Assembly (NCBI RefSeq): GCF_036507355.1
Contig: NZ_AP027877.1
Direction: 5' to 3' (one strand)
DNA length: 64,000 nucleotides
Source: Escherichia coli
GTDB taxonomy: Bacteria > Pseudomonadota > Gammaproteobacteria > Enterobacterales > Enterobacteriaceae
How positions within the stretch are numbered: the first letter of the stretch is position 1; the number at the start of each line of letters is the position of its first letter. Positions 1 to 64,000 of this stretch are shown here, one piece after another. The notes under the pieces are model-generated. The model was not told where the DNA came from. It ran no database searches and saw only the letters and a program-made list of their open reading frames with translations. The position numbers were made by a program, and so were the translations under genes.

Positions 1-13573: not shown

Positions 13574-13665
13574 CGTTTAATTGTTTTTTTTAATAGCGGG
13601 AATAAGGGGCAGAGAAAAGAGTATTTCGGCGACTAACAAAAAATGGCTGTTTGTGAAAAAAATTC

Positions 13666-13692
13666 TAAAGGTTGTTTTACGACAGACGATAA
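13666..13692 (+). promoter_or_regulatory. Sigma-28 (FliA) class 3 promoter of fliC
   Basis: TAAAGGTT-N11-GACGATAA about 75 bp upstream of the fliC ATG. Confidence 0.75.
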
Positions 13693-13768
13693 CAGGGTTG
13701 ACGGCGATTGAGCCGACGGGTGGAAACCCAATACGTAATCAACGACTTGCAATATAGGATAACGAATC

Positions 13769-15436
13769 ATGGCACAAGTCATTAATACCAACAGCCTCTC
13801 GCTGATCACTCAAAATAATATCAACAAGAACCAGTCTGCGCTGTCGAGTTCTATCGAGCGTCTGTCTTCTGGCTTGCGTATTAACAGCGCGAAGGATGAC
13901 GCCGCAGGTCAGGCGATTGCTAACCGTTTTACTTCTAACATTAAAGGCCTGACTCAGGCTGCACGTAACGCCAACGACGGTATTTCTGTTGCACAGACCA
14001 CTGAAGGCGCGCTGTCTGAAATCAACAACAACTTACAGCGTATCCGTGAACTGACGGTTCAGGCTTCTACCGGGACTAACTCCGATTCGGATCTGGACTC
14101 CATTCAGGACGAAATCAAATCTCGTCTGGACGAAATTGACCGCGTATCCGGTCAAACCCAGTTCAACGGTGTGAACGTACTGGCGAAAGACGGTTCGATG
14201 AAAATTCAGGTTGGTGCGAATGACGGCCAGACTATCACTATTGATCTGAAGAAAATTGACTCTGATACGCTGGGTTTGAGTGGATTTAATGTGAATGGTG
14301 GCGGGGCTGTGGCTAATACTGCAGCGACTAAAGATGATTTGGTCGCTGCATCAGTTTCAGCTGCGGTAGGTAATGAATACACTGTCTCTGCTGGCCTGTC
14401 GAAATCAACTGCTGCTGATGTTATTGCTAGTCTCACAGATGGTGCGACAGTAACTGCGGCTGGTGTAAGCAATGGTTTTGCTGCAGGGGCAACTGGAGAT
14501 GCTTATAAATTCAATCAAGCAAACAACACTTTTACTTACAATACCACCTCCACAGCGGCAGAACTCCAATCTTACCTCACGCCTAAGGCGGGGGATACCG
14601 CAACTTTCTCCGTTAAAATTGGTGGCACCAAGCAGGATGTTGTTCTGGCTAGTGATGGCAAAATCACAGCAAAAGACGGGTCTAAACTTTATATTGACAC
14701 CACAGGGAATTTAACCCAAAACGGTGGTGGTACTTTAGAAGAAGCTACCCTCAATGGCTTAGCTTTCAACCACTCTGGTCCAGCCGCTGCTGTACAATCT
14801 ACTATTACTACTGCGGATGGAACTTCAATAGTTCTAGCAGGTTCTGGCGACTTTGGAACAACAAAAACTGCTGGGGCTATTAATGTCACAGGAGCAGTGA
14901 TCAGTGCTGATGCACTTCTTTCCGCCAGTAAAGCGACTGGGTTTACTTCTGGCACTTATACCGTAGGTACAGATGGAGTTGTTAAATCTGGTGGCAATGA
15001 CGTTTATAACAAAGCTGACGGGACGGGATTAACTACTGACAATACCACAAAATATTATTTACAAGATGACGGGTCTGTAACTAATGGTTCTGGTAAAGCT
15101 GTGTATGCTGATGCAACAGGAAAACTAACTACTGACGCTGAAACTAAAGCCGAAACCACCGCCGATCCCCTGAAAGCTCTGGACGAAGCGATCAGCTCCA
15201 TCGACAAATTCCGTTCTTCCCTCGGTGCGGTGCAAAACCGTCTGGATTCCGCAGTCACCAACCTGAACAACACCACTACCAACCTGTCTGAAGCGCAGTC
15301 CCGTATTCAGGACGCTGACTATGCGACCGAAGTATCCAACATGTCGAAAGCGCAGATTATCCAGCAGGCCGGTAACTCCGTGCTCGCAAAAGCCAACCAG
15401 GTACCGCAGCAGGTTCTGTCTCTGCTGCAGGGTTAA
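13769..15436 (+). CDS. fliC: Flagellin FliC (H antigen), 555 aa
   Basis: Conserved flagellin N- and C-terminal domains flanking a Thr/Ala/Gly-rich variable central region. Confidence 0.95.
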
Positions 15437-15479
15437 TCGTCGTAAACTGATTAACTGAGACTGACGGCAACGCCAAATT

Positions 15480-15579
<100 letters not shown>

Positions 15580-15610
15580 ACATGAAGCGCAATTTGTCAG
15601 CAACGTGCTT

Positions 15611-15633
15611 CCCCGCCACCGGCGGGGTTTTTT
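15611..15633 (+). terminator. Rho-independent terminator after fliC
   Basis: CCCCGCCACCGGCGGGG hairpin followed by a T-run. Confidence 0.7.
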
Positions 15634-15755
15634 CTGCATGGAATTTACCGGTAACCCCCAAATAACCCCTCATTTCACCCACTAATCGTCCGATTAAAAA
15701 CCCTGCAGAAACGGATAATCATGCCGATAACTCATATAACGCAGGGCTGTTTATC

Positions 15756-16475
15756 GTGAATTCACTCTATACCGCTGAAGGTGTAATGGATAAACACTCG
15801 CTGTGGCAGCGTTATGTCCCGCTGGTGCGTCACGAAGCATTGCGCCTGCAGGTTCGACTGCCCGCGAGCGTGGAACTTGACGATCTGCTACAGGCGGGCG
15901 GCATTGGGTTACTTAATGCCGTCGAACGCTATGACGCCCTACAAGGAACGGCATTTACAACTTACGCAGTGCAGCGTATCCGTGGCGCTATGCTGGATGA
16001 ACTTCGCAGCCGTGACTGGGTGCCGCGCAGCGTGCGACGCAACGCGCGTGAAGTGGCACAGGCAATAGGGCAACTGGAGCAGGAACTTGGCCGCAACGCC
16101 ACGGAAACTGAGGTAGCGGAACGTTTAGGGATCGATATTGCCGATTATCGCCAAATGTTGCTCGACACCAATAACAGCCAGCTCTTCTCCTACGATGAGT
16201 GGCGCGAAGAGCACGGCGATAGCATCGAACTGGTTACTGATGTTCATCAGCGAGAAAACCCGCTACAACAACTGCTGGACAGTAATCTGCGCCAGCGGGT
16301 GATGGAAGCCATCGAAACGCTGCCGGAGCGCGAAAAACTGGTATTAACCCTCTATTACCAGGAAGAGCTGAATCTCAAAGAGATTGGCGCGGTGCTGGAG
16401 GTCGGGGAATCGCGGGTCAGTCAGTTACACAGCCAGGCCATTAAACGGTTACGCACTAAACTGGGTAAGTTATAA
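15756..16475 (+). CDS. fliA: Flagellar sigma factor sigma-28 FliA (GTG start)
   Basis: 239-aa ORF recognised as FliA (NSLYTAEGVMDKHSLWQRYVPLV...). Confidence 0.93.
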   Translation: MNSLYTAEGVMDKHSLWQRYVPLVRHEALRLQVRLPASVELDDLLQAGGIGLLNAVERYDALQGTAFTTYAVQRIRGAMLDELRSRDWVPRSVRRNAREVAQAIGQLEQELGRNATETEVAERLGIDIADYRQMLLDTNNSQLFSYDEWREEHGDSIELVTDVHQRENPLQQLLDSNLRQRVMEAIETLPEREKLVLTLYYQEELNLKEIGAVLEVGESRVSQLHSQAIKRLRTKLGKL

Positions 16476-16520
16476 CGTCAGTAAATGCCGCACTTTAACT
16501 TTGACTACCAGGAGTTCTTA

Positions 16521-17072
16521 ATGATGGTGCAGCACCTGAAAAGACGGCCATTAAGCCGCTATCTTAAAGACTTTAAACACAGCCAGACCCATTGCGCGCA
16601 TTGCCGTAAATTACTCGATCGCATTACCTTAGTTCGCGACGGCAAAATAGTGAATAAAATCGAGATTTCCCGCCTGGACACGCTGCTTGATGAAAATGGC
16701 TGGCAAACGGAACAAAAATCATGGGCGGCATTGTGCCGATTTTGCGGTGATTTACACTGCAAAACGCAGAGTGATTTTTTCGATATTATCGGCTTTAAGC
16801 AATTTCTTTTTGAGCAAACTGAAATGAGCCCAGGTACGGTGCGTGAATATGTCGTTCGTCTGCGCCGTTTGGGGAATCATCTACACGAGCAAAATATTTC
16901 CCTCGATCAGCTGCAGGACGGTTTCCTTGATGGAATCCTCGCCCCGTGGCTGCCCACCACCAGCACCAACAATTACCGCATCGCATTACGGAAGTATCAA
17001 CACTATCAGCGCCAAACCTGTACCGGACTTGTGCAGAAATCCTCCAGCCTGCCTGCTTCTGATATATATTAA
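16521..17072 (+). CDS. fliZ: Regulator FliZ
   Basis: Product starts MMVQHLKRRPLSRYLKDF after AGGAG; the listed ORF carries 12 extra N-terminal codons. Confidence 0.88.
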   Translation: MMVQHLKRRPLSRYLKDFKHSQTHCAHCRKLLDRITLVRDGKIVNKIEISRLDTLLDENGWQTEQKSWAALCRFCGDLHCKTQSDFFDIIGFKQFLFEQTEMSPGTVREYVVRLRRLGNHLHEQNISLDQLQDGFLDGILAPWLPTTSTNNYRIALRKYQHYQRQTCTGLVQKSSSLPASDIY

Positions 17073-17159
17073 ATAAGAATAAGATGTAGCGGAGTTGTTT
17101 TTGTGTTTACAAACAATGGCTCTACACTGCAAACAGACATAACAACATTCGGGGTGAAT

Positions 17160-19051
<1,892 letters not shown>

Positions 19052-19065
19052 CTCCGGGAACGCTC

Positions 19066-19734
19066 ATGCAAGAAAGTATACAACTGGTTATTGATTCCTT
19101 GCCGTTCCTGCTGAAAGGGGCTGGGTATACGCTGCAACTCAGTATCGGCGGCATGTTTTTTGGCTTACTGCTCGGGTTTATTCTCGCGCTGATGCGCCTG
19201 TCGCCAATCTGGCCCGTGCGCTGGCTGGCGCGTTTTTATATCTCTATTTTTCGTGGTACGCCGCTCATCGCACAACTGTTTATGATCTATTACGGCCTGC
19301 CGCAGTTTGGTATCGAATTAGATCCCATTCCGTCAGCAATGATTGGTCTGTCGCTCAACACTGCCGCCTATGCTGCCGAAACGCTTCGCGCCGCCATTTC
19401 TTCTATTGATAAAGGTCAGTGGGAAGCAGCTGCCAGTATTGGTATGACGCCATGGCAGACTATGCGTCGCGCGATTTTGCCACAGGCGGCGCGGGTGGCG
19501 TTGCCGCCGCTGTCAAACAGCTTTATCAGTCTGGTAAAAGATACGTCGCTGGCCGCGACAATCCAGGTGCCGGAGCTGTTCCGTCAGGCGCAGTTGATTA
19601 CCTCGCGCACGCTGGAAGTGTTCACCATGTACCTGGCGGCTTCGCTCATCTACTGGATCATGGCGACAGTGTTATCGACGTTGCAGAACCATTTTGAGAA
19701 TCAACTTAATCGCCAGGAGAGAGAACCAAAATGA
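19066..19734 (+). CDS. tcyL: Cystine ABC transporter permease TcyL (YecS)
   Basis: 222-aa polar amino-acid ABC permease. Confidence 0.9.
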   Translation: MQESIQLVIDSLPFLLKGAGYTLQLSIGGMFFGLLLGFILALMRLSPIWPVRWLARFYISIFRGTPLIAQLFMIYYGLPQFGIELDPIPSAMIGLSLNTAAYAAETLRAAISSIDKGQWEAAASIGMTPWQTMRRAILPQAARVALPPLSNSFISLVKDTSLAATIQVPELFRQAQLITSRTLEVFTMYLAASLIYWIMATVLSTLQNHFENQLNRQEREPK

Positions 19735-20483
19735 GTGCCATTGAAGTTAAGAACCTGGTGAAAAAATTCCACGGTCAGACGGTGCTGCACGGTATCGACC
19801 TTGAGGTAAAGCCTGGCGAAGTGGTGGCAATTATCGGTCCGAGTGGTTCCGGCAAAACCACGTTGCTACGCAGCATAAATCTGCTGGAACAACCCGAAGC
19901 GGGAACGATCACCGTTGGCGATATCACTATTGATACTGCACGTTCATTAAGTCAGCAAAAATCGCTGATTCGCCAGTTGCGTCAGCACGTCGGGTTTGTC
20001 TTCCAGAACTTTAATTTGTTTCCGCATCGTACGGTGCTGGAGAACATTATTGAAGGGCCGGTGATCGTCAAAGGCGAACCAAAAGAAGAGGCTACGGCGC
20101 GCGCTCGCGAGCTACTGGCAAAAGTTGGGCTGGCCGGTAAAGAAACCAGCTATCCACGTCGTTTGTCTGGCGGTCAACAGCAGCGTGTTGCGATTGCGCG
20201 TGCGCTGGCAATGCGTCCTGAGGTGATTTTGTTTGACGAGCCAACGTCAGCGCTGGATCCAGAGCTGGTGGGCGAAGTCCTGAACACCATCCGTCAGCTG
20301 GCGCAGGAAAAGCGCACGATGGTGATTGTGACACACGAAATGAGCTTTGCCCGGGATGTTGCGGACCGGGCGATCTTTATGGACCAGGGGCGGATAGTCG
20401 AGCAGGGGGCCGCAAAAGCGTTATTTGCCGATCCCAAGCAGCCTCGCACCCGCCAGTTCCTCGAGAAGTTTCTGCTGCAATAA
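19731..20483 (+). CDS. tcyN: Cystine ABC transporter ATP-binding protein TcyN (YecC)
   Basis: Walker A GPSGSGKTT, signature LSGGQQQR, Walker B ILFDEPTSALD; 4-nt overlap with tcyL. Confidence 0.92.
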   Translation: MSAIEVKNLVKKFHGQTVLHGIDLEVKPGEVVAIIGPSGSGKTTLLRSINLLEQPEAGTITVGDITIDTARSLSQQKSLIRQLRQHVGFVFQNFNLFPHRTVLENIIEGPVIVKGEPKEEATARARELLAKVGLAGKETSYPRRLSGGQQQRVAIARALAMRPEVILFDEPTSALDPELVGEVLNTIRQLAQEKRTMVIVTHEMSFARDVADRAIFMDQGRIVEQGAAKALFADPKQPRTRQFLEKFLLQ

Positions 20484-20712
20484 TAAGAAAAAATCAGCCC
20501 CGACGATTCACCTGTCGGGGCGGGACGCCATTTCAAGCCTGATAAAACTGCTTAACAAATCAGCATAACTCATTAATAACATAAGAGAATGCGATGGCTT
20601 GCAAAAGTAATTCATTGCCTGAATAATATAAATTATATATAAATCTTATTTATGTGATAGTTTGAATTATCATTATAAATGATACTCACTCTCAGGGGCG
20701 TTGCGGTTTACT

Positions 20713-21435
20713 ATGCAGGATACGGATTTTTTCAGCTGGCGTCGCACGATGCTGTTGCGTTTTCAGAGGATGGAGACCGCAGAAGAGGTCTACCATGAAA
20801 TTGAGCTTCAGGCTCAGCAGCTGGAGTACGATTACTATTCGTTATGTGTCCGCCACCCGGTACCATTCACTCGACCTAAAGTGGCTTTCTACACCAATTA
20901 CCCTGAGGCGTGGGTTAGTTATTATCAGGCAAAAAACTTTCTCGCAATTGATCCGGTGCTGAACCCTGAAAACTTTAGTCAGGGCCATCTAATGTGGAAT
21001 GATGACTTATTCAACGAAGCACAGCCGTTATGGGAAGCCGCGCGCGCACATGGTTTACGCCGCGGTGTCACTCAGTATTTAATGCTGCCAAACCGGGCGC
21101 TGGGCTTTTTGTCCTTTTCCCGTTGCAGCGCGCGCGAAATACCCATTCTTAGTGATGAACTGCAATTAAAAATGCAGTTACTGGTGCGCGAAAGTCTGAT
21201 GGCTCTGATGCGTTTAAATGATGAAATAGTGATGACGCCAGAGATGAATTTCAGCAAGCGCGAAAAAGAAATTCTGAGGTGGACGGCGGAAGGGAAGACA
21301 TCAGCAGAGATAGCGATGATTTTGTCAATCTCTGAGAATACGGTCAATTTCCACCAGAAAAACATGCAGAAAAAAATTAATGCACCAAATAAGACCCAGG
21401 TTGCCTGTTACGCGGCCGCTACTGGCTTAATTTGA
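20713..21435 (+). CDS. sdiA: LuxR-family quorum-sensing regulator SdiA
   Basis: Product begins MQDTDFFSWRRTMLLRFQ; C-terminal LuxR HTH. Confidence 0.9.
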   Translation: MQDTDFFSWRRTMLLRFQRMETAEEVYHEIELQAQQLEYDYYSLCVRHPVPFTRPKVAFYTNYPEAWVSYYQAKNFLAIDPVLNPENFSQGHLMWNDDLFNEAQPLWEAARAHGLRRGVTQYLMLPNRALGFLSFSRCSAREIPILSDELQLKMQLLVRESLMALMRLNDEIVMTPEMNFSKREKEILRWTAEGKTSAEIAMILSISENTVNFHQKNMQKKINAPNKTQVACYAAATGLI

Positions 21436-21463
21436 TCTCTTTTCTGTCCTGCGTGCCAGATGC

Positions 21464-21500
21464 AAAAACCGGCTGAAAGGCACGCTATCAGCCGGTTTTA
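21464..21500. terminator. Bidirectional terminator between convergent sdiA and yecF
   Basis: AAAAA-CCGGCTGA-loop-TCAGCCGG-TTTT hairpin flanked by A- and T-runs. Confidence 0.6.
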
Positions 21501-21502
21501 TA

Positions 21503-21727
21503 TTACTGACGGTAGGCTTGTTTAATTTGCTTAACCGTTTTGGAAAATACTGCAGCCTGGGTTTCGTCTTCGATCAGCGCAAGCTGTTTTTCCATCTTTA
21601 ACATCACGCGGCCCGCGTCAGCTTGTCCCATCGCCTGCAGCATCAGCGTCAGCATCGCTTTCAGGCAGGAGACTTCATTTGCCAGTTCTTGATTATTCTC
21701 GGCAGTAGAAAAATCAGGCGTACTCAT
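21503..21727 (-). CDS. yecF: Small protein YecF
   Basis: 74-aa ORF in the conserved position between sdiA and uvrY. Confidence 0.75.
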
Positions 21728-22185
21728 TTATTTTCCTCGTCATGTTGCAATGAAAATTTGCGGTGAAAAATGTTAAGGCGGCGGAGTATACCATAAGCTT
21801 TGCTAAAAATAGCAGTGGTTGTTTTTTGAGCGTGATATCGGCAGTGCTATAAAATACGTTAATATAATGACCAATAAATATTTTTATCATGAATGTTTTT
21901 TGCCCGTATTGTTCGGGTTAATTAATGTTACATATTCAGCGGGCTGATTTTCATTTTTGCTGAATAAAGTCAATTTTTGTCACATTTCATCGCAGGGCTT
22001 ACTGTGAAACGATCCCGGAAGCCGTTGGTGACGGGCGTGACCATAACTGTGGACAATCGAATTTACAAAAACGAGAGAAAAATCGAATACCCACCATTTT
22101 TAACGTTTCAAAGTTGCAATAAAAACCGCTAATATACGAATGACTAACTATCAGTAGCGTTATCCCTATTTCTGGAGATATTCCT

Positions 22186-22842
22186 TTGATCAACGTTCTA
22201 CTTGTTGATGACCACGAACTGGTGCGCGCAGGGATACGACGCATTCTGGAAGATATAAAGGGTATAAAAGTCGTCGGTGAGGCATCGTGCGGTGAAGACG
22301 CCGTTAAGTGGTGCCGGGCAAATGCCGTTGACGTGGTGCTAATGGACATGAGTATGCCGGGCATTGGCGGTCTTGAGGCGACGCGTAAAATCGCGCGTTC
22401 CACAGCTGATGTCAAAATCATCATGCTTACCGTCCATACAGAAAACCCTTTACCAGCGAAAGTCATGCAGGCCGGTGCTGCGGGCTACCTCAGCAAAGGC
22501 GCGGCACCGCAGGAAGTCGTGAGTGCGATCCGTTCTGTCTATTCAGGGCAGCGTTACATTGCTTCTGACATCGCTCAACAAATGGCGTTAAGCCAGATCG
22601 AACCAGAAAAAACAGAAAGCCCATTTGCCAGTTTGTCTGAACGTGAATTGCAGATTATGCTGATGATCACCAAGGGCCAGAAGGTCAATGAGATCTCAGA
22701 ACAGCTCAATCTCAGTCCGAAAACGGTGAACAGCTACCGCTATCGTATGTTCAGTAAACTAAACATTCATGGCGATGTTGAGCTGACTCACCTGGCAATT
22801 CGCCATGGTCTGTGTAATGCGGAGACATTATCAAGTCAGTGA
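22186..22842 (+). CDS. uvrY: Response regulator UvrY (BarA/UvrY two-component system), TTG start
   Basis: Receiver domain (LLVDDH...) plus LuxR-type HTH; stop overlaps the uvrC start. Confidence 0.92.
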
Positions 22843-24671
22843 GTGATCAGTTTGACGCAAAAGCGTTTTTAAAAACCGTAACCAGCCAGCCAGGCGTTTA
22901 TCGCATGTACGATGCTGGTGGTACGGTTATCTATGTCGGCAAAGCGAAAGACCTGAAAAAACGGCTTTCCAGCTATTTCCGTAGCAACCTCGCTTCGCGC
23001 AAAACCGAAGCGCTGGTCGCCCAGATCCAGCAAATTGATGTAACGGTTACTCATACAGAAACCGAAGCGCTGTTGCTGGAACACAACTACATCAAACTCT
23101 ATCAGCCGCGTTACAACGTTTTGCTACGCGATGATAAATCATATCCTTTTATCTTCCTGAGTGGCGATACCCACCCGCGTCTGGCGATGCATCGTGGTGC
23201 GAAGCATGCCAAAGGTGAATATTTCGGCCCGTTCCCGAATGGCTATGCCGTACGTGAAACACTGGCGCTACTGCAAAAGATTTTCCCCATTCGCCAGTGC
23301 GAAAATAGTGTTTATCGCAATCGCTCGCGTCCGTGTCTGCAATATCAGATAGGGCGCTGTCTGGGACCGTGCGTTGAAGGACTGGTGAGTGAAGAAGAAT
23401 ACGCTCAGCAGGTCGAGTATGTGCGCCTGTTTTTGTCTGGCAAAGATGATCAGGTGCTTACGCAACTGATTAGCCGTATGGAAACTGCCAGTCAGAATCT
23501 GGAGTTTGAAGAAGCGGCACGTATTCGCGACCAAATTCAGGCGGTGCGACGCGTCACCGAAAAACAGTTTGTGTCCAATACCGGCGACGACCTTGACGTT
23601 ATTGGTGTGGCGTTCGATGCGGGCATGGCTTGTGTCCACGTATTGTTCATTCGTCAGGGCAAAGTGCTCGGCAGCCGCAGCTATTTCCCGAAAGTGCCTG
23701 GCGGTACGGAACTGAACGAGGTGGTGGAAACCTTCGTAGGACAGTTCTATTTACAAGGCAGCCAGATGCGCACCTTACCGGGTGAGATCCTGCTCGATTT
23801 TAATCTTAGCGATAAAACGCTGCTCGCCGATTCCCTTTCAGAACTGGCGGGACGCAAGATTAATGTTCAAACCAAACCTCGTGGCGATAGGGCGCGTTAC
23901 CTGAAACTCGCGCGCACCAATGCGGCGACGGCCTTAACCAGCAAACTTTCGCAGCAATCTACCGTTCACCAGCGGCTTACAGCACTTGCCAGCGTGTTGA
24001 AATTGCCGGAAGTGAAGCGGATGGAGTGCTTTGACATCAGCCATACCATGGGTGAACAAACCGTCGCTTCCTGTGTGGTGTTTGATGCTAACGGCCCGCT
24101 GCGTGCGGAGTATCGGCGCTATAACATTACTGGCATCACGCCGGGCGATGATTATGCGGCGATGAATCAGGTGCTGCGTCGGCGTTATGGTAAAGCCATC
24201 GACGACAGTAAGATCCCGGATGTGATACTTATCGACGGCGGCAAAGGCCAGCTTGCGCAGGCGAAAAATGTCTTCGCCGAACTGGATGTCTCATGGGATA
24301 AAAATCATCCGCTGCTACTTGGCGTTGCCAAAGGAGCAGATCGTAAGGCTGGGCTGGAAACGCTGTTCTTTGAGCCGGAAGGTGAGGGATTCAGTTTGCC
24401 GCCAGATTCTCCCGCGCTGCATGTTATCCAGCATATTCGCGATGAATCACACGATCACGCGATTGGCGGGCACCGTAAAAAACGGGCGAAGGTCAAAAAT
24501 ACCAGTTCCCTGGAAACCATTGAAGGCGTCGGGCCAAAACGCCGGCAAATGTTGTTGAAATATATGGGCGGTTTGCAAGGTTTACGTAACGCCAGCGTCG
24601 AGGAAATTGCAAAAGTGCCGGGTATTTCGCAAGGTCTGGCAGAAAAGATCTTCTGGTCGTTGAAACATTGA
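22839..24671 (+). CDS. uvrC: Excinuclease ABC subunit C UvrC
   Basis: 610 aa with GIY-YIG N-terminus ([24 protein letters not shown]). Confidence 0.95.
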
Positions 24672-24727
24672 TGTCTCTGTAGCAACATAGGGGTAATCTT
24701 ACTGACAACAGATAGTTACCCGTCATT

Positions 24728-25276
24728 ATGCAATTTAATATCCCTACGTTGCTTACACTGTTCCGTGTCATCCTTATCCCATTCTTTGTATTGGTCTTTT
24801 ATCTGCCTGTCACCTGGTCGCCGTTTGCCGCCGCGCTCATTTTCTGCGTCGCGGCGGTGACTGACTGGTTCGATGGTTTTCTGGCACGCCGCTGGAACCA
24901 GAGTACCCGGTTTGGTGCTTTCCTTGACCCTGTAGCAGATAAAGTTCTCGTGGCTATCGCCATGGTGCTGGTAACCGAGCATTACCACAGCTGGTGGGTG
25001 ACCTTACCGGCGGCAACGATGATCGCCCGTGAAATTATTATTTCTGCGCTACGCGAATGGATGGCGGAGTTGGGTAAACGCAGTAGCGTGGCTGTCTCCT
25101 GGATTGGGAAAGTGAAAACCACTGCCCAGATGGTGGCGCTGGCATGGCTGCTGTGGCGTCCGAACATTTGGGTTGAGTACGCCGGTATTGCACTTTTCTT
25201 TGTGGCTGCGGTACTGACTCTGTGGTCAATGTTGCAATATTTGAGCGCTGCGCGTGCAGATTTGCTTGATCAGTGA
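24728..25276 (+). CDS. pgsA: CDP-diacylglycerol--glycerol-3-phosphate 3-phosphatidyltransferase PgsA
   Basis: 182-aa ORF recognised as PgsA. Confidence 0.92.
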
Positions 25277-25326
25277 TCGTTTCGGCGCAATTTTCAGCAA
25301 ACGATCAAAAGTGGTGAAAAATATCG

Positions 25327-25354
25327 TTGACTCATCGCGCCAGGTAAGTAGAAT
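25327..25354 (+). promoter_or_regulatory. Putative sigma-70 promoter of the glyW-cysT-leuZ tRNA operon
   Basis: TTGACT-N16-TAGAAT followed by a GC-rich discriminator, about 70 bp upstream of tRNA-Gly. Confidence 0.5.
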
Positions 25355-25427
25355 GCAACGCATCGAACGGCGGCACTGATTGCCAGACGATAATAAAATC
25401 AAGTGATTAACTGATTGCTTGATGAAT

Positions 25428-25503
<76 letters not shown>

Positions 25504-25557
25504 GTTTAAAAGACATCGGCCTCAAGCGGATGTCTGGCTGAAAGGCCTGAAGAATTT

Positions 25558-25631
25558 GGCGCGTTAACAAAGCGGTTATGTAGCGGATTGCAAATCCGTC
25601 TAGTCCGGTTCGACTCCGGAACGCGCCTCCA
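25558..25631 (+). tRNA. cysT: tRNA-Cys (anticodon GCA)
   Basis: GGCGCGTTAACAAAGCGGTTATGTAGCGGATTGCAAATCCG...CGCGCCTCCA. Confidence 0.95.
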
Positions 25632-25643
25632 ATTTCTTCCCGA

Positions 25644-25730
25644 GCCCGGATGGTGGAATCGGTAGACACAAGGGATTTAAAATCCCTCGGCGTTCGCGCT
25701 GTGCGGGTTCAAGTCCCGCTCCGGGTACCA
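25644..25730 (+). tRNA. leuZ: tRNA-Leu (anticodon UAA), integration target of the island
   Basis: GCCCGGATGGTGGAATCGGTAGACACAAGGGATTTAAAATCCCTCGGCG...CCGGGTACCA, long variable arm. Confidence 0.95.
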
Positions 25731-25805
25731 TGGGAAACATCAGAATAATCAAAGCAATAAGCAGTGTCGTGAAACCACCTTCGGGTGGTTTTTTTGTGCA
25801 TGCAA
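25675..25805 (+). repeat. Left direct repeat (attL): 3' half of tRNA-Leu plus downstream terminator
   Basis: About 131 bp repeated with a few mismatches and a 2-bp indel at 51890-52022. Confidence 0.85.
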
Positions 25806-25969
25806 TTCACGCCCTGTGCATATCCTGTGCTCACGGGGTGCAATGAGCTGCAATCTTCAGCCTGGCAATGCCGAATCGAACGTGTCGCTTCCAGCATAGA
25901 GAACCAGGCCGCTTTGCCTGTTTTCCGGTACGCTTCCGGGAAGGGGGCCGCTGAGCAAGCTGTAATGCT

Positions 25970-26709
25970 CTAGCCACCCTGAGTACAAAGTTGCTTAATT
26001 CGTGCAATCACCTCATCTCTGTACTTCTGGTGTCCGCGCATAGCCCTTGGATGGGCAATTCTGAAACAGATTGCATTACCTGTTTTGAACTCCCATAGCT
26101 TCCCCGGAATGACTGCAGAAGTCTCATAGCCGCCCAGCTCAGTAAGCACCTGTTTTATGATGTAGTCTGTTCTCCGGGCTCCAGATGCAAAGATGATGAA
26201 ATCAGGCTCAAGGTGTTTAATTTGTACCGCCAGCAGCTTCAGCGAGGCAATATAACTTCCTGCACTTCATTTTGAGGGCGATTGAGAGGGGTCAGTCCGT
26301 CGTAATCCCACGCCAGTAGATTGGCATACACGATAGCCTGAGGAGGGATATTAAGCTCCCGGGCCAGCCTGAAATGATACTGCGTGAAGCGGCTACGTGA
26401 TTTGAGGTTAGTGGTGCCATAATTTTGTACCGGAAGATGTTTCCTGTAACGATCTACAGCTTCTTCAACCACCTGCCCGATGGTGACGTCAGGTATAAGT
26501 CCCAACACCCGTGATATCGTATTCTTACCATTCAGAGTATTCCAGCCAGCGGTTTCACGTCCAACCAGCATGATTTTTACCGGTGAGTGCCAGTATTCTT
26601 CAAAGGGCACGGGTAAAAAGACGCCTGAGTATTTATCCTCATTCAGGTTAAATGACTGGGCGTCAACTTCCTGCAATATCCGTTTGTACGCGTCTAATAG
26701 CTTTTCCAT
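25970..26709 (-). pseudogene. Uracil-DNA glycosylase-like gene (family-4-like), apparently split by a frameshift near 26239-26260
   Basis: ORF 26239-26709 (...KIMLVGRETAGWN...) continues in another frame to 25970 (...FRIAHPRAMRGHQKYRDEV...), resembling UDG motif A and the C-terminal HPS-type motif B. Confidence 0.45.
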
Positions 26710-26789
26710 TCTTCAATCCTGCCCCGTAATAAAAACACCTTCAGATATATATTATCTCCATGATATCAATCAGATACATGAGGATAATT

Positions 26790-27989
26790 ATGCAAAAATC
26801 CTTCCGGTTTACCAATGCATCCATCAAAGCCCTACCTGCAAATACTGATACCCGCTCTACAGAGCTTGAGGTATCTGATACCGAAGTTATTGGACTCAAG
26901 TGCCTCTCAGGTCGAACAGGCAACAAGCGCTTCCTTCTGCGGTATACATTCCACGGTACCAAAAAAAGTATCAGTATTGGCAGATTTCCTGAAATTGATG
27001 TGGGAACAGCCCGGCAAATAGCCCGTCGTCACAAAGAAGCGATTGCGCTGGGAAATGACCCTAAAGCGGAGCGAGATAACTACCGCGCGATGCCAACACT
27101 TGGTGAGTTTTTCCATCAAACCTATGTTCCTTATATAAAGCGCCATAAAAAGTCATGGGATAAGGATGTTCAGCGTTTCACGCAATACATTGAACCTCGT
27201 CTGGGAAAGATACGTTACTGCGATCTCAGGGCCAGAGAGATACAACAGGTGCTGTTTGACATGCTGGAGGGGCGTATTCACGGGCAGCAATATGCGCCGT
27301 CTACCTGTAACAGAGCCCTTGCTATTCTGAAAACGATGGGGCGTTATGCGTTGCGACAGGATGTGCTGGAAAAGAATGAAGCCGATAAGATCCCTTTGCT
27401 GAAAGAGAATAATCAGCGGACGCGCTTTTTTGATGCTGATGAGATCAGGCGCATTCTTGACGCTGCTACCCAATATCCCAACAAAGCTGCCGGGGGATTG
27501 ATAGCCATGTTGTTGTTAACCGGTACACGCAAATCAGAAATGCTTAATGTCAGGCATGAACATATCGACCGGGCCAATCGTACTCTGTTCATTCCTTATA
27601 CAAAAAATGGTCGCAGTCGGACGGTATATCTAAGCGATGCCGCATTATCGATTATTGATGCTATCCCACGAGTTGGCAGTAATCCGTATCTGTTCGCCAT
27701 TAAGGATAATGGAAAACCGATATCGGAACCCCGATGGGCATATGAAAAAATACTGGCACAGTGCGGTATAGACAAGAATGAAGTCTGTTTTCACACCACA
27801 CGTCATTCTGTTGCCTCTTTACTGGTTTCGAGTGGTCAATTCAGCCTGTATGACGTTAAAGCCCAACTGGCGCATGCCAGTATTCAGAGTACAGAACGTT
27901 ACGCGAAATTAACACCGGAACGTATGCGTCAGACAGGGCAGGGAGTGACTGACCTGCTTCTGAATACTGCGGCTACGAAGCAGATGTGA
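26790..27989 (+). CDS. Tyrosine recombinase / integrase (P4-like arm domain)
   Basis: N-terminal arm-binding region, catalytic HTTRHSVAS (HxxR) and TERYAKL (Tyr); start taken at MQKSFRF. Confidence 0.85.
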   Translation: MQKSFRFTNASIKALPANTDTRSTELEVSDTEVIGLKCLSGRTGNKRFLLRYTFHGTKKSISIGRFPEIDVGTARQIARRHKEAIALGNDPKAERDNYRAMPTLGEFFHQTYVPYIKRHKKSWDKDVQRFTQYIEPRLGKIRYCDLRAREIQQVLFDMLEGRIHGQQYAPSTCNRALAILKTMGRYALRQDVLEKNEADKIPLLKENNQRTRFFDADEIRRILDAATQYPNKAAGGLIAMLLLTGTRKSEMLNVRHEHIDRANRTLFIPYTKNGRSRTVYLSDAALSIIDAIPRVGSNPYLFAIKDNGKPISEPRWAYEKILAQCGIDKNEVCFHTTRHSVASLLVSSGQFSLYDVKAQLAHASIQSTERYAKLTPERMRQTGQGVTDLLLNTAATKQM

Positions 27990-28019
27990 CTACTTTTTAG
28001 CAAACTATAAATATGGAGA

Positions 28020-28262
28020 ATGAGGATGCATTTAAAATGCCCACAGTGTGGCAGTTGTAATACATTGATAAGTTCAGCAGGAAAACTGCCATCGATAACC
28101 GATAATAAACGCTCTGGGTATATTAGCCTGGAGTTTTTACCTGAAATACTGAAAGAAATTATTAAGGCTATTAAAAAACTATTTGGATTCCTTGAACAGT
28201 GTGAAAGGAATAATGCTCCAGTGCTTATCTGTATGGACTGTGGGTATTATGAAAGAATTTAA
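28020..28262 (+). CDS. Small zinc-ribbon protein (two CxxC pairs)
   Basis: CPQCGSC ... CMDCGYY in an 80-aa ORF. Confidence 0.5.
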   Translation: MRMHLKCPQCGSCNTLISSAGKLPSITDNKRSGYISLEFLPEILKEIIKAIKKLFGFLEQCERNNAPVLICMDCGYYERI

Positions 28263-28357
28263 ATAGAAAACCAATAACTGTAAATAATAGTTATGCGGAT
28301 GTATAAAAACCCCGATACGTTAATCGTATCGGGTTTTTTGTTTATGAGGATCATTCA

Positions 28358-28729
28358 ATGAAATTTGTCTCGAACTGGCAAGACCTGCCGTCGCTCCTTC
28401 TTCCGGAGTCAGTAATGAGTCTGTTGAAAACAGAGCTGGTACTCCCATTTGAAGATGAATACTCTGCAATGAGTTTCTGGGATGAAGTCGGGGTGACATT
28501 AATATATGTCGAGCCCGATGATGTACCTGAAGATATTAAAGCGCAGGTATTAAATGTGATTCATCAGTTAATTGCAAATCCAGAATTTGTAGTCCGTCTG
28601 ACAGATGACTATTACCTGATGCTTTCTGTTACGGAAGATAACGGGAACGGTATTTATCTGTTATTTCACCCCGATTGCCCTCTGAAGGGTATTGATTTAT
28701 TAGTTTCTATGGCCGAATCACGCTATTAA
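28358..28729 (+). CDS. Hypothetical acidic protein (123 aa)
   Basis: ORF in a same-strand cluster; no family recognised. Confidence 0.5.
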   Translation: MKFVSNWQDLPSLLLPESVMSLLKTELVLPFEDEYSAMSFWDEVGVTLIYVEPDDVPEDIKAQVLNVIHQLIANPEFVVRLTDDYYLMLSVTEDNGNGIYLLFHPDCPLKGIDLLVSMAESRY

Positions 28730-28754
28730 ACACAAGCAAAACCAGGAACACAAA

Positions 28755-29288
28755 ATGAGTAAATCAAAATTAGTTAAAAATAATGTTGAGTCAGTTTCGA
28801 AGGAGATTAAAAATGAGGCAGAGGTTATTCATGAAAATCTCAGTGCAGATGAACAAACATTATCTGATGTAAAAGACTATCAGTTGCTCATTGAAACAGG
28901 TCAGGCAGAAAAAATCAGTCCTAAGGCAAGTGGTATGCTGACATGGCAACTGGCGATATCAGAGGTGGACAATGAACTTTATCTTCGTCTGGTGGCAAAT
29001 GGCTGTGGAGGGTTGTTCTCTAAGGACTGGATCTCACTTTCAAAGATTGCATCTGTTCTGGAAACACAACCTGCTACCGGCTTCTCATCCGGAGTATTCA
29101 GGCCGCTATTCAAAGGGGCAAGCACCAACAATGCAGGTTTTCTGGCTGCAGTTTTACGCTCCCCGGATATATGTCTGCTGGAGGCACATCCAGAGAAGTT
29201 ATTTACTCATGTATTATACCCGGACTGGAGGGAGCGGTTGAATAAACTTAATACGATTAGTAGCCAGGAAAAGATTACAGAGGATTAA
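28755..29288 (+). CDS. Hypothetical protein (177 aa)
   Basis: ORF 26 bp after the previous gene; no family recognised. Confidence 0.5.
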   Translation: MSKSKLVKNNVESVSKEIKNEAEVIHENLSADEQTLSDVKDYQLLIETGQAEKISPKASGMLTWQLAISEVDNELYLRLVANGCGGLFSKDWISLSKIASVLETQPATGFSSGVFRPLFKGASTNNAGFLAAVLRSPDICLLEAHPEKLFTHVLYPDWRERLNKLNTISSQEKITED

Positions 29289-29360
29289 TTTATTTCCTGC
29301 ACTGTTATACAACCAGAAATCACCACACACCACTATTTACTTTCTAAAGGAAAATTTATT

Positions 29361-29795
29361 ATGCAAACCCAATATGCCTTAAAACAGGCAGGATTAACTC
29401 TGCCTGTTACTAAAGAATTTCAGCAGCATATTACTACGCTTCTGGCAAATCGGGTTTTACAAAAAATAACTGAGGCAGTGGTTATTAATTTCCGTGATCC
29501 GGACTACAGTGCAGAATCCGGCGGATTTCATCCGGTTGAAATGCGATTCATCCGTCAGGATAACGAATGGTATTTCGATTATGTCACAGACTTTAGTTAC
29601 ATGGGACGAGTCTACCCGGAACTGGAAAAAGAAATTGATTTTTGCTGGTCGGGGAATTATGTCTTCCATTATCTGGCTGGGGATATTTCACTGGCGGCAG
29701 AGAGGAATGAACTCTGGTCCTTATGGGAGGGTAATTTTATGGATTACCTGTCTATGGGGATTTACCGGGTAACGGTAACTGTGGAAAGTTGTTGA
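29361..29795 (+). CDS. Hypothetical protein (144 aa)
   Basis: ORF with plausible spacing; no family recognised. Confidence 0.5.
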   Translation: MQTQYALKQAGLTLPVTKEFQQHITTLLANRVLQKITEAVVINFRDPDYSAESGGFHPVEMRFIRQDNEWYFDYVTDFSYMGRVYPELEKEIDFCWSGNYVFHYLAGDISLAAERNELWSLWEGNFMDYLSMGIYRVTVTVESC

Positions 29796-30096
29796 CCCGT
29801 TATGAACAGGAAGAAAGCGGGCGGCTTTGTAATCTACTGCATGTGGCGTGCATCACAGCATGGAGATGATGTCTCTTTTTCCTGGCTGTTCGCATAAACA
29901 AGTGCAGACACGGGGGATCTCAGATCCCTCGTGATTTTTGCCCCCTATGGTGCATTCTCCAGTAGCAGGGTGATAACGGTTAATCCATTACCCCAACGAC
30001 AGTATTACACCGGTAATAAATGTTCATGAATACAGTTAGTTATGTGGGTTTTGAGGTGGGCTATGTCATCGTTGACGATAACTGAAGGTTTTACAG

Positions 30097-30324
30097 ATGT
30101 ATAAAACTCGCGGTGAAAGGATCGCAGAAAGGCTGTGCTGGATATTACTTCAACTGTATACCGGTAATACGGTATCGGTTAATGATATATGTCAGCGTTT
30201 CGCGGTCAGTCGCCGAACCGGACAGCGTGATTTGTTGAGAGTTGAAACTGTAACGGAAACTATTTCACCTGGAAGGGTAAGGCTGGCAAATTTGATAAGG
30301 GAACGAGTTAGACGAAATTTTTAA
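30097..30324 (+). CDS. Short HTH protein, possibly a remnant of a DeoR/WYL-type regulator
   Basis: VSVNDICQRFAVSRRTGQRDL resembles the N-terminal HTH of WYL/DeoR regulators; only 75 aa. Confidence 0.35.
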   Translation: MYKTRGERIAERLCWILLQLYTGNTVSVNDICQRFAVSRRTGQRDLLRVETVTETISPGRVRLANLIRERVRRNF

Positions 30325-30546
30325 TCGAATCCATATCAATTCTATAAAATATGAAAATTAACGGGAGTAAATATACACTCCCGTTATAATGCAACCTTTT
30401 TTTAACTACTCAAATGATATTAATTTAGGTGCGACAGTGTTTTTATGACATGTTAAATTCGCAAGATCAATAATATCATGAAACAATTTTAGGTAATGCT
30501 GCCAACTTACTGATTTAGTGTATGATGGTGATTTTAAGGTGCTTGC

Positions 30547-30822
30547 GTGGCTTCCATTTCCATCAGATGTCCTTCCTGCTACGCTACTGAAGGCGTGGTG
30601 CGTAACGGCAAAAGCACTGCCGGACATCAGCGCTATCTCTGCTCTCATTACCGTAAAACATGGCAACTACAGTTCACTTACACCGCCTCTCAGCCCGGTA
30701 CGCACCAGAAAATCATTGATATGGCCATGAATGGCGTCGGATGTCGCGCCAGTGCACGCATTATGGGCGTTGGCCTCAACACGGTTTTACGTCACTTAAA
30801 AAACTCAGGCCGCAGTCGGTAA
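30547..30822 (+). CDS. insA: IS1 InsA
   Basis: [40 protein letters not shown]... Confidence 0.92.
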
Positions 30823-30848
30823 CCTAGCGCATACAACCGGGCGGTGAT

Positions 30849-31244
30849 GTGATTGTCTGCGCTGAAATGGACGAACAGCGGGGTTACGTCGGCGCTAAAT
30901 CACGCCAGCGCTGGTTGTTTTACGCGTATGACAGGATTCGGAGGACGGTTGTGGCGCACGTATTCGGTGAACGCACTCTGGCCACACTGGAGCGTCTTCT
31001 GAGCCTGCTGTCGGCCTTTGAGGTCGTGGTATGGATGACGGATGGCTGGCCGCTGTATGAATCCCGCCTGAAGGGAAAGCTGCACGTTATCAGCAAGCGT
31101 TACACTCAGCGCATTGAGCGACATAATCTGAATCTGAGACAACATCTGGCAAGGCTGGGACGGAAGTCACTGTCGTTCTCAAAATCGGTGGAGCTGCATG
31201 ACAAGGTCATCGGGCATTATCTGAACATAAAACACTATCAGTAA
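30849..31244 (+). CDS. insB: IS1 InsB (transposase part; InsAB' made by frameshift)
   Basis: ...[47 protein letters not shown]... Confidence 0.9.
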
Positions 31245-31435
31245 GTTGGAGTCATTACCTGTTTTTGCTGCATATTTGGCCATGCACTTTTGCCATCAAG
31301 TCAGAGAGACAGGGGCACCGTAAGAGACGAAGGTTGCTGCCTGTGATGAGAGGTTATCAGCAATTACAATGGTCACTAATATTTACATAATGTCGGAGAA
31401 CATCATTTTAGTTGAAATAATATAAAGGCGGTTCT

Positions 31436-31762
31436 ATGTATTTACATATCAGAAAGTATCAACTCGTAAATGCGAGATGGCGTGATATCATTGATTTGAC
31501 GGATTATGAAGAAACAATCAAGCAGGTTGTGAGTACATTATTTGGAAATGATTTTATTGAGGTCAGAGTTGAAACGCGTTGTTTTATTCTGACAGTAAAC
31601 AGTACAAGCAGTAAAATACCACACGGCATACTGGTGAATATGGGGAAAAGGCTGGCGGCGAATCTCCAGAGTATCACCTGTCATGCCATGCGGATCTATC
31701 ATGTAAATGGCCATCCTGACGCGCGGCAGTTATTTCACTGTTTTGATGCCGATTGCCTGTGA
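31436..31762 (+). CDS. Hypothetical protein (108 aa)
   Basis: ORF between IS1 and the convergent polymerase gene; no family recognised. Confidence 0.4.
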   Translation: MYLHIRKYQLVNARWRDIIDLTDYEETIKQVVSTLFGNDFIEVRVETRCFILTVNSTSSKIPHGILVNMGKRLAANLQSITCHAMRIYHVNGHPDARQLFHCFDADCL

Positions 31763-31810
31763 TTAAGCCCCCAACTTCTGTTAAAGGAGTTGGGGGAGAT
31801 TTAACGGTTA

Positions 31811-34474
31811 TCAGACTGGAAGACAGAATGTCGGATATTTACGGGCTATGATATCCATCAGTGACTTCATTCGCGGTGTTACAGAACTAAATTTCATTTG
31901 GGGTATTTTTGCTCTTACCGCATTTTTTACATCAGTCACCGTTACTGAATAGCCTTCTGACGTCAGCCATTCAGCAACCTCTTTACAGGAATAACTTTTT
32001 TTATCTTTCAGCATCAGCCCCCATTGGCACTGAGTCAGCGCCCGGAGAAATAGTCTGACTAAAATATCATCACTACGTTTGCTTCCGACTTTTAGTTTCA
32101 TATCAGAAAACACCGTCCGGCAATAGAGAAAATCACACCAGTCATCCCAGTCAGCCAGGGTCTTCAGTGTATGCGTTTGCCGCCAGTCGTCGAAAAGGGA
32201 GCGTTGCTGCAGAGCCTCTTCCATATTATCCCACGGGCGGGAAAACATCAGTAGATGCCCTTCATTCATGGCGGGCCGTACGGGCTGGCGTTTGAAATCG
32301 AATTCCAGATTAAGACGGATATCCTGTTCCCGGGATACCAGATCGCTTTCCGAGAGCCACATCTCACGCGTTGATATCAACGTACTTCGGGATAACGTCT
32401 GACCGGGTAAACGATTAAGGTAAAGATCTACCATATAGTCGTTATAGTCACTGCGTGGAATATCGGCAGGAGGTTTGACGCCAGCCCTGGCATGAACAAC
32501 AGGTTTTCCCTGAATCGCTTTATAGGTTAACTGCCCCCGGGTTTTCATGGCGATAAGCTGGCTGACCTCATGCTTACATGTCAACATTGATGAACCCGGA
32601 TCAACAATATCGCACAGCGACTGGAAGCGGGAAGACAGTGGACCGCTCATGTTTATCTTGTCAAGTGGGCAATTTGTCAAAAAACCATCGGTTGTGACGC
32701 TGACAACCGATGAATCAGAAGGCAAAGCATTCATGAGTTCCCCGACAACGGCGCGGATAAATCCCGTCACATGCGCAGCAAAGAATGGCTGAGTAACCGA
32801 TGATGGTGGGAGGGATCTGTTTAATCCACGGGCAGTATCAAAGGCGGTTTTGGCGCGAAGGCCCTGAGCAAGTTTGCCATAAAGCGAGTTGCCAATTTCT
32901 TTCCAGAATTTCTCCTCCAAAGAACCCTTAATATGGCGATTACGGTTCTCACGGACCTGTTGAACAAAGGGAAGAAACACCGATGTTGATTCGCTGTTAT
33001 GTGGGGAGGTGTCACAGATCCAGGGGACGATGATCCCATTATGGATCGTCATCTCTGCCCCGAGCGACAGAGCAAGTTCGATTTCAGGTGCCGTTGCCCA
33101 TGATTCGCCACTTAATGGAAAGAATAACCCATATTGATCGGTCCGAACCGGCAGGCTGGGATAGGGAACTGATTCCGGGAACCGAAATGTGACAAGCGCA
33201 AATCCCATCACATGCCCACAGTAATCGTCCGGATTTTTACTGAGGCGGATGTTTCCGTAATCGGGTATGAGGATATCTAATAGCCCGGTGGTATACGCTC
33301 CAGCCAGATCGTAGTCATACCAGTGATCAGACGGTGTAACCCCCATCATAAAACACTCATTGCGTCCGCCGTGGTAACAGTTGATCGGGAACGTTTCAAA
33401 CAACTCTCTTGAAGGAACACTGGCGGGGTTTTTAATCGTCCGGAATGCCTGTTTCTCCGTGAGCCAGAGTTCACGGGTTTTAATGTGTGTCCCAAGGCAG
33501 ACTTCAGGAGACATATTGTTTTCTTTAAGTGTTTTGGTGAACCGTGAAACTGCCATCGCCCCGATGGTGGCGGGGACACGATCAATCATCAGCTCCCGGG
33601 CGCAAAAATTGCGAACCTGTAAAGCATAACGAACCGCAATCTCGGCATCCCGCAGAGCATAGGCTTCAAACCCTGCTCTGTCGCCCAGAAGATATTCACG
33701 CATATTGGTTATGGAATAAGGTGCAGGAATGGTGAGTTTGGGAAGACCCAGTAATTCACCACATTCAGCCAGACCCATACCCCCGGGAGTGATAAGCAGT
33801 GTATCGATGAAAGCTACGTTACTGCAACGCGGAGGGGAAGTTCGTTTGTCAAACATTATCTGTTCAGTCTTTACGCGACGTTCCTGCTGTTCATCAAAAT
33901 CGATACCGTAACGATTTTTGAAGCTGCTGACAGTACCGCGTATTCCTTTCAGAAGAATTTTGTAGTCTGACCAGAAATTGGCAAAGGAGGCGATATCCGC
34001 ACGAATGAAATGCGCATATATATTAATAATACCGGGCCATTTTGTAATCACACCCGTTTCAAGAAGCGGTGTAATCGTTTGACAGAGAAATTCCTTAAAA
34101 GACAGTCGGGATTTTTTCTGTGAGTCAGGTGGATAGATAATGTTCGATATACCAGTGTTATCGGGTAAGACGACATAACTCTGATATGACAGAATATCAT
34201 TCTGTTGTGTTTCAGGATTGAAAACATATTCGGTATCAAAACCGATATGGAGTGTCAGGTCACTTGAAATAACAGATACTTTTTTTGATGCAGGTGGTAT
34301 CACAGGATAATCATCAAGCGTTTTAGGTCTTTTAAGATTGAGCGCTGGCTCTGAAGTCACGGACTGATACCCCGAGGCGGCAGCGAGGATATCCTGCAAA
34401 TTATGGCTCATAGTTAACTCCGAAAAAATGCCGGGAGCTGTGTCCCGGCATAAAGAATCAAGATTTAATAACAT
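31811..34474 (-). CDS. Family-B DNA polymerase of the primer-independent PolB (piPolB) type
   Basis: Exo I FDTEY, motif B KEIGNSLYG (KxxxNSxYG), motif C-like VTTDG, and KTRG in AMKTRGQLTY in place of the KxY motif; 887 aa. Confidence 0.85.
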   Translation of the reverse strand: MLLNLDSLCRDTAPGIFSELTMSHNLQDILAAASGYQSVTSEPALNLKRPKTLDDYPVIPPASKKVSVISSDLTLHIGFDTEYVFNPETQQNDILSYQSYVVLPDNTGISNIIYPPDSQKKSRLSFKEFLCQTITPLLETGVITKWPGIINIYAHFIRADIASFANFWSDYKILLKGIRGTVSSFKNRYGIDFDEQQERRVKTEQIMFDKRTSPPRCSNVAFIDTLLITPGGMGLAECGELLGLPKLTIPAPYSITNMREYLLGDRAGFEAYALRDAEIAVRYALQVRNFCARELMIDRVPATIGAMAVSRFTKTLKENNMSPEVCLGTHIKTRELWLTEKQAFRTIKNPASVPSRELFETFPINCYHGGRNECFMMGVTPSDHWYDYDLAGAYTTGLLDILIPDYGNIRLSKNPDDYCGHVMGFALVTFRFPESVPYPSLPVRTDQYGLFFPLSGESWATAPEIELALSLGAEMTIHNGIIVPWICDTSPHNSESTSVFLPFVQQVRENRNRHIKGSLEEKFWKEIGNSLYGKLAQGLRAKTAFDTARGLNRSLPPSSVTQPFFAAHVTGFIRAVVGELMNALPSDSSVVSVTTDGFLTNCPLDKINMSGPLSSRFQSLCDIVDPGSSMLTCKHEVSQLIAMKTRGQLTYKAIQGKPVVHARAGVKPPADIPRSDYNDYMVDLYLNRLPGQTLSRSTLISTREMWLSESDLVSREQDIRLNLEFDFKRQPVRPAMNEGHLLMFSRPWDNMEEALQQRSLFDDWRQTHTLKTLADWDDWCDFLYCRTVFSDMKLKVGSKRSDDILVRLFLRALTQCQWGLMLKDKKSYSCKEVAEWLTSEGYSVTVTDVKNAVRAKIPQMKFSSVTPRMKSLMDIIARKYPTFCLPV

Positions 34475-35096
34475 TTACTACAGATTTGAAAATATCGGTT
34501 TTGCGTGATTCATCATCTACATGGATAAAGGAAACGAGTTTCCTGCCTGCTTTAATCAGGATACCGCGTTGCGTCTTTTCCACAGACGGGGTAACGTGTG
34601 CAGATAACAGACAATGTTCATGTAAATGAAGAAACTTTTTTGAGGCGTAGCCGCCATGTAATCGGGCTTGAATGTCAAGATACATATCATCAAGAGAACC
34701 GGGTTCTCCTGATTCACTCAATACCGGATAACCCTTCTTATCAAAGAGGTTAAGGATAGATTTACTATCATGTTCGAACAGGGTAACACCGTAAATGTAT
34801 TTCATTCGAAAGGTGAGGGAATCGGTGGTGTAGACCTCCTCCTGACGATTGAAATTTTTGAGACGCCTGGCTAATTCATTAAAAACAGCACGAGCAGTAG
34901 CCGTGTCCTGCAGGGTGTAGGTATAAAGTACGAAGCCATCTGTGCCGATGAGCTTTACTAAGTTGTCCATAATCGTGATAGCGAGAACTAATGCAAAGGA
35001 TAGATATTTTTCATCGTTGTCTACAGCTGTGTTTGCTGCTTCAGGAAGAATGTTCAGTGCATTATTAGCATTATTTGCTGTGTTCTTAGTAACCAT
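34458..35096 (-). CDS. Hypothetical protein (212 aa) co-transcribed upstream of the polymerase
   Basis: Overlaps the polymerase start by 17 nt and the AlpA-like gene stop by 11 nt. Confidence 0.55.
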   Translation of the reverse strand: MVTKNTANNANNALNILPEAANTAVDNDEKYLSFALVLAITIMDNLVKLIGTDGFVLYTYTLQDTATARAVFNELARRLKNFNRQEEVYTTDSLTFRMKYIYGVTLFEHDSKSILNLFDKKGYPVLSESGEPGSLDDMYLDIQARLHGGYASKKFLHLHEHCLLSAHVTPSVEKTQRGILIKAGRKLVSFIHVDDESRKTDIFKSVVNVIKS

Positions 35097-35286
35097 TTAT
35101 ATCACCTTTAAGTTTGTTTTGACGATGTGCATTTTCCCACTCAACAATATCATCAAGAGAGAATCGTATAGCCCGCCCAATTCTGATGAAGGGCGGGAGT
35201 TTTCCGGGGTTGCGCGATATATCTGACGCAACCGTGGATGCAGAAAGATTAAATCTTTCTGCGAACTGCTTAATGGTTAAATACAT
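35086..35286 (-). CDS. AlpA-family phage-type regulator / excisionase-like HTH protein
   Basis: 66 aa, MYLTIKQFAERFNLSASTVASDISRNPGKLPPFIRIGRAIRFSLDDIVEW, typical AlpA/Xis HTH_17. Confidence 0.75.
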   Translation of the reverse strand: MYLTIKQFAERFNLSASTVASDISRNPGKLPPFIRIGRAIRFSLDDIVEWENAHRQNKLKGDINGY

Positions 35287-35436
35287 AAACCTCCGGTTTC
35301 AGAGAATAAGAAGCCACGCGGATTTAATATCAATCCACATTCTGTGATGACTTAATGCAGGGCCCTGCAGAAGCATGCAATGACAATACCGTCCTTAAAC
35401 GAGTGTTGCATCAATCACGAATCACAGATCATAGGT

Positions 35437-36564
35437 TCATTTTGTGTCATAACTTTCTATGACCTGAGAAACCACTGCGTGTGATGTCGCTGCATTGTGA
35501 AAAGCGTAGCGACGGGTCGCCGTGAGTGAATGGTGATTTAGCAGATGGGAAGCGATTGCAATATCCCCGGTCGCCTGTAGTACCCGGGTGGCAAAGGTAC
35601 GGCGCAGGTCATGCATCCGCAGGTTATCAATGTTGGCATCCCGACAAATACGGGCAAAGGTTGCACGCGGATATGCCAGAGGGCGGGCATTGTCGGTTAG
35701 TTGTGGAAAAATGTAAGTTTTGCTGAGCATCAGGTCCTGCTGGCACTGGACAACTGCAATGGCTGGAAGTGCAAGTGGGCAGGTGAAAGGGTGTCCGGAC
35801 TTTGTATCAGGCAGTATGAGTTGATGCATATCCGGGTGCCAGTACTCCCATTTCAGGGTACATACCTCACCAATACGCATCCCCGTATAAAGAGCAAGCA
35901 ATATAGAATCAGCTGCCGGTGTTTGCAGCGCTGTTGCTGCGTTAATAAAGCGCGGGATTTCTGTCGCTGACAGTGTGCGATAGCGAATGTTATTTTCTTT
36001 CAGATAGCGGACATGTGACATCGGGGAATGTGTGATCCATCCAGCACGTACTGCCAGAGAGCATATTTTGGACAATATTGCGAGGATACGGTTTACTGTT
36101 GACGGACGTAATTTTTCCCGTAAGCCAGCAGCATATTGTTCTAGTTCTCCTGCCGTGATGTCGCGAAGTTGCCGCTTGCCCCAGAACGGGCGAACGTAGA
36201 GGTTGAGTTTTGACAACTCTGACTGAGGACTCTTTTTATACAACTGCAAATCCGGTAGCCACAGGTCATTGATGGCCTGTTCCACAGTGAATCGACGGGA
36301 CTGAACAGCAAGGCGATTTTTATCGGCAAGCAGGTTCATCACATGCTGACGGGCATCCTCAATGCAGAGATGAGGGAATTCACCCAGTGTTTCATATATA
36401 CGTTGATTTTTGATGGTGGCGCGAAAGGCCAGCGTGATCCGTTTTGGATATACCAGTGCACGCAGGTTTTGGCACTGAATATCACGGTATTCCTGACAAC
36501 CCGTGAGGGGATGTGGAAGTTGGTGAATTGATTTGTTGCTGAAACGCAGATCCAGAATAGGCAT
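35437..36564 (-). CDS. Second tyrosine recombinase / integrase
   Basis: Catalytic HDLRRTFATRV (HxxR) and TRRYAF (Tyr), plus core-binding-like N-terminal region. Confidence 0.85.
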   Translation of the reverse strand: MPILDLRFSNKSIHQLPHPLTGCQEYRDIQCQNLRALVYPKRITLAFRATIKNQRIYETLGEFPHLCIEDARQHVMNLLADKNRLAVQSRRFTVEQAINDLWLPDLQLYKKSPQSELSKLNLYVRPFWGKRQLRDITAGELEQYAAGLREKLRPSTVNRILAILSKICSLAVRAGWITHSPMSHVRYLKENNIRYRTLSATEIPRFINAATALQTPAADSILLALYTGMRIGEVCTLKWEYWHPDMHQLILPDTKSGHPFTCPLALPAIAVVQCQQDLMLSKTYIFPQLTDNARPLAYPRATFARICRDANIDNLRMHDLRRTFATRVLQATGDIAIASHLLNHHSLTATRRYAFHNAATSHAVVSQVIESYDTK

Positions 36565-36706
36565 CGTATTTCTCCTGTAAATGACACTGGAAAAATACGA
36601 TGTGAGGTTATAGTCTGCCAGTTACAGCTTTCACAGTTCATCAGGTGAAAAATGCTGATTCGGATATAATGGCAACACAATTCCATGTCGCCATTATATT
36701 AAGAAA

Positions 36707-37837
36707 CTACAGTTTCATGATCTTGTTCGCTATTTTTTCGAAGTAAACCTCATTCTTAAGAAGAGTGATATTGTTAGTTTGAACACCCAGACCACTGGAG
36801 GTTGACTGGAAGTTGAGTGAACCACTTATCACGGTGGACTTTCCTGATAAAAATGAAATCAACTCCTTGGAAGATGGTGCCCACTCAGGGTTTAAGAGTA
36901 ATGCAATGTAGATATATGTCTTACGAAGCAATTGTTCGATATCTTTTTTATACCCCGTAGTGTTTTGCTTACCTTTAATGCAAATTGATTTGATTATGAA
37001 CTCATCAGGGCTGGTTAAAGGCGTTTTAAACTTATTCAGTGATCCATCGTTATGAATGACTTCATAAGGCAGCATAGATAAAATGATCAATGCAATCATT
37101 TTAGGATGATAAAGGTAGTTATCACGAATGATTTTTCCTGCCTTCATTGTATTGAGTGTTGTTTGAATAAATACAAAAAGATATTCAGAGCAAAAGTAAC
37201 AAAACACAAGCCAGGATAGGTCAATGGCTGGAATGTTAATATCCTTAGGTAGTTTGTTTAGCCAGTATTCAGACTTCAAAAAGGTCCTGATTTCAACAGT
37301 ATATTCATGCATTTTTGCGCTGAAATCAAGCATTGCTACTTGACCTGATTGTTCCGTAACTGTGTGGTCTATAAATGTTAGTGTATTGCACATTTTATCC
37401 AGCGTGTTTTGAAAACAAGAAAGGAGTTCGGCATTATTATTACCATTAACCGCAGATGAAAGTTCAGTTGCAATAAATGCATCCAGTAGCATACAGATTT
37501 TTTTCGGAATGACATTTTTACGGGATTGCTGTGAATAGAAATATACTGCCAGTAAATTAAAGGCAGTGCACTCCTTTTTTAACCATTGTTCGAGCACTGG
37601 GACGTGCTGAAAAAAATTGATATGCTTAGCAGTAGATGCTGATGGAGATAGTACATGAAGAATATCTACAGCAGGCTTCATTTGCAATATTTGATCGGAT
37701 TCGGTAGTCGTCATTAGTTCCAGTAATTGCTGTTCAGAAAATAGTTTAGACAGGTGATCAATGTCTTTTTGGTATTGGTTAAGTTTTTTTAAATTCCCCG
37801 GTACACGGGTTACATTGTTTTTCATTTTCTCGAACAT
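36707..37837 (-). CDS. Hypothetical protein (376 aa), AT-rich orphan
   Basis: Long ORF in visibly AT-rich DNA; no motif recognised. Confidence 0.55.
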   Translation of the reverse strand: MFEKMKNNVTRVPGNLKKLNQYQKDIDHLSKLFSEQQLLELMTTTESDQILQMKPAVDILHVLSPSASTAKHINFFQHVPVLEQWLKKECTAFNLLAVYFYSQQSRKNVIPKKICMLLDAFIATELSSAVNGNNNAELLSCFQNTLDKMCNTLTFIDHTVTEQSGQVAMLDFSAKMHEYTVEIRTFLKSEYWLNKLPKDINIPAIDLSWLVFCYFCSEYLFVFIQTTLNTMKAGKIIRDNYLYHPKMIALIILSMLPYEVIHNDGSLNKFKTPLTSPDEFIIKSICIKGKQNTTGYKKDIEQLLRKTYIYIALLLNPEWAPSSKELISFLSGKSTVISGSLNFQSTSSGLGVQTNNITLLKNEVYFEKIANKIMKL

Positions 37838-38239
37838 AATTTTATCCTCGTTTGAATTAATACACTGATTTAAAAAGTAGCATGTCGTGTTAGCGAGGTA
37901 ATCCTAAAACGTGAATGGGATCAGGGGCAAGCTTGAATCTGCGTAAGGATATGGCTTAAATTTAATGGTGTAATTAGTGGATTAGAGGCTTATAGCTATT
38001 TAAATACAATAAGTTATGACGGTGTGTGGCGGGTGTAAATCGGTTAGTTTTTATGGTTAAAATATGAGCGCTATGAGGTTTCAGAGATGGTGGTGTTTAA
38101 ATTACATAAAACCAAGGCCTGATAATCAGTATCAATACCGGAACGATGTCATATGATTAACACTGTCTATGGCATTGATAATGATCTATGCAAGGCTGAA
38201 ATTAGCTCTGCTTCACGATGATATAGTGTTCTATAAAGA

Positions 38240-39475
38240 TTAAAAGGAAATAAACAGAGCCTTTCGCCGATGAATCAATGTGCTGATTTCCCTCAAATCA
38301 GCCTCAATACTACCAACATCACCAAAGACTTCACCTCTAATCTCACTTCGATTTTTCATGAAATTGGTGCTTAATAAGCTTTCTTTTTTTAATGCCATTA
38401 ATTTTGGTTTTATATCGTTATAGAAATGCTTACGGCTTACCCTGATGCTATGAATCGAGTAGTAAACTGTTTTATACATCAAAAATATAAGTAACTGGCC
38501 GAGAAGATATTCTTTTTCAATGTATTTATATTGAGAGGATTTTTCGCGTTTCGCCAGGTAGAAAACATGAGGTGCGATGATGGTGGGGATAAAATCCAGT
38601 GCTGGAGAGGTTTTGGTTTTTTCTGTTTCTCTTCCGGATTGAAGATGTTGAAGTACAGAGTATACAATGCTTAAAATTATGGCGTTACTTATATTATTAA
38701 TTGCAGTTGGGTAAATATGCAGATTGCTTATCAATTCTGAAAGGCAAAGTAAAACACCAGTGATGTTGGGTTTTCTGCCGGAGATTGTGGTGCTGTTGAA
38801 AATGTGACGATTCTTACGACTTATATTGACAAGTTTATGAGTGCAGAACTCTATATGTTCGACGATTTTATCTTGACTATTTTTAATGTATTTTGAAATG
38901 TTAGTGATCCGGCCATTCAACGTTAGTTCATCAAGCAATATATCATTTTTAATATTGCGAATTTCATCGCAATGTTCACATTGAGAAACTATCTCATGTA
39001 ATACATAACTCGAAGTATTGCGTGACGATGCTGATATGTAATCTAAAATGGAATGCTCGACTTTGATTTTTTGTTTGTATTTTTTAATGCACTGTTTGAT
39101 TGTTTTTTGTAGAGTATTTGAGATGTGTTTTTTATATTCTTTTAGAAAATCTTGCTCTAAAAAGAGTGAGGAGAAGATCAACTGCTGGCGAGATAATTTA
39201 ATCTCAGGCTTGATCAATTTAATCCGAAAAACTCTTCCCTCCAACTCATAGCTGAACATGGAAGATAAGTCATAGTGGGGTGATAAATGTTCGAGTAACG
39301 ACATTCGTGTATTCATTAGCCGCTTGAATTTATGGTCAGCATACATAAGTGTTTTTTTTATTTGCTCATCATAAAGTGGGCCGATAGCGCAGTTGGCAAT
39401 ACTCATTCTATCCGGAGACCTCCAGTCAGCAGGGGAATCACATTGACGGTCATCATTACTATCAAAGGGCATCAA
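38240..39475 (-). CDS. Hypothetical protein (411 aa), AT-rich orphan
   Basis: Long ORF in visibly AT-rich DNA; no motif recognised. Confidence 0.55.
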   Translation of the reverse strand: MMPFDSNDDRQCDSPADWRSPDRMSIANCAIGPLYDEQIKKTLMYADHKFKRLMNTRMSLLEHLSPHYDLSSMFSYELEGRVFRIKLIKPEIKLSRQQLIFSSLFLEQDFLKEYKKHISNTLQKTIKQCIKKYKQKIKVEHSILDYISASSRNTSSYVLHEIVSQCEHCDEIRNIKNDILLDELTLNGRITNISKYIKNSQDKIVEHIEFCTHKLVNISRKNRHIFNSTTISGRKPNITGVLLCLSELISNLHIYPTAINNISNAIILSIVYSVLQHLQSGRETEKTKTSPALDFIPTIIAPHVFYLAKREKSSQYKYIEKEYLLGQLLIFLMYKTVYYSIHSIRVSRKHFYNDIKPKLMALKKESLLSTNFMKNRSEIRGEVFGDVGSIEADLREISTLIHRRKALFISF

Positions 39476-39778
39476 CGTTGCCGATTATGGATGATGTCAG
39501 CTTCACACACCAGTACGGGTGATATATGGATCATCATTACCCCAACGGCAGTTTTACACCATGGCTAATATGGATGCTATCTTACTAAGATAATTGGTTT
39601 TTAGCGAGTGACGAGCCAGGTTGTGTCAGTCTGTCTCATGTCGATATTACGGGGATGATGCAAACCTGAATGCTGCGATATTGGCGTGTCAGGGGAGGCA
39701 TCTTACGGTATCATTTACCGCAATTTTTAAGATGCAAAGCCCTGCATCGCTAGCTTTTTCTTCAGACCAGGATGATTC

Positions 39779-41302
39779 ATGAACGACAAAATCAGTCAGG
39801 ACACGATCAACAAAGCCCTGTGGGCCGCGTGTGATACGTTCCGTGGCACCATCAGTGCTGATACCTATAAAGACTTTATCCTTACCATGCTGTTCCTCAA
39901 GTACATTTCAGATGTCTGGCAGGATCACTACGACGAATATAAAGTGCAATATGGCGATGCGCCGGAACTGATTGAAGCGATGATGGCGAACGAGCGCTTC
40001 GTGTTGCCGAAAAGCGCCAGTTTCTATGCGTTGTACGAGCGACGTCATGAGCCGGGCAACGGTGAGCGTATCGATCAGGCGCTGCATGCGATTGAAGAAG
40101 CCAACGGCACCAAACTGAAAGATGCCGGGAAAAGTGTCTTCCAGGATATTTCGTTTAACACTGACCGTCTGGGCGAAGAAAAACAGAAGAACACCATCCT
40201 GCGTCAGTTGCTGGAAGACTTTGCCGGTGAAGATCTTAACCTGAAGCCAAGCCGTGTCGGTACGCTGGACGTTATCGGTAATGCTTACGAATATCTGATC
40301 AAAAACTTTGCTGCCAGCGGTGGGCAGAAAGCCGGGGAATTCTATACCCCGCCGGAAGTTTCGGACCTGATTGCTGAACTGCTCGATCCGCAACCGGGTG
40401 ATACCATCTGCGATCCGGCCTGTGGTTCGGGTTCATTGTTGATGAAGTGTGGGCGTAAAATTGTCTCCGGGCATGATAGTCGTAACTATGCATTGTTCGG
40501 TCAGGAAGCGATCGGTTCTACGTGGTCGCTGGCGAAAATGAATATGTTCCTGCACGGGGAAGACAACCATAAAATCGAGTGGGGCGATACCATTCGTAAC
40601 CCGAAGCTGCTCGATAAAAATGGCGACCTGATGCTGTTTGATATCGTGACCGCTAACCCACCGTTCAGCCTCGATAAGTGGGGCCATGACGAGGCCGAGA
40701 ACGATAAGTTTGGCCGTTTTCGTCGCGGTGTACCGCCGAAGACTAAAGGAGATTACGCTTTTATCTCGCATATGATCGAAACCCTGAAACCGGGAACTGG
40801 CCGTATGGGCGTAGTTGTGCCACACGGTGTGCTTTTCCGTGGCTCCAGCGAAGGTAAAATTCGCCAGAAACTGATCGACGAAAATTTGCTGGATGCGGTA
40901 ATTGGTCTGCCGGAAAAACTGTTCTACGGTACGGGGATTCCGGCTGCGATTCTGATTTTTAAAAAGCAGAAAGTTGATGACAAGGTGCTGTTTATCGATG
41001 CCAGCCGTGAATTCAAGGCAGGTAAAAACCAGAACCAGCTTAGCGAAGAAAACATTAAGAAAATCGTCAAGACCTACCGTGATGGCGATAACGTCGAGAA
41101 ATACGCCTATCTTGCCAGCCTGAAGGAAATTCAGGACAACGACTATAATCTCAATATCCCGCGCTATGTCGATACCTTTGAAGAAGAGGATGAGATTGAC
41201 CTGCTGGCGGTGCGAGCAGAACGCGAGCAACTGAAGGCGGAATTGGCGAAGCTGGAAACGGAGATGGCTGGATATTTGAAGGAGTTGGGTTATGGCTCGT
41301 GA
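39779..41302 (+). CDS. hsdM: Type I restriction-modification methyltransferase subunit HsdM
   Basis: N6-adenine MTase motifs (DPACGSGS, TANPPFS), 507 aa. Confidence 0.92.
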   Translation: MNDKISQDTINKALWAACDTFRGTISADTYKDFILTMLFLKYISDVWQDHYDEYKVQYGDAPELIEAMMANERFVLPKSASFYALYERRHEPGNGERIDQALHAIEEANGTKLKDAGKSVFQDISFNTDRLGEEKQKNTILRQLLEDFAGEDLNLKPSRVGTLDVIGNAYEYLIKNFAASGGQKAGEFYTPPEVSDLIAELLDPQPGDTICDPACGSGSLLMKCGRKIVSGHDSRNYALFGQEAIGSTWSLAKMNMFLHGEDNHKIEWGDTIRNPKLLDKNGDLMLFDIVTANPPFSLDKWGHDEAENDKFGRFRRGVPPKTKGDYAFISHMIETLKPGTGRMGVVVPHGVLFRGSSEGKIRQKLIDENLLDAVIGLPEKLFYGTGIPAAILIFKKQKVDDKVLFIDASREFKAGKNQNQLSEENIKKIVKTYRDGDNVEKYAYLASLKEIQDNDYNLNIPRYVDTFEEEDEIDLLAVRAEREQLKAELAKLETEMAGYLKELGYGS

Positions 41303-42566
41303 TTCGCTTTACCCAGTGAGCGTTAAAGCTGGAAAACCGATCCTTGGAATGCTACCTACAGGATGGCAAAAGTTATCATTAGAAAAGTGCTTAAATATAG
41401 AGGCAAGAAAGGCATATATACAAGATAATCAAGAGTATGACTTAGTTACAGTAAAGCGCTCCAGAGGTGGCGTAATAAGACGTGAGCATCTTAAAGGAAA
41501 AGATATCTCCGTAAAAAGTCAATTCTATATTAAAGAAGGCGACTTTCTCATATCAAAACGACAAATTGTGCACGGTGCTTGCGGTCTTGTACCTAAAGAA
41601 CTTTCTGGCTCAATTGTATCGAATGAATATTGTGTGCTTACAGGGAAGTCCGGTTTTTATCTTCCTTATATGGAATTTCTATCGGAGTCTCTATATTTCC
41701 AGCAAACCTGCTTCCACTCTAGCATTGGTGTGCACATAGAGAAAATGATTTTTAAGTTAGATAGTTGGTTTAAGTGGCCATTTAATATCCCCCCACTGTC
41801 TGAACAAAAGAGAATCGTTAAAATCCTGTCAACCTGGGATAAGGCGATTTCGGTGACGGAAAAGCTTCTCACCAACAGTCAGCAGCAGAAAAAAGCCCTG
41901 ATGCAGCAATTGCTTACCGGGAAAAAACGCTTGCTGGATGAGAGGGGGGTGAGGTTTAGTGGGGAGTGGAAGAGAGTAAAACTGGGTGCGATAGCCGATA
42001 TGAACAGTGGAGGTACTCCGAAATCAACGGTTGAAGAGTATTATGGCGGGAATATCCCATGGGTATCTATTTCTGATATGACATCTAATGGAAAGTGGAT
42101 TGCTACAACTGAAAAATATCTGACTGAATTAGGATTGAACAGTTCATCCGCAAGAATATATCCAAAAAACTCGGTTCTTTATGCTATGTATGCTTCTATA
42201 GGTGAATGCAGCATTGCTGCTGTAAATTTAACATCTTCGCAGGCAATCTTGGGTATTAGACCAAAAGATTGTTTAAATTATGAGTTTTTATATTTCTATC
42301 TTACATCATTAAAAGAAAAAATAAAACTGCAAGGCCAGCAAGGTACACAGTCCAACCTAAACGCCGGAATGGTTAAAGAGTTTGAACTAGACTTACCCAG
42401 TATAAGAGAACAACAAAAAATCGCCGCCGTCCTGTCCGTCGCCGATGCCGAAATCTCCACGCTGGAGAAAAAACTCGCCTGCCTGAGAGATGAGAAAAAA
42501 GCCCTGATGCAACAGCTACTGACTGGCAAACGTCGTGTTAAGGTCGATGAGGCGGTTGCCGAATGA
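41292..42566 (+). CDS. hsdS: Type I R-M specificity subunit HsdS
   Basis: Two target-recognition domains separated by repeated conserved helices (KKALMQQLLTGKKRL / KKALMQQLLTGKRRV); overlaps hsdM. Confidence 0.9.
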   Translation: MARDSLYPVSVKAGKPILGMLPTGWQKLSLEKCLNIEARKAYIQDNQEYDLVTVKRSRGGVIRREHLKGKDISVKSQFYIKEGDFLISKRQIVHGACGLVPKELSGSIVSNEYCVLTGKSGFYLPYMEFLSESLYFQQTCFHSSIGVHIEKMIFKLDSWFKWPFNIPPLSEQKRIVKILSTWDKAISVTEKLLTNSQQQKKALMQQLLTGKKRLLDERGVRFSGEWKRVKLGAIADMNSGGTPKSTVEEYYGGNIPWVSISDMTSNGKWIATTEKYLTELGLNSSSARIYPKNSVLYAMYASIGECSIAAVNLTSSQAILGIRPKDCLNYEFLYFYLTSLKEKIKLQGQQGTQSNLNAGMVKEFELDLPSIREQQKIAAVLSVADAEISTLEKKLACLRDEKKALMQQLLTGKRRVKVDEAVAE

Positions 42567-43246
42567 AACTGACGAAAAGCGGTCCACTGACTGACCGGGA
42601 AATCGACTGGCTGGAAGAAATATTAATGAAGTATGGAATGGATGATTCTGTACTCTGTTTCTCTGAGCTGGATGGATTGCTGACGGCGATTTTATCAGGT
42701 CCAAATATGGTTTCACCCAATATCTGGCTGAGTGCTATTTGGGGAGGAGGCGATTATCATCCGAAATGGTCATCTGAGAGAGAGATGGAGCGTTTTGTCA
42801 GTCTGTGTTTTCAGCATATGAACGATATCGCTGGTTGCCTTTATGACGCCCCTGAACTGTTTGAGCCGATTTTCAATGAGCGTGAGGTAAAGGGGGAAAA
42901 ATATACCATTGTGGAAGAGTGGTGTTTTGGTTATATGAAAGGAAAGTCACTGGATGACTGGTCTGGTCTTCCCGGTGAGTTACGGCCTTCTCTGGAAGTG
43001 ATCGCTCTTCATGGCGTGGAGAAGAATTTTCCTGTACTTGAGAAAATGACCAGAGAGCAGTTTGAGAAAAGTATTTCCCTTATTAAGCCTGCTGCACTGG
43101 CACTTTATCAGTACTGGTTGTCAGTGAGAATGTCAGAGGCATCATCCCGGCCTGTTCCAGTGAAGGGGGCAGAAAACATGCCCGGGCGAAATGACCCGTG
43201 TCCGTGTGGCAGCGGTAAAAAATTTAAGAAGTGCTGTCTGCATTGA
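42563..43246 (+). CDS. YecA-like UPF0149 protein with C-terminal SEC-C metal-binding motif, nested in the hsd operon
   Basis: Aligns along its length with chromosomal YecA at 52141-52806; ends [20 protein letters not shown]; ATGA overlap with the hsdS stop. Confidence 0.8.
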   Translation: MKLTKSGPLTDREIDWLEEILMKYGMDDSVLCFSELDGLLTAILSGPNMVSPNIWLSAIWGGGDYHPKWSSEREMERFVSLCFQHMNDIAGCLYDAPELFEPIFNEREVKGEKYTIVEEWCFGYMKGKSLDDWSGLPGELRPSLEVIALHGVEKNFPVLEKMTREQFEKSISLIKPAALALYQYWLSVRMSEASSRPVPVKGAENMPGRNDPCPCGSGKKFKKCCLH

Positions 43247-43295
43247 TGAATCTTCATGTGACCAGTAGCGAGTAGCGCCAGAAAGAAAAGGATTA

Positions 43296-46200
43296 ATGAT
43301 GAACCAGACGTACACGCCTAAATTCCAGGAAGAATACAGCGCCAAAATTCCGGCACTGACGTTACTGACCAGCCTCGGCTGGACGTTTTTATCTCCGAAA
43401 CAGATTATGGATTACCGGGGCTATAAACAGGATGAGGTGGTGCTGCGTCCGGTTCTGCGTGAAGAGCTGTCGAAGCGTTCCTTTATGGCGGGTGGCAAAA
43501 CCTGCCAGTTATCGGAAAAAGCACTGGATAACCTGATATCACAGGTCTGTTCTCCGGCGCTGAATGAAGGGCTGCTCAAAGCCAATGAACGGATGTATAA
43601 CCATCTGCTCTACGGTATCGCCGTCACGGAGTTTGTCGATGGCAAGAAGGTGAACCCCACCATTGCGCTGATCGACTGGGAACATCCGGAAAGTAACCAG
43701 TTCCATTTTACCGAAGAATTTACGGTATTGCGGTCAGGCGGTGTCGAAACCCGCAGGCCGGATATTGTGTGTTTTGTGAATGGTATCCCGCTGGCCGTCA
43801 TTGAAGCGAAAAGCCCGGCGGGTCACGGCAAGAAAGGGCCAACCATTGACGAAGGGATATCCCAGAGTATCCGCAATCAGCTCAACGACGAAATCCCGCA
43901 GCTGTTTGCTTACAGCCAGATATTACTGTCGATTAACGGGCATGACGGGCGCTACGGTACCTGTCATACACCAATGAAATTCTGGGCGGCATGGCGCGAA
44001 GAAGATATTACTTACGCGCAGATGTATGCGCTGCGCAACCATAAGTTATCGACTGAACAAATTCATGCGTTGTTTGATGATCGTCCTTCAGTCGATCTCA
44101 AATGGTATCAACAGTTAATCGATGGGGGGGAACTGGCAGTCAGCGGGCAGGATAAGCTGCTCATCAGTCTGCTTTCACCGGAACGTCTGCTGGAGATGAC
44201 CCGCTTCTTCACCCTGTTTGATAAAAAAACCGGAAAAATTGTTGCCCGCTATCAGCAGGTGTTCGGTATTAAAAGACTGCTGGAACGCATCAGTACCCGC
44301 AGACCAGACGGGGGCAGGGAAGGTGGGGTGATCTGGCATACCACGGGGTCAGGTAAATCTTACACCATGGTATTCCTCAGCAAGGCGCTGATTCTTCATG
44401 ACAGCCTGAAGCAGTGTCGTATTGTGGTGGTGACGGACCGCGTGGACCTTGAAGGGCAGCTCAGCGGCACTTTTGTCTCTGGTGGCGAACTGGCAGGGAA
44501 GGATGATAAGGCCAAAGCGATGGCAACCTCAGGTCAGAAGCTGGCACAGCAGATTGGCTCTGGTAAAGAACGTATAATCTTTACCCTTATCCAGAAATTT
44601 AACTCAGCGACAAAATTGCCTGAATGCGTCAACACCAGCCCCGACATCATCGTTCTGATTGATGAAGGACACCGTAGCCAGGGTGGTGAGAACCATGTGC
44701 GAATGAAACTGGCACTGCCGAACGCCGCCTTTGTGGCATTTACTGGTACGCCATTGCTAAAAGAAGATAAGACCACCAATAAATTCGGGCCGATTGTCCA
44801 CGCTTATACCATGCAGCGAGCGGTAGAAGATAAAGCCGTTACACCTTTGCTGTATGAAGAACGTATTCCCGACCTTGAGGTTAACGATCGGGCAATAGAT
44901 GCCTGGTTTGATCGTATTACCGATGGGTTAAGCGAAGCGCAAAAAGCCGACCTTAAGCGTAAATATGCCCGTAAAGGTGAGGTTTATAGTGCAGATGATC
45001 GCATCCGTCTGATCGCACTCGATATCGCCACGCACTTCTCGAAGAATATTGATGAGGGGCTGAAAGGCCAGCTTGCCTGCGACAGCAAGATTTCCGCCAT
45101 CAAATATAAAAAGTATCTTGATGAAGCCGGGTTGTTTGAGTCAGCAGTAGTTATCAGCCCGCCGGATACCCGGGAAGGGAATACCGAAGTGGATGAAAGC
45201 AAACTGCCGGAAGTGACGAAATGGTGGAAGGATAATGTCGGCACGCAGGATGAGTCTGTGTATACCCGTAATATCATCAGTCGTTTCGATACCGATGAGA
45301 AGCTCAAATTGCTGATAGTCGTTGATAAACTGCTCACCGGGTTTGATGAGCCGAAGAATACCGTGCTGTATATCGACAAGCCGCTTAAGTCCCACAACCT
45401 TATCCAGGCGATTGCGCGGGTGAACCGACTGCATCCACTAAAAAAGTTCGGTCTGCTGATTGATTATCGCGGTATTCTGGCTGAGCTGGACACGACTATC
45501 GGCAAATATCAGGACCTCGCCTCCCGAACTCAGGGCGGATACGATATCAAAGATATTGACGGGCTGTACAGCGCCATGAGCTCTGAATACAAGCGCCTGC
45601 CGCATCTGTATAACCAGCTGTGGGCCATATTTGCCGGTGTTAAAAACAAAAATGATACTGAGCAGTTACGTGCGGTACTGGTGCCTAAAATGGAAGAACG
45701 TGACGGAGAGATGGTCGATATCCATCAGAAAACCCGTGATGATTTCTTCGAGGCGTTAACGGCCTTTGCCGGATGCCTGAAAGTGGCACTGCAGTCCGCT
45801 ACCTTCTTCACCGACAAGAGCTTTACGGAACAAGACCGAAATCTCTATAAAGAAACCGTAAAACAGATGTCCAGCCTGCGCCAGTGGGCGATGCAGGTAA
45901 GTGGAGAGCAGGTCAATTATGACGACTACGCTGAGCAGGTGAAAAAACTGCTGGATAAGCATGTCACCGGCGTTGAGGTTCGTGAACCGGATGGCGTGTA
46001 TGAAGTCGGTAAAATGGGCAAGAGCGAAAAGCCCGAAGAGTGGGACAACAATAAAACCCGCAATGAAACCGACATCATTAAAACCCGCGTGACGAAGATG
46101 ATTGAGCAGGAATTGCGTGATGACCCGTATGCTCAGGAGGCATTTTCAAAACTCCTGCGTATGGCTATCGAAGAGGCTGAAAAACTGTTTGACCATCCGC

Positions 46201-46583
46201 TGAAACAGTACCTTTTGTTCCGTGAATTTGAAGAACAGGTTGAAGCCCGTAAGCTCAGCGATATCCCGGATGCACTGGCGGTAAACAAGCATGCTCAGGC
46301 GTATTACGGTGTATTTAAAAAAGAGCTACCTGAGGTTTTTGCGGTAAACGACGTTCAGGTGCAGGATAAGTGGACCAAGCTGGCTTTTGAAGTGGACAAC
46401 ATTATCGTCAAAGCGGTGGCAGAAAACTCCCTGAACCCCCAGGACATTGAGAAAGTCGTTAAGACAAGTCTGCTACCACTGCTGTTTACGGCCTGCCGGG
46501 AAATTGGTGCCGGAATGAATCAGGTTAACCGTATTGTGGAAACCATCATCCAGATACTGCGCGTTGGTTTGATGAAATCATGA
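43296..46583 (+). CDS. hsdR: Type I restriction endonuclease subunit HsdR
   Basis: 1095 aa; Walker A TGSGKSYT and DEAH-like box DEGHRS. Confidence 0.92.
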   Translation: MMNQTYTPKFQEEYSAKIPALTLLTSLGWTFLSPKQIMDYRGYKQDEVVLRPVLREELSKRSFMAGGKTCQLSEKALDNLISQVCSPALNEGLLKANERMYNHLLYGIAVTEFVDGKKVNPTIALIDWEHPESNQFHFTEEFTVLRSGGVETRRPDIVCFVNGIPLAVIEAKSPAGHGKKGPTIDEGISQSIRNQLNDEIPQLFAYSQILLSINGHDGRYGTCHTPMKFWAAWREEDITYAQMYALRNHKLSTEQIHALFDDRPSVDLKWYQQLIDGGELAVSGQDKLLISLLSPERLLEMTRFFTLFDKKTGKIVARYQQVFGIKRLLERISTRRPDGGREGGVIWHTTGSGKSYTMVFLSKALILHDSLKQCRIVVVTDRVDLEGQLSGTFVSGGELAGKDDKAKAMATSGQKLAQQIGSGKERIIFTLIQKFNSATKLPECVNTSPDIIVLIDEGHRSQGGENHVRMKLALPNAAFVAFTGTPLLKEDKTTNKFGPIVHAYTMQRAVEDKAVTPLLYEERIPDLEVNDRAIDAWFDRITDGLSEAQKADLKRKYARKGEVYSADDRIRLIALDIATHFSKNIDEGLKGQLACDSKISAIKYKKYLDEAGLFESAVVISPPDTREGNTEVDESKLPEVTKWWKDNVGTQDESVYTRNIISRFDTDEKLKLLIVVDKLLTGFDEPKNTVLYIDKPLKSHNLIQAIARVNRLHPLKKFGLLIDYRGILAELDTTIGKYQDLASRTQGGYDIKDIDGLYSAMSSEYKRLPHLYNQLWAIFAGVKNKNDTEQLRAVLVPKMEERDGEMVDIHQKTRDDFFEALTAFAGCLKVALQSATFFTDKSFTEQDRNLYKETVKQMSSLRQWAMQVSGEQVNYDDYAEQVKKLLDKHVTGVEVREPDGVYEVGKMGKSEKPEEWDNNKTRNETDIIKTRVTKMIEQELRDDPYAQEAFSKLLRMAIEEAEKLFDHPLKQYLLFREFEEQVEARKLSDIPDALAVNKHAQAYYGVFKKELPEVFAVNDVQVQDKWTKLAFEVDNIIVKAVAENSLNPQDIEKVVKTSLLPLLFTACREIGAGMNQVNRIVETIIQILRVGLMKS

Positions 46584-47335
46584 GTGAAAAAGAATCGCCA
46601 TCAATGAAAGCGTTACGCATTGTCTATGGTGATGATGTCATCACCGTACAGTGTGTTCCGCGTCAGGTCGTAAAGGGCAGGGTGCTCATCAAGGTTTATC
46701 CGGACTGCCGGGTTGTGGCCTCTGTACCGCCTGAAACACCGGAGCACGAGGTATTGTCTGCGCTGAAAAAAAGAGGGCGCTGGATATACCAGCAACTGCG
46801 TGATTTCAGGGAGCAACAGACACACATTGTTCCGCGTCAGTATGTCAGCGGAGAAAGCCATTATTATCTCGGTAAGCAATATCAGTTGAAAGTGACAGAA
46901 GACGCTACTGTGCCGCAACGAGTGAAAATGTTGCGTGGGCGTCTGGAAGTGACTGTCAGACACAAATCGGCAGAAAAGATTAAAGCCTTGCTGGCTGAAT
47001 GGTATCGGGAACGTGCCAGAGATGTTTTTCAGCGCAGGCTTGATTTACTGATTCCGCAGACCCTTTGGGTCAGTGAGCGTCCTCCGATACGTCTGCGGGC
47101 GATGCAAACGCAATGGGGCAACTGTTCAGCAAAAGGCTGTCTGACCCTGAATCCATGGCTGGTTAAGGCATCCTCAGAATGTATCGATTATGTTTTGCTA
47201 CATGAGTTATGCCATGTGGCTGAGCACAACCACAGCGAGGAGTTTTACCGTCTGATGGGGCAGGTTATGCCTGGGTGGGAAAAGGTCAAGAAACGACTGG
47301 ATGGGATGGCTGGGATGTTGTTGGCTGATATGTAA
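46580..47335 (+). CDS. HExxH zinc metallopeptidase (M48/YgjP-like) after hsdR
   Basis: HELCH motif; ATGA overlap with the hsdR stop. Confidence 0.7.
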   Translation: MSEKESPSMKALRIVYGDDVITVQCVPRQVVKGRVLIKVYPDCRVVASVPPETPEHEVLSALKKRGRWIYQQLRDFREQQTHIVPRQYVSGESHYYLGKQYQLKVTEDATVPQRVKMLRGRLEVTVRHKSAEKIKALLAEWYRERARDVFQRRLDLLIPQTLWVSERPPIRLRAMQTQWGNCSAKGCLTLNPWLVKASSECIDYVLLHELCHVAEHNHSEEFYRLMGQVMPGWEKVKKRLDGMAGMLLADM

Positions 47336-47393
47336 CTTATCAATATGAGTTCTTAAGGGTTTGGTCAGTCTCGTTAATGTAGGGAGTATAATA

Positions 47394-49232
47394 ATGAGTA
47401 AGTTAGATAATAAAATTGAAGCACGCCATCGTAATTTGTTTGATGTTCTAAATGCGCAAAAATATACCGTTGATTACTTTCAGCGCGAGTATAGCTGGGG
47501 TGAGAAACATATTGAAGAGTTGGTTACAGACTTAACATCTGCGTTTCTCAATGAATACACCGTCGGTGATTCTCGGGAGCAGGGTGAAAACTACAATAAT
47601 TATTACTTAGGACCATTTGTTGTGAGTAGTAAAGATGGGAAACGGAGTATTATTGATGGTCAGCAACGACTGACTTCATTAACTTTATTTCTAATTTACC
47701 TCCATAACCTTCAGAAAGAACTTAAATATGAAGAGAAAATAGAATCAATGATTTTCTCCGAGTTACGTGGCAGCAAATCATTCAATATAGTAGTTGAAGA
47801 CAGAATACCTTGCATGGAAGCATTGTTTAATTTTGGTAGCTATAGTTTAGTTGATGGGGATGATGAGTCAACCCATAACATGGTGGAGAGATATCAGAAT
47901 ATCACAGATGCTTTTCCTGATGAATTAAAAGGTCAGGCTTTTCCTTTTTTTATCGACTGGCTTAAGTATAACGTTATTATGGTTGAGATAGTTGCCTATT
48001 CAGATGAAAACGCATATACCATCTTTGAGACTATGAATGACCGAGGATTAAATCTTACTCCGTCCGAAATGCTTAAAGGTTTTTTACTTTCACGCTTTCA
48101 TCAGGGAGATAAACGCCAAAAGGTAAATGAACTCTGGAAAAAAGCGATGATGGATTTAAAAAACTATGATAAAGATGAAGACCAACGTTTTTTCCAGTCA
48201 TGGTTGCGTGCTCAATATGCTGATACAATACGCCCGGGTAAAGCTGGTTCAAAAAATGAAGACTTTGAAAAAATAGGTACGCGTTTTCATAGCTGGGTTA
48301 GAGATAATCTTCAGGCGGTGGGATTGGACCCAGATAATGGTGAGACATTCGAACGATTTATACAAAAAAACTTTTTGTTTTATTTGAATGCCTATACACA
48401 AATACTGAATGCTGAGAGAGCATTAACGCACCAACTGGAATATGTATTTTATATCCACCATTGGGGTATTGCACCTACTTTAAGTTTCCCTTTGATGTTG
48501 GCTCCATTAAATGTAGGTGACAGTCCTGATGCTGTGATAGCCAAAATAAACCTGGTGGCGCGCTATATTGAAACATTTGTTGTTCGTCGTTCTGTTAATT
48601 TCCGAAAATTCTCTGCCAGTTCTATTCGTTACACAATGTACAGTCTTGTTAAAGAAATTCGTGGTAAAAGTATTGAAGAATTAAAAGATTTGTTATCTAA
48701 GAAGTTATCCGAAATGCCAGATACTTTTGCAGGAATGGAAGAGTTTCGTCTCCATGGTCAAAACTATCGTTTTGTGAAGTTTTTGCTTTCTCGTATAACT
48801 GCGTGGGTTGAGCAGCAAGCCGGAATGAGTACAACCTTCATTACATATTATCAGCCAGAACACGGTAAGCCATTTGAAGTCGAGCATATTTGGGCCGATA
48901 AATATGAACGTTACTCTGATGAGTTTGAACAAGAGCACGAATTTAACAATTACAGAAATCGCTTAGGTGATTTGGTTTTATTACCTAGAGGCTCAAACCA
49001 GTCATATGGTGATTTGTGTTACGATCAAAAGCAACCTCATTACATCAAAGAGAATCTCCTGGCTAAATCGTTATGCCCATTGGCATATATGAATAACCCT
49101 AATTTCAATCAGTTGAGAAATGTATTCGGATTGCCTTTCAAACCACATGATTCATTTAAAAAACAAGATGTCGATGAACGACAGTCTTTGTATAAAATAA
49201 TTTGTGAGAATATTTGGGACCATAATTTATAG
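47394..49232 (+). CDS. GmrSD-like DUF262/DUF1524 nuclease (type IV restriction-like)
   Basis: N-terminal DGQQR hallmark (IIDGQQRLTSL) and C-terminal His-Me-finger-like FEVEHIWAD; GGGAG RBS before ATG 47394. Confidence 0.7.
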   Translation: MSKLDNKIEARHRNLFDVLNAQKYTVDYFQREYSWGEKHIEELVTDLTSAFLNEYTVGDSREQGENYNNYYLGPFVVSSKDGKRSIIDGQQRLTSLTLFLIYLHNLQKELKYEEKIESMIFSELRGSKSFNIVVEDRIPCMEALFNFGSYSLVDGDDESTHNMVERYQNITDAFPDELKGQAFPFFIDWLKYNVIMVEIVAYSDENAYTIFETMNDRGLNLTPSEMLKGFLLSRFHQGDKRQKVNELWKKAMMDLKNYDKDEDQRFFQSWLRAQYADTIRPGKAGSKNEDFEKIGTRFHSWVRDNLQAVGLDPDNGETFERFIQKNFLFYLNAYTQILNAERALTHQLEYVFYIHHWGIAPTLSFPLMLAPLNVGDSPDAVIAKINLVARYIETFVVRRSVNFRKFSASSIRYTMYSLVKEIRGKSIEELKDLLSKKLSEMPDTFAGMEEFRLHGQNYRFVKFLLSRITAWVEQQAGMSTTFITYYQPEHGKPFEVEHIWADKYERYSDEFEQEHEFNNYRNRLGDLVLLPRGSNQSYGDLCYDQKQPHYIKENLLAKSLCPLAYMNNPNFNQLRNVFGLPFKPHDSFKKQDVDERQSLYKIICENIWDHNL

Positions 49233-49290
49233 CAAAGTTAGGGTGTTAATTAATCTGTAATGGCATCATGATTTTTAAAAGGAGGTTGAA

Positions 49291-50418
49291 TTGCGTTCTG
49301 AAACGTTTTTTGTCAAATTTATTGAACAACTGAAAGGTATTTCGGTTGAGGATGATGTTGAATTCAATTTTTTTGAATTGGGTGGTTCCGGATATCTCGA
49401 AAATCCAACTACGGATTTGATGGCTTTGTTTATGGGAGCCCAGAAAATGGTGCCGCCATGGTTGCTCAAAGCATTGCTATGTTGCCTGGATGATTCCCTC
49501 GATGTTGATGAAATTGATTTCACTTCTCTGGAGCTAATGAGAGAGGCCCGAACAGAAGATGGGAAATATATTGATATTCTTATCAGACATGATGAATTCA
49601 TTATAGGTATTGAGCATAAAGTTCTGGCTGATACATATAATCCTTTTCCCAGCTATGTAAGTCTCATTGATAGTTACGGCGGCAACAATCAAAAACTATT
49701 TCGCTGTATATTAAAGCCTGACGGTAACAGCGCTAAAGGCGTAGACGGTTGGCAACTGATCAATTATTCACTGCTGCTGGAAACCGCCATTCGACGTCTG
49801 GGGTTGGAGATGATGAATCAAGAGTTCAGCAAGTGGACTGTTTTTTATCAGGAGTTTTTAAGTCATCTTAAAAAATTGAGTGAGGTTAGTATGGATAAGG
49901 TATCTGATAAAAATGTGGAGTTTGTCACTGAAAATTTCTCAGCTTTGATAAAATCGGTTCAACTGCTGGAAATGTACCAAAATGCTATCACCGAGGAAGC
50001 TAAATCGGTTGTCTCAGAGGTATTGCCTGATATTCATATTGCAACAGGTATTAATAACTGGAAGGGTTACTATAAAGCAATTCATCTGATGCCGGGATGC
50101 TGGGGGCAAGGTAAAACAGGAATTACGTTAGTTTATCGCCCTTCAGAGGATGGACGAGATGAAGCTGAGTTCTACGTATATGGATGGATACATTCAGATG
50201 ATTACCCTGAAGTTAATGCACTAAAAGAAGAAATAAGAGTTGCTTTAAGTGCTGGAGATTTCATTCCAACAGCTAGCCCTGAGGACTATGAAGTATCAAT
50301 TACTGGGAAGGGGAAAGTGCTTGAACTGAGTTTTTGGGGGAATACGAGAAGCAAAAAAGATGCACTGGTTCTTCTTAAGGATATGACTAAGTGGATGGAC
50401 TCAAAAATAAGAACATAA
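49291..50418 (+). CDS. PD-(D/E)xK-type nuclease-fold protein (TTG start)
   Basis: Candidate catalytic core ...GKYIDILIRHDEFIIGIEHKV (D...ExK); AAGGAGG RBS. Confidence 0.55.
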   Translation: MRSETFFVKFIEQLKGISVEDDVEFNFFELGGSGYLENPTTDLMALFMGAQKMVPPWLLKALLCCLDDSLDVDEIDFTSLELMREARTEDGKYIDILIRHDEFIIGIEHKVLADTYNPFPSYVSLIDSYGGNNQKLFRCILKPDGNSAKGVDGWQLINYSLLLETAIRRLGLEMMNQEFSKWTVFYQEFLSHLKKLSEVSMDKVSDKNVEFVTENFSALIKSVQLLEMYQNAITEEAKSVVSEVLPDIHIATGINNWKGYYKAIHLMPGCWGQGKTGITLVYRPSEDGRDEAEFYVYGWIHSDDYPEVNALKEEIRVALSAGDFIPTASPEDYEVSITGKGKVLELSFWGNTRSKKDALVLLKDMTKWMDSKIRT

Positions 50419-50522
50419 AGTAATATGACTGAGTGATGACGATCTTTTTTAAATTGTGGATTATTAGGCTGGTAATTGAAGCGCCGAATAGACAGATATT
50501 GGAATAAAAGGAGAATATTCAA

Positions 50523-51704
50523 ATGATTTATCAGTGTGATACTTGCAGTAGAACGACTTTTGAGGTTAATTGTCCCTGGTGTAGTGGAGTTTCGCCTGTA
50601 AAAACGTCTGCATGGGGTTCAGCATCATCGACCGCACAAGCAATAGGCATACAACGTATGACACCATTGAATCCATCGTTTTATCCCGAATTTCAGTATC
50701 GTTCAAAGGGTGTTCTAAAAGATCTATTTGGGAAAAAGAAAGAGCAAACTCAGCTTAATCAATTGCTTGAAAATGTTCTCAAAAAATACTCCAGTTTAAA
50801 AGATCCATATTTTACTAACTTCATTTACACTTCCAGATTCTCACATAATAATAAATCGGAAGCAGATTACTCAACAGATAATGGTACATACTCCGAATTA
50901 CAACTTTTCCGTGAGGTGTTGGTCAGAAAAGGGTTCAATGAGCTTGAGCAGTTACCTGAGCTATTAGATAAATTACTCCTTACCACGTCATTTAACGCTC
51001 TTTATTATGGTTTCGCTAAGGAAGTTAAACGGCATATTAAATCCACACTTACTGAATCCTTGAAGTCATGGATTGAGGAAGCGGGTACCACTTTTAGGGC
51101 AGATCTTTCATTGTTTCTATTCTATATATGGAGCAATAAAATAGAGTTCTCATCAGTAGAGTTCAATGAAAAAGCGGAGGCTACGCCTGGTGTTCCTTTA
51201 GTTTCATTTGATGAAGTTAAAAAATACTTAGCTGTGTGCGAACATATTTATTTTGATATTCTGGTTGATAGATTAGCTACACGGCTCGAACATTTTAACC
51301 CTAACAAATTCGTCACCATGTATTTAGTTGATGCAATGGACGGTTTCCAGTTTGAAGATTTCCTTGTGGAAGTATTCCAGACTATGGGCTATGACGTCAA
51401 AGAAACCAAGAGAACGCAAGATCAGGGGGCAGATCTCTTCGTCACTCGATTTGGTAAGGATATGGTTATTCAGGCGAAAAATTATTCTGGTTCTGTAGGT
51501 AACTCGGCGGTGCAGCAGGTGATCTCTGCTAAAACATTCTATGGTTGTGATGAGGCGATGGTTGTGACTAATTCCTACTTCACACGCTCTGCCAAAGAAT
51601 TAGCTGAATCAGCCTTGGTACGTTTGATCGACAGGGATGAACTGCAAAAGTATCTGGATGATTACAATCAGAAGATAATTGAAGATTTCCAGTCAAACTC
51701 GTAA
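50523..51704 (+). CDS. Zinc-ribbon protein with C-terminal Mrr-like restriction endonuclease domain
   Basis: N-terminal CDTCS...CPWC; C-terminal ...GADLFVTRFGKDMVIQAKNYSGSVG... resembles the Mrr catalytic domain. Confidence 0.6.
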   Translation: MIYQCDTCSRTTFEVNCPWCSGVSPVKTSAWGSASSTAQAIGIQRMTPLNPSFYPEFQYRSKGVLKDLFGKKKEQTQLNQLLENVLKKYSSLKDPYFTNFIYTSRFSHNNKSEADYSTDNGTYSELQLFREVLVRKGFNELEQLPELLDKLLLTTSFNALYYGFAKEVKRHIKSTLTESLKSWIEEAGTTFRADLSLFLFYIWSNKIEFSSVEFNEKAEATPGVPLVSFDEVKKYLAVCEHIYFDILVDRLATRLEHFNPNKFVTMYLVDAMDGFQFEDFLVEVFQTMGYDVKETKRTQDQGADLFVTRFGKDMVIQAKNYSGSVGNSAVQQVISAKTFYGCDEAMVVTNSYFTRSAKELAESALVRLIDRDELQKYLDDYNQKIIEDFQSNS

Positions 51705-51889
51705 CTTTGCAGTCATATAGATATAGCAAAGGACAGGTAGGCCTCCGTGAGAGGGGGACTTACCTGTGCAGATTCTGTGCTCAAAGTTATCCAAGTCTAT
51801 CTATTTACTGCCAATTACAGTAAAATGAGTAAGCAATTACAGCAAAGTTTCGCAATGCACTGCTATGTAACTCATTGATCCTGCGTAGA

Positions 51890-52022
51890 ATTTAAAATCC
51901 CTCGGCGTTCGCGCTGTGCGGGTTCAAGTCCCGCTCCGGGTACCATGGGAAAGATAAGAATAAAATCAAAGCAATAAGCAGTGTCGTGAAACCACCTTCG
52001 GGTGGTTTTTTTGTGCCTGCAA
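51890..52022 (+). repeat. Right direct repeat (attR): copy of tRNA-Leu 3' half plus terminator
   Basis: Matches 25675-25805 with a few mismatches and a 2-bp indel; begins inside the anticodon arm, so no complete tRNA here. Confidence 0.85.
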
Positions 52023-52140
52023 CTTGTCGTTACACCCTCCTTAATTTTTAATCACCGGCAAAGCCACTCAAAAAGTATCTCTGATACGGACCGGCATGTA
52101 AGATAGGTGTTGGCGAGTTGAGATCCACAAGGAAAAGCGT

Positions 52141-52806
52141 ATGAAAACGGGACCGTTAAACGAAAGTGAGTTGGAATGGCTGGACGATATTCTGACCAAA
52201 TACAACACTGACCACGCCATCCTTGATGTGGCGGAGCTGGACGGTTTATTGACGGCGGTGTTGAGTTCTCCGCAAGAGATTGAACCGGCACAGTGGCTGG
52301 TTGCCGTGTGGGGTGGGGCTGACTATGTGCCGCGCTGGGCGTCAGAGAAAGAGATGACGCGCTTTATGAACCTGGCTTTTCAACATATGGCCGATACCGC
52401 AGAGCGTCTGAACGAATTCCCGGAGCAGTTTGAGCCGTTATTCGGCTTGCGAGAAGTTGATGGCAGCGAGCTGACGATTGTTGAGGAGTGGTGCTTTGGC
52501 TATATGCGGGGCGTGGCACTTTCTGACTGGTCAACATTGCCCGATTCGTTAAAACCAGCGCTGGAGGCGATAGCGCTGCACGGTACTGAGGAAAACTTCG
52601 AGCGGGTAGAGAAGATGTCGCCAGAAGCGTTTGAAGAGAGCGTAGATGCCATTCGACTGGCGGCGCTTGATCTACATGCGTACTGGATGGCGCATCCGCA
52701 GGAAAAAGCTGTTCAGCAACCGATCATAGCAGAAGAGAAACCGGGGCGTAACGATCCTTGCCCGTGCGGTAGTGGTAAGAAATTTAAGCAGTGCTGCCTG
52801 CATTAA
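52141..52806 (+). CDS. yecA: UPF0149 SEC-C-motif protein YecA
   Basis: 221 aa ending [20 protein letters not shown]; leuZ-adjacent position restored once the island is ignored. Confidence 0.9.
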
Positions 52807-52815
52807 GAAGTCAAA

Positions 52816-52845
52816 TTGGGTGTCAGCGTTAATTCTGGCACCCAA
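52816..52845. terminator. Hairpin between convergent yecA and tyrP
   Basis: TTGGGTG...CACCCAA inverted repeat. Confidence 0.45.
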
Positions 52846-52867
52846 TAAGGAATTTGAGGCTATCTAA

Positions 52868-54079
52868 TCACCCCACTTCTGGTAACAACCCTGCCGCAAT
52901 CAAAAATTGCACGCCAATCACAGCAATACCACAGAGAAACACCACCACCAGCGCCGGACGACCACCTTTGACCCGGTAACCCGCTTGAGGATTGTGCTTT
53001 CTGCTTTGCCAGGTCAACAGCGAAGGGATAATCAATGCCAGTACCGCCAGCGCCACACCGGCGTAACCCAGCGCCATCACAAATCCTCGTGGATAAAACA
53101 GTGCAAACGCCAACGGCGGCAGAAAGGTAATTGCACCAGTTTGCAATCTTCCACCAACGGTATTTGAACGCTGAAACAAATCAGCCAGATAATCAAATAA
53201 GCCTAACGCAACGCCGAGAAATGACGTGGCGAGGGCTAAATCAGCAAATAAATGCACTGCCAGCTCAACATGCGGAGAGGCCACCATTTCGCGTAACGCC
53301 TGTAACAGCCCGTTTAATCCGGCATGATTAGCCAGCAATCCCATAAAGGTTGTTGAATCAATGCTGCCAAGCGTCGCCACCTGCCAGAAAATATATGCCA
53401 CCAGGGGGATCGCACTACCGGTTATAAACACCCAGCGTAGCTTACGAATGTTGCCATCCATATAGCTGACAATACTCGGCACGCTACCGTGAAAACCAAA
53501 CGACGTAAAAATCACCGGGATTGCAGACAGTGCCAGCCCCTGTTGCAACGGCAGGGTTAAAAGATTCACTTTGTGAATATGCGGTAGCAGCAATACCAGC
53601 ATCACCACCAGAAAAATAATTTTGGCGCTGAACAGAAAACGGTTAAATAAATCGACCAGCGATGTTCCAACACAAACCACGCCACCGGCAACAAAAGTGA
53701 ACAACAGCACGCCAGCGGTTGCCGACATTGAAATACCTGTCCAGTCGCTGATGCTGGAGGCCAACAATTCACCGGCACCGCTGATGTATGCCGCAGTCAG
53801 AGCATACATTAAGAACATCATACTGAAGCCCGTCAGCCATTGACCGTAGCGTCCCAGATAGCGTTTTGCCAGCGTGCCCAGACCGGTATCTGCCGGAACA
53901 TGCTGGTACACCTCCAGCAGTAATAGCGCCGTGTAGCACATCAACGCCCAAAGCCCAATCAACAAGATTAACGTAACGCTAAAACCAACACCGGCCGCAG
54001 CCAGCGGCATTGCCAGCATGCCTGCGCCAATTGTGGTTCCCGCCACGATAAAAACACTTCCCAGGGTTCTGTTTTTCAC
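52868..54079 (-). CDS. tyrP: Tyrosine-specific transporter TyrP
   Basis: 403-aa polytopic permease recognised as TyrP. Confidence 0.92.
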
Positions 54080-54269
54080 GCTTTCTTCTGTCCTGACGAT
54101 CTTTATGAGTGATATCTGCGGCGCAGGTTAAGGCATAACGGCTGCTTCGTCAAACCGACGTTACATATGGTGTAAATATAAATGTACAATAAAAAGCATT
54201 CAGTCCTGCGCTGGCGCAAAGTCTTCATAAGCGGCAATCGCTACGCTAGGCTTTTTTTGAGGAGGAACG

Positions 54270-54509
54270 ATGGACTCTATTCACGGTCATGAAGTGTTAA
54301 ATATGATGATTGAATCAGGCGAGCAATATACGCATGCCAGTCTGGAAGCTGCGATTAAAGCGCGTTTTGGTGAACAGGCACGTTTTCACACCTGCTCGGC
54401 AGAAGGGATGACAGCGGGAGAGCTGGTAGCGTTTCTGGCAGCAAAAGGCAAATTTATACCTTCAGAAGACGGTTTTTCGACCGATCAGAGTAAGATTTGC
54501 CGTCACTGA
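54270..54509 (+). CDS. yecH: Small protein YecH
   Basis: 79-aa ORF in the conserved position next to ftnA. Confidence 0.75.
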   Translation: MDSIHGHEVLNMMIESGEQYTHASLEAAIKARFGEQARFHTCSAEGMTAGELVAFLAAKGKFIPSEDGFSTDQSKICRH

Positions 54510-54516
54510 TTTGAAA

Positions 54517-54538
54517 CGGCGGCAGAAACCTGCCGCCG
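54517..54538. terminator. Hairpin between convergent yecH and ftnA
   Basis: CGGCGGCAG-AAAC-CTGCCGCCG. Confidence 0.5.
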
Positions 54539-54545
54539 GAGAGCA

Positions 54546-55043
54546 TTAGTTTTGTGTGTCGAGGGTAGAGAGTTCTTTGTCGATAAAATACAGACCTTCG
54601 CCGCTTTTGCCTGCCAGGCTTAATTTATCAATAATCGATTTGAACAGTTTCTCTTCTTCATGCTGCTCAGAAACATACCACTGCAGGAAATTAAATGTTG
54701 GGTAGTCCTGATTGGTCATTGCAGCATGAGCCAGTTCGTTAATTTTCTGGGTGATTAATTGTTCGTGTTTATAGGTTTCCTGGAATAATTCATCAAGTGA
54801 GGAATATTCAGCAAACGGAGATTCAACGGTATTAATACGCGGTAAATTGCCGGTATCAGTCAGGTAATCAAACAGACGCTGCATATGCGTCATCTCTTCC
54901 TGGGCGTGACGGCGCAGGAACGCGGCAGCACCTTCGAAGGTATGATAGCTGCACCAGGCGCTCATTTGCTGATAAAGCAGTGAAGAGTACAGTTCCAGGT
55001 TCATCTGCTCATTAAGTTTTTCAATCATTTCTGGTTTCAGCAT
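54546..55043 (-). CDS. ftnA: Ferritin FtnA
   Basis: Product begins [30 protein letters not shown]; the listed ORF has 5 extra N-terminal codons. Confidence 0.9.
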
Positions 55044-55213
55044 GATAGTGCTCCACAAAGGTTATATTTGTTGCTGTGGCGTCACTATAATTTGTTATTT
55101 TATTATTTGCAAAAGGTAAAATATAAACTTCAATTATTAAAAATACGAATGGGAATAAAACGCATTACCGCTATTTCTTTAATCAGCGAAGATCCCCTCG
55201 CTGATTAAAATAT

Positions 55214-55537
55214 TTAGAGAAAGACAGGGAAGGCGGAATGATGGCACTGATATGACAAAGTGAATTCCGTATTCAAACATAAGGAACCCGCAAAAAGGCT
55301 ACAGTTGCCTACTGGCTGACCAAAGGGGATCGCGTGGGTATAGCCTTCCTGTTGGCATGCGCGATCGGCGATCCCGCGACTGACATAACGATCGGTATGG
55401 GCATGCTGCAAAAAAGCCTGGTCATAAACCAACCGTACAATACCTGTTGCCGCGTCAACTTCGCTCACATGGGCCTGGCGAGTAACCGTACACCCCGCCA
55501 GCGTTATTAATGAAAGAGTCAGAATCAGAAGTCTCAT
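55214..55537 (-). CDS. yecR: Lipoprotein YecR
   Basis: 107 aa with lipobox (LAGC). Confidence 0.75.
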   Translation of the reverse strand: MRLLILTLSLITLAGCTVTRQAHVSEVDAATGIVRLVYDQAFLQHAHTDRYVSRGIADRACQQEGYTHAIPFGQPVGNCSLFAGSLCLNTEFTLSYQCHHSAFPVFL

Positions 55538-55799
55538 GGTCCAGCCAGAAGAGTAAGAGAAAGCACTATTTTACGCGTTACAGCGCTGCGACAATGGCCG
55601 GAAAAGACGCCTGGCAGGCGCTATTTCTTGCCATCTGTAGGTGTCAGAAATAGGGGGGCTGTTTTTTGATTATCATTTTTATAACATTAAAGGGGTATTT
55701 ATGTGATTTGTATCACATAAAGATTGATTTTTGTGATGGTTGTCATATTATAAGCGCAAAGACAATAACACCTGTATAACAAATGGTCGGAGTGCCGCG

Positions 55800-55886
55800 A
55801 TGAAACTGCGCAAAATCCTGAAAAGTATGTTCAATAACTATTGCAAGACGTTCAAAGACGTACCGCCAGGCAATATGTTCCGATAA
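55800..55886 (+). CDS. azuC: Small membrane-associated protein AzuC (28 aa)
   Basis: ATG at 55800 encodes MKLRKILKSMFNNYCKTFKDVPPGNMFR; too short for the ORF track. Confidence 0.7.
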   Translation: MKLRKILKSMFNNYCKTFKDVPPGNMFR

Positions 55887-56000
55887 CAAAAAACCTGCTC
55901 CGGCAGGTTTTTTTGTGTCCTGATGACGGTGGATGTGACTATCGCTGAAGATGTGAAGCCGCTACTATAACGGCTTTCAAAATGCTATCAGGAGTTTACG

Positions 56001-56252
56001 ATGTCCCAGCCGCTGAATGCCGATCAGGAACTGGTTTCTGATGTGGTTGCTTGCCAGTTGGTTATCAAACAAATTCTGGATGTTCTCGATGTAATCGCGC
56101 CCGTTGAAGTTCGCGAAAAAATGTCCAGCCAGCTGAAGAATATCGACTTTACTAACCATCCCGCCGCCGCAGACCCGGTCACCATGCGGGCAATCCAAAA
56201 AGCCATCGCGCTGATTGAACTCAAGTTTACCCCACAGGGCGAATCCCATTAA
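56001..56252 (+). CDS. yecJ: Small protein YecJ
   Basis: 83-aa ORF, conserved neighbour of ftnB. Confidence 0.75.
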
Positions 56253-56330
56253 AAAACCGCTGCTTCAAAAAGATGAGGCAGCGGTTTCTCAAAAACTTCA
56301 TCGGCGCAATGCATTAGCGCCGATGTATGA

Positions 56331-56834
56331 TCAATGCAGCTGGTGTGACACGACATTCAGAACATGTTGGTCGGTCTGCACTGGGCACATACCAGCAAGT
56401 TTCGCACTGCGCACTTCATCAAGAATGGTTTGCAGCAACAGGCCATCATGCTGCTGTTCTTTTTCCAGATCGCGCAGGAAATTGACGGTTGAATCATCAT
56501 TCAGTTCTTTCGCTTCATCGGCTAACTGCGCCAGCGTGCTTGAACGTTGCTCGTATTCTTCCATCGTTTTTTGGAACAGTTCTTCCAGAGAGTTCAGTTT
56601 TTCACCGGGAACATCAATGGCTTTAACGATGGGGGTAGCGCCGACACTCTTCATAAAGTTAAACATGCGCATCATTTGGGTCACATTACTCTGTGCCTGG
56701 GCGCGAAGGAAAGTGGCGGTGCCGTTCAGACTCTGTTCAGAACACCAGTTACTCAGGTGAAGGTAGAGATTGGATGCGTAAAACTCGCGGTTCATTTGAG
56801 AGTTGAGTTTGAGAAGCATTCCAGCGGTTGCCAT
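56331..56834 (-). CDS. ftnB: Ferritin-like protein FtnB
   Basis: 167-aa ferritin-fold ORF. Confidence 0.88.
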
Positions 56835-57630
56835 ACCTAATATCCTTATATCCAGAAGTGGAGAGGTGCAAGATAAATCAAAACACCATAATTACTGTTT
56901 GCAGAATAATTCCTTTCTGCCGGTCCGAAATGTGATCGTGGAGTCAATTCTGACGATGCTCTGAAATAAGAATAACGTCTGAACGGGTATAAGAAAATGC
57001 TTAAATCATCAAGTTTATATATTTTTACATTTCATTGATGAAATCAATGTAACTGCAATGAATTTTAATGATAGTGCTTTTTGTATCTTGTTGATATTAA
57101 TCGATGAATTTGAATTCATGATGAAGTGATGATTTTATAAAACGTTTTTTCATTTTTGCGAGATGGCTCTCATTATACGTGTTCTGTTAATTAATGAGCA
57201 CAGTGATAATTAATGGCGAAATGAATGACGCGCATTTTCCACATCTTTGAGTTGTGGTTATTACACCATTTCAAAAACTCAACGCCAGGTAATGCGGCCT
57301 ATTGACTGGTTAAAAAGAAGACATCCCGCATGGGTACCAAAGACAACAAGGATTTCCAGGCTAATCTTATGGATTAATCTGCTGTGCATTCGACAATTTG
57401 TCTGACAAATTGGCTTTCCCTTATGTCTTTTCCCGCTAAATTTATGCACGTTCTCACTGTAATTCTGCGATGTGATATTGCTCTCCTATGGAGAATTAAT
57501 TTCTCGCTAAAACTATGTCAACACAGTCACTTATCTTTTAGTTAAAAGGTAATGCTTTGTTTTCCGATTAATTTAACGAATGTCATTCGTTTTTGCCCTA
57601 CACAAAACGACACTAAAGCTGGAGAGAACC

Positions 57631-58620
57631 ATGCACAAATTTACTAAAGCCCTGGCAGCCATTGGTCTGGCAGCCGTTATGTCACAATCCGCTATGGCGG
57701 AGAACCTGAAGCTCGGCTTTCTGGTGAAGCAACCGGAAGAGCCGTGGTTCCAGACCGAATGGAAGTTTGCCGATAAAGCCGGGAAGGATTTAGGATTTGA
57801 GGTTATTAAGATTGCCGTGCCGGATGGCGAAAAAACATTGAACGCGATCGACAGCCTGGCCGCCAGTGGCGCAAAAGGTTTCGTTATTTGTACTCCGGAC
57901 CCGAAACTCGGCTCTGCCATCGTGGCGAAAGCGCGTGGCTACGATATGAAAGTCATTGCCGTGGATGACCAGTTTGTTAACGCCAAAGGTAAGCCAATGG
58001 ATACCGTTCCTCTGGTGATGATGGCGGCGACCAAAATTGGCGAACGTCAGGGCCAGGAACTGTATAAAGAGATGCAGAAACGTGGCTGGGATGTCAAAGA
58101 AAGCGCGGTGATGGCGATTACCTCCAACGAACTGGATACGGCTCGTCGCCGTACTACGGGTTCTATGGATGCGCTGAAAGCTGCAGGATTCCCGGAAAAA
58201 CAAATTTATCAGGTACCTACCAAATCTAACGACATCCCCGGGGCATTTGACGCTGCCAACTCAATGCTGGTTCAACATCCGGAAGTTAAACATTGGCTGA
58301 TCGTCGGTATGAACGACAGCACCGTGCTGGGCGGCGTACGCGCGACGGAAGGTCAGGGCTTTAAAGCGGCCGATATCATCGGTATCGGTATTAACGGTGT
58401 GGATGCGGTGAGCGAACTGTCTAAGGCACAGGCAACCGGCTTCTACGGTTCCCTGTTGCCAAGCCCGGACGTACATGGTTATAAGTCCAGCGAAATGCTT
58501 TACAACTGGGTAGCAAAAGGTGTTGAACCGACCAAATTCACCGAAGTTACCGACGTGGTGCTGATCACGCGTGACAACTTTAAAGAAGAACTGGAGAAAA
58601 AAGGTTTAGGCGGTAAGTAA
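57631..58620 (+). CDS. araF: L-arabinose-binding periplasmic protein AraF
   Basis: Product begins MHKFTKALAAIGLAAVMSQSAMA; GGAGAG RBS before ATG 57631. Confidence 0.92.
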   Translation: MHKFTKALAAIGLAAVMSQSAMAENLKLGFLVKQPEEPWFQTEWKFADKAGKDLGFEVIKIAVPDGEKTLNAIDSLAASGAKGFVICTPDPKLGSAIVAKARGYDMKVIAVDDQFVNAKGKPMDTVPLVMMAATKIGERQGQELYKEMQKRGWDVKESAVMAITSNELDTARRRTTGSMDALKAAGFPEKQIYQVPTKSNDIPGAFDAANSMLVQHPEVKHWLIVGMNDSTVLGGVRATEGQGFKAADIIGIGINGVDAVSELSKAQATGFYGSLLPSPDVHGYKSSEMLYNWVAKGVEPTKFTEVTDVVLITRDNFKEELEKKGLGGK

Positions 58621-58689
58621 TTTGCCGGAAAAATTCCCCTCTGCATGATGCAGAGGGGGTGTGAACGACCAGTGATTCACGGAGACGTT

Positions 58690-60204
58690 ATGCAACAGTC
58701 TACCCCGTATCTCTCATTTCGCGGCATCGGTAAAACGTTTCCCGGCGTTAAGGCGCTGACGGATATTAGTTTTGACTGCTATGCCGGTCAGGTTCATGCG
58801 TTGATGGGTGAAAATGGCGCAGGAAAATCAACTCTCTTAAAAATCCTCAGCGGCAACTATGCGCCAACCACGGGTTCTGTAGTGATTAATGGGCAGGAAA
58901 TGTCCTTTTCCGACACGACCGCAGCACTTAACGCGGGTGTGGCGATTATTTACCAGGAACTGCATCTCGTGCCGGAAATGACCGTCGCGGAAAACATCTA
59001 TCTCGGCCAGCTGCCGCATAAAGGCGGCATTGTGAATCGCTCATTGCTGAATTATGAGGCGGGTTTACAACTTAAACATCTTGGTATGGATATTGACCCG
59101 GACACGCCGCTGAAATATCTCTCCATTGGTCAGTGGCAGATGGTTGAAATCGCCAAGGCGCTGGCGCGTAACGCTAAAATTATCGCCTTTGATGAGCCAA
59201 CCAGCTCCCTTTCTGCCCGCGAAATCGACAATCTTTTCCGCGTTATTCGTGAACTGCGAAAAGAGGGGCGGGTGATCTTATACGTTTCTCACCGTATGGA
59301 AGAAATATTTGCCCTCAGCGATGCCATCACTGTCTTTAAAGATGGACGTTATGTCAAAACCTTTACCGATATGCAGCAGGTTGACCACGACGCGCTGGTG
59401 CAGGCGATGGTCGGGCGCGACATTGGCGATATCTACGGCTGGCAACCGCGTAGTTATGGCGAGGAGCGCCTGCGTCTTGATGCTGTGAAAGCACCAGGCG
59501 TGCGTACGCCAATAAGTCTGGCGGTTCGCAGTGGTGAAATTGTTGGGCTGTTTGGTCTGGTAGGGGCGGGGCGTAGCGAATTAATGAAAGGCATGTTTGG
59601 CGGGACGCAAATCACCGCCGGTCAGGTTTATATCGACCAACAGCCGATCGATATTCGTAAACCGAGCCACGCCATTGCCGCAGGCATGATGCTCTGCCCG
59701 GAAGATCGCAAAGCGGAAGGCATTATTCCCGTGCACTCCGTTCGCGACAATATCAACATCAGTGCCAGACGTAAACATGTGCTCGGCGGTTGTGTAATCA
59801 ACAACGGTTGGGAAGAAAACAATGCCGATCACCACATTCGTTCGCTCAACATCAAAACGCCGGGCGCGGAGCAACTGATCATGAATCTCTCAGGCGGAAA
59901 TCAGCAAAAAGCCATTCTGGGCCGCTGGTTATCGGAAGAGATGAAGGTCATTTTGCTGGATGAACCTACGCGCGGCATTGATGTTGGCGCTAAGCACGAA
60001 ATATATAACGTAATTTATGCGCTGGCGGCGCAGGGTGTGGCGGTGCTGTTTGCCTCCAGCGACTTACCTGAAGTCCTCGGCGTTGCCGACCGGATTGTGG
60101 TGATGCGGGAAGGTGAAATCGCCGGTGAATTGTTACACGAGCAGGCAGATGAGCGTCAGGCACTGAGCCTTGCGATGCCTAAAGTCAGCCAGGCAGTTGC
60201 CTGA
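58690..60204 (+). CDS. araG: Arabinose ABC transporter ATP-binding protein AraG
   Basis: Product begins [23 protein letters not shown]; two ABC domains (GENGAGKST; LSGGNQQK). Confidence 0.92.
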
Positions 60205-60215
60205 GTAAGGAGAGT

Positions 60216-63571
<3,356 letters not shown>

Positions 63572-63577
63572 GAGCGG

Positions 63578-64000
63578 TTAATCTCCCGTAAGTGGAACTA
63601 ACAGCACATCGACCTCACTTGAGGCAATCACTCTTTTCGCCGAGCAGGATGCTCGCGAAAAGAAACTGTGATTGTGATTACCGCAAATCACCAAATCGAA
63701 ATGATATTTGCGACAAACTTCCAGAATATGTTCGCTTAACTCACCGTAGGCAATAAACGTCTTGTCAACGGGATACCCCGCATCCTGAATTAACTTATCA
63801 AGAAAGCTTTGCGTTTCTTCCTGCATCACGCTGCGTAAATCTTCAAGCATCGGCGCAGCTAATTGATTGTACATTTCCGGGTCGGAAGCGAGAGTAATTA
63901 AACTGATGTGTCCCTTTACTGGCCTGGCGATAGATACCGCTTTTGCCAGCAGTTGCTGACTTTCCGGTGTAACCGCAACAGCGACAAGAATATTGCTATA
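63578..64000 (-). CDS. uspC: Universal stress protein UspC, C-terminal part (start lies beyond the window end)
   Basis: Minus-strand frame open to the window edge; ...MYNQLAAPMLEDLRSVMQEETQSFLDKLIQDAGYPVDKTFIAYGELSEHILEVCRKYHFDLVICGNHNH... matches UspC. Confidence 0.8.
   Translation of the reverse strand, partial: YSNILVAVAVTPESQQLLAKAVSIARPVKGHISLITLASDPEMYNQLAAPMLEDLRSVMQEETQSFLDKLIQDAGYPVDKTFIAYGELSEHILEVCRKYHFDLVICGNHNHSFFSRASCSAKRVIASSEVDVLLVPLTGD

Follow-up and report, generated by a model that had tools for sequence, protein, structure and literature searches.

A known primer-independent DNA polymerase gene, piPolB, in a pipolin at tRNA-Leu of Escherichia coli

[quoted passage not shown] Motifs, homologues, predicted fold and the RefSeq annotation agree with the published enzyme (PMC5695915). 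The gene had been correctly identified in an earlier, sequence-only reading, but it is already known: piPolB of E. coli was described and biochemically tested in 2017 (PMC5695915), and E. coli pipolins were surveyed in 2020 and 2024 (PMC7385651, PMC11551731). The presence of a PolB on a chromosomal island, which that reading had regarded as unusual, has been a defining feature of pipolins since 2017 (PMC5695915, PMC7385651, PMC11551731).

Reading frame, start codon and occurrence of the gene

The gene had initially been equated with the whole minus-strand open reading frame of 887 codons at 31811..34474. The reading frame itself is real, and its length, the homologues (best E=1e-246) and the 2087 cluster representatives found at E<=0.001 together rule out a chance ORF. 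The start at 34474, in contrast, could not be upheld, and translation likely begins at the ATG at 34411, not at the most upstream ATG. A GGAG Shine-Dalgarno motif is located 6 nt upstream of the ATG at 34411, whereas the ATG at 34474 has none; the 21 extra codons upstream of 34411 coincide with a stable terminator-like hairpin; and the 866-aa form is the one on record, the RefSeq/PGAP model of the identical gene starting at 34411 (MSHNLQ..., 866 aa, WP_053266087.1), 21 codons downstream of 34474. The 866-aa sequence was found exactly on 983 contigs, and the 887-aa form is absent from the same collection.

A copy of the gene was found in 295 of the 5426 complete genomes of E. coli, in all cases on the chromosome and with at least 95% nucleotide identity; at least 20 genomes of unrelated origin share its nucleotide sequence with 100% identity. 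RefSeq E. coli genomes annotate the identical DNA as DNA polymerase. The cluster representative has 866 aa, and truncated copies of 574-785 aa occur in other genomes; truncated E. coli copies have also been reported, and E. coli piPolBs were found to be >98.8% identical to one another (PMC7385651).

Motifs, family assignment and predicted fold

All motifs that had been quoted for the gene are present in the translation, at codons 79 (FDTEY), 525 (KEIGNSLYG), 593 (VTTDG) and 644 (KTRG) of the 887-codon frame, which also contains YDLAGAY at 388. In the numbering of the 866-aa protein, the exonuclease motifs comprise D59/E61 (Exo I), D203 (Exo II) and Y251/D255 (Exo III), and the polymerase motifs YHGGR 346-350 (pre-motif A), D366/D368/Y373 (motif A), K504-G512 (motif B) and T573-T574-D575 (motif C), followed by K613-H614-X8-K623-T-R625-G. 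Motifs A and B are separated by 136 residues, and the predicted model has a beta-hairpin (522-533) between B and C, a spacing that would be compatible with the TPR1 and TPR2 insertions that piPolBs share with protein-primed PolBs.

Conservation was assessed in an alignment of 49 relatives with 28-48% identity. The exonuclease residues are retained in 48 (D59, E61, Y251 and D255) or in all (D203) of them, and the catalytic aspartates of motifs A and C, D368 and D575, are invariant, as are K504 and G512. Motif C is a TTD variant, described earlier for piPolB (PMC5695915), in which the second carboxylate alone is kept; T574-D575-G576 is found in every relative and T573 in 44, and hhalign pairs SVTTDG with YCDTDS. 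In the KH-X8-KTRG signature, K613 is found in 49/49, H614 in 43/49, T624 in 41/49, R625 in 48/49 and G626 in 42/49, position 623 being R in 26 relatives and K in 22. As judged from these motifs, both the exonuclease domain (Exo I-III) and the polymerase domain are intact.

Standard libraries barely recognise piPolB. The HMM search that had been proposed did find a polymerase family, Pfam DNA_pol_B_2, but at a sub-threshold E value of 0.0098; no NCBIfam model matched, and PHROGs returned two weak DNA-polymerase families. Searches of PDB sequences with the single protein and with the 49-sequence profile gave best E values of 0.61 and 0.93, both with unrelated proteins, and thus sequence alone provides no link between piPolB and phi29 there. 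Therefore, the family assignment rests on profile-profile alignment, fold search and the literature. Alignment with hhalign to the Bam35 DNAP yielded a probability of 97.6% (E 3e-12), and that to the phi29 DNAP an E value of 3.7e-4 with a probability of only 36.6% and the same motif correspondences. In both alignments D368 falls on the Asp of Dx2SLYP, K504xxxNSLYGK on KxxxNSxYG and T573-T574-D575 on DTD, which places motifs A, B and C at the conserved PolB positions. Neither of the two findings that had been named as refuting the assignment, motifs displaced from these positions or missing Asp residues in motifs A and C, was thus made. The AF2 model is confident (pLDDT 88.2, pTM 0.86), and a Foldseek search of the PDB retrieved the phi29 DNAP for all of the top eight matches (E 3e-16 to 8e-14, target TM 0.64 at E 3e-16, a fold match of about 700 columns), followed by archaeal and eukaryotic PolBs. 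To our knowledge, no structure of a piPolB has been deposited. The assignment to piPolB, originally made from KTRG, is thus supported by residue numbering, profile alignment and fold.

Boundaries of the pipolin

The island comprises 26.3 kb between tRNA-Leu(taa) and yecA. The tRNA-Leu(taa) gene (25644..25730, plus strand), which follows tRNA-Gly and tRNA-Cys at the leuZ position, was identified with ARAGORN, the Rfam tRNA model and the annotation in RefSeq of RM14721, which is collinear at this locus, and is the integration target. An att-type direct repeat (25675..25805, plus strand), of the type named attR in pipolin papers, covers its 3' part, and the distal repeat at the far end of the island (51890..52022, plus strand), directly followed by yecA (52141-52806; RefSeq annotation), is a copy of this 3' part and of the sequence downstream of it. 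The two copies, which belong to repeat families D1 and D3, are 97-98% identical in the repeat search and 96% over 133 nt in blastn, so that piPolB is enclosed by a pair of direct repeats of about 131-133 nt, one of which overlaps tRNA-Leu. Terminal inverted repeats were not found at the island ends, which are formed by the direct repeats, and the long inverted repeats within the island are only those of an IS1 element and one 33-nt pair with 73% complementarity. Rfam detected the three tRNAs and nothing else on the island.

A gammaproteobacterial pipolin core has been defined as at least four of piPolB, IntSXT, IntP2, DUF2787 and two orphan genes (PMC11551731). The island contains piPolB, two tyrosine recombinases, DUF2787 and two conserved orphans; its architecture is that of published pipolins, and the gene order is the same in a relative, L004, with a 50% identical piPolB. 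The two recombinases, together with an excisionase, would mediate integration and excision at the att repeats of about 131-133 nt. It should be noted that excision was undetectable under standard growth conditions (PMC7385651), and because of this a role of piPolB in self-replication of pipolins is still a hypothesis.

Gene content of the pipolin

RefSeq annotates a pseudogene close to the tRNA end. The first tyrosine recombinase (26760..27989, plus strand; NCBIfam XerC/XerD-type, E 6e-24; RefSeq 'site-specific integrase') matches the L004 integrase in position and is located where pipolins have the IntSXT-type integrase (PMC11551731), its type being assigned by position only. It is followed on the plus strand by the two conserved orphans (28358..29288) of 123 aa (phrog_32947, E 1e-84) and 177 aa (phrog_28971, E 5e-123), which belong to PHROGs families without known function and correspond in position to L004 genes encoding 124 aa and 185 aa, and by the core gene for a DUF2787 protein (29361..29795; RefSeq 'DUF2787 family protein'; core list of PMC11551731), to which a 144-aa PF10980 gene of L004 corresponds in position. 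A 75-aa HTH ORF (30097..30324, plus strand) is 30% identical over 57 aa to the HTH_DeoR gene beside piPolB of L004 (BLASTP, pairwise E 1e-6) and is, on this similarity, probably the remnant of the pipolin HTH_DeoR/WYL-type regulator. An IS1 insertion of 768 bp (30492..31259, plus strand), delimited by its terminal inverted repeats, with InsA from 30547 and InsB to 31244, adjoins this remnant, and a deletion of 308 nt is adjacent. The alignment breaks exactly at 30491/30492, and RefSeq marks the IS1 transposase with a programmed frameshift.

On the minus strand, an ORF for a 212-aa orphan (34458..35096) lies directly upstream of piPolB. It has no match in Pfam, NCBIfam or PHROG and does not resemble the ORF found at this position in L004, and it was thus rejected as a conserved partner or terminal protein. 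The neighbouring 66-aa protein (35086..35286) resembles HTH excisionases (phrog_66 excisionase, E 4e-7; TIGR01764, E 3.5e-5, below the curated cutoff), and L004 has an HTH_17 gene at this position. The second tyrosine recombinase (35437..36564; NCBIfam XerC/XerD-type, E 6e-16; RefSeq 'tyrosine-type recombinase/integrase'), with the excisionase next to it, occupies the place of the IntP2 type in pipolins (PMC11551731), again typed by position only. Two orphans of 376 aa and 411 aa (36707..39475, minus strand) lie in the lowest-GC stretch of the island (GC 35-40%); apart from a weak AbiJ_NTD4 hit (E 0.013), they have no match in NCBIfam, PADLOC or PHROGs.

The remaining genes, all on the plus strand, appear to be defence cargo. 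A type I restriction-modification system (39779..47335) consists of hsdM, hsdS, hsdR and a gene for an M48 metallopeptidase, named according to RefSeq, with a YecA-like gene inserted within the set (PADLOC: MTase_I E 3e-133, Specificity_I E 1e-213, PDC-S12 E 2e-99 for the YecA-like gene, REase_I E 0). It is followed by genes for a DUF262 protein (HEC-06/Orf5-like), a PD-(D/E)XK nuclease (PDC-S26) and an Mrr-like restriction endonuclease (47361..51704; PADLOC E 5e-41, 1e-50 and 2e-21, and RefSeq names). Pfam gave nothing usable for the four island orphans of 156, 212, 376 and 411 aa. The 156-aa ORF (26239-26709) was considered as the type-4 UDG that is frequent among pipolins of E. coli and was discarded for lack of a Pfam match, so that no UDG gene was identified in this pipolin copy.

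Alternative explanations

It could be argued that the gene encodes a protein-primed PolB of the phi29, Bam35 or polinton type, which is started by a terminal protein and stems from a linear plasmid, a tectivirus-like prophage or a casposon-like element. The phi29 DNAP is the closest solved structure, the Bam35 DNAP is the best match by profile, DNA_pol_B_2, an organellar and viral family, is the sole Pfam match, and the unannotatable 212-aa gene directly upstream occupies the position of the terminal-protein gene in phi29 and Bam35. However, this orphan is without detectable family and is not conserved in the 50% identical relative, and the polymerase itself carries KTRG instead of KxY and TTD instead of DTD. 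Moreover, the element ends in direct repeats at a tRNA and has tyrosine recombinases, terminal inverted repeats are lacking, the only long inverted repeats inside being those of IS1 and the 33-nt pair (73% complementarity), and the E. coli enzyme initiates without any protein or primer (PMC5695915). Protein priming is therefore highly improbable.

Only marginally more probable is that the gene is a non-functional remnant in a degraded island and that the polymerase is no longer expressed or active. Signs of decay are indeed at hand, as IS1 is located 550 nt past the end of the gene, next to a truncated regulator and a 308-nt deletion, the tRNA end harbours the RefSeq pseudogene, a terminator-like hairpin directly precedes the start codon, and truncated copies are found elsewhere (574-785 aa) and in the literature (PMC7385651). 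Nevertheless, the ORF has the full length of the cluster representative, 866 aa, all catalytic and family-specific residues are intact, the nucleotide sequence recurs with 100% identity in at least 20 genomes of unrelated sources, and the hairpin is also found upstream of piPolB in intact relatives. The interpretation as an intact piPolB in a standard pipolin is thus retained.

The hairpin before the start codon and the C-terminal region

The hairpin (34428..34451, minus strand) has a 9-bp G+C-rich stem and a folding energy of -20.5 kcal/mol (z -3.84). A U-run and the GGAG ribosome-binding site lie between it and the ATG at 34411. Because structurally equivalent hairpins recur upstream of piPolB in intact relatives, the hairpin reads as a regulatory feature and not as damage. 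A second feature is the C-terminal region of about 230 aa, which is conserved, specific to piPolB and without known fold relative. One rather doubtful interpretation would be that piPolB expression is gated by the terminator and, separately, that the C-terminal region adapts the polymerase. Gammaproteobacterial piPolBs might be kept behind a conserved intrinsic terminator 15-45 nt before the start codon, which in this proposal would leave no room for a promoter of their own, so that the polymerase would be made solely when transcription of the integrase-excisionase operon reads through the terminator. Polymerase synthesis could then be coupled to the decision to excise by a conditional switch of the attenuation or antitermination kind. 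Independently of this, the C-terminal region could be what fits a polymerase of the phi29 type for self-priming or for a partner protein.

[quoted passage not shown] Another copy adds nothing new, since this was worked out with the same E. coli enzyme family. The value of the present analysis lies in the clean annotation of one pipolin variant and in three leads for the control of piPolB expression or pipolin excision, namely the hairpin, the C-terminal domain and the IS1-disrupted regulator.

Comparison with known systems

The closest characterised enzyme is KDU42669 of E. coli 3-373-03_S1_C2 (Redrejo-Rodriguez et al. 2017), for which the mutants D59A/E61A (the published exonuclease-null positions), D368A, K613A, H614A, K623A and R625A have been studied (PMC5695915). 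All seven positions are found at identical residue numbers here, and the comparison by residue numbering further reveals a shared TTD motif C and KH-X8-KTRG, in addition to the same species, integration site and RefSeq-model length, and no difference. Together with the narrow spread in E. coli and the published identity of >98.8%, these residue numbers suggest that the two are the same enzyme. In vitro, the E. coli enzyme combines faithful copying of DNA with proofreading and strand displacement, reads past abasic and oxidised sites and begins new chains de novo on a primerless template; K613 is required for priming and translesion synthesis, and K623 and R625 for holding the primer terminus (PMC5695915). 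By analogy, the allele described here would also be capable of primer-independent and translesion synthesis (PMC5695915). The role of piPolB in vivo is unsettled, proposals being that it replicates the circular element after excision or that it helps the host to tolerate damage.

The protein-primed polymerases of phi29 and Bam35 are the sole families found by profile, that of phi29 being also the closest in fold, and share Exo I-III, pre-motif A and motifs A and B. In contrast to their KxY and DTD motif C, piPolB has KTRG preceded by KH and a TTD motif C, and, unlike them, it has the additional conserved C-terminal region of about 230 aa and lies in an element without terminal inverted repeats.

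With other gammaproteobacterial pipolins (Flament-Simon et al. 2020, PMC7385651; Mateo-Caceres and Redrejo-Rodriguez 2024, PMC11551731) the island has in common integration at tRNA-Leu and the att direct repeats, an integrase on the tRNA side accompanied by DUF2787 and orphans, the second integrase and excisionase by piPolB, and defence genes grouped in a module of their own. It differs from others by the IS1 beside a truncated HTH/WYL-type regulator and by having no recognisable UDG gene, and from RM14721, the closest complete genome, by the absence of the SIR2 gene that is found there at the yecA end. These differences (IS1, UDG, SIR2) are within the reported variability of pipolins.

Start codon and distribution of the polymerase gene

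The gene is an uninterrupted open reading frame of 887 codons on the minus strand (31811..34474), and each of the motifs quoted in the sequence-only reading is found in its translation, in which FDTEY lies at residue 79, YHGGR at 367, YDLAGAY at 388, KEIGNSLYG at 525, VTTDG at 593, CKHE at 633 and KTRG at 644. The proposed reading frame stands, but its upstream boundary has to be moved from ATG 34474 to ATG 34411, where RefSeq, for identical DNA, begins an 866-aa protein (WP_053266087.1, 'DNA polymerase'), 21 codons downstream. This start is favoured because GGAG is located 6 nt upstream of it, because the 63 nt separating the two ATGs fold into a strong hairpin with a U-run after it, and because the 866-aa sequence is on record in 983 contigs, the 887-aa form being absent from the same collection. 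There is no ribosome-binding site at ATG 34474. The window is part of an E. coli chromosome. Of 5426 complete E. coli genomes, 295 carry the gene, chromosomally in every case; identity to this copy reaches at least 99% in 147 of them and is 95-99% in the other 148.

Membership in the piPolB family

In the 866-aa numbering, the motif residues D59/E61, D368, K613-H614 and K623-T-R625-G are exactly those mutated (D59A/E61A, D368A, K613A, H614A, K623A, R625A) in the pipolin polymerase of E. coli 3-373-03_S1_C2, with which the primer-independent PolBs were discovered (PMC5695915). The gene is thus collinear, residue for residue, with the family's founding member. Standard libraries barely recognise the protein (Pfam DNA_pol_B_2 at E 0.0098, no match in NCBIfam or in PDB sequence searches), and a dedicated alignment was therefore built from 49 full-length relatives of 28-48% identity, drawn from an exhaustive HMMER scan that retrieved 2087 cluster representatives at E<=0.001.

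Among these 49 relatives, conservation is complete for D203 (Exo II), G348 (pre-motif A), D368 and Y373 (motif A), K504 and G512 (motif B), T574-D575-G576 (motif C) and K613, and 48 of the 49 share D59 and E61 (Exo I), Y251 and D255 (Exo III), D366 (motif A) and N508 and Y511 (motif B). H614 is found in 43; at the KTRG motif, position 623 is R in 26 and K in 22, followed by T624 in 41, R625 in 48 and G626 in 42. Profile-profile alignments to Bam35 DNAP (probability 97.6%, E 3e-12) and to phi29 DNAP (E 3.7e-4, probability only 36.6%) agree that YHGGR is pre-motif A, D368 the Asp of Dx2SLYP, KEIGNSLYGK the KxxxNSxYG motif and T573-T574-D575 the D-T-D of motif C. Motifs A, B and C are thus located at the conserved PolB positions and the catalytic Asp residues of motifs A and C are present, so that neither of the outcomes that would have refuted the sequence-only reading came about.

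An AlphaFold2 model computed from the 49-relative alignment is confident (pLDDT 88.2, pTM 0.86). When it is compared with solved structures, phi29 DNA polymerase takes the first eight places (E 3e-16 to 8e-14, target TM 0.62-0.64), ahead of archaeal and eukaryotic PolBs. Judged by sequence and model, the catalytic and family-specific residues are all intact and the predicted fold is that of a PolB. The C-terminal region (residues about 636-866) is kept across the family, is modelled confidently (pLDDT 90.8) and, in AFDB50, is found almost only in piPolBs.

According to the published biochemistry (PMC5695915), the E. coli enzyme polymerises faithfully with proofreading, displaces strands and bypasses abasic and oxidised sites; both priming and translesion synthesis depend on K613, primer-terminus handling depends on K623 and R625, and in motif C the second carboxylate alone is required. 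Its proposed roles are that it may replicate the excised circular pipolin, aid host DNA-damage tolerance, or both.

A hairpin in front of the gene

Directly before the piPolB start lies a G+C-rich hairpin with a U-run, resembling an intrinsic terminator (34451-34428 (-), -20.5 kcal/mol, z -3.84). Hairpins also precede piPolB in the relatives' loci L004 (7960-7981), L005 (2966-2984), L006 (about 1555-1583), L007 (2947-2974), L008 (2927-2958) and L014 (1008-1029). Like the window, all five fetched relatives of 35-48% alignment identity have one 15-45 nt before the start, with unrelated sequence; in L014 the distance is 66 nt. Of 12 loci, 6 have a hairpin that a strict detector found at most 90 nt upstream, and L006, whose 11-nt loop escapes it, is the seventh; across 98 kb from these loci, such hairpins occur at a background rate of 0.12 per kb. 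The hairpin is missing from five of the six most distant relatives. It is the structure, not the sequence, that recurs in the window and the closer relatives. The gap between U-run and ATG is too short to fit a promoter, which suggests, as a hypothesis only, that piPolB might be expressed by read-through past the hairpin. The word 'terminator' is absent from the two pipolin survey papers searched.

The island and its gene content

The gene lies in an island of 26.3 kb with a GC content of 35-47%, versus about 50% in the flanks, bordered by tRNA-Leu(taa) (25644-25730) and yecA (52141-52806). Direct repeats of 96-98% identity (25675-25805 and 51890-52022) bound it, the former overlapping the 3' part of the tRNA gene; no terminal inverted repeats were found.

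From the tRNA side, the island contains a tyrosine recombinase (26760-27989), two conserved orphan genes (28358-29288), DUF2787 (29361-29795), a 75-aa HTH remnant (30097-30324), IS1 (30492-31259), piPolB (31811-34411 (-)), a 212-aa orphan (34458-35096 (-)), an excisionase-like HTH gene (35086-35286 (-)), a second tyrosine recombinase (35437-36564 (-)) and orphans of 376 and 411 aa (36707-39475 (-)). Beyond these are a type I R-M system (hsdM, hsdS, an inserted YecA-like PDC-S12 gene, hsdR) with an M48 peptidase (39779-47335), a DUF262 protein (HEC-06/Orf5-like, 47361-49232), a PDC-S26 PD-(D/E)XK nuclease (49291-50418) and an Mrr-like restriction endonuclease (50523-51704).

Pfam, NCBIfam, PADLOC and PHROGs give no match for the 376-, 411- and 212-aa orphans, the sole signal being a weak AbiJ_NTD4 (E 0.013) in the 411-aa protein. 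The two larger ones lie where the island's GC content is lowest (35-40%); the 212-aa gene, directly preceding piPolB, is not conserved in a 50%-identical relative. The YecA-family gene (42563-43246 (+), PADLOC candidate PDC-S12, E 2e-99) is inserted in the R-M operon between hsdS and hsdR, and the M48 metallopeptidase gene (46580-47335 (+)) overlaps the end of hsdR. The chromosomal yecA is located just beyond the island. A 156-aa ORF (26239-26709 (-)) between att repeat and integrase has no Pfam match and is not recognisable as the type-4 UDG that E. coli pipolins are often reported to carry; the region corresponding to it in RM14721, the closest complete genome, is a frameshifted hypothetical pseudogene in RefSeq.

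Could the gene instead encode a protein-primed PolB? Its KTRG and TTD motifs rule this out, as does an island that ends in direct repeats at a tRNA gene and carries tyrosine recombinases. That a piPolB is present only as a dead remnant is unlikely, given the full-length reading frame with every key residue and the identical sequence in many unrelated strains. The assignment as piPolB is borne out by motifs, profile alignments, predicted PolB fold and pipolin setting.

Comparison with RM14721 and known pipolins

The island is 99.2% identical to that of RM14721. Compared with the latter, 308 nt directly abutting the left end of IS1 are missing from the window, as would be expected of a deletion next to IS1; the 75-aa HTH ORF adjoining IS1 resembles the N-terminus of an HTH_DeoR/WYL-type regulator that a relative has beside piPolB. 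Also absent from the window (at 51704-51740) is a stretch of about 1.8 kb with a SIR2-family gene, which in RM14721 separates the Mrr-like endonuclease gene from the distal att repeat at the yecA end. Thus, defence cargo varies between near-identical pipolins. Outside the island, only a 508-nt piece of the fliC (flagellin) region (12048-15611) aligns with RM14721, at 79% identity. This indicates that the two differ in their H-antigen allele, an ordinary strain variation, while the flank is otherwise collinear.

In 80 complete E. coli genomes, 80% or more of the island found here is present. The identification is a correct rediscovery of something already known, as the family has been in the literature since 2017, with surveys of E. 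coli following in 2020 and 2024. The piPolB gene lies in a pipolin: the island has the published gammaproteobacterial architecture, a mobility/replication module (two integrases, DUF2787, piPolB) joined to a defence-cargo module (PMC11551731, PMC7385651), and the same order is found in L004, whose piPolB is only 50% identical (hsdR-S-M, integrase, HTH_17, small ORF, piPolB, HTH_DeoR/WCX, DUF2787, two small ORFs, integrase).

Follow-up and report, generated by a model that had tools for sequence, protein, structure and literature searches.

A fixed orphan gene slot and a putatively conserved hairpin upstream of piPolB in the core of enterobacterial pipolins

The window, a 64,000 nt stretch of an Escherichia coli contig (NZ_AP027877.1), contains the core block of an E. 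coli pipolin, which has been described before. It encodes an 866-aa primer-independent family B DNA polymerase (piPolB), identical to a RefSeq 'DNA polymerase' and to the UniRef entry 'Primer-independent DNA polymerase PolB', and has the tRNA-adjacent integration and recombinases of a pipolin, with tRNA-Leu at 25644-25730. The annotations of the identical RefSeq region include a site-specific integrase, a DUF2787 protein and an IntP2-type recombinase. On the minus strand, the core reads IntP2-type tyrosine recombinase, HTH_17 excisionase-like protein, 212-aa protein, structured spacer and piPolB. Both the ORF list and the RefSeq/PGAP annotation bear out the minus-strand order in the initial annotation (integrase, 36564-35437; HTH protein, 35286-35086; 212-aa ORF, 35096-34458; polymerase ORF ending at 31811), and the four genes do form one same-strand cluster, which is kept as a block across relatives. 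The same four genes are annotated by RefSeq/PGAP in the 100% identical chromosome of E. coli RM14721. The DNA does not differ at all from the enterobacterial pipolin core in the literature (Redrejo-Rodriguez 2017, PMC5695915; Flament-Simon 2020, PMC7385651; Mateo-Caceres 2024, PMC11551731), the block matching annotated E. coli chromosomes at 100% identity. These papers cover the 212-aa protein no further than as 'orphan proteins', and it may be one of the two orphan proteins in the pipolin MacSyFinder model of the NAR 2024 paper (PMC11551731); its fixed slot, its fold and the conserved hairpin described below are absent from them.

The first core gene (35437..36564, minus strand) encodes the 375-aa IntP2-type tyrosine recombinase, named 'tyrosine-type recombinase/integrase' in RefSeq. 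It matches the PHROG 1 integrase (E 9e-50) and Xer-like NCBIfam models, and is 64-91% identical between divergent loci. The 150 nt between this gene and the HTH gene (35287..35436, minus strand) are a candidate promoter/operator region with 91% identity to the related locus L002, and contain a perfect 14-nt palindrome, TGCAGGGCCCTGCA, at 35356-35369. No consensus sigma-70 site was found in the 150 nt, and no Rfam families within 31000-37500.

The next gene (35086..35286, minus strand) lies 150 nt downstream of the recombinase and appears to encode an HTH_17/excisionase-type winged helix protein of 66 aa, a putative recombination directionality factor or regulator. In a Pfam scan the protein matched HTH_17 at E 1e-8 and, weakly, six other HTH families. 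The protein also matches PHROG 66, 'excisionase and transcriptional regulator' (E 4e-7), and the TIGR01764 excisionase domain at E 3.5e-5, although the latter score of 24.1 bits is under the 28.8 cut-off. It has a pI of 9.7 and a dN/dS of 0-0.05. The initial annotation described this protein as an AlpA-like HTH. The HTH part of that description agrees with the Pfam HTH_17 and excisionase models, but the AlpA label is loose, as Phage_AlpA is absent from the Pfam matches at E <= 10. A sequence search of the PDB gave no AlpA chain, the only related match being a marginal one to RdfS, a recombination directionality factor. Some RefSeq records label the protein 'AlpA family transcriptional regulator'.

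The layout resembles the int-alpA-replication arrangement of Gram-negative PICIs (Fillol-Salom 2018, PMC6092414), in which a same-strand integrase and a small HTH regulator are likewise followed by a replicase. The PICI replicase is Pri-Rep, whereas that of the pipolin is a primer-independent PolB; the PICI regulator is AlpA, whereas the pipolin protein is HTH_17/excisionase-like and does not match Phage_AlpA. Unlike in PICIs, neither a helper phage nor packaging genes are known here, and we did not find a PICI counterpart of the 212-aa gene.

The 212-aa orphan (34458..35096, minus strand; RefSeq WP_053266086.1) begins precisely at its ATG, right behind an in-frame TAA, and has its own Shine-Dalgarno sequence, AAGGTGA. 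As the initial annotation stated, it shares 11 nt with the HTH gene (ATGGTTACTAA, 35086-35096) in both the ORF coordinates and RefSeq/PGAP, the kind of stop/start overlap expected of translational coupling in the lineage of the window. Between lineages the junction varies (-17, -11, +1 and +31 nt), and overlap coupling is therefore not a trait of the family.

The fixed slot of the orphan is a feature of the whole family. Every relative found sits between an HTH_17 gene and piPolB, and the 212-aa gene occupies this place in every enterobacterial pipolin lineage examined. Recombinase, HTH_17 gene, orphan, a gap of 45-63 nt and piPolB follow each other in loci L002, L005, L007 and L008, and also in Citrobacter, Intestinirhabdus, Enterobacter and Buttiauxella. 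The expectation that the orphan might be conserved beside piPolB in other pipolins thus holds within Enterobacterales, down to 29% identity. Beyond that order the protein is elusive, in line with the initial description of it as having no recognisable motif. It matched nothing in Pfam, NCBIfam, PHROGs, PADLOC or PDB sequence-profile searches, and a Pfam search with 10 family members was also negative. One relative, P0135, matches phrog_16751 (function unknown) at E 6e-4. When 1.84 billion representatives were searched exhaustively with a profile, 19 matches emerged: two are repeat-protein artefacts and the rest are enterobacterial-type proteins or fragments. A broader profile, used in a second search, likewise retrieved no relatives outside Enterobacterales. 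When IMG/VR was scanned with a piPolB alignment, aimed at Vibrio and Aeromonas pipolins, only one E. coli-type contig was returned.

The lack of any family or motif, together with frameshifted variants of 179 aa in about 64 deposited sequences, could suggest that the ORF arose by chance or is a pseudogene in decay. We consider this extremely improbable, the conservation pattern having already ruled it out. The dN/dS is 0.20-0.35 at dS values of up to 0.82, full-length relatives with 29-71% identity occur at the same position in at least nine genera, and the fold is confidently predicted, an independent AFDB model giving the same one. Codon-level comparison shows that the ORF behaves as a real gene under purifying selection.

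The last gene, piPolB (31811..34411, minus strand; MSHNL start), was assigned from PGAP coordinates, 866-aa gene calls, PHROG DNA polymerase matches and published residue numbering. Its true start is 34411, not 34474. PGAP places the start there, the protein is 866 aa long in 118 of the 120 best public gene calls for piPolB, and a GGAG lies 6 nt upstream of the ATG at 34411. The published residues D368, K613 and H614 are present in invariant alignment columns, and their numbering fits the 866-aa form (PMC5695915). No Shine-Dalgarno sequence precedes the ATG at 34474, the equivalent codon in L002 is ACG, and there is no in-frame upstream start crossing the orphan stop in L005, L007, L008, L012 or L013. 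The 21-codon N-terminal extension (34474-34412) is unreal and traverses a non-coding spacer. The proposed overlap of 17 nt between orphan and piPolB is an artefact of taking the longest ORF, from the first ATG at 34474. The 212-aa gene never overlaps the polymerase gene in the lineages examined; the gap is 46 nt here and 45-63 nt in other lineages, and in every lineage the spacer has a stable predicted hairpin. The translational coupling to the polymerase that was proposed with the overlap is unsupported.

Window and L002 share 93% identity in the spacer (34412..34457, minus strand), which runs from the orphan stop to the true piPolB start, although flanking synonymous sites differ by 42-50%. 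Within it, a terminator scan and folding identified a terminator-like hairpin, AUGCCGGGA-CACAGC-UCCCGGCAU, at 34428..34451 on the minus strand. The predicted structure has a 9-bp stem with six G-C pairs, a 6-nt loop and a TTTTTT run (U6 in the transcript) directly after the stem, and folds at -20.5 kcal/mol (z -2.8). An outer stem would pair UGAUUCU, in the orphan stop region, with GGAGUUA, in the Shine-Dalgarno region of piPolB. In the E. coli clade, the spacer hairpin shows the features of an intrinsic terminator, and in the window a putative GC-rich stem-loop occupies 34451-34428, with the U-run directly after it.

Hairpins are predicted at the same place in L002, L008, L005, L007 and L012-L014. 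Their stems differ and all pairs are standard; each of the five lineages examined has a hairpin in the spacer with a fully complementary stem, there are five distinct stem sequences, and the spacers of eight loci fold with z-scores of -1.8 to -4.0. Pairs were tabulated by hand; MAFFT misaligned hairpins of two stem types. This comparison of stems shows that the predicted hairpin before the polymerase is kept by compensatory change. The U-run is confined to the E. coli/Citrobacter/L002 clade and absent in L005, L007, L008 and L012-L014, and therefore the common function of the hairpin is probably not canonical termination. The window structure is like intrinsic terminators and intercistronic stabilising hairpins in its GC-rich 9-bp stem, 6-nt loop and U6 between two cistrons; it is unlike them in that other pipolin lineages retain the hairpin without the U-run.

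A terminator-like hairpin directly upstream of piPolB raises the possibility of an antitermination gate, in which the HTH protein would load onto RNA polymerase, as Pseudomonas AlpA does, and carry it past the hairpin, so that piPolB is made only upon induction. There are precedents: AlpA of Pseudomonas aeruginosa works by antitermination, allowing RNA polymerase to read through intrinsic terminators (PMC7969949, PMC9371919), and AlpA turns on excision and replication in Gram-negative PICIs (PMC6092414). We nonetheless regard such a gate as very unlikely here. The HTH protein has no Phage_AlpA match and no AlpA chain among its PDB hits, the one related match, to RdfS, being marginal; the other lineages lack the U-run; and no AlpA-binding element was identified.

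The initial annotation also proposed stoichiometric co-expression of the orphan with the polymerase. The terminator-like hairpin directly upstream of the piPolB Shine-Dalgarno sequence argues for unequal expression of the two genes. In addition, piPolB needs no other protein factor to prime and replicate DNA in vitro (PMC5695915), and stoichiometric coupling of the 212-aa protein to the polymerase is therefore unsupported.

Structure prediction, one of the checks initially suggested for the orphan, gave a confident AF2 model (pLDDT 86, pTM 0.80). The AFDB model of a 28% identical Enterobacter asburiae relative superposes on it with TM 0.80-0.84. The predicted fold is beta-rich, with three beta-meander-plus-helix units. 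The units are alike by eye only, and hhalign among them was not significant (E 0.04-0.66); we do not claim an internal duplication. The model weakly resembles LytTR DNA-binding and PH-like folds, with low TM-scores; its structural neighbours include the entries A0A2T5ERY3 and A0A151KS02. No match to the Pfam LytTR profile was found for the orphan, and hhalign of its family against a small LytTR alignment (the PDB sequences of AgrA, ComE and 3d6w) gave a probability of 0.56%. Compared with the LytTR domains of AgrA (3bs1), ComE (4cbv) and 3d6w, the orphan is about twice the size, has extra units, is acidic to neutral and showed no resemblance at the level of sequence or profile. Direct repeats, the kind of site that LytTR domains bind, did not turn up in either of the flanking intergenic regions. 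A sliding clamp or processivity factor was rejected: DnaN chains were matched only at Foldseek probabilities of 0.01-0.08 and TM 0.09-0.15. A co-fold of the orphan fused to piPolB through a linker, with seven paired sequences, gave a mean pLDDT of 41 and a pTM of 0.27; the polymerase itself remained unmodelled, which makes the model uninformative.

The orphan evolves faster than its neighbours, retaining 30% identity where piPolB keeps 71%. A fast-evolving protein in such an element might be an interaction module for a host or phage protein, acting in an induction signal, interference or anti-defence, and not a DNA-binding or replication factor. We consider this doubtful, as the protein matches no PADLOC or PHROG family, has no known partner, and holds a fixed place in the recombinase/polymerase core, not that of an exchangeable cargo module.

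In phi29 (gp3-gp2), PRD1 and Bam35, the terminal-protein gene lies just upstream of the gene for the protein-primed PolB. The orphan is similarly a small, poorly conserved gene just upstream of a PolB of a related clade. This position favours the proposal that the 212-aa protein serves piPolB as an accessory factor in replication and is co-expressed with it from one transcript, whether in template or origin targeting, in loading or in a role like that of a terminal protein. The constancy of the arrangement (in all lineages found, the gene lies directly upstream of piPolB, on its strand and 45-63 nt away) also favours it, as does the space after the hairpin, which is too small for a promoter; piPolB must therefore be reached by read-through. 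The differences from terminal-protein systems are that piPolB needs no protein primer (PMC5695915), that the pipolin would have direct repeats at a tRNA and not terminal inverted repeats, and that nothing points to a priming residue in the 212-aa protein. The accessory role is further opposed by the separation of the two genes, which do not overlap and have the terminator-like hairpin between them, by the self-sufficiency of piPolB in vitro (PMC5695915), by the disparity in conservation (30% against 71% identity), by the best sliding-clamp fold match of no more than 0.08 probability and by the persistence of the frameshifted 179-aa variants. The orphan family is also found only in Enterobacterales among the 1.84 billion representatives, whereas piPolB is far wider, being present in many phyla (PMC11551731). 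Overall, we find an accessory role in replication unlikely.

Our preferred reading, to which we give about even odds (roughly 0.5), is that the locus is the conserved core block of a tRNA-Leu enterobacterial pipolin in which the HTH and 212-aa proteins would belong to the regulatory or excision side, with polymerase output set separately and lower. The HTH and 212-aa proteins would be made from one message, probably by coupled translation, and would both act on regulation or excision of the element. Because of its beta-rich predicted fold, with LytTR DNA-binding domains as the nearest structural neighbours, the 212-aa protein may be a nucleic-acid- or partner-binding accessory; it would not be a stoichiometric, obligatory subunit of piPolB. 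The hairpin would set piPolB output separately and lower, possibly through partial termination or attenuation, through protection of the 3' end of the upstream message, or through occlusion of the piPolB ribosome-binding site. Five points count against this reading. We infer both the co-transcription and the effect of the hairpin from the nucleotide sequence; the U-run does not extend beyond the E. coli/Citrobacter/L002 clade, which speaks against termination as the shared role of the hairpin; the variable HTH-orphan junction speaks against overlap coupling in the family at large; the pI of the orphan family, 5.0-7.1 (neutral to acidic), is unusual for a DNA binder; and the constant adjacency to piPolB suits a polymerase-related role equally well.

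A more speculative idea, which we hold to be quite improbable, is that the LytTR-like 212-aa protein and the compensatorily kept hairpin form a dedicated cis/trans pair, in which the protein recognises the structured site beside the piPolB start. It is just as tentative that the protein of such a pair would gate polymerase synthesis, or would mark where piPolB starts copying the excised element. If true, the pair would represent a novel type of module by which self-replicating elements initiate or control their copying.

As a genome-scan finding this is modest: the element is known, the claim of coupling to the polymerase was wrong, and the function of the 212-aa protein is our reading of the evidence above. 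What changes directly is the gene model at the junction of the 212-aa gene and piPolB, from which the overlap is removed and in which the polymerase starts at 34411. Pipolins are widespread defence islands in which the polymerase is the only characterised protein. The orphan slot in all enterobacterial lineages and the predicted hairpin, kept by compensatory change, offer two handles on piPolB expression and on the control of pipolin excision and replication.

E. coli RM14721 carries the region 31700-36700 on its chromosome with 100% identity, and 300 out of 5,426 complete E. coli genomes have it at ≥95% identity, all copies being chromosomal. In the identical region, RefSeq annotates on one strand two hypothetical proteins, a tyrosine recombinase, a helix-turn-helix (HTH) regulator, the 212-aa hypothetical protein WP_053266086.1 and a "DNA polymerase." IS1, DUF2787, a second integrase and a tRNA-Leu (25644-25730) lie on one flank, and a type I restriction-modification system on the opposite flank. 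The locus is the already published E. coli pipolin (PMC5695915, PMC7385651, PMC11551731), an integrative element encoding the primer-independent family B DNA polymerase piPolB, and "orphan proteins" are among the core genes as published. The IS1 copy (30547-31244, plus strand; InsA/InsB ORFs, programmed frameshift in RefSeq) sits in the pipolin core between the DUF2787 side and a RefSeq-annotated 108-aa ORF (31436-31762, plus strand), which is convergent with the piPolB 3′ end. The identity of this ORF is 94% in Citrobacter and 84% and 63% in the pipolin loci L002 and L005; it is absent from the L007/L012 lineage.

All four ORFs of the initial annotation were found where it had placed them on the minus strand: integrase (36564-35437), HTH protein (35286-35086), 212-aa orphan (35096-34458) and piPolB ORF (34474-31811). 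The 11-nt overlap between the HTH stop (35086) and the orphan ATG (35096) also holds, and is the same in the PGAP annotation. The orphan start is unambiguous, since it has an AAGGTGA Shine-Dalgarno sequence and the ORF opens straight after an in-frame TAA. Across lineages this junction varies (−17, −11, +1, +31 nt). The 17-nt overlap proposed between the orphan and piPolB did not stand. It is artefactual, resulting from the choice of the first ATG in the longest ORF (34474), which lacks a Shine-Dalgarno sequence; the ATG at 34411 (MSHNL) has GGAG 6 nt upstream. PGAP starts piPolB at 34411, giving 866 aa, the length of 118 of the 120 best public piPolB gene calls. In this numbering D368, K613 and H614 are invariant columns and coincide with the published mutants D368A, K613A and H614A (PMC5695915). 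L002 has ACG where the window has the upstream ATG, and L005, L007, L008, L012 and L013 lack any in-frame start crossing the upstream stop. The true orphan/piPolB junction is a 46-nt spacer (34412-34457).

A consensus scan detected a terminator-like site in the spacer at 34451-34428 (minus strand), with a 9-bp stem (six G-C pairs) that closes a 6-nt loop and is followed by TTTTTT. The 81-nt segment containing the spacer has a predicted fold of −20.5 kcal/mol (z −2.8), and in the window UGAUUCU, around the orphan stop codon, is predicted to form an outer stem with GGAGUUA, around the polymerase Shine-Dalgarno sequence. Spacer identity between the window and L002 is 93%; synonymous sites of the flanking genes differ at 42-50%. 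The spacers of all lineages retrieved carry a GC-rich hairpin of 7-9 bp (window 34428-34451, minus strand; approximately 8655-8676 in L002, 8650-8670 in L005, 8617-8636 in L007, 2367-2386 in L008 and 7584-7608 in L012-L014). Five different stems were found: GCCGGGA/UCCCGGC, GCCGGGAG/CUCCCGGC, GCGGGAGAG/CUCUCCCGC, CGGUGCCA/UGGCACCG and GCGGUGUC/GACACCGC. All are fully complementary. Because the stem sequences differ yet every pair is standard, selection acts on structure, not sequence. A search of Rfam returned no family at the spacer. The U-run following the hairpin is limited to the E. coli/Citrobacter/L002 clade, thus canonical termination cannot be its common function. Instead, the hairpin may act by attenuation, by protecting the 3′ end of the upstream message or by regulating ribosome access. 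In each case polymerase is expected to be less abundant than the upstream products, contrary to the stoichiometric co-expression that had been read from the overlaps.

The 212-aa protein, initially noted to have no recognizable motif, has no match in Pfam, NCBIfam, PHROG, PADLOC or PDB sequences. Among 5.8 billion clusters, a word-indexed search returned E. coli-type relatives only. When 1.84 billion representatives were searched exhaustively with a profile, 19 hits resulted, the full-length ones being 219, 211 and 200 aa. A broader profile and a species-representative genome scan added Citrobacter, Enterobacter, Lelliottia, Leclercia, Hafnia, Klebsiella aerogenes, Buttiauxella and Intestinirhabdus, with no relatives beyond Enterobacterales. 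With dN/dS of 0.20 against L002 (dS 0.82) and 0.32-0.35 against Citrobacter, the ORF is a real gene; its distribution is narrow. Frameshifted 179-aa versions (P0009, P0011, P0012) account for ~64 deposited sequences, so some strains lack the C-terminal third. Between the window and Citrobacter loci L009-L011, dS is 0.12-0.16 in the HTH and orphan genes (34458-35286), 2-3 times that in the integrase and piPolB (0.04-0.075), which suggests that this segment has a recombination history unlike that of its neighbors.

Conservation next to piPolB was complete among enterobacterial pipolins: integrase, HTH_17, 212-aa protein, a 45-63 nt gap and piPolB occur in this order in every locus examined. Amino acid identities to the window for integrase, HTH, orphan and piPolB are 91, 95, 71 and 87% in L002, 64, 73, 35 and 60% in L005, and 78, 56, 30 and 71% in L007; the orphan, lowest in each, is thus the fastest-evolving member of the block. 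Its invariable adjacency makes it possible that the protein is a piPolB accessory factor, as first proposed, but this reading is weakened by the absence of coupling to piPolB, by how fast the protein evolves, by its confinement to one bacterial order, and by the independence of piPolB from other protein factors in vitro (PMC5695915).

The AF2 model of the 212-aa protein (10-sequence alignment; pLDDT 86, pTM 0.80) has disordered residues 1-30 and a folded part of three units, each of beta-strands then a helix. The fold is reproducible: an Enterobacter asburiae relative with 28% identity has an AFDB model that superposes on it at TM 0.80-0.84. Foldseek against the PDB ranked ComE, 3d6w and AgrA at the top (E 1.5e−3 to 6e−2, TM 0.25-0.43); a sliding clamp fold was rejected (probability ≤0.08). 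Hits in AFDB50 were chiefly LytTR proteins, plus two uncharacterized Vibrio proteins. The latter, A0A2T5ERY3 (Vibrio splendidus, 153 aa) and A0A151KS02 (Vibrio cidicii, 156 aa), are the closest structural neighbors beyond the family (E 1e−4 to 5e−3, TM 0.51-0.58 on target) and could be counterparts in Vibrio pipolins. Profile comparisons were not significant, either with LytTR sequences or for an apparent internal repeat, and pI values across the family run from acidic to neutral (5.0-7.1). Given these values and the weak fold scores, we take a LytTR-like nucleic-acid-binding role as a lead and make no assignment.

The 66-aa HTH protein, initially called AlpA-like, matches Pfam HTH_17 (E 1e−8), and Phage_AlpA is not among its Pfam matches. 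Excisionase-type models of PHROG and, below the cut-off, TIGRFAM match it as well; a PDB sequence search gave one marginal match, the recombination directionality factor RdfS. With a pI of 9.7 the protein is basic, and a dN/dS of 0-0.05 marks it as highly constrained. Its match to PADLOC mad1 (E 8e−9), the HTH component of a methylation-associated defense system, probably reflects merely the common HTH_17 fold. Between the integrase and HTH genes, ~70 nt ahead of the HTH start, lies a perfect 14-nt palindrome, TGCAGGGCCCTGCA (35356-35369), that is a candidate operator; in L002 it is almost kept, with one T inserted. One arm of a 17-nt inverted repeat (36562-36602; 88% complementary, 7-nt spacer) covers the integrase Shine-Dalgarno sequence and ATG, and the repeat may serve translational control of integrase. 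A 14-nt inverted repeat (36664-36699; 93% complementary, 8-nt spacer) could be a terminator or operator. It lies upstream of integrase, just past the stop of a gene for a 376-aa hypothetical protein (36707-37837, minus strand), which keeps this position across lineages and is fast-evolving (29-42% identity in L002, L005, L007 and L012-L015), with no match in PADLOC or PHROG.

From the observed anatomy, conservation and selection pattern of the block, we infer that the HTH protein, encoded next to the integrase, would be produced jointly with the 212-aa protein, that both would belong to the element's control or excision functions, and that piPolB would be expressed via read-through of the structured spacer, at a level that is lower and set separately. 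Gram-negative PICIs have a parallel layout, integrase then AlpA, in which AlpA turns on excision and replication (PMC6092414). An AlpA-type antitermination gate at the hairpin is conceivable (cf. PMC7969949, PMC9371919), but draws no support from the sequence. The initial observation is partly confirmed and its interpretation partly supported; the element itself is already known. What is new is the corrected piPolB start, the fixed slot of an uncharacterized protein family, and a structurally conserved hairpin.

Follow-up and report, generated by a model that had tools for sequence, protein, structure and literature searches.

The palindrome between a 376-aa gene (from now on referred to as gene X) and the internal integrase gene of an Escherichia coli pipolin is most likely an ordinary feature, a terminator-type 3' hairpin of the upstream gene, and not an integrase switch. 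The explanation we favour, with moderate confidence, is that the palindrome encodes a sense-strand RNA stem-loop serving as an intrinsic (Rho-independent) terminator and as a protecting hairpin at the 3' end of the gene X transcript. The first-pass annotation had proposed either a terminator or an operator controlling the integrase/AlpA/piPolB transcript. Of these two, the terminator is the better supported, with the caveat that it is the homologues in relatives whose gene X is about 70% identical that fit the terminator pattern, while the operator is unsupported.

The window, meaning the whole 64-kb stretch of DNA that was analysed, represents an E. coli chromosomal pipolin located beside a tRNA Gly-Cys-Leu cluster, and the identical region is annotated in strain L73. 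Read along the minus strand, a 411-aa gene is followed by gene X, the integrase gene, an HTH_17 excisionase-like gene, a 212-aa gene and piPolB. Gene X had initially been called an orphan, a label that turned out to be wrong, as homologues with conserved synteny are found in at least ten enterobacterial genera. These homologues are 88-97% identical in E. coli, Citrobacter, Enterobacter and Intestinirhabdus, about 70% identical in Phytobacter, Salmonella and Edwardsiella, and about 40% identical in Serratia, Lelliottia, Hafnia and a minority of E. coli strains. At every homologous locus the order gene X, IntP2 integrase, HTH gene, gene of about 200-220 aa and piPolB is the same, and core genes give way to cargo genes on the side of gene X facing away from the palindrome. 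The core genes of enterobacterial pipolins have been described as including "2 orphan proteins", and the internal recombinase, named IntP2, has been given only a "secondary role" and no known target site (PMC11551731).

Searches of Pfam, PADLOC, NCBIfam and PDB sequences returned no match that would indicate a function for gene X. Its AlphaFold model is all-helical (mean pLDDT 68.5), and a Foldseek comparison of the model with the PDB gave no fold match at E <= 0.001. Given the lack of database and fold matches, there is no sign that gene X encodes a DNA-binding partner of the palindrome. The region matched nothing in either the phage or the plasmid collection that was searched, ruling out a phage or plasmid origin. 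An 8-bp tandem repeat (GTGAAGTC / GTGAAATC) was observed at the extreme 3' terminus of gene X (window 36707-36730; L005 1790-1842; L006; L009 4112-4137; L010; L030), with two degenerate copies in the window, two copies in C. amalonaticus, three in C. koseri, five in B2C and eight in 2011EL-1370-2. Since the unit length is not divisible by three and TGA occurs in two of the unit's three frames, the C-terminal tail of the gene X product varies by slippage. Two further observations concern the surroundings. In E. coli NCTC9967, a module of a hypothetical protein and an IntSXT-type integrase is present twice, about 25 kb apart and flanking the pipolin (L026 7183-10456 and 32514-34537), an arrangement suggestive of tandem or composite elements at tRNA-Leu. 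In the window, a G+C-rich hairpin (CCCCCAACU-N11-AGUUGGGGG, 31765-31800, minus strand) is found just past the piPolB stop, separating piPolB from a 108-aa ORF that converges on it. Its fold ranks in the top ten of the window for local stability, but no U-run follows it and it was not called as a terminator.

A palindrome of the form ATAATGGC-N16-GCCATTAT is present at 36666-36697, and its coordinates place it between the stop codon of gene X and the start of the integrase on the minus strand, both as originally annotated. The stem had been given as 8 bp; these arms exist, but the figure is too low. Perfect arms extend over 10 bp (ATATAATGGC, 36664-36673 and 36690-36699), and a repeat finder extends them further to 14 nt with one mismatch (93% complementary) around an 8-nt spacer. 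This single DNA mismatch turns into a G.U pair in the minus-strand RNA, the sense orientation of both flanking genes, and this RNA folds into 15 contiguous pairs, including two G.U pairs, around a 6-nt loop. Only 4 of the 15 pairs of this inner stem are G-C, making it A-U rich. The stem begins 7 nt past the UAG stop codon of gene X (minus strand, 36709-36707), and 99 nt separate the end of the hairpin from the integrase ATG (36564-36562). Coordinates of all features are collected in Table 1.

Table 1. Positions of the hairpin, its neighbouring genes and the integrase leader elements in the window.
Feature	Position	Strand	Remarks
Gene X, 376 aa	36707..37837	-	conserved pipolin core gene; hairpin in its 3' untranslated region
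Outer helix, 5' strand UGUAGUUUC	36703..36711	-	contains gene X stop UAG 36709-36707
Inner hairpin	36664..36699	-	5' arm 36699-36685, loop 36684-36679 GGAAUU, 3' arm 36678-36664; encloses both originally annotated 8-bp arms
Conserved core, 10 bp AAUGGCGACA / UGUUGCCAUU around 8 nt	36668..36695	-	kept in all alleles at least 70% identical
Outer helix, 3' strand GAAUCAGCA	36653..36661	-	12-nt linker region, strain-variable
U5 run	36648..36652	-	abuts outer helix; also start of conserved integrase leader
Leader box ATGAACTGTGAAA (consensus ATGARCTGTGAAA)	36629-36641	-	about 65-75 nt upstream of integrase ATG
Integrase-leader hairpin, 17-nt arms	36562..36602	-	CAUCGUAUUUUUCC pairs with GGAGAAAUACGAUG, sequestering Shine-Dalgarno and AUG of IntP2
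Internal tyrosine recombinase, IntP2 type	35437..36564	-	gene downstream of hairpin

The predicted folding energy of the minus-strand RNA is -19.6 kcal/mol, compared with -8.0 +/- 2.5 kcal/mol for shuffled sequences (z -4.66), and none of 200 shuffles folded equally well. The plus strand folds more weakly, at -16.3 kcal/mol. Perfect 10-bp inverted repeats with a spacer of 3-20 nt occur 11 times in the window, whereas dinucleotide shuffles predict 0.94, an enrichment of about 12-fold. Repeats of this kind are thus mostly biological, and the palindrome is not exceptional among them; by raw folding energy it ranks only about 200th of 42,638 44-nt windows. The palindrome is therefore confirmed as real, yet it falls into a common class of feature. 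A 115-aa ORF at 36339-36686 that starts inside the hairpin loop was rejected as spurious, as it overlaps the integrase gene in another frame and the same ATG opens only about 17 codons in L018.

Ten distinct haplotypes were aligned and a consensus fold was derived with RNAalifold. The core AATGGCRRCA-N8-TGYYGCCATT (window 36668-36677 / 36686-36695) is present in all ten haplotypes, which come from at least six genera. At nine of its ten positions the core pairs in 10 of 10 haplotypes, the one exception being a U.U, and four to five of the ten pairs are G-C. Pair 52-67 (alignment columns) is A-U in six haplotypes and G.U in four, while pair 53-66 is A-U in four, G.U in three and G-C in three, a compensatory series passing through a wobble intermediate. 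This covariation rests on few independent events at one or two pairs and is supportive, not conclusive. The first-pass annotation would have been contradicted by a weak fold at an unconserved site; both the folding energy and the conservation point the other way, the fold being strong and the site conserved.

The orientation of the wobble pairs provides a second line of evidence for a function at the RNA level. In all seven E. coli and Citrobacter haplotypes (7/7), the sense fold is more stable than the antisense fold by 5-8.5 kcal/mol, because the non-Watson-Crick positions of the stem are all G.U and never A.C on the sense strand. Such a bias would not be expected from protein recognition of double-stranded DNA.

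Around the inner hairpin, local folding predicts an additional outer helix, and the combined structure ends exactly at the U5 run. The outer helix is weak and interrupted (UGU/GCA and UUC/GAA, 3+3 bp), contributing only about 1.4 kcal/mol to the window total of -21.0 kcal/mol. Totals of -25 to -28.5 kcal/mol are reached in the HKUOPY1, B2C and Citrobacter haplotypes, where substitutions strengthen the helix. Stacked together, the inner and outer helices amount to more than 20 bp with internal loops. The basal pair of the outer helix, 30-88 (alignment columns), appears as U-A, U.G or C-G among haplotypes. From one E. coli strain to another, the inner hairpin of 36 nt is near-invariant, with a single loop change (L025), while the 12-nt linker carries four variable sites. 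One linker variant, CAGAA, breaks a G-C pair of the outer helix and was seen in L004 (XPFI_3_2), L029 (YJR) and PapRG-06-5. The pipolin of XPFI_3_2 appears to be decaying, as gene X and the integrase are each annotated there as two CDS pieces; in YJR, gene X was seen solely as a fragment in a 186-bp locus, and PapRG-06-5 has a gene X annotated at full length (1131 nt).

A neutral inverted repeat, that is, a functionless leftover persisting only because pipolins are young and closely related, would be consistent with most E. coli copies being 95-100% identical overall, with the small number of covariation events and with one allele group dispensing with the element. We nevertheless regard this explanation as improbable. 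The core survives at 70% protein identity of gene X, a divergence at which the non-coding flanks are no longer alignable, it carries a compensatory A-U to G-C change, and its inner stem is near-invariant while the adjacent linker varies. The roughly 12-fold excess of perfect inverted repeats in the window likewise speaks against a chance origin.

The distribution of the hairpin was surveyed in 5,426 complete E. coli genomes. The integrase was identified in 282 of these, in all cases at 95% nucleotide identity or higher, and the hairpin in 244. It occurs on the chromosome in one copy per genome (median 1, at most 2) and is confined to the 244 genomes carrying the pipolin region. With one copy per genome, one in the window and an occurrence restricted to pipolins, a dispersed repeat of the REP, BIME or ERIC type can be ruled out. 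A known RNA family was discarded as well, a scan with the Rfam 15 covariance models giving no match at the site even at E values up to 5.

Nineteen of the 5,426 genomes carry a gene X allele that is only 44% identical. Their integrase protein is 97% identical to that of the window and their leader is the same from TTTTTCACC onward, but no hairpin or terminator-like site was found at the position. In the pipolin of NCTC9967, a hairpin-less allele with a 97% identical IntP2, the palindrome motif was not found anywhere in 40 kb, and the Serratia, Lelliottia and Hafnia loci have neither a hairpin nor a terminator at the equivalent position. The absence of the hairpin next to a 97% identical integrase with the same leader indicates that inheritance of the palindrome is tied to gene X, not to the integrase. 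Homology to the hairpin-less allele resumes only at TTTTTCACC, so that the hairpin is part of the gene X unit, and since the alleles of about 40% identity lack it, the element is dispensable. Its absence in the 19 genomes is the main argument against both an operator of the integrase and a recombination site of IntP2.

An operator, possibly placed over a -10 box (TATAAT in the 5' arm) and bound by a dimeric regulator that would control the integrase/HTH/piPolB transcript, could account for several features of the site. The dyad symmetry is perfect over 10 bp, conservation is higher in the arms than in the 16 nt that separate them, genes for HTH proteins lie nearby, and a -10-like hexamer (TATAAT, TATTAT or TACAAT) is present on the sense strand in all haplotypes. 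It is nonetheless very improbable, being missing from the 19 E. coli genomes just described and leaving the sense-strand orientation of the wobble pairs without an explanation at the level of double-stranded DNA. A promoter at the TATAAT of the 5' arm was ruled out, as none was called on the minus strand at 36600-36740 and no haplotype has a conserved -35 element or TG extension. With 26 bp between their centres, the half-sites lie on opposite faces of the helix, and no other half-site above chance exists in the window. Second copies of the half-site were dismissed on this ground as operator or recombination partners. The originally proposed control of the integrase/AlpA/piPolB transcript thus finds no support in a site that travels with gene X and has neither a predicted promoter nor a second half-site elsewhere in the window.

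A core site of the lox/FRT/dif type, recognised by IntP2 for multimer resolution of the excised pipolin or for module exchange, was considered because of the geometry of the repeat. Its 14-nt arms with one mismatch and 8-nt spacer fit such a site, and like loxP, FRT and dif sites, with inverted arms of about 13-14 bp and a variable 8-bp spacer, it has conserved arms and a spacer that varies (TGGAATTG, TGGAATCT, TGGCATCG or TGCAATAT) and lies beside a tyrosine recombinase gene. Published work also leaves the role and target of IntP2 unassigned (PMC11551731). Unlike those sites, however, the palindrome does not co-occur with the recombinase: NCTC9967 encodes a 97% identical IntP2 and has the site nowhere in its 40-kb pipolin, and the site tracks the divergence of gene X, not that of IntP2. 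The hairpin-less alleles would then have to have lost the function or use another site. Further, the core/cargo boundary lies on the other side of gene X, there is no similarity to the tRNA-Leu att region, and the arms contain strand-oriented wobble mismatches, a bias that recombination leaves unexplained. Taken together, we consider an IntP2 site extremely unlikely. Like the palindrome, integron attC sites are imperfectly palindromic, mark the 3' end of a gene and occur near a tyrosine recombinase; however, inspection of the sequence ruled out this reading, the GTTRRRY / RYYYAAC core motifs being absent. IntP2, moreover, is not IntI, and the upstream gene is a core gene and not a cassette.

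Evidence for termination comes mainly from the relatives with about 70% identical gene X (Phytobacter, Salmonella and Edwardsiella; L018-L021). In these, the hairpin is directly followed by a U-rich tail, TCTATCTTTT (UCUAUCUUUU), and a pattern scan calls the site terminator-like, with a stem of 10 bp including five G-C pairs and an 8-nt loop, at 0.3 such calls expected. In the window, the terminator consensus scan made no call at the hairpin. Here, a U5 run is located 12 nt from the inner stem and next only to the 3+3-bp outer helix, and the stem of the window lineage is longer by four or five outer A-U pairs. The U5 run falls within the conserved integrase leader and is also found in the hairpin-less allele, indicating that it did not evolve together with the hairpin. 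The site resembles the Rho-independent terminators of enterobacteria in having a stable sense-strand stem-loop a few nucleotides past a stop codon with a U-rich run downstream, and the homologue in the 70% relatives fits in stem, loop and U-tail. It differs from them in the window, where the stem is long and A-U rich (4/15 G-C), U5 lies at a distance of 12 nt and the scan makes no call. A search of the literature on pipolins found no transcript mapping.

We hypothesize that RNA polymerase transcribing gene X would stop at the hairpin, and that the IntP2, HTH, orf212 and piPolB genes would thereby be partly insulated from gene X transcription. The textbook stem and U-tail in the 70% relatives point to termination as the ancestral role, and the canonical terminator would then be the ancestral form of the hairpin, the window version being at best leaky. 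Termination in the window is probably leaky because U5 lies 12 nt downstream, touching only the weak, interrupted outer helix. In the window lineage, termination would accordingly be inefficient, with some read-through into the integrase, and the main role of the hairpin may be to protect the gene X message at its 3' end.

Hairpins in polycistronic mRNAs can also act without terminating transcription, as do REP-type stabilisers and RNase III sites such as lambda sib and the intercistronic sites of phage T7. Similarly, the sense-strand hairpin could block 3'-to-5' exonucleases or be processed in the manner of an RNase III site, stabilising the gene X message or splitting it from the integrase message within an X-int-xis-piPolB transcript. 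The RNA-level evidence set out above applies equally to this possibility and to a terminator. The stacked helices of more than 20 bp with internal loops, the window stem without a directly adjoining U-run, and a promoter scan that found no convincing integrase promoter downstream of the hairpin, in keeping with co-transcription, are all in its favour. As in REP-type and RNase III hairpins, a long imperfect RNA duplex lies between co-directional cistrons, with an integrase gene adjoining. Unlike the REP family, the palindrome is single-copy and not dispersed, and unlike sib, which lies downstream of int in lambda, it is located upstream of the integrase gene. A role without termination does not sit well with the textbook stem and U-tail of the 70% relatives, and we consider it rather unlikely.

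Two other elements, both in the integrase leader, are conserved independently of the hairpin allele. The leader hairpin at 36562-36602 was found in all allele groups (E. coli, Phytobacter, Salmonella, Edwardsiella, Serratia, Lelliottia and Hafnia) and comprises 14 consensus pairs, with one compensatory and four wobble changes. Its probable role is to restrain translation of the integrase. The second element, the box ATGARCTGTGAAA, is invariant in 11 of the 11 leaders compared, even amid surroundings that cannot be aligned, and may be a promoter element or a protein-binding site. Both are kept even where the integrase is only 68% identical. Based on this pattern of conservation, the leader hairpin and the box are better candidates for integrase control than the palindrome. 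A metagenome scan with the leader box gave five loci, of which four carried known haplotypes and one was a chance match, and no new haplotypes. In the window lineage, the box also forms a TTTCAC-N10-GTGAAA inverted repeat with the region of the U-run. Comparison of the integrase leader (36565-36660) with L002, L003, L004 and L007 revealed two or three haplotypes, for example GCTGTAACTGGCAGACTATAACCTCACATCG vs ACTGAGACTGGCATACAGTAATCTCGCACCG, with a sharp breakpoint at TTTTTCACC (36645-36652). The leader haplotypes are shuffled relative to those of the hairpin and gene X, indicating that homologous recombination between pipolins is frequent.

The practical value of the finding is small: it would set the end of the gene X transcription unit. 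It also corrects two assumptions, in that the 376-aa gene is a conserved pipolin core gene and that the sequences tied to the integrase are the downstream leader elements. For studies of how the excision and replication genes of pipolins are silenced, these leader elements are better targets than the palindrome, and the natural alleles with and without the hairpin, combined with the same integrase, offer a ready-made comparison. For the biology of pipolins, our analysis suggests that transcription from upstream is only partly kept from reaching the integrase, the excisionase-like HTH gene and piPolB.

Follow-up and report, generated by a model that had tools for sequence, protein, structure and literature searches.

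The 64,000-nucleotide stretch of Escherichia coli DNA analysed here (the window) carries a pipolin integrated at tRNA-Leu, in which two large minus-strand genes, ORF-A and ORF-B, separate the integrase/polymerase block from the restriction gene hsdM (Table 1). This raises the question of whether these genes belong to the exchangeable cargo or to the backbone of the element, and of what they do. A preliminary description held them to be strikingly AT-rich orphans without a recognisable motif, the least explained large ORFs in the window, and placed them where defence or abortive infection (Abi) genes usually accumulate, which hints at defence cargo. Their position, size, base composition and orphan status all stand, with one amendment to the start of ORF-B; their reading as defence cargo is not supported. 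Pipolins are self-replicating defence islands (PMC11551731), and in this one the cargo begins directly beside ORF-B. The main texts on published pipolins concern the same element type, host and tRNA-Leu site (PMC11551731; PMC7385651), and report conserved orphan proteins accompanying piPolB, IntSXT, IntP2, DUF2787 and WYL in gammaproteobacterial pipolins. Several hypothetical groups without hits occur in 64-93% of E. coli pipolins (PMC11551731, Mateo-Caceres & Redrejo-Rodriguez 2024; PMC7385651, Flament-Simon et al. 2020, Table S3). The frequencies that we obtained in complete E. coli genomes (ORF-A in 250 and ORF-B in 265, against 295 with piPolB, all chromosomal) fit this range, and neither gene is described individually in the main texts of the two papers.

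Table 1. Features of the pipolin and of its inner block, in positions of the window.
Feature	Coordinates	Strand	Remarks
Proximal pipolin direct repeat	25675-25805	+	overlaps tRNA-Leu(taa) (25644-25730) at its 3' end
24-nt box, copy 2	29988-30011	-	2 mismatches, direct orientation, 9.5 kb from copy 1
h78 homologue	30097-30324	+	DeoR-like HTH, 75 aa; starts 85 nt from box copy 2
piPolB	31811-34411	-	family B DNA polymerase, pipolin hallmark; 866 aa by RefSeq call
h212	34458-35096	-	orphan of the core, flanked by Xis and piPolB
Xis	35086-35286	-	AlpA/excisionase-like HTH protein
IntP2	35437-36564	-	IntP2-type tyrosine recombinase, internal integrase; name follows PMC11551731
Hairpin over IntP2 Shine-Dalgarno and ATG	36562-36602	-	conserved; predicted to sequester both
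IntP2 leader box	36629-36642	-	GATGAACTGTGAAA; invariant
ORF-A	36707-37837	-	376 aa, ATG; orphan, all-alpha; leads the co-directional block A-IntP2-Xis-h212-piPolB
B-A spacer	37838-38239	-	402 bp, AT-rich, GC 0.358
ORF-B	38240-39406	-	most likely 388 aa from Met24; orphan, predicted helical
24-nt box, copy 1	39537-39560	-	GGTGTAAAACTGCCGTTGGGGTAA; near-invariant across all pipolin clades
hsdM	39779-41302	+	opens the variable cargo module; runs divergently from ORF-B
Distal pipolin direct repeat	51890-52022	+	97-98% identical repeat

Both ORFs have full-length homologues down to 37-45% identity and show dN/dS values of 0.15-0.36 (ORF-A) and 0.10-0.17 (ORF-B), indicative of purifying selection. 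They are therefore real genes and not chance reading frames. ORF-A starts with an ATG preceded by GAGGA 8 nt upstream. The start of ORF-B is less straightforward: the mechanical ORF (38240-39475, 411 aa) begins with TTG, and the RefSeq call reaches 39472. Since all more distant homologues start at Met24 (MSI...), and since the substitutions in the 23-codon extension are only non-synonymous (counted by eye in an alignment of E. coli, Citrobacter and Edwardsiella), the true start most likely lies at 39406. The view that the ORFs are spurious or decaying, either as pseudogenes or as remnants of phage structural genes, is scarcely credible. It can point to E. coli G8 and a matching metagenome contig, where both genes are frameshifted, and to Citrobacter koseri, where ORF-B is. 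Yet such disruption is limited to a few decayed pipolins, coverage of the gene reaches 80% or more in 233 of the 250 (ORF-A) and 248 of the 265 (ORF-B) E. coli genomes with matches, and the dN/dS values effectively refute decay. The preliminary description had anticipated both degraded phage structural genes and disruption in close copies as ways in which its reading could fail; neither applies, as the genes are intact in most copies and, as detailed below, resemble no phage protein by sequence or, for the ORF-A model, by fold.

The AT-richness of this segment is persistent. The GC content is 0.360 in ORF-A and 0.346 in ORF-B, against 0.495 in IntP2, 0.47 in piPolB, 0.50 in hsdM and 0.472 in the whole window. 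It is kept at 0.35-0.39 in ORF-A across all clades and at 0.34-0.35 in ORF-B, and it extends to third codon positions (GC3 of 0.34-0.42 in every lineage vs 0.46-0.52 for IntP2 and piPolB). The FYMINK fraction of the two proteins is 0.37-0.38, compared with 0.24-0.30 in the neighbours. They had been called Lys/Asn/Ile-rich, which is right for lysine and isoleucine; leucine is the commonest residue overall, and asparagine is only moderately high (ORF-A: L 12.5, K 9.3, I 8.2, S 8.0, N 6.9%; ORF-B: I 11.9, L 11.3, S 10.3, K 9.8, N 5.2%). One could regard the 2.7-kb AT-rich tract as a feature of the DNA itself, an H-NS nucleation or silencing block or an insulator between cargo and core, in which the proteins matter little. 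This would account for the low GC in all lineages, synonymous sites included, beside genes of 0.47-0.51, and for a spacer as AT-rich as the genes that it separates. We nevertheless find it very improbable: the two ORFs keep their length at 37-45% identity, their dN/dS is well below 1 and both families hold long invariant peptide motifs, from which it follows that protein function is under selection.

The proteins have few relatives. Among 5.8 billion proteins, the ORF-A family comprises 23 clusters at 90% identity. The ORF-B family comprises 13 such clusters, with 8 representatives among 1.84 billion. Profile searches of the 5.8 billion proteins (ORF-A) and of the 1.84 billion representatives (ORF-B) returned only the families themselves, whose named members are exclusively from Enterobacterales. 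No significant match to either protein was found in Pfam, NCBIfam, PHROGs or PADLOC, nor in the PDB searched by sequence and by profile. The best that PHROGs gave was one family of unknown function for ORF-B (E 0.048, not significant), and nothing for ORF-A. Searches of phage genomes by tblastn returned zero matches to either. The two proteins are not paralogues of each other, as neither BLASTP nor hhalign shows a relationship, and we found no paper that mentions their RefSeq accessions.

Structure prediction was informative for one of the two. The AF2 model of ORF-A consists entirely of helices (pLDDT 65), while that of ORF-B is unusable (pLDDT 39). The Foldseek check that had been proposed retrieved for the ORF-A model no fold match in the PDB, AFDB or BFVD beyond its own family (best E in BFVD, 0.68). 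No transmembrane segment was found in either protein by a crude test, in which the highest Kyte-Doolittle 19-residue windows reach 1.43-1.51 vs 1.55 in the soluble IntP2. Nuclease, NTPase, TIR, SIR2 and membrane-effector features were not found, nor were catalytic or defence motifs. Neither was an HTH or other DNA-binding domain detected when Pfam was searched with the single sequences and with all family members.

The distribution of the genes separates them from the cargo. In every examined pipolin that covers the region (at least 21 loci, in three clades and ~10 genera), ORF-A lies directly 5' of IntP2-Xis-h212-piPolB. Its same-strand adjacency to IntP2 is found in E. coli, Citrobacter, Edwardsiella, Serratia, Hafnia, Buttiauxella, Intestinirhabdus, Enterobacter and uncultured loci, and the order is unaffected by the type of cargo, be it a Type I restriction-modification (RM) system or an MTase with ResIII and UvrD/PD-(D/E)XK. 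A profile search of contigs with the piPolB alignment likewise returned Enterobacterales loci alone. Among the pipolins examined, ORF-B occurs in one clade, of the E. coli/Citrobacter/Edwardsiella type; a Salmonella homologue exists. It also occurs in a piPolB-less island (L018) that has IntSXT/h123/h176/DUF2787/h108 in common with pipolins, and there it fills the equivalent slot, directly in front of a different tyrosine recombinase and of a DUF927 replicase that replaces piPolB. Hence, backbone synteny holds for ORF-A in three clades and for ORF-B in one clade only. Except for ORF-B in L018, all members whose context was examined are in pipolins. No intact copy of either gene was found on plasmids or phages, the sole match outside pipolin-type islands being a 94-aa remnant of ORF-A, cut by IS1, that was carried onto a Klebsiella plasmid together with the RM block. 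Exchangeable cargo would be patchy, with near-identical copies shared with other elements, and neither gene behaves in this way.

The two genes do not form an obligate pair. ORF-A occurs without ORF-B in pipolins of the Serratia/Hafnia/Buttiauxella type and in locus L019, ORF-B occurs without ORF-A in L018, the spacer of 300-500 bp is poorly conserved, and hhalign finds the families unrelated. We rejected a two-gene system, such as a toxin-antitoxin or sensor-effector pair, on these grounds. Both genes are dispensable for the maintenance of the island, because that of strain I4 persists without the whole inner block and because some pipolins carry them frameshifted.

Sequence divergence gives the same picture as gene order. 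Between E. coli and Edwardsiella, ORF-A is 69% identical, ORF-B 57%, IntP2 69% and piPolB 67%, whereas hsdM and the intergenic region are 98-100% identical down to ~39400. The boundary of recent recombination between cargo and core thus coincides with the start codon of ORF-B. In Serratia, the cargo is swapped beyond codon 13 of hsdM, with the leader and ORF-A retained. Between clades, ORF-A diverges further (37-43% identity vs 71-77% for piPolB and IntP2); over the three clades that share the gene order, piPolB identity is 59-71%. Its history is not fully congruent with theirs: Edwardsiella is closer than Hafnia for ORF-A and farther for IntP2, which implies recombination between pipolins. 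Taken together, ORF-A and ORF-B are very probably part of the pipolin backbone and not exchangeable cargo. In the main texts of the published descriptions, the conserved core is located "near the integration site" and the cargo is distal (PMC11551731; PMC7385651); here, unlike in that layout, the two genes form the outer limit of the core, where it meets the cargo.

A backbone gene can still serve in defence. ORF-A and/or ORF-B could be permanent anti-phage effectors or sensors, silenced by AT-rich, H-NS-prone DNA until needed. The setting invites this reading, as they border the cargo of a defence island. Both are orphans, AT-rich even at third codon positions, and their proteins evolve faster than IntP2 and piPolB. 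In addition, ORF-B precedes two different recombinase/replicase modules, and its function may thus be independent of piPolB itself. The defence catalogue is less favourable: PADLOC-DB v2 yielded 0 defence families at E<=1 for either protein, and the Pfam and NCBIfam defence models were equally silent. One domain, AbiJ_NTD4 (PF18863), aligned with residues 113-227 of ORF-B at a sub-threshold i-E of 0.013. It did so in just two near-identical members of the eight, over a Lys/Ile-rich helical stretch, and we rejected it as a chance match. AbiJ and ORF-B share this weak NTD4 similarity, but no HEPN domain was found in ORF-B, and the AbiJ-type assignment fails. The effector features listed above are absent, ORF-A is universal and not patchy, and the genes, fixed in their order, do not pass between pipolins and other mobile elements as the adjacent cargo does. 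Resident defence is, in our view, rather unlikely.

The defence hotspots beside the integrases of P4-like satellites and P2-like prophages, which Rousset and colleagues reportedly described in 2022, offer a comparison. There too, genes beside a P2/P4-type integrase are AT-rich and flanked by restriction or other defence genes. The hotspots, however, hold different genes in different elements, and other mobile elements carry these genes as well, while ORF-A is constant and co-diverges with the core. Defence models match neither ORF-A nor ORF-B.

The non-coding DNA around the block is also conserved in places. In every clade, whichever gene leads the block is preceded by a conserved leader that carries a 24-nt box. 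The box is 130 nt upstream of the ORF-B ATG in this window, where ORF-B lies between the leader and ORF-A, and ~65-90 nt upstream of ORF-A in clades without ORF-B. Shuffled sequences give an expectation of 0 chance matches to it. The second copy lies between the terminator of the DUF2787 operon and the small HTH gene h78, whose Hafnia orthologue has a weak HTH_DeoR hit on record; we infer that h78 is a candidate regulator binding the box. No sigma-70 consensus promoter was found over the box and no predicted terminator between ORF-B, ORF-A and IntP2; on its minus strand, the B-A spacer has neither a consensus promoter nor a terminator. The spacer is poorly conserved except for ~75 nt proximal to ORF-A. 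Upstream of IntP2, the leader is conserved separately, with a box and a hairpin of its own. IntP2 may therefore have its own promoter, and its co-transcription with ORF-A would not be needed. Across 8 loci, the hairpin keeps 15 pairs, mostly through conservation of the sequence itself, with one compensatory pair. Rfam matches, iterons and tandem structure are all absent from positions 36000-40000.

We considered the two boxes as attL and attR of a nested IntP2 element, and found this unsupported because recombined products were not seen. A chimeric empty-site query detected a single-box junction in 0 of 5,426 E. coli genomes, and none was seen in 35 metagenome or viral loci, although absent products do not prove inactive sites. 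The loss of the block in strain I4 is a microhomology deletion after which both boxes remain. L032 and L038 are IS1 truncations, and no flanking repeats were found for the L018 module.

What, then, might the two proteins do? Our tentative explanation of the whole, to which we give somewhat less than even odds, is that they belong to the vertically inherited backbone of the internal recombinase/replication module and encode accessory or regulatory helical factors. Several observations count against it: conflict genes, too, are typically AT-rich, orphan and fast-evolving at the protein level, the island persists without the two genes, the IntP2 leader is conserved separately, and the divergence of ORF-A is not fully congruent with that of IntP2 and piPolB. 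ORF-A and ORF-B would be soluble, non-enzymatic, helical proteins acting by protein-protein or protein-DNA contacts, probably transcribed from the control region that contains the box. By favouring the binding of H-NS, the persistent AT-richness would probably hold their expression down. They could act as element-specific factors, for example in timing the activity of IntP2, Xis and piPolB. A regulatory or accessory mechanism in excision and replication is possible but doubtful: as neither a DNA-binding nor any other domain was detected, the role of regulator is deduced purely from position.

Regulators do occupy such positions in other elements. The master repressors or regulators Stl of SaPIs, C of P2 and cI of 186 are encoded next to int, and in P2 and 186 int shares a transcript with the gene upstream. 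Like these, ORF-A and ORF-B are lineage-specific, rapidly diverging and largely helical. The int-adjacent regulators differ from them in having a recognisable HTH and, mostly, a smaller size, and in the position of the excisionase gene, which is divergent from int in those systems and downstream of int in pipolins.

Since pipolins have neither capsid nor conjugation genes, the two proteins could alternatively engage a helper for transfer, by sensing or hijacking a helper phage or conjugative element and triggering excision or replication and transfer, in the manner of proteins specific to satellites. Backbone-linked, fast-evolving, helical and lineage-specific proteins encoded next to int/xis are what one expects of binders of fast-evolving partners, and the lack of transfer machinery leaves room for them. 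Yet PHROGs and BFVD give no similar phage or satellite protein, we know of no helper for pipolins, and the case is inferential throughout; we think it improbable. Slightly less probable again is a novel induction switch, in which ORF-A (with ORF-B where present) would sense phage infection, a helper or DNA damage and license IntP2, Xis and piPolB, the two boxes on either side of the 9.5-kb A-IntP2-piPolB block being operators or IntP2 recombination sites. If this were true, with the boxes as IntP2 sites, the replicative module would be separable from the module of IntSXT plus cargo, and pipolins would be composite, two-part elements.

The wider relevance of these genes comes from their setting, as the pipolin class of self-replicating defence islands is widespread and was defined only recently. 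For the discovery of defence systems through guilt by association, the locus carries a caution: in evolutionary terms, the largest unexplained ORFs beside a restriction system behave like housekeeping genes of the element and not like its cargo. For the control of pipolin excision, replication and transfer, ORF-A, ORF-B and the 24-nt box are now concrete candidates.

The two AT-rich genes between hsdM and the internal tyrosine recombinase IntP2 (ORF-A and ORF-B) belong to a 26-kb pipolin, bounded by 131-bp direct repeats, one of which overlaps tRNA-Leu(taa); the insertion site of the island is the glyW-cysT-leuZ tRNA cluster. Several E. coli chromosomes match the region of the two genes at 100% identity. 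The element carries, in order, an IntSXT-type integrase, three small genes including DUF2787, a small HTH gene, and IS1; then the family B DNA polymerase (piPolB), a 212-aa orphan (h212), an AlpA/excisionase-like HTH gene (Xis), and IntP2, a second tyrosine recombinase; then ORF-A and ORF-B; and finally hsdM-hsdS-YecA-like-hsdR and more restriction/defence genes. This matches the published architecture of E. coli pipolins, elements with a primer-independent PolB at a Leu-tRNA, described as bimodular defence islands. IS1 occupies the place of a WYL-domain regulator and of the small genes h106 and h130 (window 30097-31762), which come after the DeoR-like HTH gene h78 in other pipolins, so any WYL-dependent control of the element is missing in this strain. 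The YecA-like gene (UPF0149 plus SEC-C motif) is flanked by the hsdS and hsdR genes of the Type I restriction-modification (RM) system, and in the matching genome hsdR is followed by a gene annotated by RefSeq as an M48/SprT-like metallopeptidase; the YecA-like and metallopeptidase genes both recur in pipolin RM cargo (also in the compared loci L004-L006 and L016).

Both ORFs, labelled hypothetical proteins by RefSeq, were found at the positions and on the strand given by the preliminary description. ORF-A is preceded by a Shine-Dalgarno sequence (GAGGA, 8 nt upstream). The true start of ORF-B would most likely be at 39406, giving 388 aa, because Met24 (MSI...) is the first residue of all more distant homologues and because every substitution counted by eye in the 23-codon N-terminal extension, with the E. 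coli, Citrobacter, and Edwardsiella sequences aligned, is non-synonymous. The reported AT-richness is clear, with a GC content of 0.35-0.36 for the block against 0.472 for the window (integrase 0.495, polymerase 0.47, hsdM 0.50). The proteins, described as Lys/Asn/Ile-rich, are indeed abundant in Ile and Lys, as well as in Leu and Ser, but only moderate in Asn. Across all clades, the GC of ORF-A is 0.35-0.39 (GC3 0.35-0.42) and that of the adjoining IntP2 and piPolB 0.47-0.51. It stays low everywhere despite the saturation of synonymous sites between clades, and low GC is thus a maintained property of ORF-A.

Table. Coordinates of the features discussed in the text
Feature	Position	Strand	Remarks
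Direct repeat, first	25675-25805		overlaps tRNA-Leu(taa)
24-nt box, copy 2	29988-30011	-	same orientation as copy 1, 2 mismatches
IS1	about 30492-31259
Predicted hairpin	36562-36602	-	would occlude IntP2 Shine-Dalgarno and ATG
Invariant leader box	36629-36642	-	GATGAACTGTGAAA; about 65 nt upstream of IntP2 ATG
ORF-A	36707-37837	-	ATG start, 376 aa
ORF-B	38240-39475	-	TTG start, 411 aa as full ORF
24-nt box, copy 1	39537-39560	-	GGTGTAAAACTGCCGTTGGGGTAA
YecA-like gene	42563-43246	+
Direct repeat, second	51890-52022

In agreement with the earlier remark that the proteins have no recognisable motif, neither had a significant match in Pfam (with every family member scanned), NCBIfam, PHROGs, or PADLOC, nor in the PDB, by sequence or by profile. 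A weak AbiJ_NTD4 match in ORF-B (i-E 0.013) was dismissed, as it was seen only in two near-identical members. An exhaustive HMMER profile search with ORF-B among 1.84 billion representatives returned its own family only, and we found no relationship between ORF-A and ORF-B. The families are small (18-23 clusters for ORF-A and 13 for ORF-B among 5.8 billion protein clusters), and their named members are all Enterobacterales. Full-length homologues down to 37-45% identity retain long invariant motifs, including HHPKM..LI.LSMLPYEV and GK.N.TGYKK..QLLRKTYIYIALLL in ORF-A, and ISGR.PNITG and QYKYIEKEYLLGQLL.FLMYK in ORF-B. Pairwise dN/dS values are 0.15-0.36 for ORF-A and 0.10-0.17 for ORF-B, compared with 0.07-0.32 (mostly below 0.2) for IntP2 and 0.10-0.26 for piPolB. 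Among complete E. coli genomes, 295 have piPolB, 250 ORF-A, and 265 ORF-B, all copies being chromosomal, and the gene is covered over at least 80% of its length in 233 (ORF-A) and 248 (ORF-B) of them. Frameshifted copies are known in decayed pipolins, e.g., of E. coli G8 and Citrobacter koseri. Readings of these genes as pseudogenes or phage remnants are effectively excluded.

With high probability, the two genes belong to the backbone of the internal recombinase/replication module and are inherited vertically. In every locus covering the region, the gene immediately 5' of IntP2-Xis-h212-piPolB, on the same strand, is a homologue of ORF-A. The loci come from Serratia, Hafnia, Edwardsiella, Citrobacter, Buttiauxella, Intestinirhabdus, Enterobacter, and E. 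coli, and from uncultured contigs. They represent three pipolin clades, between which piPolB is 59-71% identical, and the placement is the same with Type I RM cargo or with MTase/ResIII/UvrD-PD-(D/E)XK cargo. Among pipolins, ORF-B is restricted to the E. coli/Citrobacter/Edwardsiella-type clade; a Salmonella homologue also exists. Our searches found no intact copy of either gene on any plasmid or phage, the only match being a Hafnia-type ORF-A on a Klebsiella plasmid, cut by IS1 so that just its first ~97 codons are left. The preliminary description had noted that the genes sit where defence or abortive-infection genes tend to accumulate; a reading as defence cargo is not supported, given their non-cargo distribution and the absence of any defence signature. 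The same two observations weigh against the main rival account of their function, a resident, non-exchanged defence or conflict role, which draws on their being orphans, on the persistence of their AT-richness, and on the faster evolution of the proteins. The plasmid itself (Klebsiella quasipneumoniae pKqu-1, IncFIB; L016, 7169-10002) carries the pipolin Type I RM block, the leader with the 24-nt box, and the ORF-A remnant, and is direct evidence of pipolin cargo moving to a plasmid with a junction piece attached.

E. coli and Edwardsiella share 98-100% nucleotide identity across hsdM and the whole hsdM-ORF-B intergenic region; the identity falls at about 39400, the ORF-B start codon, to 0.5-0.8 over ORF-B, ORF-A, and IntP2. 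Protein identities are 57% (ORF-B), 69% (ORF-A), 69% (IntP2), and 67% (piPolB), against 99.6% for HsdM. Because the boundary falls at the start of ORF-B and both ORFs have diverged like IntP2 and piPolB, in contrast to HsdM, they lie on the core side of the recombination boundary. In Serratia, the cargo is replaced past the first 13 codons of hsdM, and the leader and ORF-A are retained. In the Serratia marcescens locus L002 (9530-9694), a 54-aa ORF beside the box shares its first 13 residues with HsdM (MNDQISQDTINKA), then diverges, and is followed by UvrD/PD-(D/E)XK, N6/N4 methyltransferase, and ResIII helicase genes; it is the scar of a cargo replacement just inside hsdM. The HsdM protein is 96-100% identical across clades whose IntP2 and piPolB are only 67-77% identical, with a dS of 0.1-0.7 against 1.4-1.9 for IntP2 (window 39779-46583 versus L004, L006, and L012-L015), so the RM cargo was exchanged after the core lineages split. 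Between the window and Citrobacter, within the E. coli-type clade, the dS of ORF-A and ORF-B (0.14-0.25) exceeds that of IntP2 and piPolB (0.055-0.075). This may point to separate histories or to recombination among pipolins.

The most divergent ORF-B homologue (45% identity) is found in a pipolin-like island (L018, a contig of Logan ERR1891491, 3829-12293) and is also AT-rich (GC 0.33 versus 0.47). The backbone of this island is related to that of pipolins (IntSXT 47%, h123 40%, h176 58%, DUF2787 43%, and h108 42% identity). The island lacks piPolB, ORF-A, and the 24-nt box. Immediately downstream of its ORF-B is the gene of another tyrosine recombinase, which shares 26% identity with IntP2, and a DUF927 replicase-type gene comes next. 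Because ORF-B heads a different module there, ORF-A and ORF-B are alternative or additive occupants of one slot, directly 5' of the internal recombinase of the replicative module. The island also suggests an exchange of replication modules on a shared backbone.

On its cargo side, ORF-B is flanked by about 240 bp that are homologous (~70%) to the stretch just before ORF-A in clades without ORF-B, including Serratia despite its different cargo. This flank contains a 24-nt block that is 96-100% identical everywhere. A second copy, whose chance expectation is 0, lies about 81-86 nt from the start of h78, and the similarity runs ~20 nt further on one side. Every pipolin locus spanning both positions has the two copies, in direct orientation and about 7-11 kb apart (e.g., 9912-9935 and 18854-18877 in L004), bracketing the (B)-A-IntP2-Xis-h212-piPolB-(WYL...) block. 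A reading of the boxes as recombination (att) sites of a nested element is unsupported, because a single-box "empty site" was found neither among 5,426 E. coli genomes nor in 35 metagenomic/viral loci, and because I4, the one E. coli strain without the inner block, lost window 30129-39412 by a 6-bp microhomology deletion that kept both boxes. The simpler idea is that the box may be an operator or promoter element common to both sites, but no sigma-70 consensus overlaps it. In I4 (L017, 7009-7701), window 29796-30128 is joined to 39413-39778; the deletion removes the 3' part of h78, IS1, piPolB, h212, Xis, IntP2, ORF-A, and ORF-B, and ends 7 nt before the ORF-B ATG. I4 is thus a natural "piPolB-less pipolin" retaining IntSXT, DUF2787, and RM cargo. 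In two metagenome contigs truncated through IS1 (L032 and L038), window 39484 is joined to IS1, with loss of ORF-B, ORF-A, and the core, and retention of the box and hsdM. The box region occurs in 397 E. coli genomes, about 100-150 more than ORF-A or piPolB, a surplus for which such truncations and other arrangements would account.

In every clade, the ~95 nt leading up to the IntP2 start codon are conserved, with an invariant box among them (Table). The windowed fold gave z = -6.2, and the 15 pairs of the predicted hairpin are mostly maintained by sequence conservation, with one compensatory change (weak covariation support). There is no predicted terminator between ORF-B, ORF-A, and IntP2. 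The leader suggests that IntP2 may be under translational or transcriptional control.

We infer that ORF-A and ORF-B would be soluble, helical, non-enzymatic proteins, encoded where the excision/replication block begins and preceded by a conserved control element. The simplest reading, which we hold only tentatively, is that they are accessory or regulatory factors specific to the element; they might also serve in helper exploitation. The element was already known, and the two proteins are in databases as hypothetical. The pipolin papers, in the text considered here, mention conserved orphan proteins and several no-hit hypothetical groups in 64-93% of E. coli pipolins, and do not describe either gene individually; no paper in the literature cites their accessions. 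The present analysis adds the placing of both among the backbone genes, next to the cargo junction, their confinement to pipolin-type islands, their common slot upstream of the recombinase, and the paired 24-nt box. This provides clear, testable hypotheses for this class of elements.

Follow-up and report, generated by a model that had tools for sequence, protein, structure and literature searches.

A type I restriction-modification (R-M) system that is ordinary apart from two helper genes of predicted function, a yecA copy and a small zinc protease, raises the question of what these two genes do for it. We addressed this question in a window of 64,000 nucleotides of Escherichia coli (NZ_AP027877.1), the whole stretch of DNA that was analysed, in which five plus-strand open reading frames encode HsdM, HsdS, a YecA paralogue, HsdR and a YgjP-like HExxH zincin (Table 1). 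A preliminary description had named the same five genes, including the yecA-like gene and the HExxH peptidase, and profile matches far beyond chance show that it named them rightly, while its end points agree to the nucleotide with the open reading frames; PGAP independently annotates the identical five in E. coli HKUOPY1 and RM14721. The module itself is already known, being PGAP-annotated, PADLOC-catalogued and published as pipolin cargo, and 'Type 1 RM, PDC-S12' is a frequent cargo of E. coli pipolins (PMC11551731). What the comparative work adds is its anatomy: two coupled units, a lineage-wide zincin, a facultative YecA paralogue, a slot that is a hotspot, and purifying selection.

Table 1. 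Features of the module, its host island and the adjoining core gene, in window coordinates.
Feature	Position	Strand	Details
Left attachment repeat	25675-25799	+	3' part of tRNA-Leu(taa) (gene 25644-25730) plus downstream sequence; repeated at 51890-52016
Candidate piPolB, pipolin hallmark gene	31811-34474	-	887 aa; RM14721 homologue annotated 'DNA polymerase'; weak PHROG matches
Candidate sigma-70 promoter (weak)	39686-39714	+	GTGTCA-17-TATCAT, 9/12 matches, ~65 nt upstream of hsdM
hsdM	39779-41302	+	N6-adenine DNA methyltransferase subunit, 507 aa; TIGR00497 283 bits, PF02384, PF12161
hsdS	41292-42566	+	Specificity subunit, 424 aa, two TRDs; PF01420 x2, PADLOC Specificity_I 708 bits full length
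yecA-like	42563-43246	+	227 aa, UPF0149 and SecA-type metal-binding domain; NF007704, PF03695, PF02810, PDC-S12
Spacer before hsdR	43247-43295	+	49 nt, empty state of variable slot; holds hsdR Shine-Dalgarno AAGGA
hsdR	43296-46583	+	Restriction/translocase subunit, 1095 aa; TIGR00348 461 bits; HSDR_N, SWI2_SNF2, T1R_D3-like; PADLOC REase_I 1363 bits full length
ygjP-like zincin gene	46580-47335	+	251 aa; PF01863 198 bits
GmrSD-type (DUF262/DUF1524) gene	47361-49232	+	PF03235, PF07510; PADLOC HEC-06-like; neighbouring defence cargo
PD-(D/E)XK family gene, PADLOC candidate PDC-S26	49291-50418	+	PF14281 (PDDEXK_4); PDC-S26 171 bits
Mrr-type restriction endonuclease gene	50523-51704	+	PF04471, E = 7.2e-30
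Right attachment repeat	51890-52016	+	Direct repeat of 25675-25799
Core chromosomal yecA, housekeeping paralogue	52141-52806	+	221 aa; just outside island; annotated beside tyrP in RM14721 and HKUOPY1

Subunits and gene junctions of the R-M system

The three R-M subunits carry the features expected of a type I enzyme. HsdM has DPACGSG at residue 212 (AdoMet site) and NPPF at 293, as in gamma-class N6-adenine methyltransferases, and is 94-99% identical to equal-length relatives. HsdS holds Methylase_S in two copies (E = 2.8e-41), the two target recognition domains (TRDs) of type I systems, with an internal repeat (residues 161-214 against 363-416, 46% identity; the second stretch has subject coordinates 148-201 when counted within the C-terminal half, with an offset of 215) and an ALMQQLLTGK helix motif after each TRD, at 202 and 404. 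Between loci that share 94-99% identical HsdM, HsdS is merely 31-55% identical, which we read as the usual diversification of TRDs; the present hsdS allele is 14 codons longer than that of HKUOPY1. In HsdR, the nuclease and SF2 translocase motifs are intact (RPD...IEAK at 154-172, TGSGKS at 350, DEGH at 456, TGTP at 483 and QAIARVNR at 704). Inactivating lesions in hsdM or hsdR, which the preliminary description had proposed to look for by alignment, were not found there or elsewhere in the module, where lengths match those of the 94-99% identical relatives and all catalytic motifs checked are intact; among the related loci, one copy (L015) carries a frameshift. Judged by its sequence, the segment is an intact type I R-M system, with restriction and modification as its predicted activities.

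Reading the junctions directly gave an 11-nt overlap for hsdM/hsdS, 4-nt ATGA overlaps for both hsdS/yecA-like and hsdR/ygjP-like, and a gap of 49 nt between yecA-like and hsdR (52 nt with PGAP's second ATG), in line with the three tight overlaps and the 50-bp gap described before. The 'five-gene operon' of that description holds for gene set and order, but the module is better described as two translationally coupled units, hsdM-hsdS-yecA-like and hsdR-ygjP-like, split by a spacer. The two units may be transcribed separately, a model based on gene spacing only. Promoter-like sites in the region are not enriched (22 against 24 expected from shuffles), so that only the position of the candidate hsdM promoter is suggestive, and a terminator scan of the region found sites no commoner than in shuffles.

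The spacer is also where related loci vary. In relatives it is filled by 1-6.5 kb of other defence genes, encoding a 620-aa CSD-like protein, McrBC with CBASS, SIR2-HerA, a PtuA (Septu-type) ATPase, a Schlafen-ATPase, an OloA (Olokun) homologue, RhuM or MoxR-VWA, and where the yecA-like gene is present this cargo always sits downstream of it. The spacer between the two units is an insertion hotspot for defence genes.

The host island and the spread of the module

The module lies in an island of 26.2 kb inserted at tRNA-Leu (leuZ), which also contains two tyrosine recombinases, DUF2787 and a polymerase-like gene. Direct attachment repeats at tRNA-Leu between pgsA and yecA, together with the tyrosine recombinases, mark this as a pipolin-type element on sequence grounds: published E. 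coli pipolins share the site and neighbour genes, two tyrosine recombinases and DUF2787 (PMC11551731, PMC7385651), the published site being between pgsA/tRNA-Leu and yecA (PMC11551731). The piPolB gene itself is a candidate, with weak PHROG DNA-polymerase matches (7.8e-07 and 4.9e-05) and no match for its open reading frame in Pfam or PDB sequence searches. To call the R-M module the main cargo of the element, as had been done, is fair at 7.6 kb of the 26.2 kb, yet incomplete, as GmrSD-type, PDC-S26 and Mrr-type genes follow (the first likely starting at the ATG at 47394, the PGAP start).

Whole-module matches occur in 660 of 5,426 E. coli genomes, with the hsdR-ygjP segment found in 560 and the yecA-like gene in 419; roughly one complete E. 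coli genome in ten (about 10%) has the module. It is also carried by 389 plasmids (362 from Klebsiella), mostly conjugative. The present copy is 98.7% identical over the whole module to that of RM14721, and the yecA-like segment and the segment of the hsdR 3' end plus ygjP-like, queried separately, are each 100% identical to HKUOPY1.

A zincin that accompanies hsdR

Profile annotation of the peptidase, suggested in the preliminary description, returned PF01863 (YgjP-like, former DUF45) at 198 bits against a cutoff of 26, and the HELCH motif at residues 208-212 and the zincin fold agree with this assignment. The earlier wording 'M48/YgjP-like' survives in its second half; M48 is a loose PGAP label, and we rejected peptidase family M48 (Ste24, HtpX, BepA), as no Pfam M48 model matched and the fold is that of a minimal gluzincin. 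For the N-terminal ~150 residues no solved structural analogue was found, and ubiquitin-, SUMO- or DNA-binding modules were not recognisable in the protein.

The earlier statement that certain type I systems have a peptidase of this kind after hsdR is borne out: we saw the arrangement in all 23 of the HsdR-retrieved loci with downstream DNA (46-98% identity, overlap or gap of at most ~15 nt) as well as in every locus retrieved through YecA-like. With no exception among the related loci that we examined, the most distant at 46% identity, the zincin is a lineage-wide partner of HsdR. To our knowledge, E. coli's own YgjP gene is not beside an R-M system.

A facultative YecA paralogue

The third gene belongs to the YecA/AscA family by its domain match (NF007704, 357 bits against a cutoff of 149). 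Its product has a 15-residue metal-binding motif at residues 213-227, and matches the PDC-S12 model at 329.7 bits (residues 5-227 against model positions 2-218 of 218). Embedded and housekeeping YecA have 51 conserved positions in common, including the whole 14-residue metal site, and among the conserved positions compared there were no embedded-specific substitutions. Both accessory genes, yecA-like and ygjP-like, are under purifying selection; for yecA-like, comparisons of copies as little as 74% identical gave a dN/dS of 0.08-0.13. The gene evolves faster than hsdM (dN 0.09-0.16 against 0.01-0.03).

The gene is found in ~75% of E. coli copies. Among the HsdR-retrieved loci it is missing from 6 of the 13 in Enterobacterales and from all 11 outside that order; when present, in Enterobacterales as in Aeromonas, it always overlaps the hsdS stop at the same position. 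By this distribution the YecA paralogue is a facultative extension of the hsdMS block, and since ~25% of the copies in E. coli lack it, as do most relatives from outside the enterobacteria, core R-M function does not need it. In a neighbour-joining tree, the embedded YecA proteins of enterobacteria cluster with the housekeeping YecA of enterobacteria, apart from the Aeromonas embedded clade, with 100% bootstrap.

Separately, some YecA-like genes lie in defence islands without visible hsd genes, and in Providencia an intact yecA-like gene survives beside an IS-degraded hsdS; both observations fit an autonomous role better.

Possible roles of the accessory genes

The joint explanation that we judge best, with a probability of roughly 0.75, is that the module is an intact, mobile type I R-M system of a distinct family, carried as defence cargo of a pipolin-type island at leuZ, with a zincin that would act on HsdR and a YecA paralogue that would serve as a dedicated chaperone or adaptor. 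From family knowledge, the M2S complex would methylate adenine in a bipartite target, and the addition of HsdR would make it an ATP-driven translocase-nuclease cutting unmodified incoming DNA. The zincin could keep down or clear away HsdR, whether stalled on DNA or produced ahead of host modification, and would then be the mobile system's own means of restriction alleviation, the job that ClpXP does for EcoKI. For E. coli YecA/AscA, binding to SecB and to ribosomes has been reported, as has the prevention of aggregation (bioRxiv 10.1101/2020.07.21.215244). The island paralogue would keep this biochemistry, as a holdase that docks on ribosomes and SecB through its metal-binding tail; it would be dedicated to a subunit made beside it, and not be an independent killer protein. 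Chaperone-type control and HsdR-directed proteolysis are thus roles that the two genes may have.

Other accounts of the yecA-like gene start from its position or its origin. Its listing by PADLOC as phage defence candidate PDC-S12 implies a guardian or autonomous gene, which like PrrC would be silenced by the R-M complex and cause abortive infection once a phage disables restriction. The gene does take the place of prrC in EcoprrI, in the order hsdM-hsdS-X-hsdR (PMC3874165, PMC12707154), SecB-like chaperones of toxin-antitoxin-chaperone (TAC) systems offer a precedent for sensing phage (bioRxiv 10.1101/2024.02.24.581848), the Providencia copy has persisted intact, and one relative adjoins GmrSD and MoxR-VWA genes with no visible hsd. 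The full-length match to the PDC-S12 model, which was derived by guilt-by-embedding, points the same way; PDC-S12 is not among the seven systems validated in the source preprint (bioRxiv 10.1101/2024.01.29.577857). We consider a guardian unlikely, given that the protein consists of UPF0149 and a metal-binding tail, with no nuclease, NTPase or other effector domain, that its conserved residues equal those of the housekeeping chaperone, and that the gene is without exception fused to the hsdS stop codon, true alternative cargo being inserted after it. Nor does it seem at all probable that the gene is a passenger, a chromosomal yecA caught by imprecise excision of a leuZ-integrated element and hitchhiking without a restriction role. 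Core yecA lies 125 nt beyond the right attachment repeat, and deposited prophage records from the leuZ site terminate inside it, so that this neighbourhood is easily co-excised or mis-bounded; many module copies do without the gene, and the enterobacterial embedded clade is nearer to its housekeeping counterpart than to the Aeromonas embedded clade. Capture would account for the origin of the gene but not for its retention, in view of its low dN/dS, a 4-nt hsdS overlap kept in two bacterial orders, and its presence on plasmids of Klebsiella, which number in the hundreds and carry it at a distance from any leuZ site.

The zincin, too, might act elsewhere than on HsdR, as a regulatory protease that senses damage or infection in the way of IrrE or CapP, as a degrader of phage anti-restriction proteins, or as a non-proteolytic metal hydrolase. 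Lower-scoring fold similarities link it to IrrE, CapP and ArdC as well, its N-terminal half could be a sensor domain, and E. coli YgjP carries a UniProt-type annotation as a nucleotide pyrophosphatase. We think this somewhat unlikely: the gene is strictly coupled to hsdR at the level of translation in loci of 46-98% identity, which favours a tie to HsdR itself, be it stoichiometric or functional.

Beyond the zincin acting on HsdR and the YecA paralogue acting as chaperone or adaptor, we offer a broader and doubtful conjecture: chaperones of the YecA/AscA type, which dock on ribosomes and SecB, would have been recruited by the hsdM-hsdS unit of a single type I lineage, having changed between housekeeping and embedded forms at least once, and would form a built-in chaperone-protease control circuit with the lineage's obligatory, Wss1/SPRTN-like and HsdR-coupled zincin. 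If true, the circuit would decide when HsdR may assemble, or strip HsdR from DNA, and could allow safe establishment in new hosts or the sensing of phage takeover in the manner of TAC chaperones.

Comparison with known systems

With families IA, IC and ID the system shares the three-subunit architecture, whereas identities are far below within-family similarity. Against type IA (EcoKI), HsdM is 26% identical and HsdR has no BLASTP match at E <= 1e-3. Against type IC (EcoR124I, EcoprrI), HsdM scores 237 bits, and HsdR 114 bits against EcoR124I over residues 296-517 (helicase region) only; one paper labels plasmid-borne Klebsiella systems 'IC' (PMC11223367). For type ID (StySBLI) we compared EC958 EcoMII as proxy, whose R subunit is 92% identical to StySBLI (PMC4659465), and found 31% identity for HsdM and 31% over 632 aa for HsdR. 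EcoMII shares the hsdM-hsdS-hsdR order and the 11-nt hsdM/hsdS overlap, but is without the yecA-like gene and the zincin. Subunit sizes differ from the prototypes of IB (EcoAI) and IE (KpnBI), the hsdM of KpnBI being 2.6 kb and the HsdR of EcoAI ~810 aa. By these sequence comparisons the system is in none of families IA, IC and ID and appears to form a distinct family.

From the catalogued module (PGAP type I M/S/R, YecA family protein and M48 family metallopeptidase; PADLOC RM type I and PDC-S12) nothing differs structurally: gene set and order are identical, and the present copy is the short variant with the slot before hsdR empty. EcoprrI (type IC) shares the order hsdM-hsdS-embedded gene-hsdR, and expresses its embedded prrC together with the genes of the methylase (PMC3874165, PMC12707154). 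The PrrC protein combines an ATPase with an anticodon nuclease, in contrast to the chaperone-type YecA-like protein with no effector domain. The ABC-type ATPase and anticodon nuclease domains of PrrC/RloC-type guardians are absent from YecA-like, in which only UPF0149 and SEC-C were found. We know of no trailing peptidase in EcoprrI.

The island protein and core E. coli YecA/AscA are 57% identical over the full length, agree in both domains and do not differ in the metal-binding motif, but the core gene stands at the leuZ-yecA-tyrP locus, whereas the island gene is inside a mobile R-M unit and joined to the hsdS stop. TAC systems, too, have recruited the paralogue of a Sec-pathway chaperone, which serves a module of defence type as its dedicated third gene (PMC5105189, PMC6377645, bioRxiv 10.1101/2024.02.24.581848), although chaperone family and host module differ, and no chaperone-addiction element was identified in the present module. 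Compared with minimal gluzincins (proabylysin, selecase) and the DNA-protein-crosslink proteases Wss1 and SPRTN, the zincin has an extra N-terminal domain of ~150 residues. Makovets, Doronina and Murray reportedly found in 1999 that ClpXP proteolysis of EcoKI HsdR protects a host with unmodified DNA; the logic proposed for the present module, proteolysis of HsdR, would be the same, except that the R-M system would bring its own protease.

An intact type I restriction-modification module within a repeat-flanked island

The module comprises five plus-strand genes (hsdM, hsdS, a yecA-like gene, hsdR and a ygjP-like gene encoding a 251-aa zincin), whose positions agree exactly with those in the preliminary description. 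Reading the junctions from the sequence, we found an 11-nt overlap between hsdM and hsdS, 4-nt ATGA overlaps both between hsdS and yecA-like and between hsdR and ygjP-like, and a 49-nt spacer before hsdR, in keeping with the earlier account of overlaps at three of the four junctions and a gap before hsdR. The gene identities proposed there, including the yecA-like gene and the HExxH peptidase, were upheld by profile searches (which assign the peptidase to the YgjP-like family PF01863 at 198 bits), by motifs, and by PGAP calls of this gene set in two E. coli genomes. Catalytic and structural signatures are all in place, with DPACGSG and NPPF intact in HsdM, PD...EAK, TGSGKS, DEGH, TGTP and QAIARVNR intact in HsdR, the usual duplicated architecture in HsdS and HELCH at residues 208-212 of the zincin, and none of the inactivating lesions that would speak against a working system is visible. 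From what is known of the family, such intact subunits would be expected to provide core restriction and modification. A promoter and terminator scan returned no more sites than shuffled sequence.

The module sits inside a 26.2-kb island flanked by a ~125-nt repeat, with core yecA and tyrP directly beyond it. Other island genes include two tyrosine recombinases, a DUF2787 gene, an IS1 fragment and an 887-aa polymerase-like gene, and an Rfam scan of the island found nothing beyond three tRNAs. This insertion site and gene content match those published for E. coli pipolins (PMC11551731, PMC7385651), for which "Type 1 RM, PDC-S12" is named as frequent, recently exchanged cargo (PMC11551731). The restriction-modification (R-M) system had been described as the main cargo of the element; it is indeed the largest defence cargo, but one of several, since a GmrSD-type gene, a PD-(D/E)XK gene (PADLOC phage defence candidate PDC-S26) and an Mrr-type gene follow 3' on the same strand. 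Immediately 5' of hsdM lie two big ORFs that had no match in Pfam, NCBIfam or PADLOC; both are conserved in E. coli RM14721, where they are annotated as hypothetical.

Features of the window and of related loci fetched for comparison (L numbers)
Feature	Sequence	Coordinates	Strand	Evidence or remark
Left repeat	window	25675-25799		begins within tRNA-Leu(taa)
Island ORF, 376 aa	window	36707-37837	-	5' of hsdM
Island ORF, 411 aa	window	38240-39475	-	5' of hsdM
hsdM	window	39779-41302	+	TIGR00497, 283 bits
hsdS	window	41292-42566	+	two Methylase_S domains; PADLOC specificity model 708 bits
yecA-like	window	42563-43246	+	NF007704, 357 bits (cutoff 149); UPF0149 + SEC-C
hsdR	window	43296-46583	+	TIGR00348, 461 bits; PADLOC REase_I 1363 bits
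ygjP-like zincin	window	46580-47335	+	PF01863, 198 bits; weak WLM and SprT-like matches
Right repeat	window	51890-52016		recurrence of left repeat
Core yecA	window	52141-52806		just past right att repeat
hsdS	L051 (E. coli HKUOPY1)	3035-4267
hsdS-hsdR-ygjP-gmrSD-mrr	L037 (Citrobacter koseri NCTC10786)	6743-14378		many short ORFs
620-aa protein	L010; L015; L016; L017; L026; L029	8629-10491 (L010); 6069-7931 (L016)		between yecA-like and hsdR
MoxR-type ATPase (bpMoxR) + VWA protein	L040; L045; L048	2743-5726; 3263-6252; 3734-6798		adjoin YecA-like
RhuM-family gene	L038; L039; L047	4676-5722; 4676-5722; 6753-7769		recurrent embedded gene
Distant YecA-family gene	L008; L009	6974-7687; 7001-7699		directly 3' of Tn3-family transposase

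Prevalence, specificity variation and family placement

Matches to the whole module were found in 660 of 5,426 complete E. coli genomes and in 389 plasmids, the majority conjugative and 362 of them from Klebsiella. The segment formed by the hsdR 3' end and ygjP-like occurs in 560 E. coli genomes, and yecA-like in 419, or about three quarters of that number. Across related loci HsdM is 94-99% identical and HsdS 31-55%, the usual diversification of a specificity subunit. E. coli HKUOPY1 matches the window at 100% identity in yecA-like and in the segment from the hsdR 3' end through ygjP-like, yet has an hsdS shorter by 42 nt (14 codons); this gene has been swapped or altered in length in a module that is identical elsewhere. 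The Citrobacter koseri stretch, split into many short ORFs despite high nucleotide similarity, reflects either extensive frameshifting in an array of pseudogenes or an assembly rich in indels.

Compared with known type I families, HsdM and HsdR are each 31% identical to those of EC958 EcoMII (our proxy for type ID), HsdM is 26% identical to that of EcoKI (IA) with no detectable match between the two HsdR proteins, and EcoR124 (IC) scores 237 bits for HsdM and 114 bits for HsdR, the latter over the helicase region only. By sequence the system thus forms a family of its own, set apart from IA, IC and the ID proxy, with IC and ID somewhat closer to it than IA is, although the plasmid-borne systems are assigned to "IC" in one Klebsiella paper (PMC11223367). 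Databases already annotate and catalogue the module, and it has been published as cargo of pipolins and plasmids; as a mobile, intact and very common R-M system of type I it is ordinary as a finding. Its interest rests instead on its strongly conserved accessory genes.

A zincin obligatorily paired with HsdR

We fetched 24 loci with HsdR relatives (67-99% identity) from species-representative genomes of Enterobacterales, Legionella, Idiomarina, Alcanivorax, Ketobacter, Oceanisphaera and others. The earlier remark that YgjP-like peptidases follow hsdR in some type I systems proved to apply throughout this HsdR lineage, as ygjP-like lies directly 3' of hsdR (overlapping or within ~15 nt) in 23/23 loci having downstream DNA, at identities to the window copy down to 46%. 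The arrangement recurs on chromosomal islands of Yersinia and Klebsiella, and each Aeromonas locus reached via YecA-like has it too; the zincin is therefore a lineage-wide partner of HsdR, the pairing being obligatory across Enterobacterales, Aeromonas, Legionella, Idiomarina and Alcanivorax. The gene is under purifying selection (dN/dS 0.04-0.15; hsdM and hsdR, 0.02-0.07).

Given this obligatory coupling and the resemblance to DNA-protein-crosslink proteases, we favour a role in which the zincin would limit or remove HsdR, over the rival reading that it acts on another substrate. The system would then encode its own counterpart of ClpXP-dependent restriction alleviation, an asset when unmodified hosts are entered repeatedly. 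Our literature search found no relevant report tying DUF45 or COG1451 to restriction, or YgjP to hsdR, and the module offers a clean, widespread test case for the function of the DUF45/YgjP-type zincins that shadow hsdR genes.

A defence-gene slot upstream of hsdR

Where extra genes co-occur with yecA-like, they always lie 3' of it and 5' of hsdR, examples being a 620-aa protein with a weak cold-shock domain, a Schlafen-type ATPase, MoxR-VWA and RhuM. Loci lacking yecA-like carry in this slot McrBC alongside a CBASS cyclase with a patatin effector, SIR2-HerA, a Septu-type ATPase (PtuA) or an OloA homologue (Olokun), or nothing at all. This placement across loci divides the system into two units, hsdM-hsdS(-yecA-like) and hsdR-ygjP-like, and the 49-nt spacer of the window is an unoccupied example of an insertion hotspot for defence genes, a picture that agrees with the "guilt-by-embedding" concept on which the PADLOC candidate model PDC-S12 was built (bioRxiv 10.1101/2024.01.29.577857).

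Among the slot genes, the 620-aa protein is present in six loci, with an interval of equal size in two more (L021 and L006). Its sole match is the N-terminal cold-shock domain at 24.5 bits, with none in PADLOC or PHROG, and the gene is common on Klebsiella plasmids, where it is annotated "cold shock domain-containing protein". MoxR-VWA pairs adjoin YecA-like in two arrangements, within Aeromonas hsd loci and beside GmrSD genes without visible hsd, which hints at a recurrent association. On chromosomal islands of Yersinia and Klebsiella, RhuM-family genes take up the slot between hsdS and hsdR, and in Aeromonas crassostreae such a gene follows yecA-like.

Origin and proposed role of the embedded YecA paralogue

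Among the HsdR-retrieved loci, yecA-like is present in 7 of 13 from Enterobacterales (one of the seven copies frameshifted) and in 0 of 11 from outside that order. It is under purifying selection, with dN/dS of 0.08-0.13 versus 0.02-0.07 for hsdM and hsdR. A sharp break in identity separates YecA homologues of an embedded clade, at 73-99%, from housekeeping YecA at <=60%, with the core copy of the window, 9 kb downstream, at 57%. Aeromonas holds a second embedded set (46% identical to the window copy), which starts on the hsdS stop codon. We considered a single ancient embedded lineage uniting the two sets, but neighbour-joining trees joined the enterobacterial embedded clade to enterobacterial housekeeping YecA, apart from the Aeromonas clade, in 100% of 200 bootstraps. 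This grouping requires at least one switch between housekeeping and embedded states, and since the tree is unrooted and distance-based it accommodates either independent recruitment or domestication. The window carries both yecA-type genes, one within the hsd operon and one past the right repeat, and the adjacency of the core gene to the integration site suggests that imprecise excision captured yecA as the origin of the embedded copy.

Two other apparent mobile associations were dismissed. Genuine phage carriage fails because all six matches to PHROG 24700 are core yecA at the extreme ends of prophage-derived records. These six "Escherichia phage" records (ON470596.1, NC_049344.1 and others; ~4-690) end within core yecA, which is probably why phrog_24700 matches YecA at all, and the ends look like the product of misplaced prophage boundaries at leuZ rather than phage genes. 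The distant YecA-family genes of Pseudomonas and Xanthomonas plasmids (26-29% identity), carried by 113 plasmids in Xanthomonas, are apparent passengers of Tn3 transposons, unconnected with R-M genes.

Housekeeping YecA (AscA) reportedly acts as a holdase chaperone and binds SecB and ribosomes through its metal-binding domain (bioRxiv 10.1101/2020.07.21.215244). Embedded and housekeeping proteins have 51 conserved positions in common, including the complete metal-binding motif, and we found no substitution common to both embedded clades but absent from housekeeping copies. The paralogue might be a PrrC-like guardian or a captured passenger; we favour a dedicated chaperone or adaptor, the role it would serve, because the chaperone signature is unchanged, an effector domain is absent and the fusion to hsdS is fixed. 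A literature search returned no relevant report linking YecA to type I restriction.

Copies of the paralogue joined to hsdS occur by the hundred on E. coli chromosomes and resistance plasmids of Klebsiella, and the module is a test case for why a Sec-pathway chaperone should have a paralogue attached there. Should either accessory gene control HsdR, it would become clear how a type I system carried on a plasmid or island can move into an unmodified host that then survives, a point that bears on plasmid spread in Klebsiella. For the YecA paralogue, precedent comes from toxin-antitoxin modules, which have recruited SecB-like chaperones (PMC5105189, PMC6377645, bioRxiv 10.1101/2024.02.24.581848).

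What the first reader, a model, noticed from the sequence alone, without database searches (positions are those of the whole stretch)
42563..43246. YecA paralogue (UPF0149, SEC-C motif) embedded between hsdS and hsdR
The 227-aa protein aligns along its whole length with chromosomal YecA (52141-52806), which lies just outside attR, including the terminal [15 protein letters not shown](K/Q)CCLH metal-binding motif. It overlaps the hsdS stop by 4 nt and lies 50 bp before hsdR, so it is part of the R-M transcript. This slot is where some type I loci carry an accessory gene such as the anticodon nuclease PrrC. I do not know of a described role for a YecA-like protein in restriction.
Basis: partly seen in the sequence, partly recalled or inferred. 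Interest (0 to 1): 0.7.

Follow-up and report, generated by a model that had tools for sequence, protein, structure and literature searches.

The report
YecA-like gene inside type I restriction operon
A diverged copy of the bacterial chaperone gene yecA is a fixed, translationally coupled extra gene in a mobile type I restriction-modification operon; it recurs in hundreds of genomes and plasmids and is already listed as an untested phage-defence candidate (PADLOC PDC-S12), but nobody knows what it does.

Summary
ORF 42563-43246 (227 aa) overlaps the hsdS stop by 4 nt (ATGA) and lies 49 nt before hsdR. It is 57% identical over its full length to chromosomal YecA (52141-52806), including the C-terminal SecA-like metal-binding motif.

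It is not a one-off. The same hsdS-yecA-like junction occurs in about 419 of 5426 complete E. coli genomes, about 346 plasmids (mostly Klebsiella IncF) and 8 of 8 other Enterobacterales species representatives that carry a clade member. The R-M-linked copies form their own clade (200/200 bootstraps; at least 74% identical to each other, at most 60% to any housekeeping YecA). They are under purifying selection (dN/dS 0.07-0.2). Stop/start overlap with hsdS is kept in 15 of 15 loci, across two hsdM families. Extra cargo inserts after this gene and never replaced it in the loci examined. A sister hsd lineage (Vibrio, Proteus) carries other genes in that slot.

The association is already catalogued. 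PADLOC model PDC-S12 ('guilt-by-embedding', untested) matches it, and a pipolin survey lists it. I found no functional study.

My best guess is an R-M-dependent, non-catalytic accessory in the PrrC-type slot that acts through protein binding and ribosome/SecB docking. Interest is moderate.

The parts
39779..41302 (+). hsdM (507 aa), first cistron of the coupled M-S-YecA-like block
   Evidence: NCBIfam TIGR00497 hsdM scores 283 bits. PADLOC MTase_I matches at E 3e-133. The gene overlaps hsdS by 11 nt.
41292..42566 (+). hsdS (424 aa), specificity subunit
   Evidence: PADLOC Specificity_I matches at E 1e-213. The target-recognition domains vary between operons (33-99% identity), while the C-terminal ...EKKALMQQLLTGKRRV motif is conserved.
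42563..43246 (+). The finding: YecA-like gene (227 aa; UPF0149 domain, flexible linker, SecA-like metal-binding domain); a member of PADLOC PDC-S12
   Evidence: The AF2 model has pLDDT 89.9, with the linker at residues 196-203 disordered. The gene belongs to a distinct clade with 200/200 bootstrap support. dN/dS is 0.07-0.2. The ATGA overlap with hsdS is shown.
43247..43295 (+). 49-nt spacer before hsdR; the homologous position is where extra cargo genes are inserted in other operons
   Evidence: There is no terminator-like site on the + strand here. Only a weak promoter-like match lies nearby, at 43118-43145 inside the yecA-like 3' end, and it is not above the shuffle expectation. Cargo in other loci: a 594-615-aa CSD protein in L007, L009 and L012, and GmrSD/HEC-06 in L022.
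43296..46583 (+). hsdR (1095 aa)
   Evidence: NCBIfam TIGR00348 scores 461 bits. PADLOC REase_I scores 1363 bits.
46580..47335 (+). M48/YgjP-like HExxH metallopeptidase, overlapping the hsdR stop by 4 nt; second coupled block [hsdR>M48]
   Evidence: The ORF and overlap are. It is annotated as an M48 family metallopeptidase or SprT-family protein in homologous loci, with Pfam YgjP-like. No PADLOC or NCBIfam hit was found.
52141..52806 (+). Housekeeping chromosomal yecA (221 aa), outside the island
   Evidence: NCBIfam PRK10396 scores 435 bits. It lies next to attR. The same position is annotated yecA in E. coli p10A.
25675..25805 (+). attL (3' half of tRNA-Leu-UAA plus downstream sequence)
51890..52022 (+). 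attR (97-98% identical repeat of attL)

Best explanation
SHOWN. The ORF is a real, selectively maintained gene. It encodes a diverged YecA/AscA-type protein with an all-helical UPF0149 protein-binding domain, a disordered linker and an intact SecA-like Cys4 metal-binding domain. It is a dedicated third cistron of the hsdM-hsdS module of a mobile type I R-M system. It is translationally coupled to hsdS, and within its clade it was found only at that junction.

INFERRED, the mechanism I commit to. It is an R-M-dependent accessory in the PrrC sense, not a catalytic subunit and not required for restriction chemistry. Translational coupling produces it in a fixed ratio with HsdS. Its UPF0149 domain binds a protein partner, either the R-M complex or a phage or plasmid protein that interferes with restriction. 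Its metal-binding domain docks it on ribosomes or SecB, as shown for housekeeping YecA/AscA. In this way it adds a second, non-nucleolytic layer that senses or counteracts interference with restriction, with translation or nascent proteins as the likely point of action.
For: Gene reality and selection:
- dN/dS is 0.07-0.2 over pairs whose dS ranges from 0.07 to about 2.
- 51 positions are conserved with housekeeping YecA, including all four metal ligands. The AF2 model has pLDDT 89.9.

Dedicated clade:
- The split has 200/200 NJ bootstrap support.
- All R-M-linked copies are at least 74% identical to the window copy, and all housekeeping copies are at most 60%.
- 10 positions are fixed differently in the clade.

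Exclusive embedding:
- 8/8 species-representative loci carrying a clade member have it directly after hsdS, against 0/72 housekeeping loci.
- 29/30 sampled E. coli hits and all annotated sampled plasmid hits overlap 'restriction endonuclease subunit S'.

Coupling and slot:
- Stop/start overlap is present in 15/15 loci (ATGA or TGATG), across two hsdM families that are only 42% identical.
- Additional cargo (a CSD protein, or GmrSD/HEC-06) is inserted downstream of it. It never replaced it in the loci examined.
- Slot equivalence: the sister hsd lineage carries an ABC-ATPase (PDC-S06) there.
- Because that sister lineage (HsdR 78% identical) lacks the gene, it is not needed for the enzyme itself.

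Biochemical precedents:
- AscA/YecA binds ribosomes and SecB through the metal-binding domain and binds client proteins through its N-domain.
- UPF0149 proteins YgfB and MtvS act by binding AlpA and RNAP beta', and MtvS regulates a CRISPR-Cas locus.

Allele reshuffling:
- In shallow comparisons the gene's dS is 4-10 times that of hsdR, and there is an intragenic mosaic patch. This fits a locus under conflict-type or balancing pressure.
Against: - There is no experimental evidence of any kind for a defence or R-M role. PDC-S12 is one of 145 explicitly untested candidates.
- The protein has no recognisable effector domain such as a nuclease, ATPase, TIR or pore. Pfam finds only UPF0149 and SEC-C. 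Foldseek against the PDB finds only the uncharacterised UPF0149-like lpg0076.
- Sequence variability along the protein tracks that of housekeeping YecA (Spearman 0.53), with no localised hypervariable surface. The elevated divergence could therefore be a by-product of recombination around hsdS.
- The conserved acidic HsdS tail is explained by the embedded ribosome-binding site and is not evidence of an interface.
- The same YecA-like allele class works next to HsdM proteins only 42% identical. This argues against a tightly co-evolved contact with HsdM or HsdR.
- Binding of this paralogue to ribosomes or SecB is extrapolated from a non-peer-reviewed preprint on the housekeeping protein.
Confidence: 0.38

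Rival explanations
1. It is a chaperone or regulator dedicated to the R-M system. The YecA-like protein assists folding or assembly of HsdS/M2S1, or holds back HsdR. Alternatively, like MtvS and YgfB, it acts on the transcription machinery to delay hsdR expression. Either way, methylation would precede restriction when the plasmid or pipolin enters a naive host.
For: - It is the third cistron of the coupled [hsdM>hsdS>yecA-like] block and lies upstream of hsdR.
- The operon rides on conjugative IncF plasmids and integrative pipolins, which must establish themselves in unmodified hosts.
- AscA has holdase activity.
- A UPF0149 protein regulates a CRISPR-Cas locus via RNAP.
- The gene is retained even when other cargo is present.
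Against: - The sister lineage, with HsdR 78% identical and the same hsdM-hsdS-X-hsdR-YgjP layout, lacks it and is widespread in Vibrio, Proteus and Alteromonas. The enzyme family therefore does not need it.
- It is intact in Providencia, where hsdM is gone, hsdS is a remnant and HsdR is split. That decay is recent, however, and dN/dS there rests on only 17 differences.
- The same allele class serves two hsdM families only 42% identical.
Confidence: 0.25
2. It is an autonomous single-gene anti-phage system, which is the literal reading of PDC-S12. On this view it uses the hsd operon only as an expression platform and genomic shelter and is functionally independent of R-M.
For: - Most genes embedded in type I R-M/BREX/DISARM that were tested by Payne et al. 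proved to be independent defences, 7 in total.
- The ORF stays intact next to GmrSD after decay of the R-M in Providencia.
- The island is packed with other defence genes: HEC-06, PDC-S26 and an Mrr-like gene.
Against: - No clade member was found outside the hsdS junction. Autonomous embedded systems such as GmrSD and Zorya are mostly found non-embedded.
- It has no effector domain.
- Strict translational coupling to hsdS is conserved.
Confidence: 0.15
3. It has no defence role. It would be a generic YecA/AscA-type chaperone captured once by an ancestral operon and kept because it benefits the mobile element or host in some other way (secretion, envelope stress), or simply through tight linkage and polar effects on hsdR expression.
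For: - It keeps every family-conserved residue and still scores above the NCBIfam equivalog cut-off for YecA.
- Its variability profile mirrors that of housekeeping YecA.
- YecA-family genes are also passengers of Tn3-family transposons in Xanthomonas and Pseudomonas. Mobile-element capture therefore need not imply defence.
Against: - Hosts already have a chromosomal yecA, as this window does.
- Purifying selection has held across dS values up to saturation, and the clade has fixed 10 clade-specific substitutions.
- It has never been lost from the intact operons sampled, even though frequent recombination reshuffles its alleles.
Confidence: 0.15

Closest known systems
PADLOC-DB candidate PDC-S12 (Payne, Hughes, Fineran and Jackson, bioRxiv 10.1101/2024.01.29.577857)
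   Same: The protein matches model PDLC04917 end to end (E 2e-99). The candidate class was defined from genes embedded in type I R-M/BREX/DISARM, which is exactly the arrangement seen here. 'Type 1 RM, PDC-S12' is reported as a frequent module of Enterobacterales pipolins.
   Different: PDC-S12 is an untested label with no mechanism. Its HMM scores housekeeping YecA higher (365 bits) than the embedded paralogue (330 bits). The model therefore does not separate the R-M-linked clade defined here from ordinary yecA.
Housekeeping YecA/AscA of E. coli (UPF0149 + SecA-like metal-binding domain)
   Same: The domain architecture is the same, identity is 57%, the metal-binding motif is near-identical (one K/Q difference in the 20-residue tail), and 51 positions are conserved. 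The reported activities of AscA are ribosome and SecB binding through the metal-binding domain and holdase activity.
   Different: The embedded copy belongs to a separate clade (200/200 bootstraps) and sits at a different locus, always after hsdS. It has a 3-residue N-terminal extension and clade-fixed changes D32C, V33F, E51S, R92C, G105N and R126K. It is carried on mobile elements. Whether it still binds SecB or ribosomes is untested.
PrrC / RloC anticodon nucleases embedded in type I R-M (EcoprrI)
   Same: The position is the same, between hsdS and hsdR. Like PrrC, it is almost exclusively embedded. The homologous slot in the sister hsd lineage holds an ABC-ATPase of the PrrC/RloC-like architecture (AAA_13/SMC_N, PDC-S06).
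   Different: It has no ABC-ATPase and no nuclease domain, and no PrrC model matches it. Silencing by the R-M complex and activation by an anti-restriction peptide are unknown here.
YgfB (P. aeruginosa) and MtvS (Francisella): UPF0149-only proteins
   Same: They share the UPF0149 fold, used as a protein-protein interaction module. [quoted passage not shown]
   Different: Those proteins lack the metal-binding domain, are chromosomal housekeeping genes, and act on AlpA or RNAP beta'. No evidence links the window protein to transcription.

Membership tests
YecA family (NCBIfam PRK10396; Pfam UPF0149 + SEC-C) | N-terminal UPF0149 domain | tested here: met
   Pfam PF03695 covers residues 15-185 at E 2e-30. 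TIGR02292 scores 127 bits.
YecA family (NCBIfam PRK10396; Pfam UPF0149 + SEC-C) | C-terminal SecA-like metal-binding domain with CxCx8CC ligands | tested here: met
   Pfam PF02810 covers residues 209-225 at E 4e-10. C213, C215, C224 and C225 are invariant across both clades.
YecA family (NCBIfam PRK10396; Pfam UPF0149 + SEC-C) | Score above the curated equivalog cut-off | tested here: met
   It scores 357 bits against a cut-off of 149; the chromosomal copy scores 435 bits.
Orthologue of housekeeping yecA/ascA | Falls in the housekeeping clade and occupies the conserved chromosomal position (pgsA - tRNA Gly/Cys/Leu - yecA) | tested here: not met
   It falls in a separate clade with 200/200 bootstrap support. 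It is located after hsdS in every locus. The true orthologue is at 52141-52806.
Orthologue of housekeeping yecA/ascA | Metal-binding-domain-dependent binding of SecB and ribosomes; holdase activity | not testable with these tools
   These activities are known only for E. coli AscA and only from a preprint.
PADLOC PDC-S12 | Match to HMM PDLC04917 | tested here: met
   E 2.4e-99, 330 bits, covering 218/218 model positions. Housekeeping YecA also matches, at 365 bits.
PADLOC PDC-S12 | Embedded within a type I R-M/BREX/DISARM system on the same strand | tested here: met
   It lies between hsdS and hsdR on the + strand, and the arrangement is recurrent.
PADLOC PDC-S12 | Anti-phage activity | not testable with these tools
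   The authors state that the 145 PDCs are untested. No paper testing it was found.
PrrC-type R-M guard (anticodon nuclease) | Gene located between hsdS and hsdR of a type I operon | tested here: met
   The sister lineage carries an ABC-ATPase in the same slot.
PrrC-type R-M guard (anticodon nuclease) | N-terminal ABC-ATPase and C-terminal anticodon-nuclease domain | tested here: not met
   Pfam finds only UPF0149 and SEC-C. PADLOC gives no PrrC or ABC-ATPase hit.
PrrC-type R-M guard (anticodon nuclease) | Kept latent by the R-M complex and activated by a phage anti-restriction factor | not testable with these tools
   This requires genetics or biochemistry.
Core subunit of the type I R-M enzyme family present here | Present in all lineages of the hsdM/hsdR family | tested here: not met
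   It is absent from operons with HsdR 78% identical in V. cholerae and Proteus mirabilis. It is present in operons with HsdR at 87% or more in Pantoea and Citrobacter.

The most novel reading that the evidence does not exclude
The embedded YecA-like protein is a new kind of R-M guard or second-layer effector with no enzymatic domain. It would be a ribosome- or SecB-docking holdase. One possibility is that it captures phage anti-restriction or early proteins co-translationally. Another is that, when the R-M complex is inhibited, it is released and blocks translation or secretion. Either way it would link the SecA-type metal-binding domain, which also appears at the C-termini of other defence-associated proteins (weak PADLOC E2 and E1-E2 hits), to antiviral immunity.
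Probability: 0.15. Interest if true: 0.8.

Novelty: already known. Interest (0 to 1): 0.4.

Why it matters
If the R-M-linked YecA clade has a defence or R-M-control function, it would be a rare case of a housekeeping, ribosome- and Sec-associated chaperone being recruited into immunity. It would also be an accessory factor with no catalytic effector, and it would give a function to the widespread SEC-C motif in conflict systems.

The operon sits on about 8% of complete E. coli genomes and on hundreds of Klebsiella IncF resistance plasmids. Any effect on plasmid establishment or phage resistance would therefore have practical relevance.

The present analysis also gives a concrete way to separate the R-M-linked clade from ordinary yecA, which the current PDC-S12 model does not do. 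Defence-system censuses that count PDC-S12 may be inflated by housekeeping yecA.

Tried and rejected
- Chance ORF or pseudogene: rejected on dN/dS, conserved length (226-227 codons in 15 loci) and recurrence.
- Recent local duplication of the adjacent chromosomal yecA: rejected. The embedded copy is 53-60% identical to all Enterobacterales YecA and forms its own clade. The adjacency comes from the island's tRNA-Leu integration site.
- One-off arrangement: rejected.
- Universal core subunit of this hsd family: rejected, because the sister lineage lacks it.
- Structure-based function lead: Foldseek against the PDB gave only the uncharacterised UPF0149-like lpg0076 (4gyt). A sequence search of the PDB matched only the metal-binding-domain peptides of SecA and YchJ.
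- Promoter and terminator scan: promoter-like sites are not above shuffle expectation, and there is no + strand terminator between the gene and hsdR. It is uninformative about a separate hsdR promoter.
- Localised hypervariable patch as a sign of an arms-race surface: not found. Entropy tracks that of the housekeeping family, and only the linker is hypervariable.
- Conserved acidic HsdS C-tail as a possible interface: explained by the embedded Shine-Dalgarno sequence of the downstream gene.
- Phage-borne copies: the only hits are host yecA at prophage record ends.
- Literature: the stored parts of the Payne et al. supplements do not contain the PDC-S12 row. Titheradge et al. 2001 (type ID gene organisation) is not held, so I did not assign the system to type I family A-E.
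- Relaxed selection after R-M decay in Providencia: only 17 substitutions, so inconclusive.
Full report
1. THE OBSERVATION

The window contains an ATG-initiated ORF at 42563-43246 (+), 227 aa. It begins inside the stop codon of hsdS (41292-42566), with the sequence ATGA giving a 4-nt overlap. It ends 49 nt before hsdR at 43296. RefSeq annotations of homologous loci start hsdR at the second ATG, three bases later.

BLASTP against the chromosomal yecA ORF (52141-52806) gives 57% identity over 223 residues, E 4e-99, with the tail [15 protein letters not shown](K/Q)CCLH shared. Pfam finds UPF0149 (residues 15-185) and SEC-C (209-225). The NCBIfam YecA equivalog scores 357 bits for this ORF, above its 149-bit cut-off, and 435 bits for the chromosomal copy.

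A 130-nt direct repeat at 25675-25805 and 51890-52022 covers the 3' half of tRNA-Leu(UAA). It delimits a 26.2-kb island, so the chromosomal yecA does lie just beyond attR.

2. SURROUNDINGS

The operon is made of two translationally coupled blocks:
- hsdM>hsdS>yecA-like, with overlaps of 11 nt and 4 nt.
- hsdR>M48/YgjP-like peptidase, with a 4-nt overlap.

The two blocks are separated by the 49-nt spacer.

Three more defence-type genes follow: DUF262/HEC-06, PD-(D/E)XK/PDC-S26 and an Mrr-like gene.

The island also has a tyrosine recombinase and an 887-aa ORF with a weak family-B polymerase signal. The homologous ORF is annotated 'DNA polymerase type-B family protein' in RefSeq. Together with integration at the tRNA-Leu between pgsA and yecA, this identifies the island as a pipolin.

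3. RECURRENCE

E. coli genomes:
- Megablast with the gene alone finds it in 419 of 5426 complete E. coli genomes.
- 29 of 30 rows sampled across the whole ranking overlap an annotated 'restriction endonuclease subunit S'.
- Queries with two divergent alleles recover subsets of similar size (313 and 410 genomes) and show no further allele class.
- hsdR of this lineage is in 552 genomes, and hsdM is in 555 (451 of them at 80% coverage or more).
- The excess includes decayed operons. In strain p10A, for example, hsdMS and the yecA-like gene are absent and an IS1 lies directly upstream of hsdR.
- Every operon inspected that retains hsdM, hsdS and hsdR carries the gene, including two with a frameshifted hsdS or hsdR.

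Plasmids:
- tblastn against PLSDB finds 346 plasmids with a copy at least 80% identical.
- Most are conjugative Klebsiella IncF plasmids, and the copy again abuts hsdS.

Species representatives:
- In the one-genome-per-species collection, 8 representatives carry a clade member at 74-84% identity: Franconibacter, a K. michiganensis plasmid, Intestinirhabdus, Enterobacter, two Buttiauxella, Morganella and C. freundii.
- All 8 have it directly after hsdS.
- None of 72 housekeeping yecA loci does.

Divergent cluster representatives show the same arrangement.

4. A DISTINCT, CONSTRAINED CLADE

The hit list has a clean gap. R-M-linked proteins are at least 74% identical to the window copy, and every housekeeping YecA is at most 60% identical. 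The clade is recovered in 200 of 200 NJ bootstraps.

It keeps 51 positions that are also conserved (at least 95%) in housekeeping YecA, including the four Cys ligands. It has 10 clade-fixed differences: a 3-residue N-terminal extension plus D32C, V33F, E51S, R92C, G105N and R126K.

Pairwise dN/dS is 0.07-0.2. In deep comparisons this is 2-4 times higher than for hsdM and hsdR (0.02-0.04), but it is still strongly purifying. The AF2 model is confident (pLDDT 89.9). It shows a helical UPF0149 domain with a beta-hairpin, a disordered linker at residues 196-203, and the small zinc-finger-like tail.

The embedded copy is about equally distant from all enterobacterial YecA proteins. It is therefore not a recent duplicate of the neighbouring chromosomal gene.

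5. ANATOMY OF THE SLOT

Stop/start overlap with hsdS is conserved in 15 of 15 loci, as ATGA in 11 and TGATG in 4.

The junction is also found downstream of an hsdS whose hsdM is only 42% identical, in Morganella. In Providencia the associated HsdR carries an EcoR124_C domain. The gene therefore travels with the hsdS 3' end across hsd families.

Extra cargo always lies between the yecA-like gene and hsdR, never between hsdS and the yecA-like gene. The cargo seen was:
- A 594-615-aa protein with a cold-shock domain and a Cys-rich C-terminus.
- A GmrSD/HEC-06 enzyme.

These are documented.

A sister lineage of the same hsd family is widespread in Vibrio, Proteus, Aeromonas and Alteromonas, with HsdR 78% identical and the same hsdM-hsdS-X-hsdR-YgjP layout. 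It has no yecA-like gene. Its slot holds a 643-aa unknown protein or an 855-aa ABC-ATPase (PADLOC PDC-S06). Pantoea and Citrobacter operons, with HsdR 87% identical, do carry the gene.

The gene is therefore a lineage-restricted but fixed occupant of the PrrC-type slot. It is not a universal subunit.

6. ALLELE RESHUFFLING

In operon pairs whose HsdM, HsdR and M48 are 97-99% identical, the YecA-like protein is only 84-92% identical. Its dS is 4-10 times that of hsdR.

The divergence is uncoupled from HsdS identity. Against L008, HsdS is 99% identical but the YecA-like protein is 92%. Against L010, HsdS is 34% identical but the YecA-like protein is 99%. Against a Klebsiella plasmid, the differences are confined to a patch at 42612-42790, roughly codons 17-76.

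Old alleles are therefore being recombined into otherwise near-identical operons. Site-wise variability tracks the housekeeping family (Spearman 0.53), and only the linker is hypervariable. I treat this as suggestive of conflict-type or balancing pressure, not as proof.

7. WHAT IS KNOWN

PADLOC-DB contains a model, PDC-S12, that matches the protein end to end. PDC candidates were derived by Payne et al. from genes embedded in type I R-M, BREX and DISARM, and the authors state that they are untested. A pipolin survey lists 'Type 1 RM, PDC-S12' among the frequent, recently exchanged defence modules of Enterobacterales pipolins. RefSeq annotates the gene as 'YecA family protein'.

I found no paper that tests it or links YecA to restriction.

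The PDC-S12 HMM scores housekeeping YecA higher (365 bits) than the embedded copy (330 bits). On its own it cannot distinguish the two.

Known biochemistry of relatives:
- AscA/YecA binds ribosomes and SecB through the metal-binding domain and acts as a holdase. This comes from a preprint.
- YgfB binds the antiterminator AlpA.
- The YgfB-like MtvS binds RNAP beta' and up-regulates a type V-A CRISPR-Cas locus.

8. MECHANISM

Shown: a real, constrained, R-M-dedicated paralogue that is translationally coupled to hsdS.

Inferred: everything about what it does.

I favour an R-M-dependent accessory role in the PrrC sense (confidence about 0.38), for four reasons:
- Exclusive embedding is the hallmark Payne et al. 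note for PrrC.
- The slot holds PrrC/RloC-like ATPases in the sister lineage.
- The enzyme family works without it.
- Its alleles are reshuffled.

With no catalytic domain, it would have to act by binding. The UPF0149 domain would bind a partner, either the R-M complex or a phage or plasmid interference protein. The metal-binding domain would dock on ribosomes or SecB.

The rivals are:
- A dedicated chaperone or regulator that orders methylation before restriction on entry into a new host (0.25).
- An autonomous single-gene defence (0.15).
- A non-defence passenger (0.15).

The deletion, mutant, stand-alone and establishment experiments listed under next steps separate these four.

9. VERDICT

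The finding is real and biologically coherent, but it is already catalogued as PDC-S12 and in the pipolin literature, so its novelty as an observation is low. What remains open is the function.

The analysis here adds several points:
- The R-M-linked copies form a discrete clade separable from housekeeping yecA.
- They are coupled to hsdS across two hsd families.
- They are fixed upstream of a variable cargo slot.
- They are dispensable for the enzyme family.
- They are subject to allele shuffling.

Interest is moderate (0.4). It would be high only if the non-enzymatic guard reading proves true.

Noticed in passing
L013 6001-6699; L014 5974-6687 (Xanthomonas and Pseudomonas plasmids): Distant YecA-family genes (25-30% identity) sit immediately downstream of a Tn3-family transposase, in a resolvase / RHH-PIN toxin-antitoxin / TnpA / YecA module. 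tblastn found more than 100 Xanthomonas plasmids with such distant hits, of which one Xanthomonas and one Pseudomonas context were inspected. This would be a second, independent capture of the family by mobile elements.
   Followed up: partly
L012 11430-13214; L007 3801-5585; L009 9644-11491: A 594-615-aa protein with an N-terminal cold-shock domain (Pfam E 3e-4) and a Cys-rich C-terminus lies between the yecA-like gene and hsdR. It appears in most sampled E. coli genomes of the 80-90% allele class (199 records), including ATCC 8739, and in Klebsiella IncF plasmids. It matches no PADLOC model, so it is an uncatalogued embedded gene.
   Followed up: partly
window 42563-43246 versus 52141-52806: The PADLOC PDC-S12 HMM scores housekeeping YecA (365 bits) above the R-M-embedded paralogue (330 bits). 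PDC-S12 calls in genome surveys may therefore largely be ordinary yecA.
   Followed up: partly
window 25675-52022: The 26.2-kb island at tRNA-Leu is a pipolin. It has 130-nt att repeats, a tyrosine recombinase (35437-36564, - strand) and an 887-aa piPolB-like ORF (31811-34474, - strand; weak Pfam DNA_pol_B_2). Two large ORFs upstream of hsdM on the opposite strand (36707-37837 and 38240-39475) have no NCBIfam hit.
   Followed up: partly
window 46580-47335: An M48/YgjP-like HExxH metallopeptidase overlaps the hsdR stop by 4 nt. It is conserved after hsdR in both the yecA-like-bearing lineage and the Vibrio/Proteus sister lineage. It has no PADLOC model and no assigned role in restriction.
   Followed up: no
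window 47361-51704: Three further defence-type genes follow the operon: DUF262/GmrSD-like (HEC-06, 47361-49232), a PD-(D/E)XK protein (PDC-S26, 49291-50418) and a protein with an Mrr-like C-terminal nuclease domain (50523-51704).
   Followed up: no
window 42612-42790 versus L008: An intragenic mosaic. Against a Klebsiella IncF plasmid operon that is otherwise about 99-100% identical, only codons ~17-76 of the yecA-like gene drop to 72-80% nucleotide identity.
   Followed up: partly
P0005, P0018, P0019 (ENA metagenome proteins): Three proteins are half housekeeping-like and half R-M-clade-like along their length. They are either assembly chimeras or real recombinants between the two yecA paralogues.
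   Followed up: no
L096 12072-13780; L097 13512-15220: In the Vibrio and Proteus sister islands the type I operon is followed by a CBASS-like pair (Cap15 effector and CD-NTase). In Proteus a DUF8370/DUF8371 protein is inserted between hsdR and the YgjP-like gene.
   Followed up: no
L009, L012, P0001 (metal-binding-domain motif): Some alleles read NDPCQCGSG instead of NDPCPCGSG in the metal-binding motif. The Cys ligands are retained.
   Followed up: no

Follow-up and report, generated by a model that had tools for sequence, protein, structure and literature searches.

Direct repeats encoding the ends of two conserved helices in hsdS of an Escherichia coli type I restriction-modification operon, and reassortment of target-recognition domains among its alleles

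The hsd operon and its genomic island

The window, that is, the whole 64-kb stretch of DNA analysed here, belongs to the E. coli chromosome (17000-31000, with the uvrC, dcyD and tcy genes, matches it at 99.1% identity) and carries a type I restriction-modification operon on an island of about 26 kb beside a tRNA-Leu gene (25644-25730). The genes of the operon and those that follow it are listed below, where TRD stands for target-recognition domain and D1 and D2 for the conserved helical regions.

39779-41302, + strand: hsdM, N6-adenine methyltransferase subunit (TIGR00497, 283 bits against a cut-off of 243)
41292-42566, + strand: hsdS, 424 aa, in the order TRD1-D1-TRD2-D2 (PF01420 in two stretches, E 2.8e-41; homologous to PDB 1YF2)
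42563-43246, + strand: YecA-like gene (UPF0149 and SEC-C), between hsdS and hsdR
43296-46583, + strand: hsdR, restriction/translocase subunit (TIGR00348, 461 bits against a cut-off of 285)
46580-47335, + strand: YgjP-like M48 metallopeptidase gene, overlapping the hsdR stop codon by 4 nt
47361-49232: GmrSD-like DUF262 gene, downstream of the YgjP-like gene

hsdM and hsdS share 11 nt, the first gene ending within the start of the second. That this gene is hsdS, as had been proposed from the letters, is borne out by its two PF01420 Methylase_S stretches, its homology to PDB 1YF2 and its hsdM and hsdR neighbours; since hsdM, the Methylase_S domains and hsdR occur together, the gene is hsdS of a type I restriction-modification operon. 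To direct methylation and restriction of a bipartite target is the defining role of HsdS, and that role is predicted for the present protein from its sequence. The YecA-like protein (NCBIfam PRK10396, 357 bits) is 57% identical to the product of the chromosomal yecA (52141-52806), which sits just outside the right end of the island; strain WCHEC050613 (L011) is without the YecA-like gene between hsdS and hsdR, and in L001, L004, L010 and L014 an extra "cold shock domain" gene is found between the YecA-like gene and hsdR.

At either end of the island is a direct repeat of about 130 nt (25675-25805 and 51890-52022, 97-98% identical) that takes in the 3' end of tRNA-Leu(taa) and the terminator-like stem behind it; the island lies between a Gly-Cys-Leu tRNA cluster (25428-25730) and the chromosomal yecA/tyrP. 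It contains a P4-type integrase gene (26760-27989), a second integrase gene (35437-36564) and the whole hsd/defence cluster, and further defence-type genes continue to 51704, namely those of a PD-(D/E)XK protein (49291-50418) and an Mrr-type endonuclease (50523-51704). In addition, four ORFs on the - strand (31811-34474, 34458-35096, 36707-37837 and 38240-39475, of 887, 212, 376 and 411 aa, respectively) are without a Pfam hit at E<=0.001; their counterparts in E. coli RM14721 are annotated only as "DNA polymerase" for the 887-aa ORF and as hypothetical proteins for the two beside hsdM. A literature search found no report of a leuZ island with a type I system.

The repeat pair and the conserved helices of HsdS

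A repeat search of hsdS gave a single family of direct repeats, a pair of 38 nt with 82% identity whose spacing of 606 nt equals 202 codons, so that the copies are in frame.

41887-41924, + strand: repeat copy 1; codes for (Q)KKALMQQLLTGK at the 3' end of the central conserved region, helix D1
42493-42530, + strand: repeat copy 2; codes for (E)KKALMQQLLTGK at the 3' end of the distal conserved region, helix D2

The exact core of the repeat is 19 nt (41887-41905 = 42493-42511, blastn-short). When hsdS was shuffled, a repeat of 17 nt was found in 0/1000 codon shuffles and 0/1000 base shuffles (maxima 16 and 14 nt, respectively), so the repeat is not due to chance. Both copies are inside one ORF and encode KKALMQQLLTGK[K/R]R after each TRD, the peptides being KKALMQQLLTGKKR (aa 200-213) in copy 1 and KKALMQQLLTGKRR (aa 402-415) in copy 2. 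Taken as a coding repeat of 42 nt, the two copies are identical in the first 19 nt and differ at 11 positions, all in the next 23 nt; eight of the differences are synonymous and the other three make up the K-to-R codon. At the protein level the repeat is longer, aa 161-212 matching aa 363-414 with 24/52 residues identical (46%, E 3e-12).

The original prediction had described two repeats of about 40 bp that encode the same helix motif, and these are confirmed in the form of the 38-nt repeat with its 82% identity and 19-nt exact core. Of the intervals given for them, 41892-41930 is exact for KALMQQLLTGKKR, but 42497-42538 is off by 1-2 nt, the codons of KALMQQLLTGKRR being 42498-42536. It had further placed each repeat after a TRD and assigned it to a conserved helix, and this holds, each repeat encoding the end of such a helix and the alignment with 1YF2 spanning both helices.

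1YF2, the S subunit of M. jannaschii, is the closest solved structure (E 2.4e-75), and both halves of HsdS as well as both helices are aligned with it; moreover, it has the same motif at both equivalent sites, KKGLMHKLLT and KKKIMELLLTGKVRVK. The present system is like type I HsdS proteins and 1YF2 in having two TRDs with a helix after each and ...LM..LLTG... ending both helices, hsdS being situated here between hsdM and hsdR. The two conserved helical regions, central and C-terminal, resemble one another and are conserved across 14 E. coli alleles, and proline-rich motifs precede them, NIPPLSEQ before D1 and LDLPSIREQ before D2. S subunits are known to have the layout S1-D1-S2-D2, in which a proline-rich motif precedes each helical "dimerization" domain, and the two helices form an antiparallel coiled coil, while each half of the subunit contacts one of two identical M subunits (PMC3874165). 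Because the same layout and the proline-rich motifs are found here, the repeat corresponds to the C-terminal end of D1 and of D2. In no essential respect does the gene depart from these known S subunits, though compared with the type IA systems described in that review (PMC3874165), D1 and D2 are more alike here, with 46% identity over 52 aa and the last 13 aa identical. Furthermore, hsdS here starts directly with TRD1, whereas type IB subunits have the order D2-S1-D1-S2 (PMC3874165).

Reassortment of TRDs among alleles

Pairwise blastn of the 14 E. coli alleles against the window divides hsdS into four blocks. Ahead of them, homology among alleles continues through the 3' end of hsdM to 41295, just past the hsdS start codon.

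41296-41787, + strand: TRD1 variable block; allele homology ends at 41295 and returns at about 41788
41788-41969, + strand: central conserved region, starting with NIPPLSEQ; 88-94% identical among alleles with unrelated TRDs
41970-42406, + strand: TRD2 variable block; no homology between alleles
42407-42566, + strand: distal conserved region, helix D2 and the tail RRVKVDEAVAE; homology runs into the downstream gene

Matches to the operon occur in 655 of the 5,426 complete E. coli genomes searched (403 at >=80% coverage) and in 354 plasmids, mostly conjugative Klebsiella plasmids. In the same 5,426 genomes, the TRD1 of the window (41330-41860) is present in full in 126 and its TRD2 (41940-42440) in only 25. 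The original prediction had suggested that hsdS alleles of related strains be compared for recombinant TRD combinations, and the alleles proved not to be invariant: when TRDs were clustered at >=90% identity in 134 alleles, consisting of the best 120 of 8,000 protein hits, a sample biased to alleles with one TRD in common with the window, and the 14 fetched alleles, 29 TRD types were found, and the TRD1 type of the window pairs with 11 TRD2 types while its TRD2 type pairs with 7 TRD1 types.

Within the conserved blocks the SNP haplotypes are mosaic. The left part of the central region tracks the TRD1 type, a variant at 41867/41871/41876 is common to alleles with the same TRD2 and different TRD1, and two alleles, L007 and L012, share a divergent haplotype of the distal region (42497-42562) despite their different TRD2s. 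Perfect runs between alleles in the central region reach about 90 nt, for example 41821-41912 against L010. These comparisons indicate that the crossover zone for TRD reassortment is the central conserved region (41788-41969), and that TRD1 is replaced with the hsdM 3' end as left homology arm and TRD2 with the distal region and the YecA-like gene as right homology arm. The breakpoints come from 14 alleles in which the most conserved core (41856-41943) has few informative sites, and these alleles do not tell whether crossovers are concentrated in the 38-nt repeat or spare it.

The relation of the two copies to one another was also compared across the 14 alleles. Copy 1 is identical to copy 1 of other alleles at 38-42 of 42 nt and copy 2 to copy 2 at 34-42 of 42, while copy 1 and copy 2 agree at only 30-35 of 42, nearly all of the differences being synonymous. 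The two copies do not evolve in concert, and the pattern agrees with selection on the protein, not homogenisation of the DNA. The proposal that the repeats are substrates for shuffling is partly supported: shuffling of TRDs is real and goes through the conserved regions, but a role of the repeat pair as mutual partners is unsupported.

By far the most probable explanation is that the repeat is the ordinary pair of conserved-region helices of a type I HsdS, and that TRDs are swapped from allele to allele via the conserved blocks and not from repeat to repeat. According to this explanation, the repeats are the 3' ends of two conserved regions, D1 (aa ~161-213) and D2 (aa ~363-415), which would form two long helices that pair in antiparallel fashion and fix the distance between the TRDs. 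Each half of the pseudo-symmetric HsdS would meet one of two identical HsdM subunits, so the same motif, KKALMQQLLTGK, would be kept at both places by selection at the protein level while synonymous sites drift freely; the coiled-coil and HsdM-contact roles of the helices are proposed from homology to solved HsdS structures and from the literature. TRD1 and TRD2 would be replaced independently, giving altered specificity within the gene family, by homologous recombination, presumably of the RecA type, between different alleles delivered by horizontal transfer, to which the presence of the same operon on the E. coli leuZ island and on conjugative Klebsiella plasmids points. Crossovers would fall in the 3' end of hsdM, in the central region of about 180 nt, and in the distal region and the downstream gene, and each repeat copy would recombine as a piece of its own block with the same block of another allele, not with its partner. 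The repeat itself, the blocks, the reassortment and the lack of repeat-to-repeat products are direct observations.

Specificity is expected to differ among the alleles, judging from the identity of their TRDs. The hsd system is common on the E. coli leuZ island and on conjugative Klebsiella plasmids in many TRD combinations, and therefore strains whose operons look alike may differ in the targets that they methylate and restrict; this variety bears on barriers to plasmid transfer and on the interpretation of methylomes. The conserved helices of HsdS and the reassortment of TRDs through them are a textbook feature, known since the 1980s and treated in reviews. The repeat accordingly carries little weight as a discovery, and its practical value is descriptive.

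Alternative explanations and comparison with known systems

TRD exchange is established as a source of new specificities, as in StySQ (PMC3874165). One alternative is that the internal repeats recombine with one another, or with the non-equivalent copy of another allele, so as to move, delete or duplicate TRDs, and that this is the main route to new specificities, which we consider improbable. Domain movement is known from S genes that have flanking repeats of 27-53 bp, and S genes of the form x-TRD1-y-x-TRD2-y move TRDs between positions and give one-TRD and three-TRD derivatives (PMC3077401). The repeat of hsdS resembles the "y" repeat that likewise follows each TRD in the DoMo genes of H. 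pylori, S. pyogenes and M. agalactiae (29-53 bp there and 38 nt here; PMC3077401), and since the copies are in frame, 606 nt apart and share the 19-nt exact core, a crossover would leave an intact one-TRD protein of 222 aa. Unlike the DoMo genes, hsdS has only the "y" pair and, by the repeat search of the gene, no "x" pair ahead of the TRDs, its repeat is only 82% identical, and neither a TRD at both positions nor one-TRD or three-TRD derivatives were found; Furuta et al. did not see domain movement in genes without the repeats (PMC3077401). Among the 134 alleles (best 120 of 8,000 and 14 fetched), each of the 29 TRD clusters is confined to a single position, and the best identity across positions is 37.5%. 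The exact identity of the copies is 11-20 nt depending on the allele, shorter than the ~23-27 bp at which efficient RecA-dependent exchange in E. coli is usually put. Moreover, junctions of the expected products gave no single-piece match in the 5,426 genomes or the plasmids. With a synthetic deletion junction of 80 nt (41864-41903 joined to 42510-42549), 15 of 15 full-coverage hits in the 5,426 E. coli genomes were in two pieces spanning 626-638 nt, which means that they are normal alleles, and no hit at 80% coverage was obtained in 72,556 plasmids; with the reciprocal junction for duplication of TRD2 (42470-42509 joined to 41904-41943), all of the 60 listed among 61 full-coverage hits were in two pieces. 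The predicted 222-aa product was sought in a set of 5.8 billion proteins, and no such form was found among close relatives. One imperfect repeat pair without a second pair thus seems not to support domain movement or TRD loss, and this negative result for a single pair agrees with the repeat-dependence proposed for H. pylori.

A narrower form of this alternative takes the 19-nt core as a site of rare, RecA-independent deletion that would convert the two-TRD hsdS into a gene for a 222-aa homodimer with a palindromic target, a latent switch of specificity; it is very improbable. In that case the 222-aa product could consist of TRD1, a hybrid helix and the tail of D2, and its target of two TRD1 half-sites. 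Half-size S subunits of type IC systems act as homodimers, and a D1/D2 crossover here would yield a half-size S subunit similar to that of EcoDXXI deltaC. For repeat-to-repeat recombination in general there is also the protein P0211, a complete single-TRD HsdS of 226 aa with a TRD1-like domain (61% identical) and an LMQQLLTGK ending, encoded on two independent metagenome contigs (L016, 1474-2154, and L017, 1452-2132). In the fragment P0218 a D1-like helix is continued by a D2-type tail. In principle, then, a one-TRD derivative is plausible, although nothing ties P0211 or P0218 to repeat-mediated deletion in this lineage. P0211 is flanked by RhuM-family and DUF4917 genes, an unusual operon context for a half-size S subunit. 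Two other candidates were rejected: P0145 (212 aa, 247 members, from Logan assemblies), considered as a truncated allele, ends in ...ALMRQIGRAHV and is an apparent assembly artefact, its IGRAHV tail being presumably the translated Illumina adapter AGATCGGAAGAGCACACGTC, and P0210 was set aside because its assembly context is fragmented and probably error-rich.

It might also be supposed that occasional short gene conversion between the copies keeps them alike, that is, concerted evolution at the DNA level, and the uneven distribution of differences, none in the first 19 nt against 11 in the next 23 nt, would agree with it, as would L007, L012 and L011, in which the distal copy resembles the central one somewhat more (32-34/42) and has the central codons CAGCAA...ACCGGGAAA. 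Across the 14 alleles, nevertheless, each copy resembles the equivalent copy of other alleles much more than the other copy of its own gene, and the copies group strictly by position. Moreover, the 5' stretch shared exactly by the two copies of the window has changed in L007 and L012, where the exact run is only 11 nt, and with few synonymous states such similarities may arise by chance; we hold this explanation to be very doubtful. The distal haplotype of L007 and L012 with CAGCAA...ACCGGGAAA could be a trace of short intragenic conversion or an older lineage. Hardly credible is a phase-variable shufflon or inverton of hsdS of the kind found in S. pneumoniae SpnD39III and M. pulmonis, with the repeats as recombinase sites. 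Such systems do use repeats in the conserved regions of hsdS, and two tyrosine recombinase genes are present in the window (26760-27989 and 35437-36564), but these integrases belong to the island at tRNA-Leu, the nearer one being ~4.7 kb from hsdS; the repeats are direct, not inverted, and tblastn and blastn found no second copy or fragment of hsdS and no inverted segment in the 64-kb window. In many E. coli strains the first 249 nt of TRD1 are also found, with 100% identity, at a second locus of the chromosome, and such orphan TRD1 fragments were considered as silent cassettes; the one inspected, L003 (E. coli ECO13, NZ_CP090324.1, 3121-4672), consists of an hsdM/hsdS relic truncated by an IS, with another hsdR on one side and two DUF262 genes on the other, and is a decayed second copy of the same system, not a cassette.

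Allele-to-allele exchange through the conserved blocks, the explanation preferred here, is in line with what is known of other type I systems. Natural and laboratory cases of reassortment, namely the derivation of StySQ and StySJ from StySP and StySB, Sau1 of S. aureus, and the group 1 S genes of H. pylori, likewise present many TRD pairings with the position of each TRD kept, and in the StySQ-type, Sau1 and group 1 cases the crossovers are in the central region and the flanks, as here (PMC3874165, PMC3077401). Unlike those systems, the present one belongs to another enzyme family, being neither IA nor IC by sequence, and resides on the E. coli leuZ island and on conjugative Klebsiella plasmids. 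Assignment to type IA was rejected, with 39 bits against a cut-off of 662 for the specificity-subunit equivalog NF007278 and 99 bits over a partial region for the HsdM of EcoKI. Type IC was likewise rejected: the HsdM of EcoR124II is distant (237 bits), the match of HsdR is confined to the motor domain (114 bits), and TAEL repeats are absent. In the type IC systems EcoR124I, EcoR124II and EcoDXXI, the specificity changes with the number of 12-bp TAEL units repeated in tandem in D1; no tandem repeats of this type were found in the central region of the present hsdS.

Finally, TRD2 (41961-42524, aa 224-411) is unusually similar to TRD1 of the archaeal 1YF2 (155.8 bits over 188 aa), and this likeness to the M. 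jannaschii domain hints at a common half-site specificity across domains of life.
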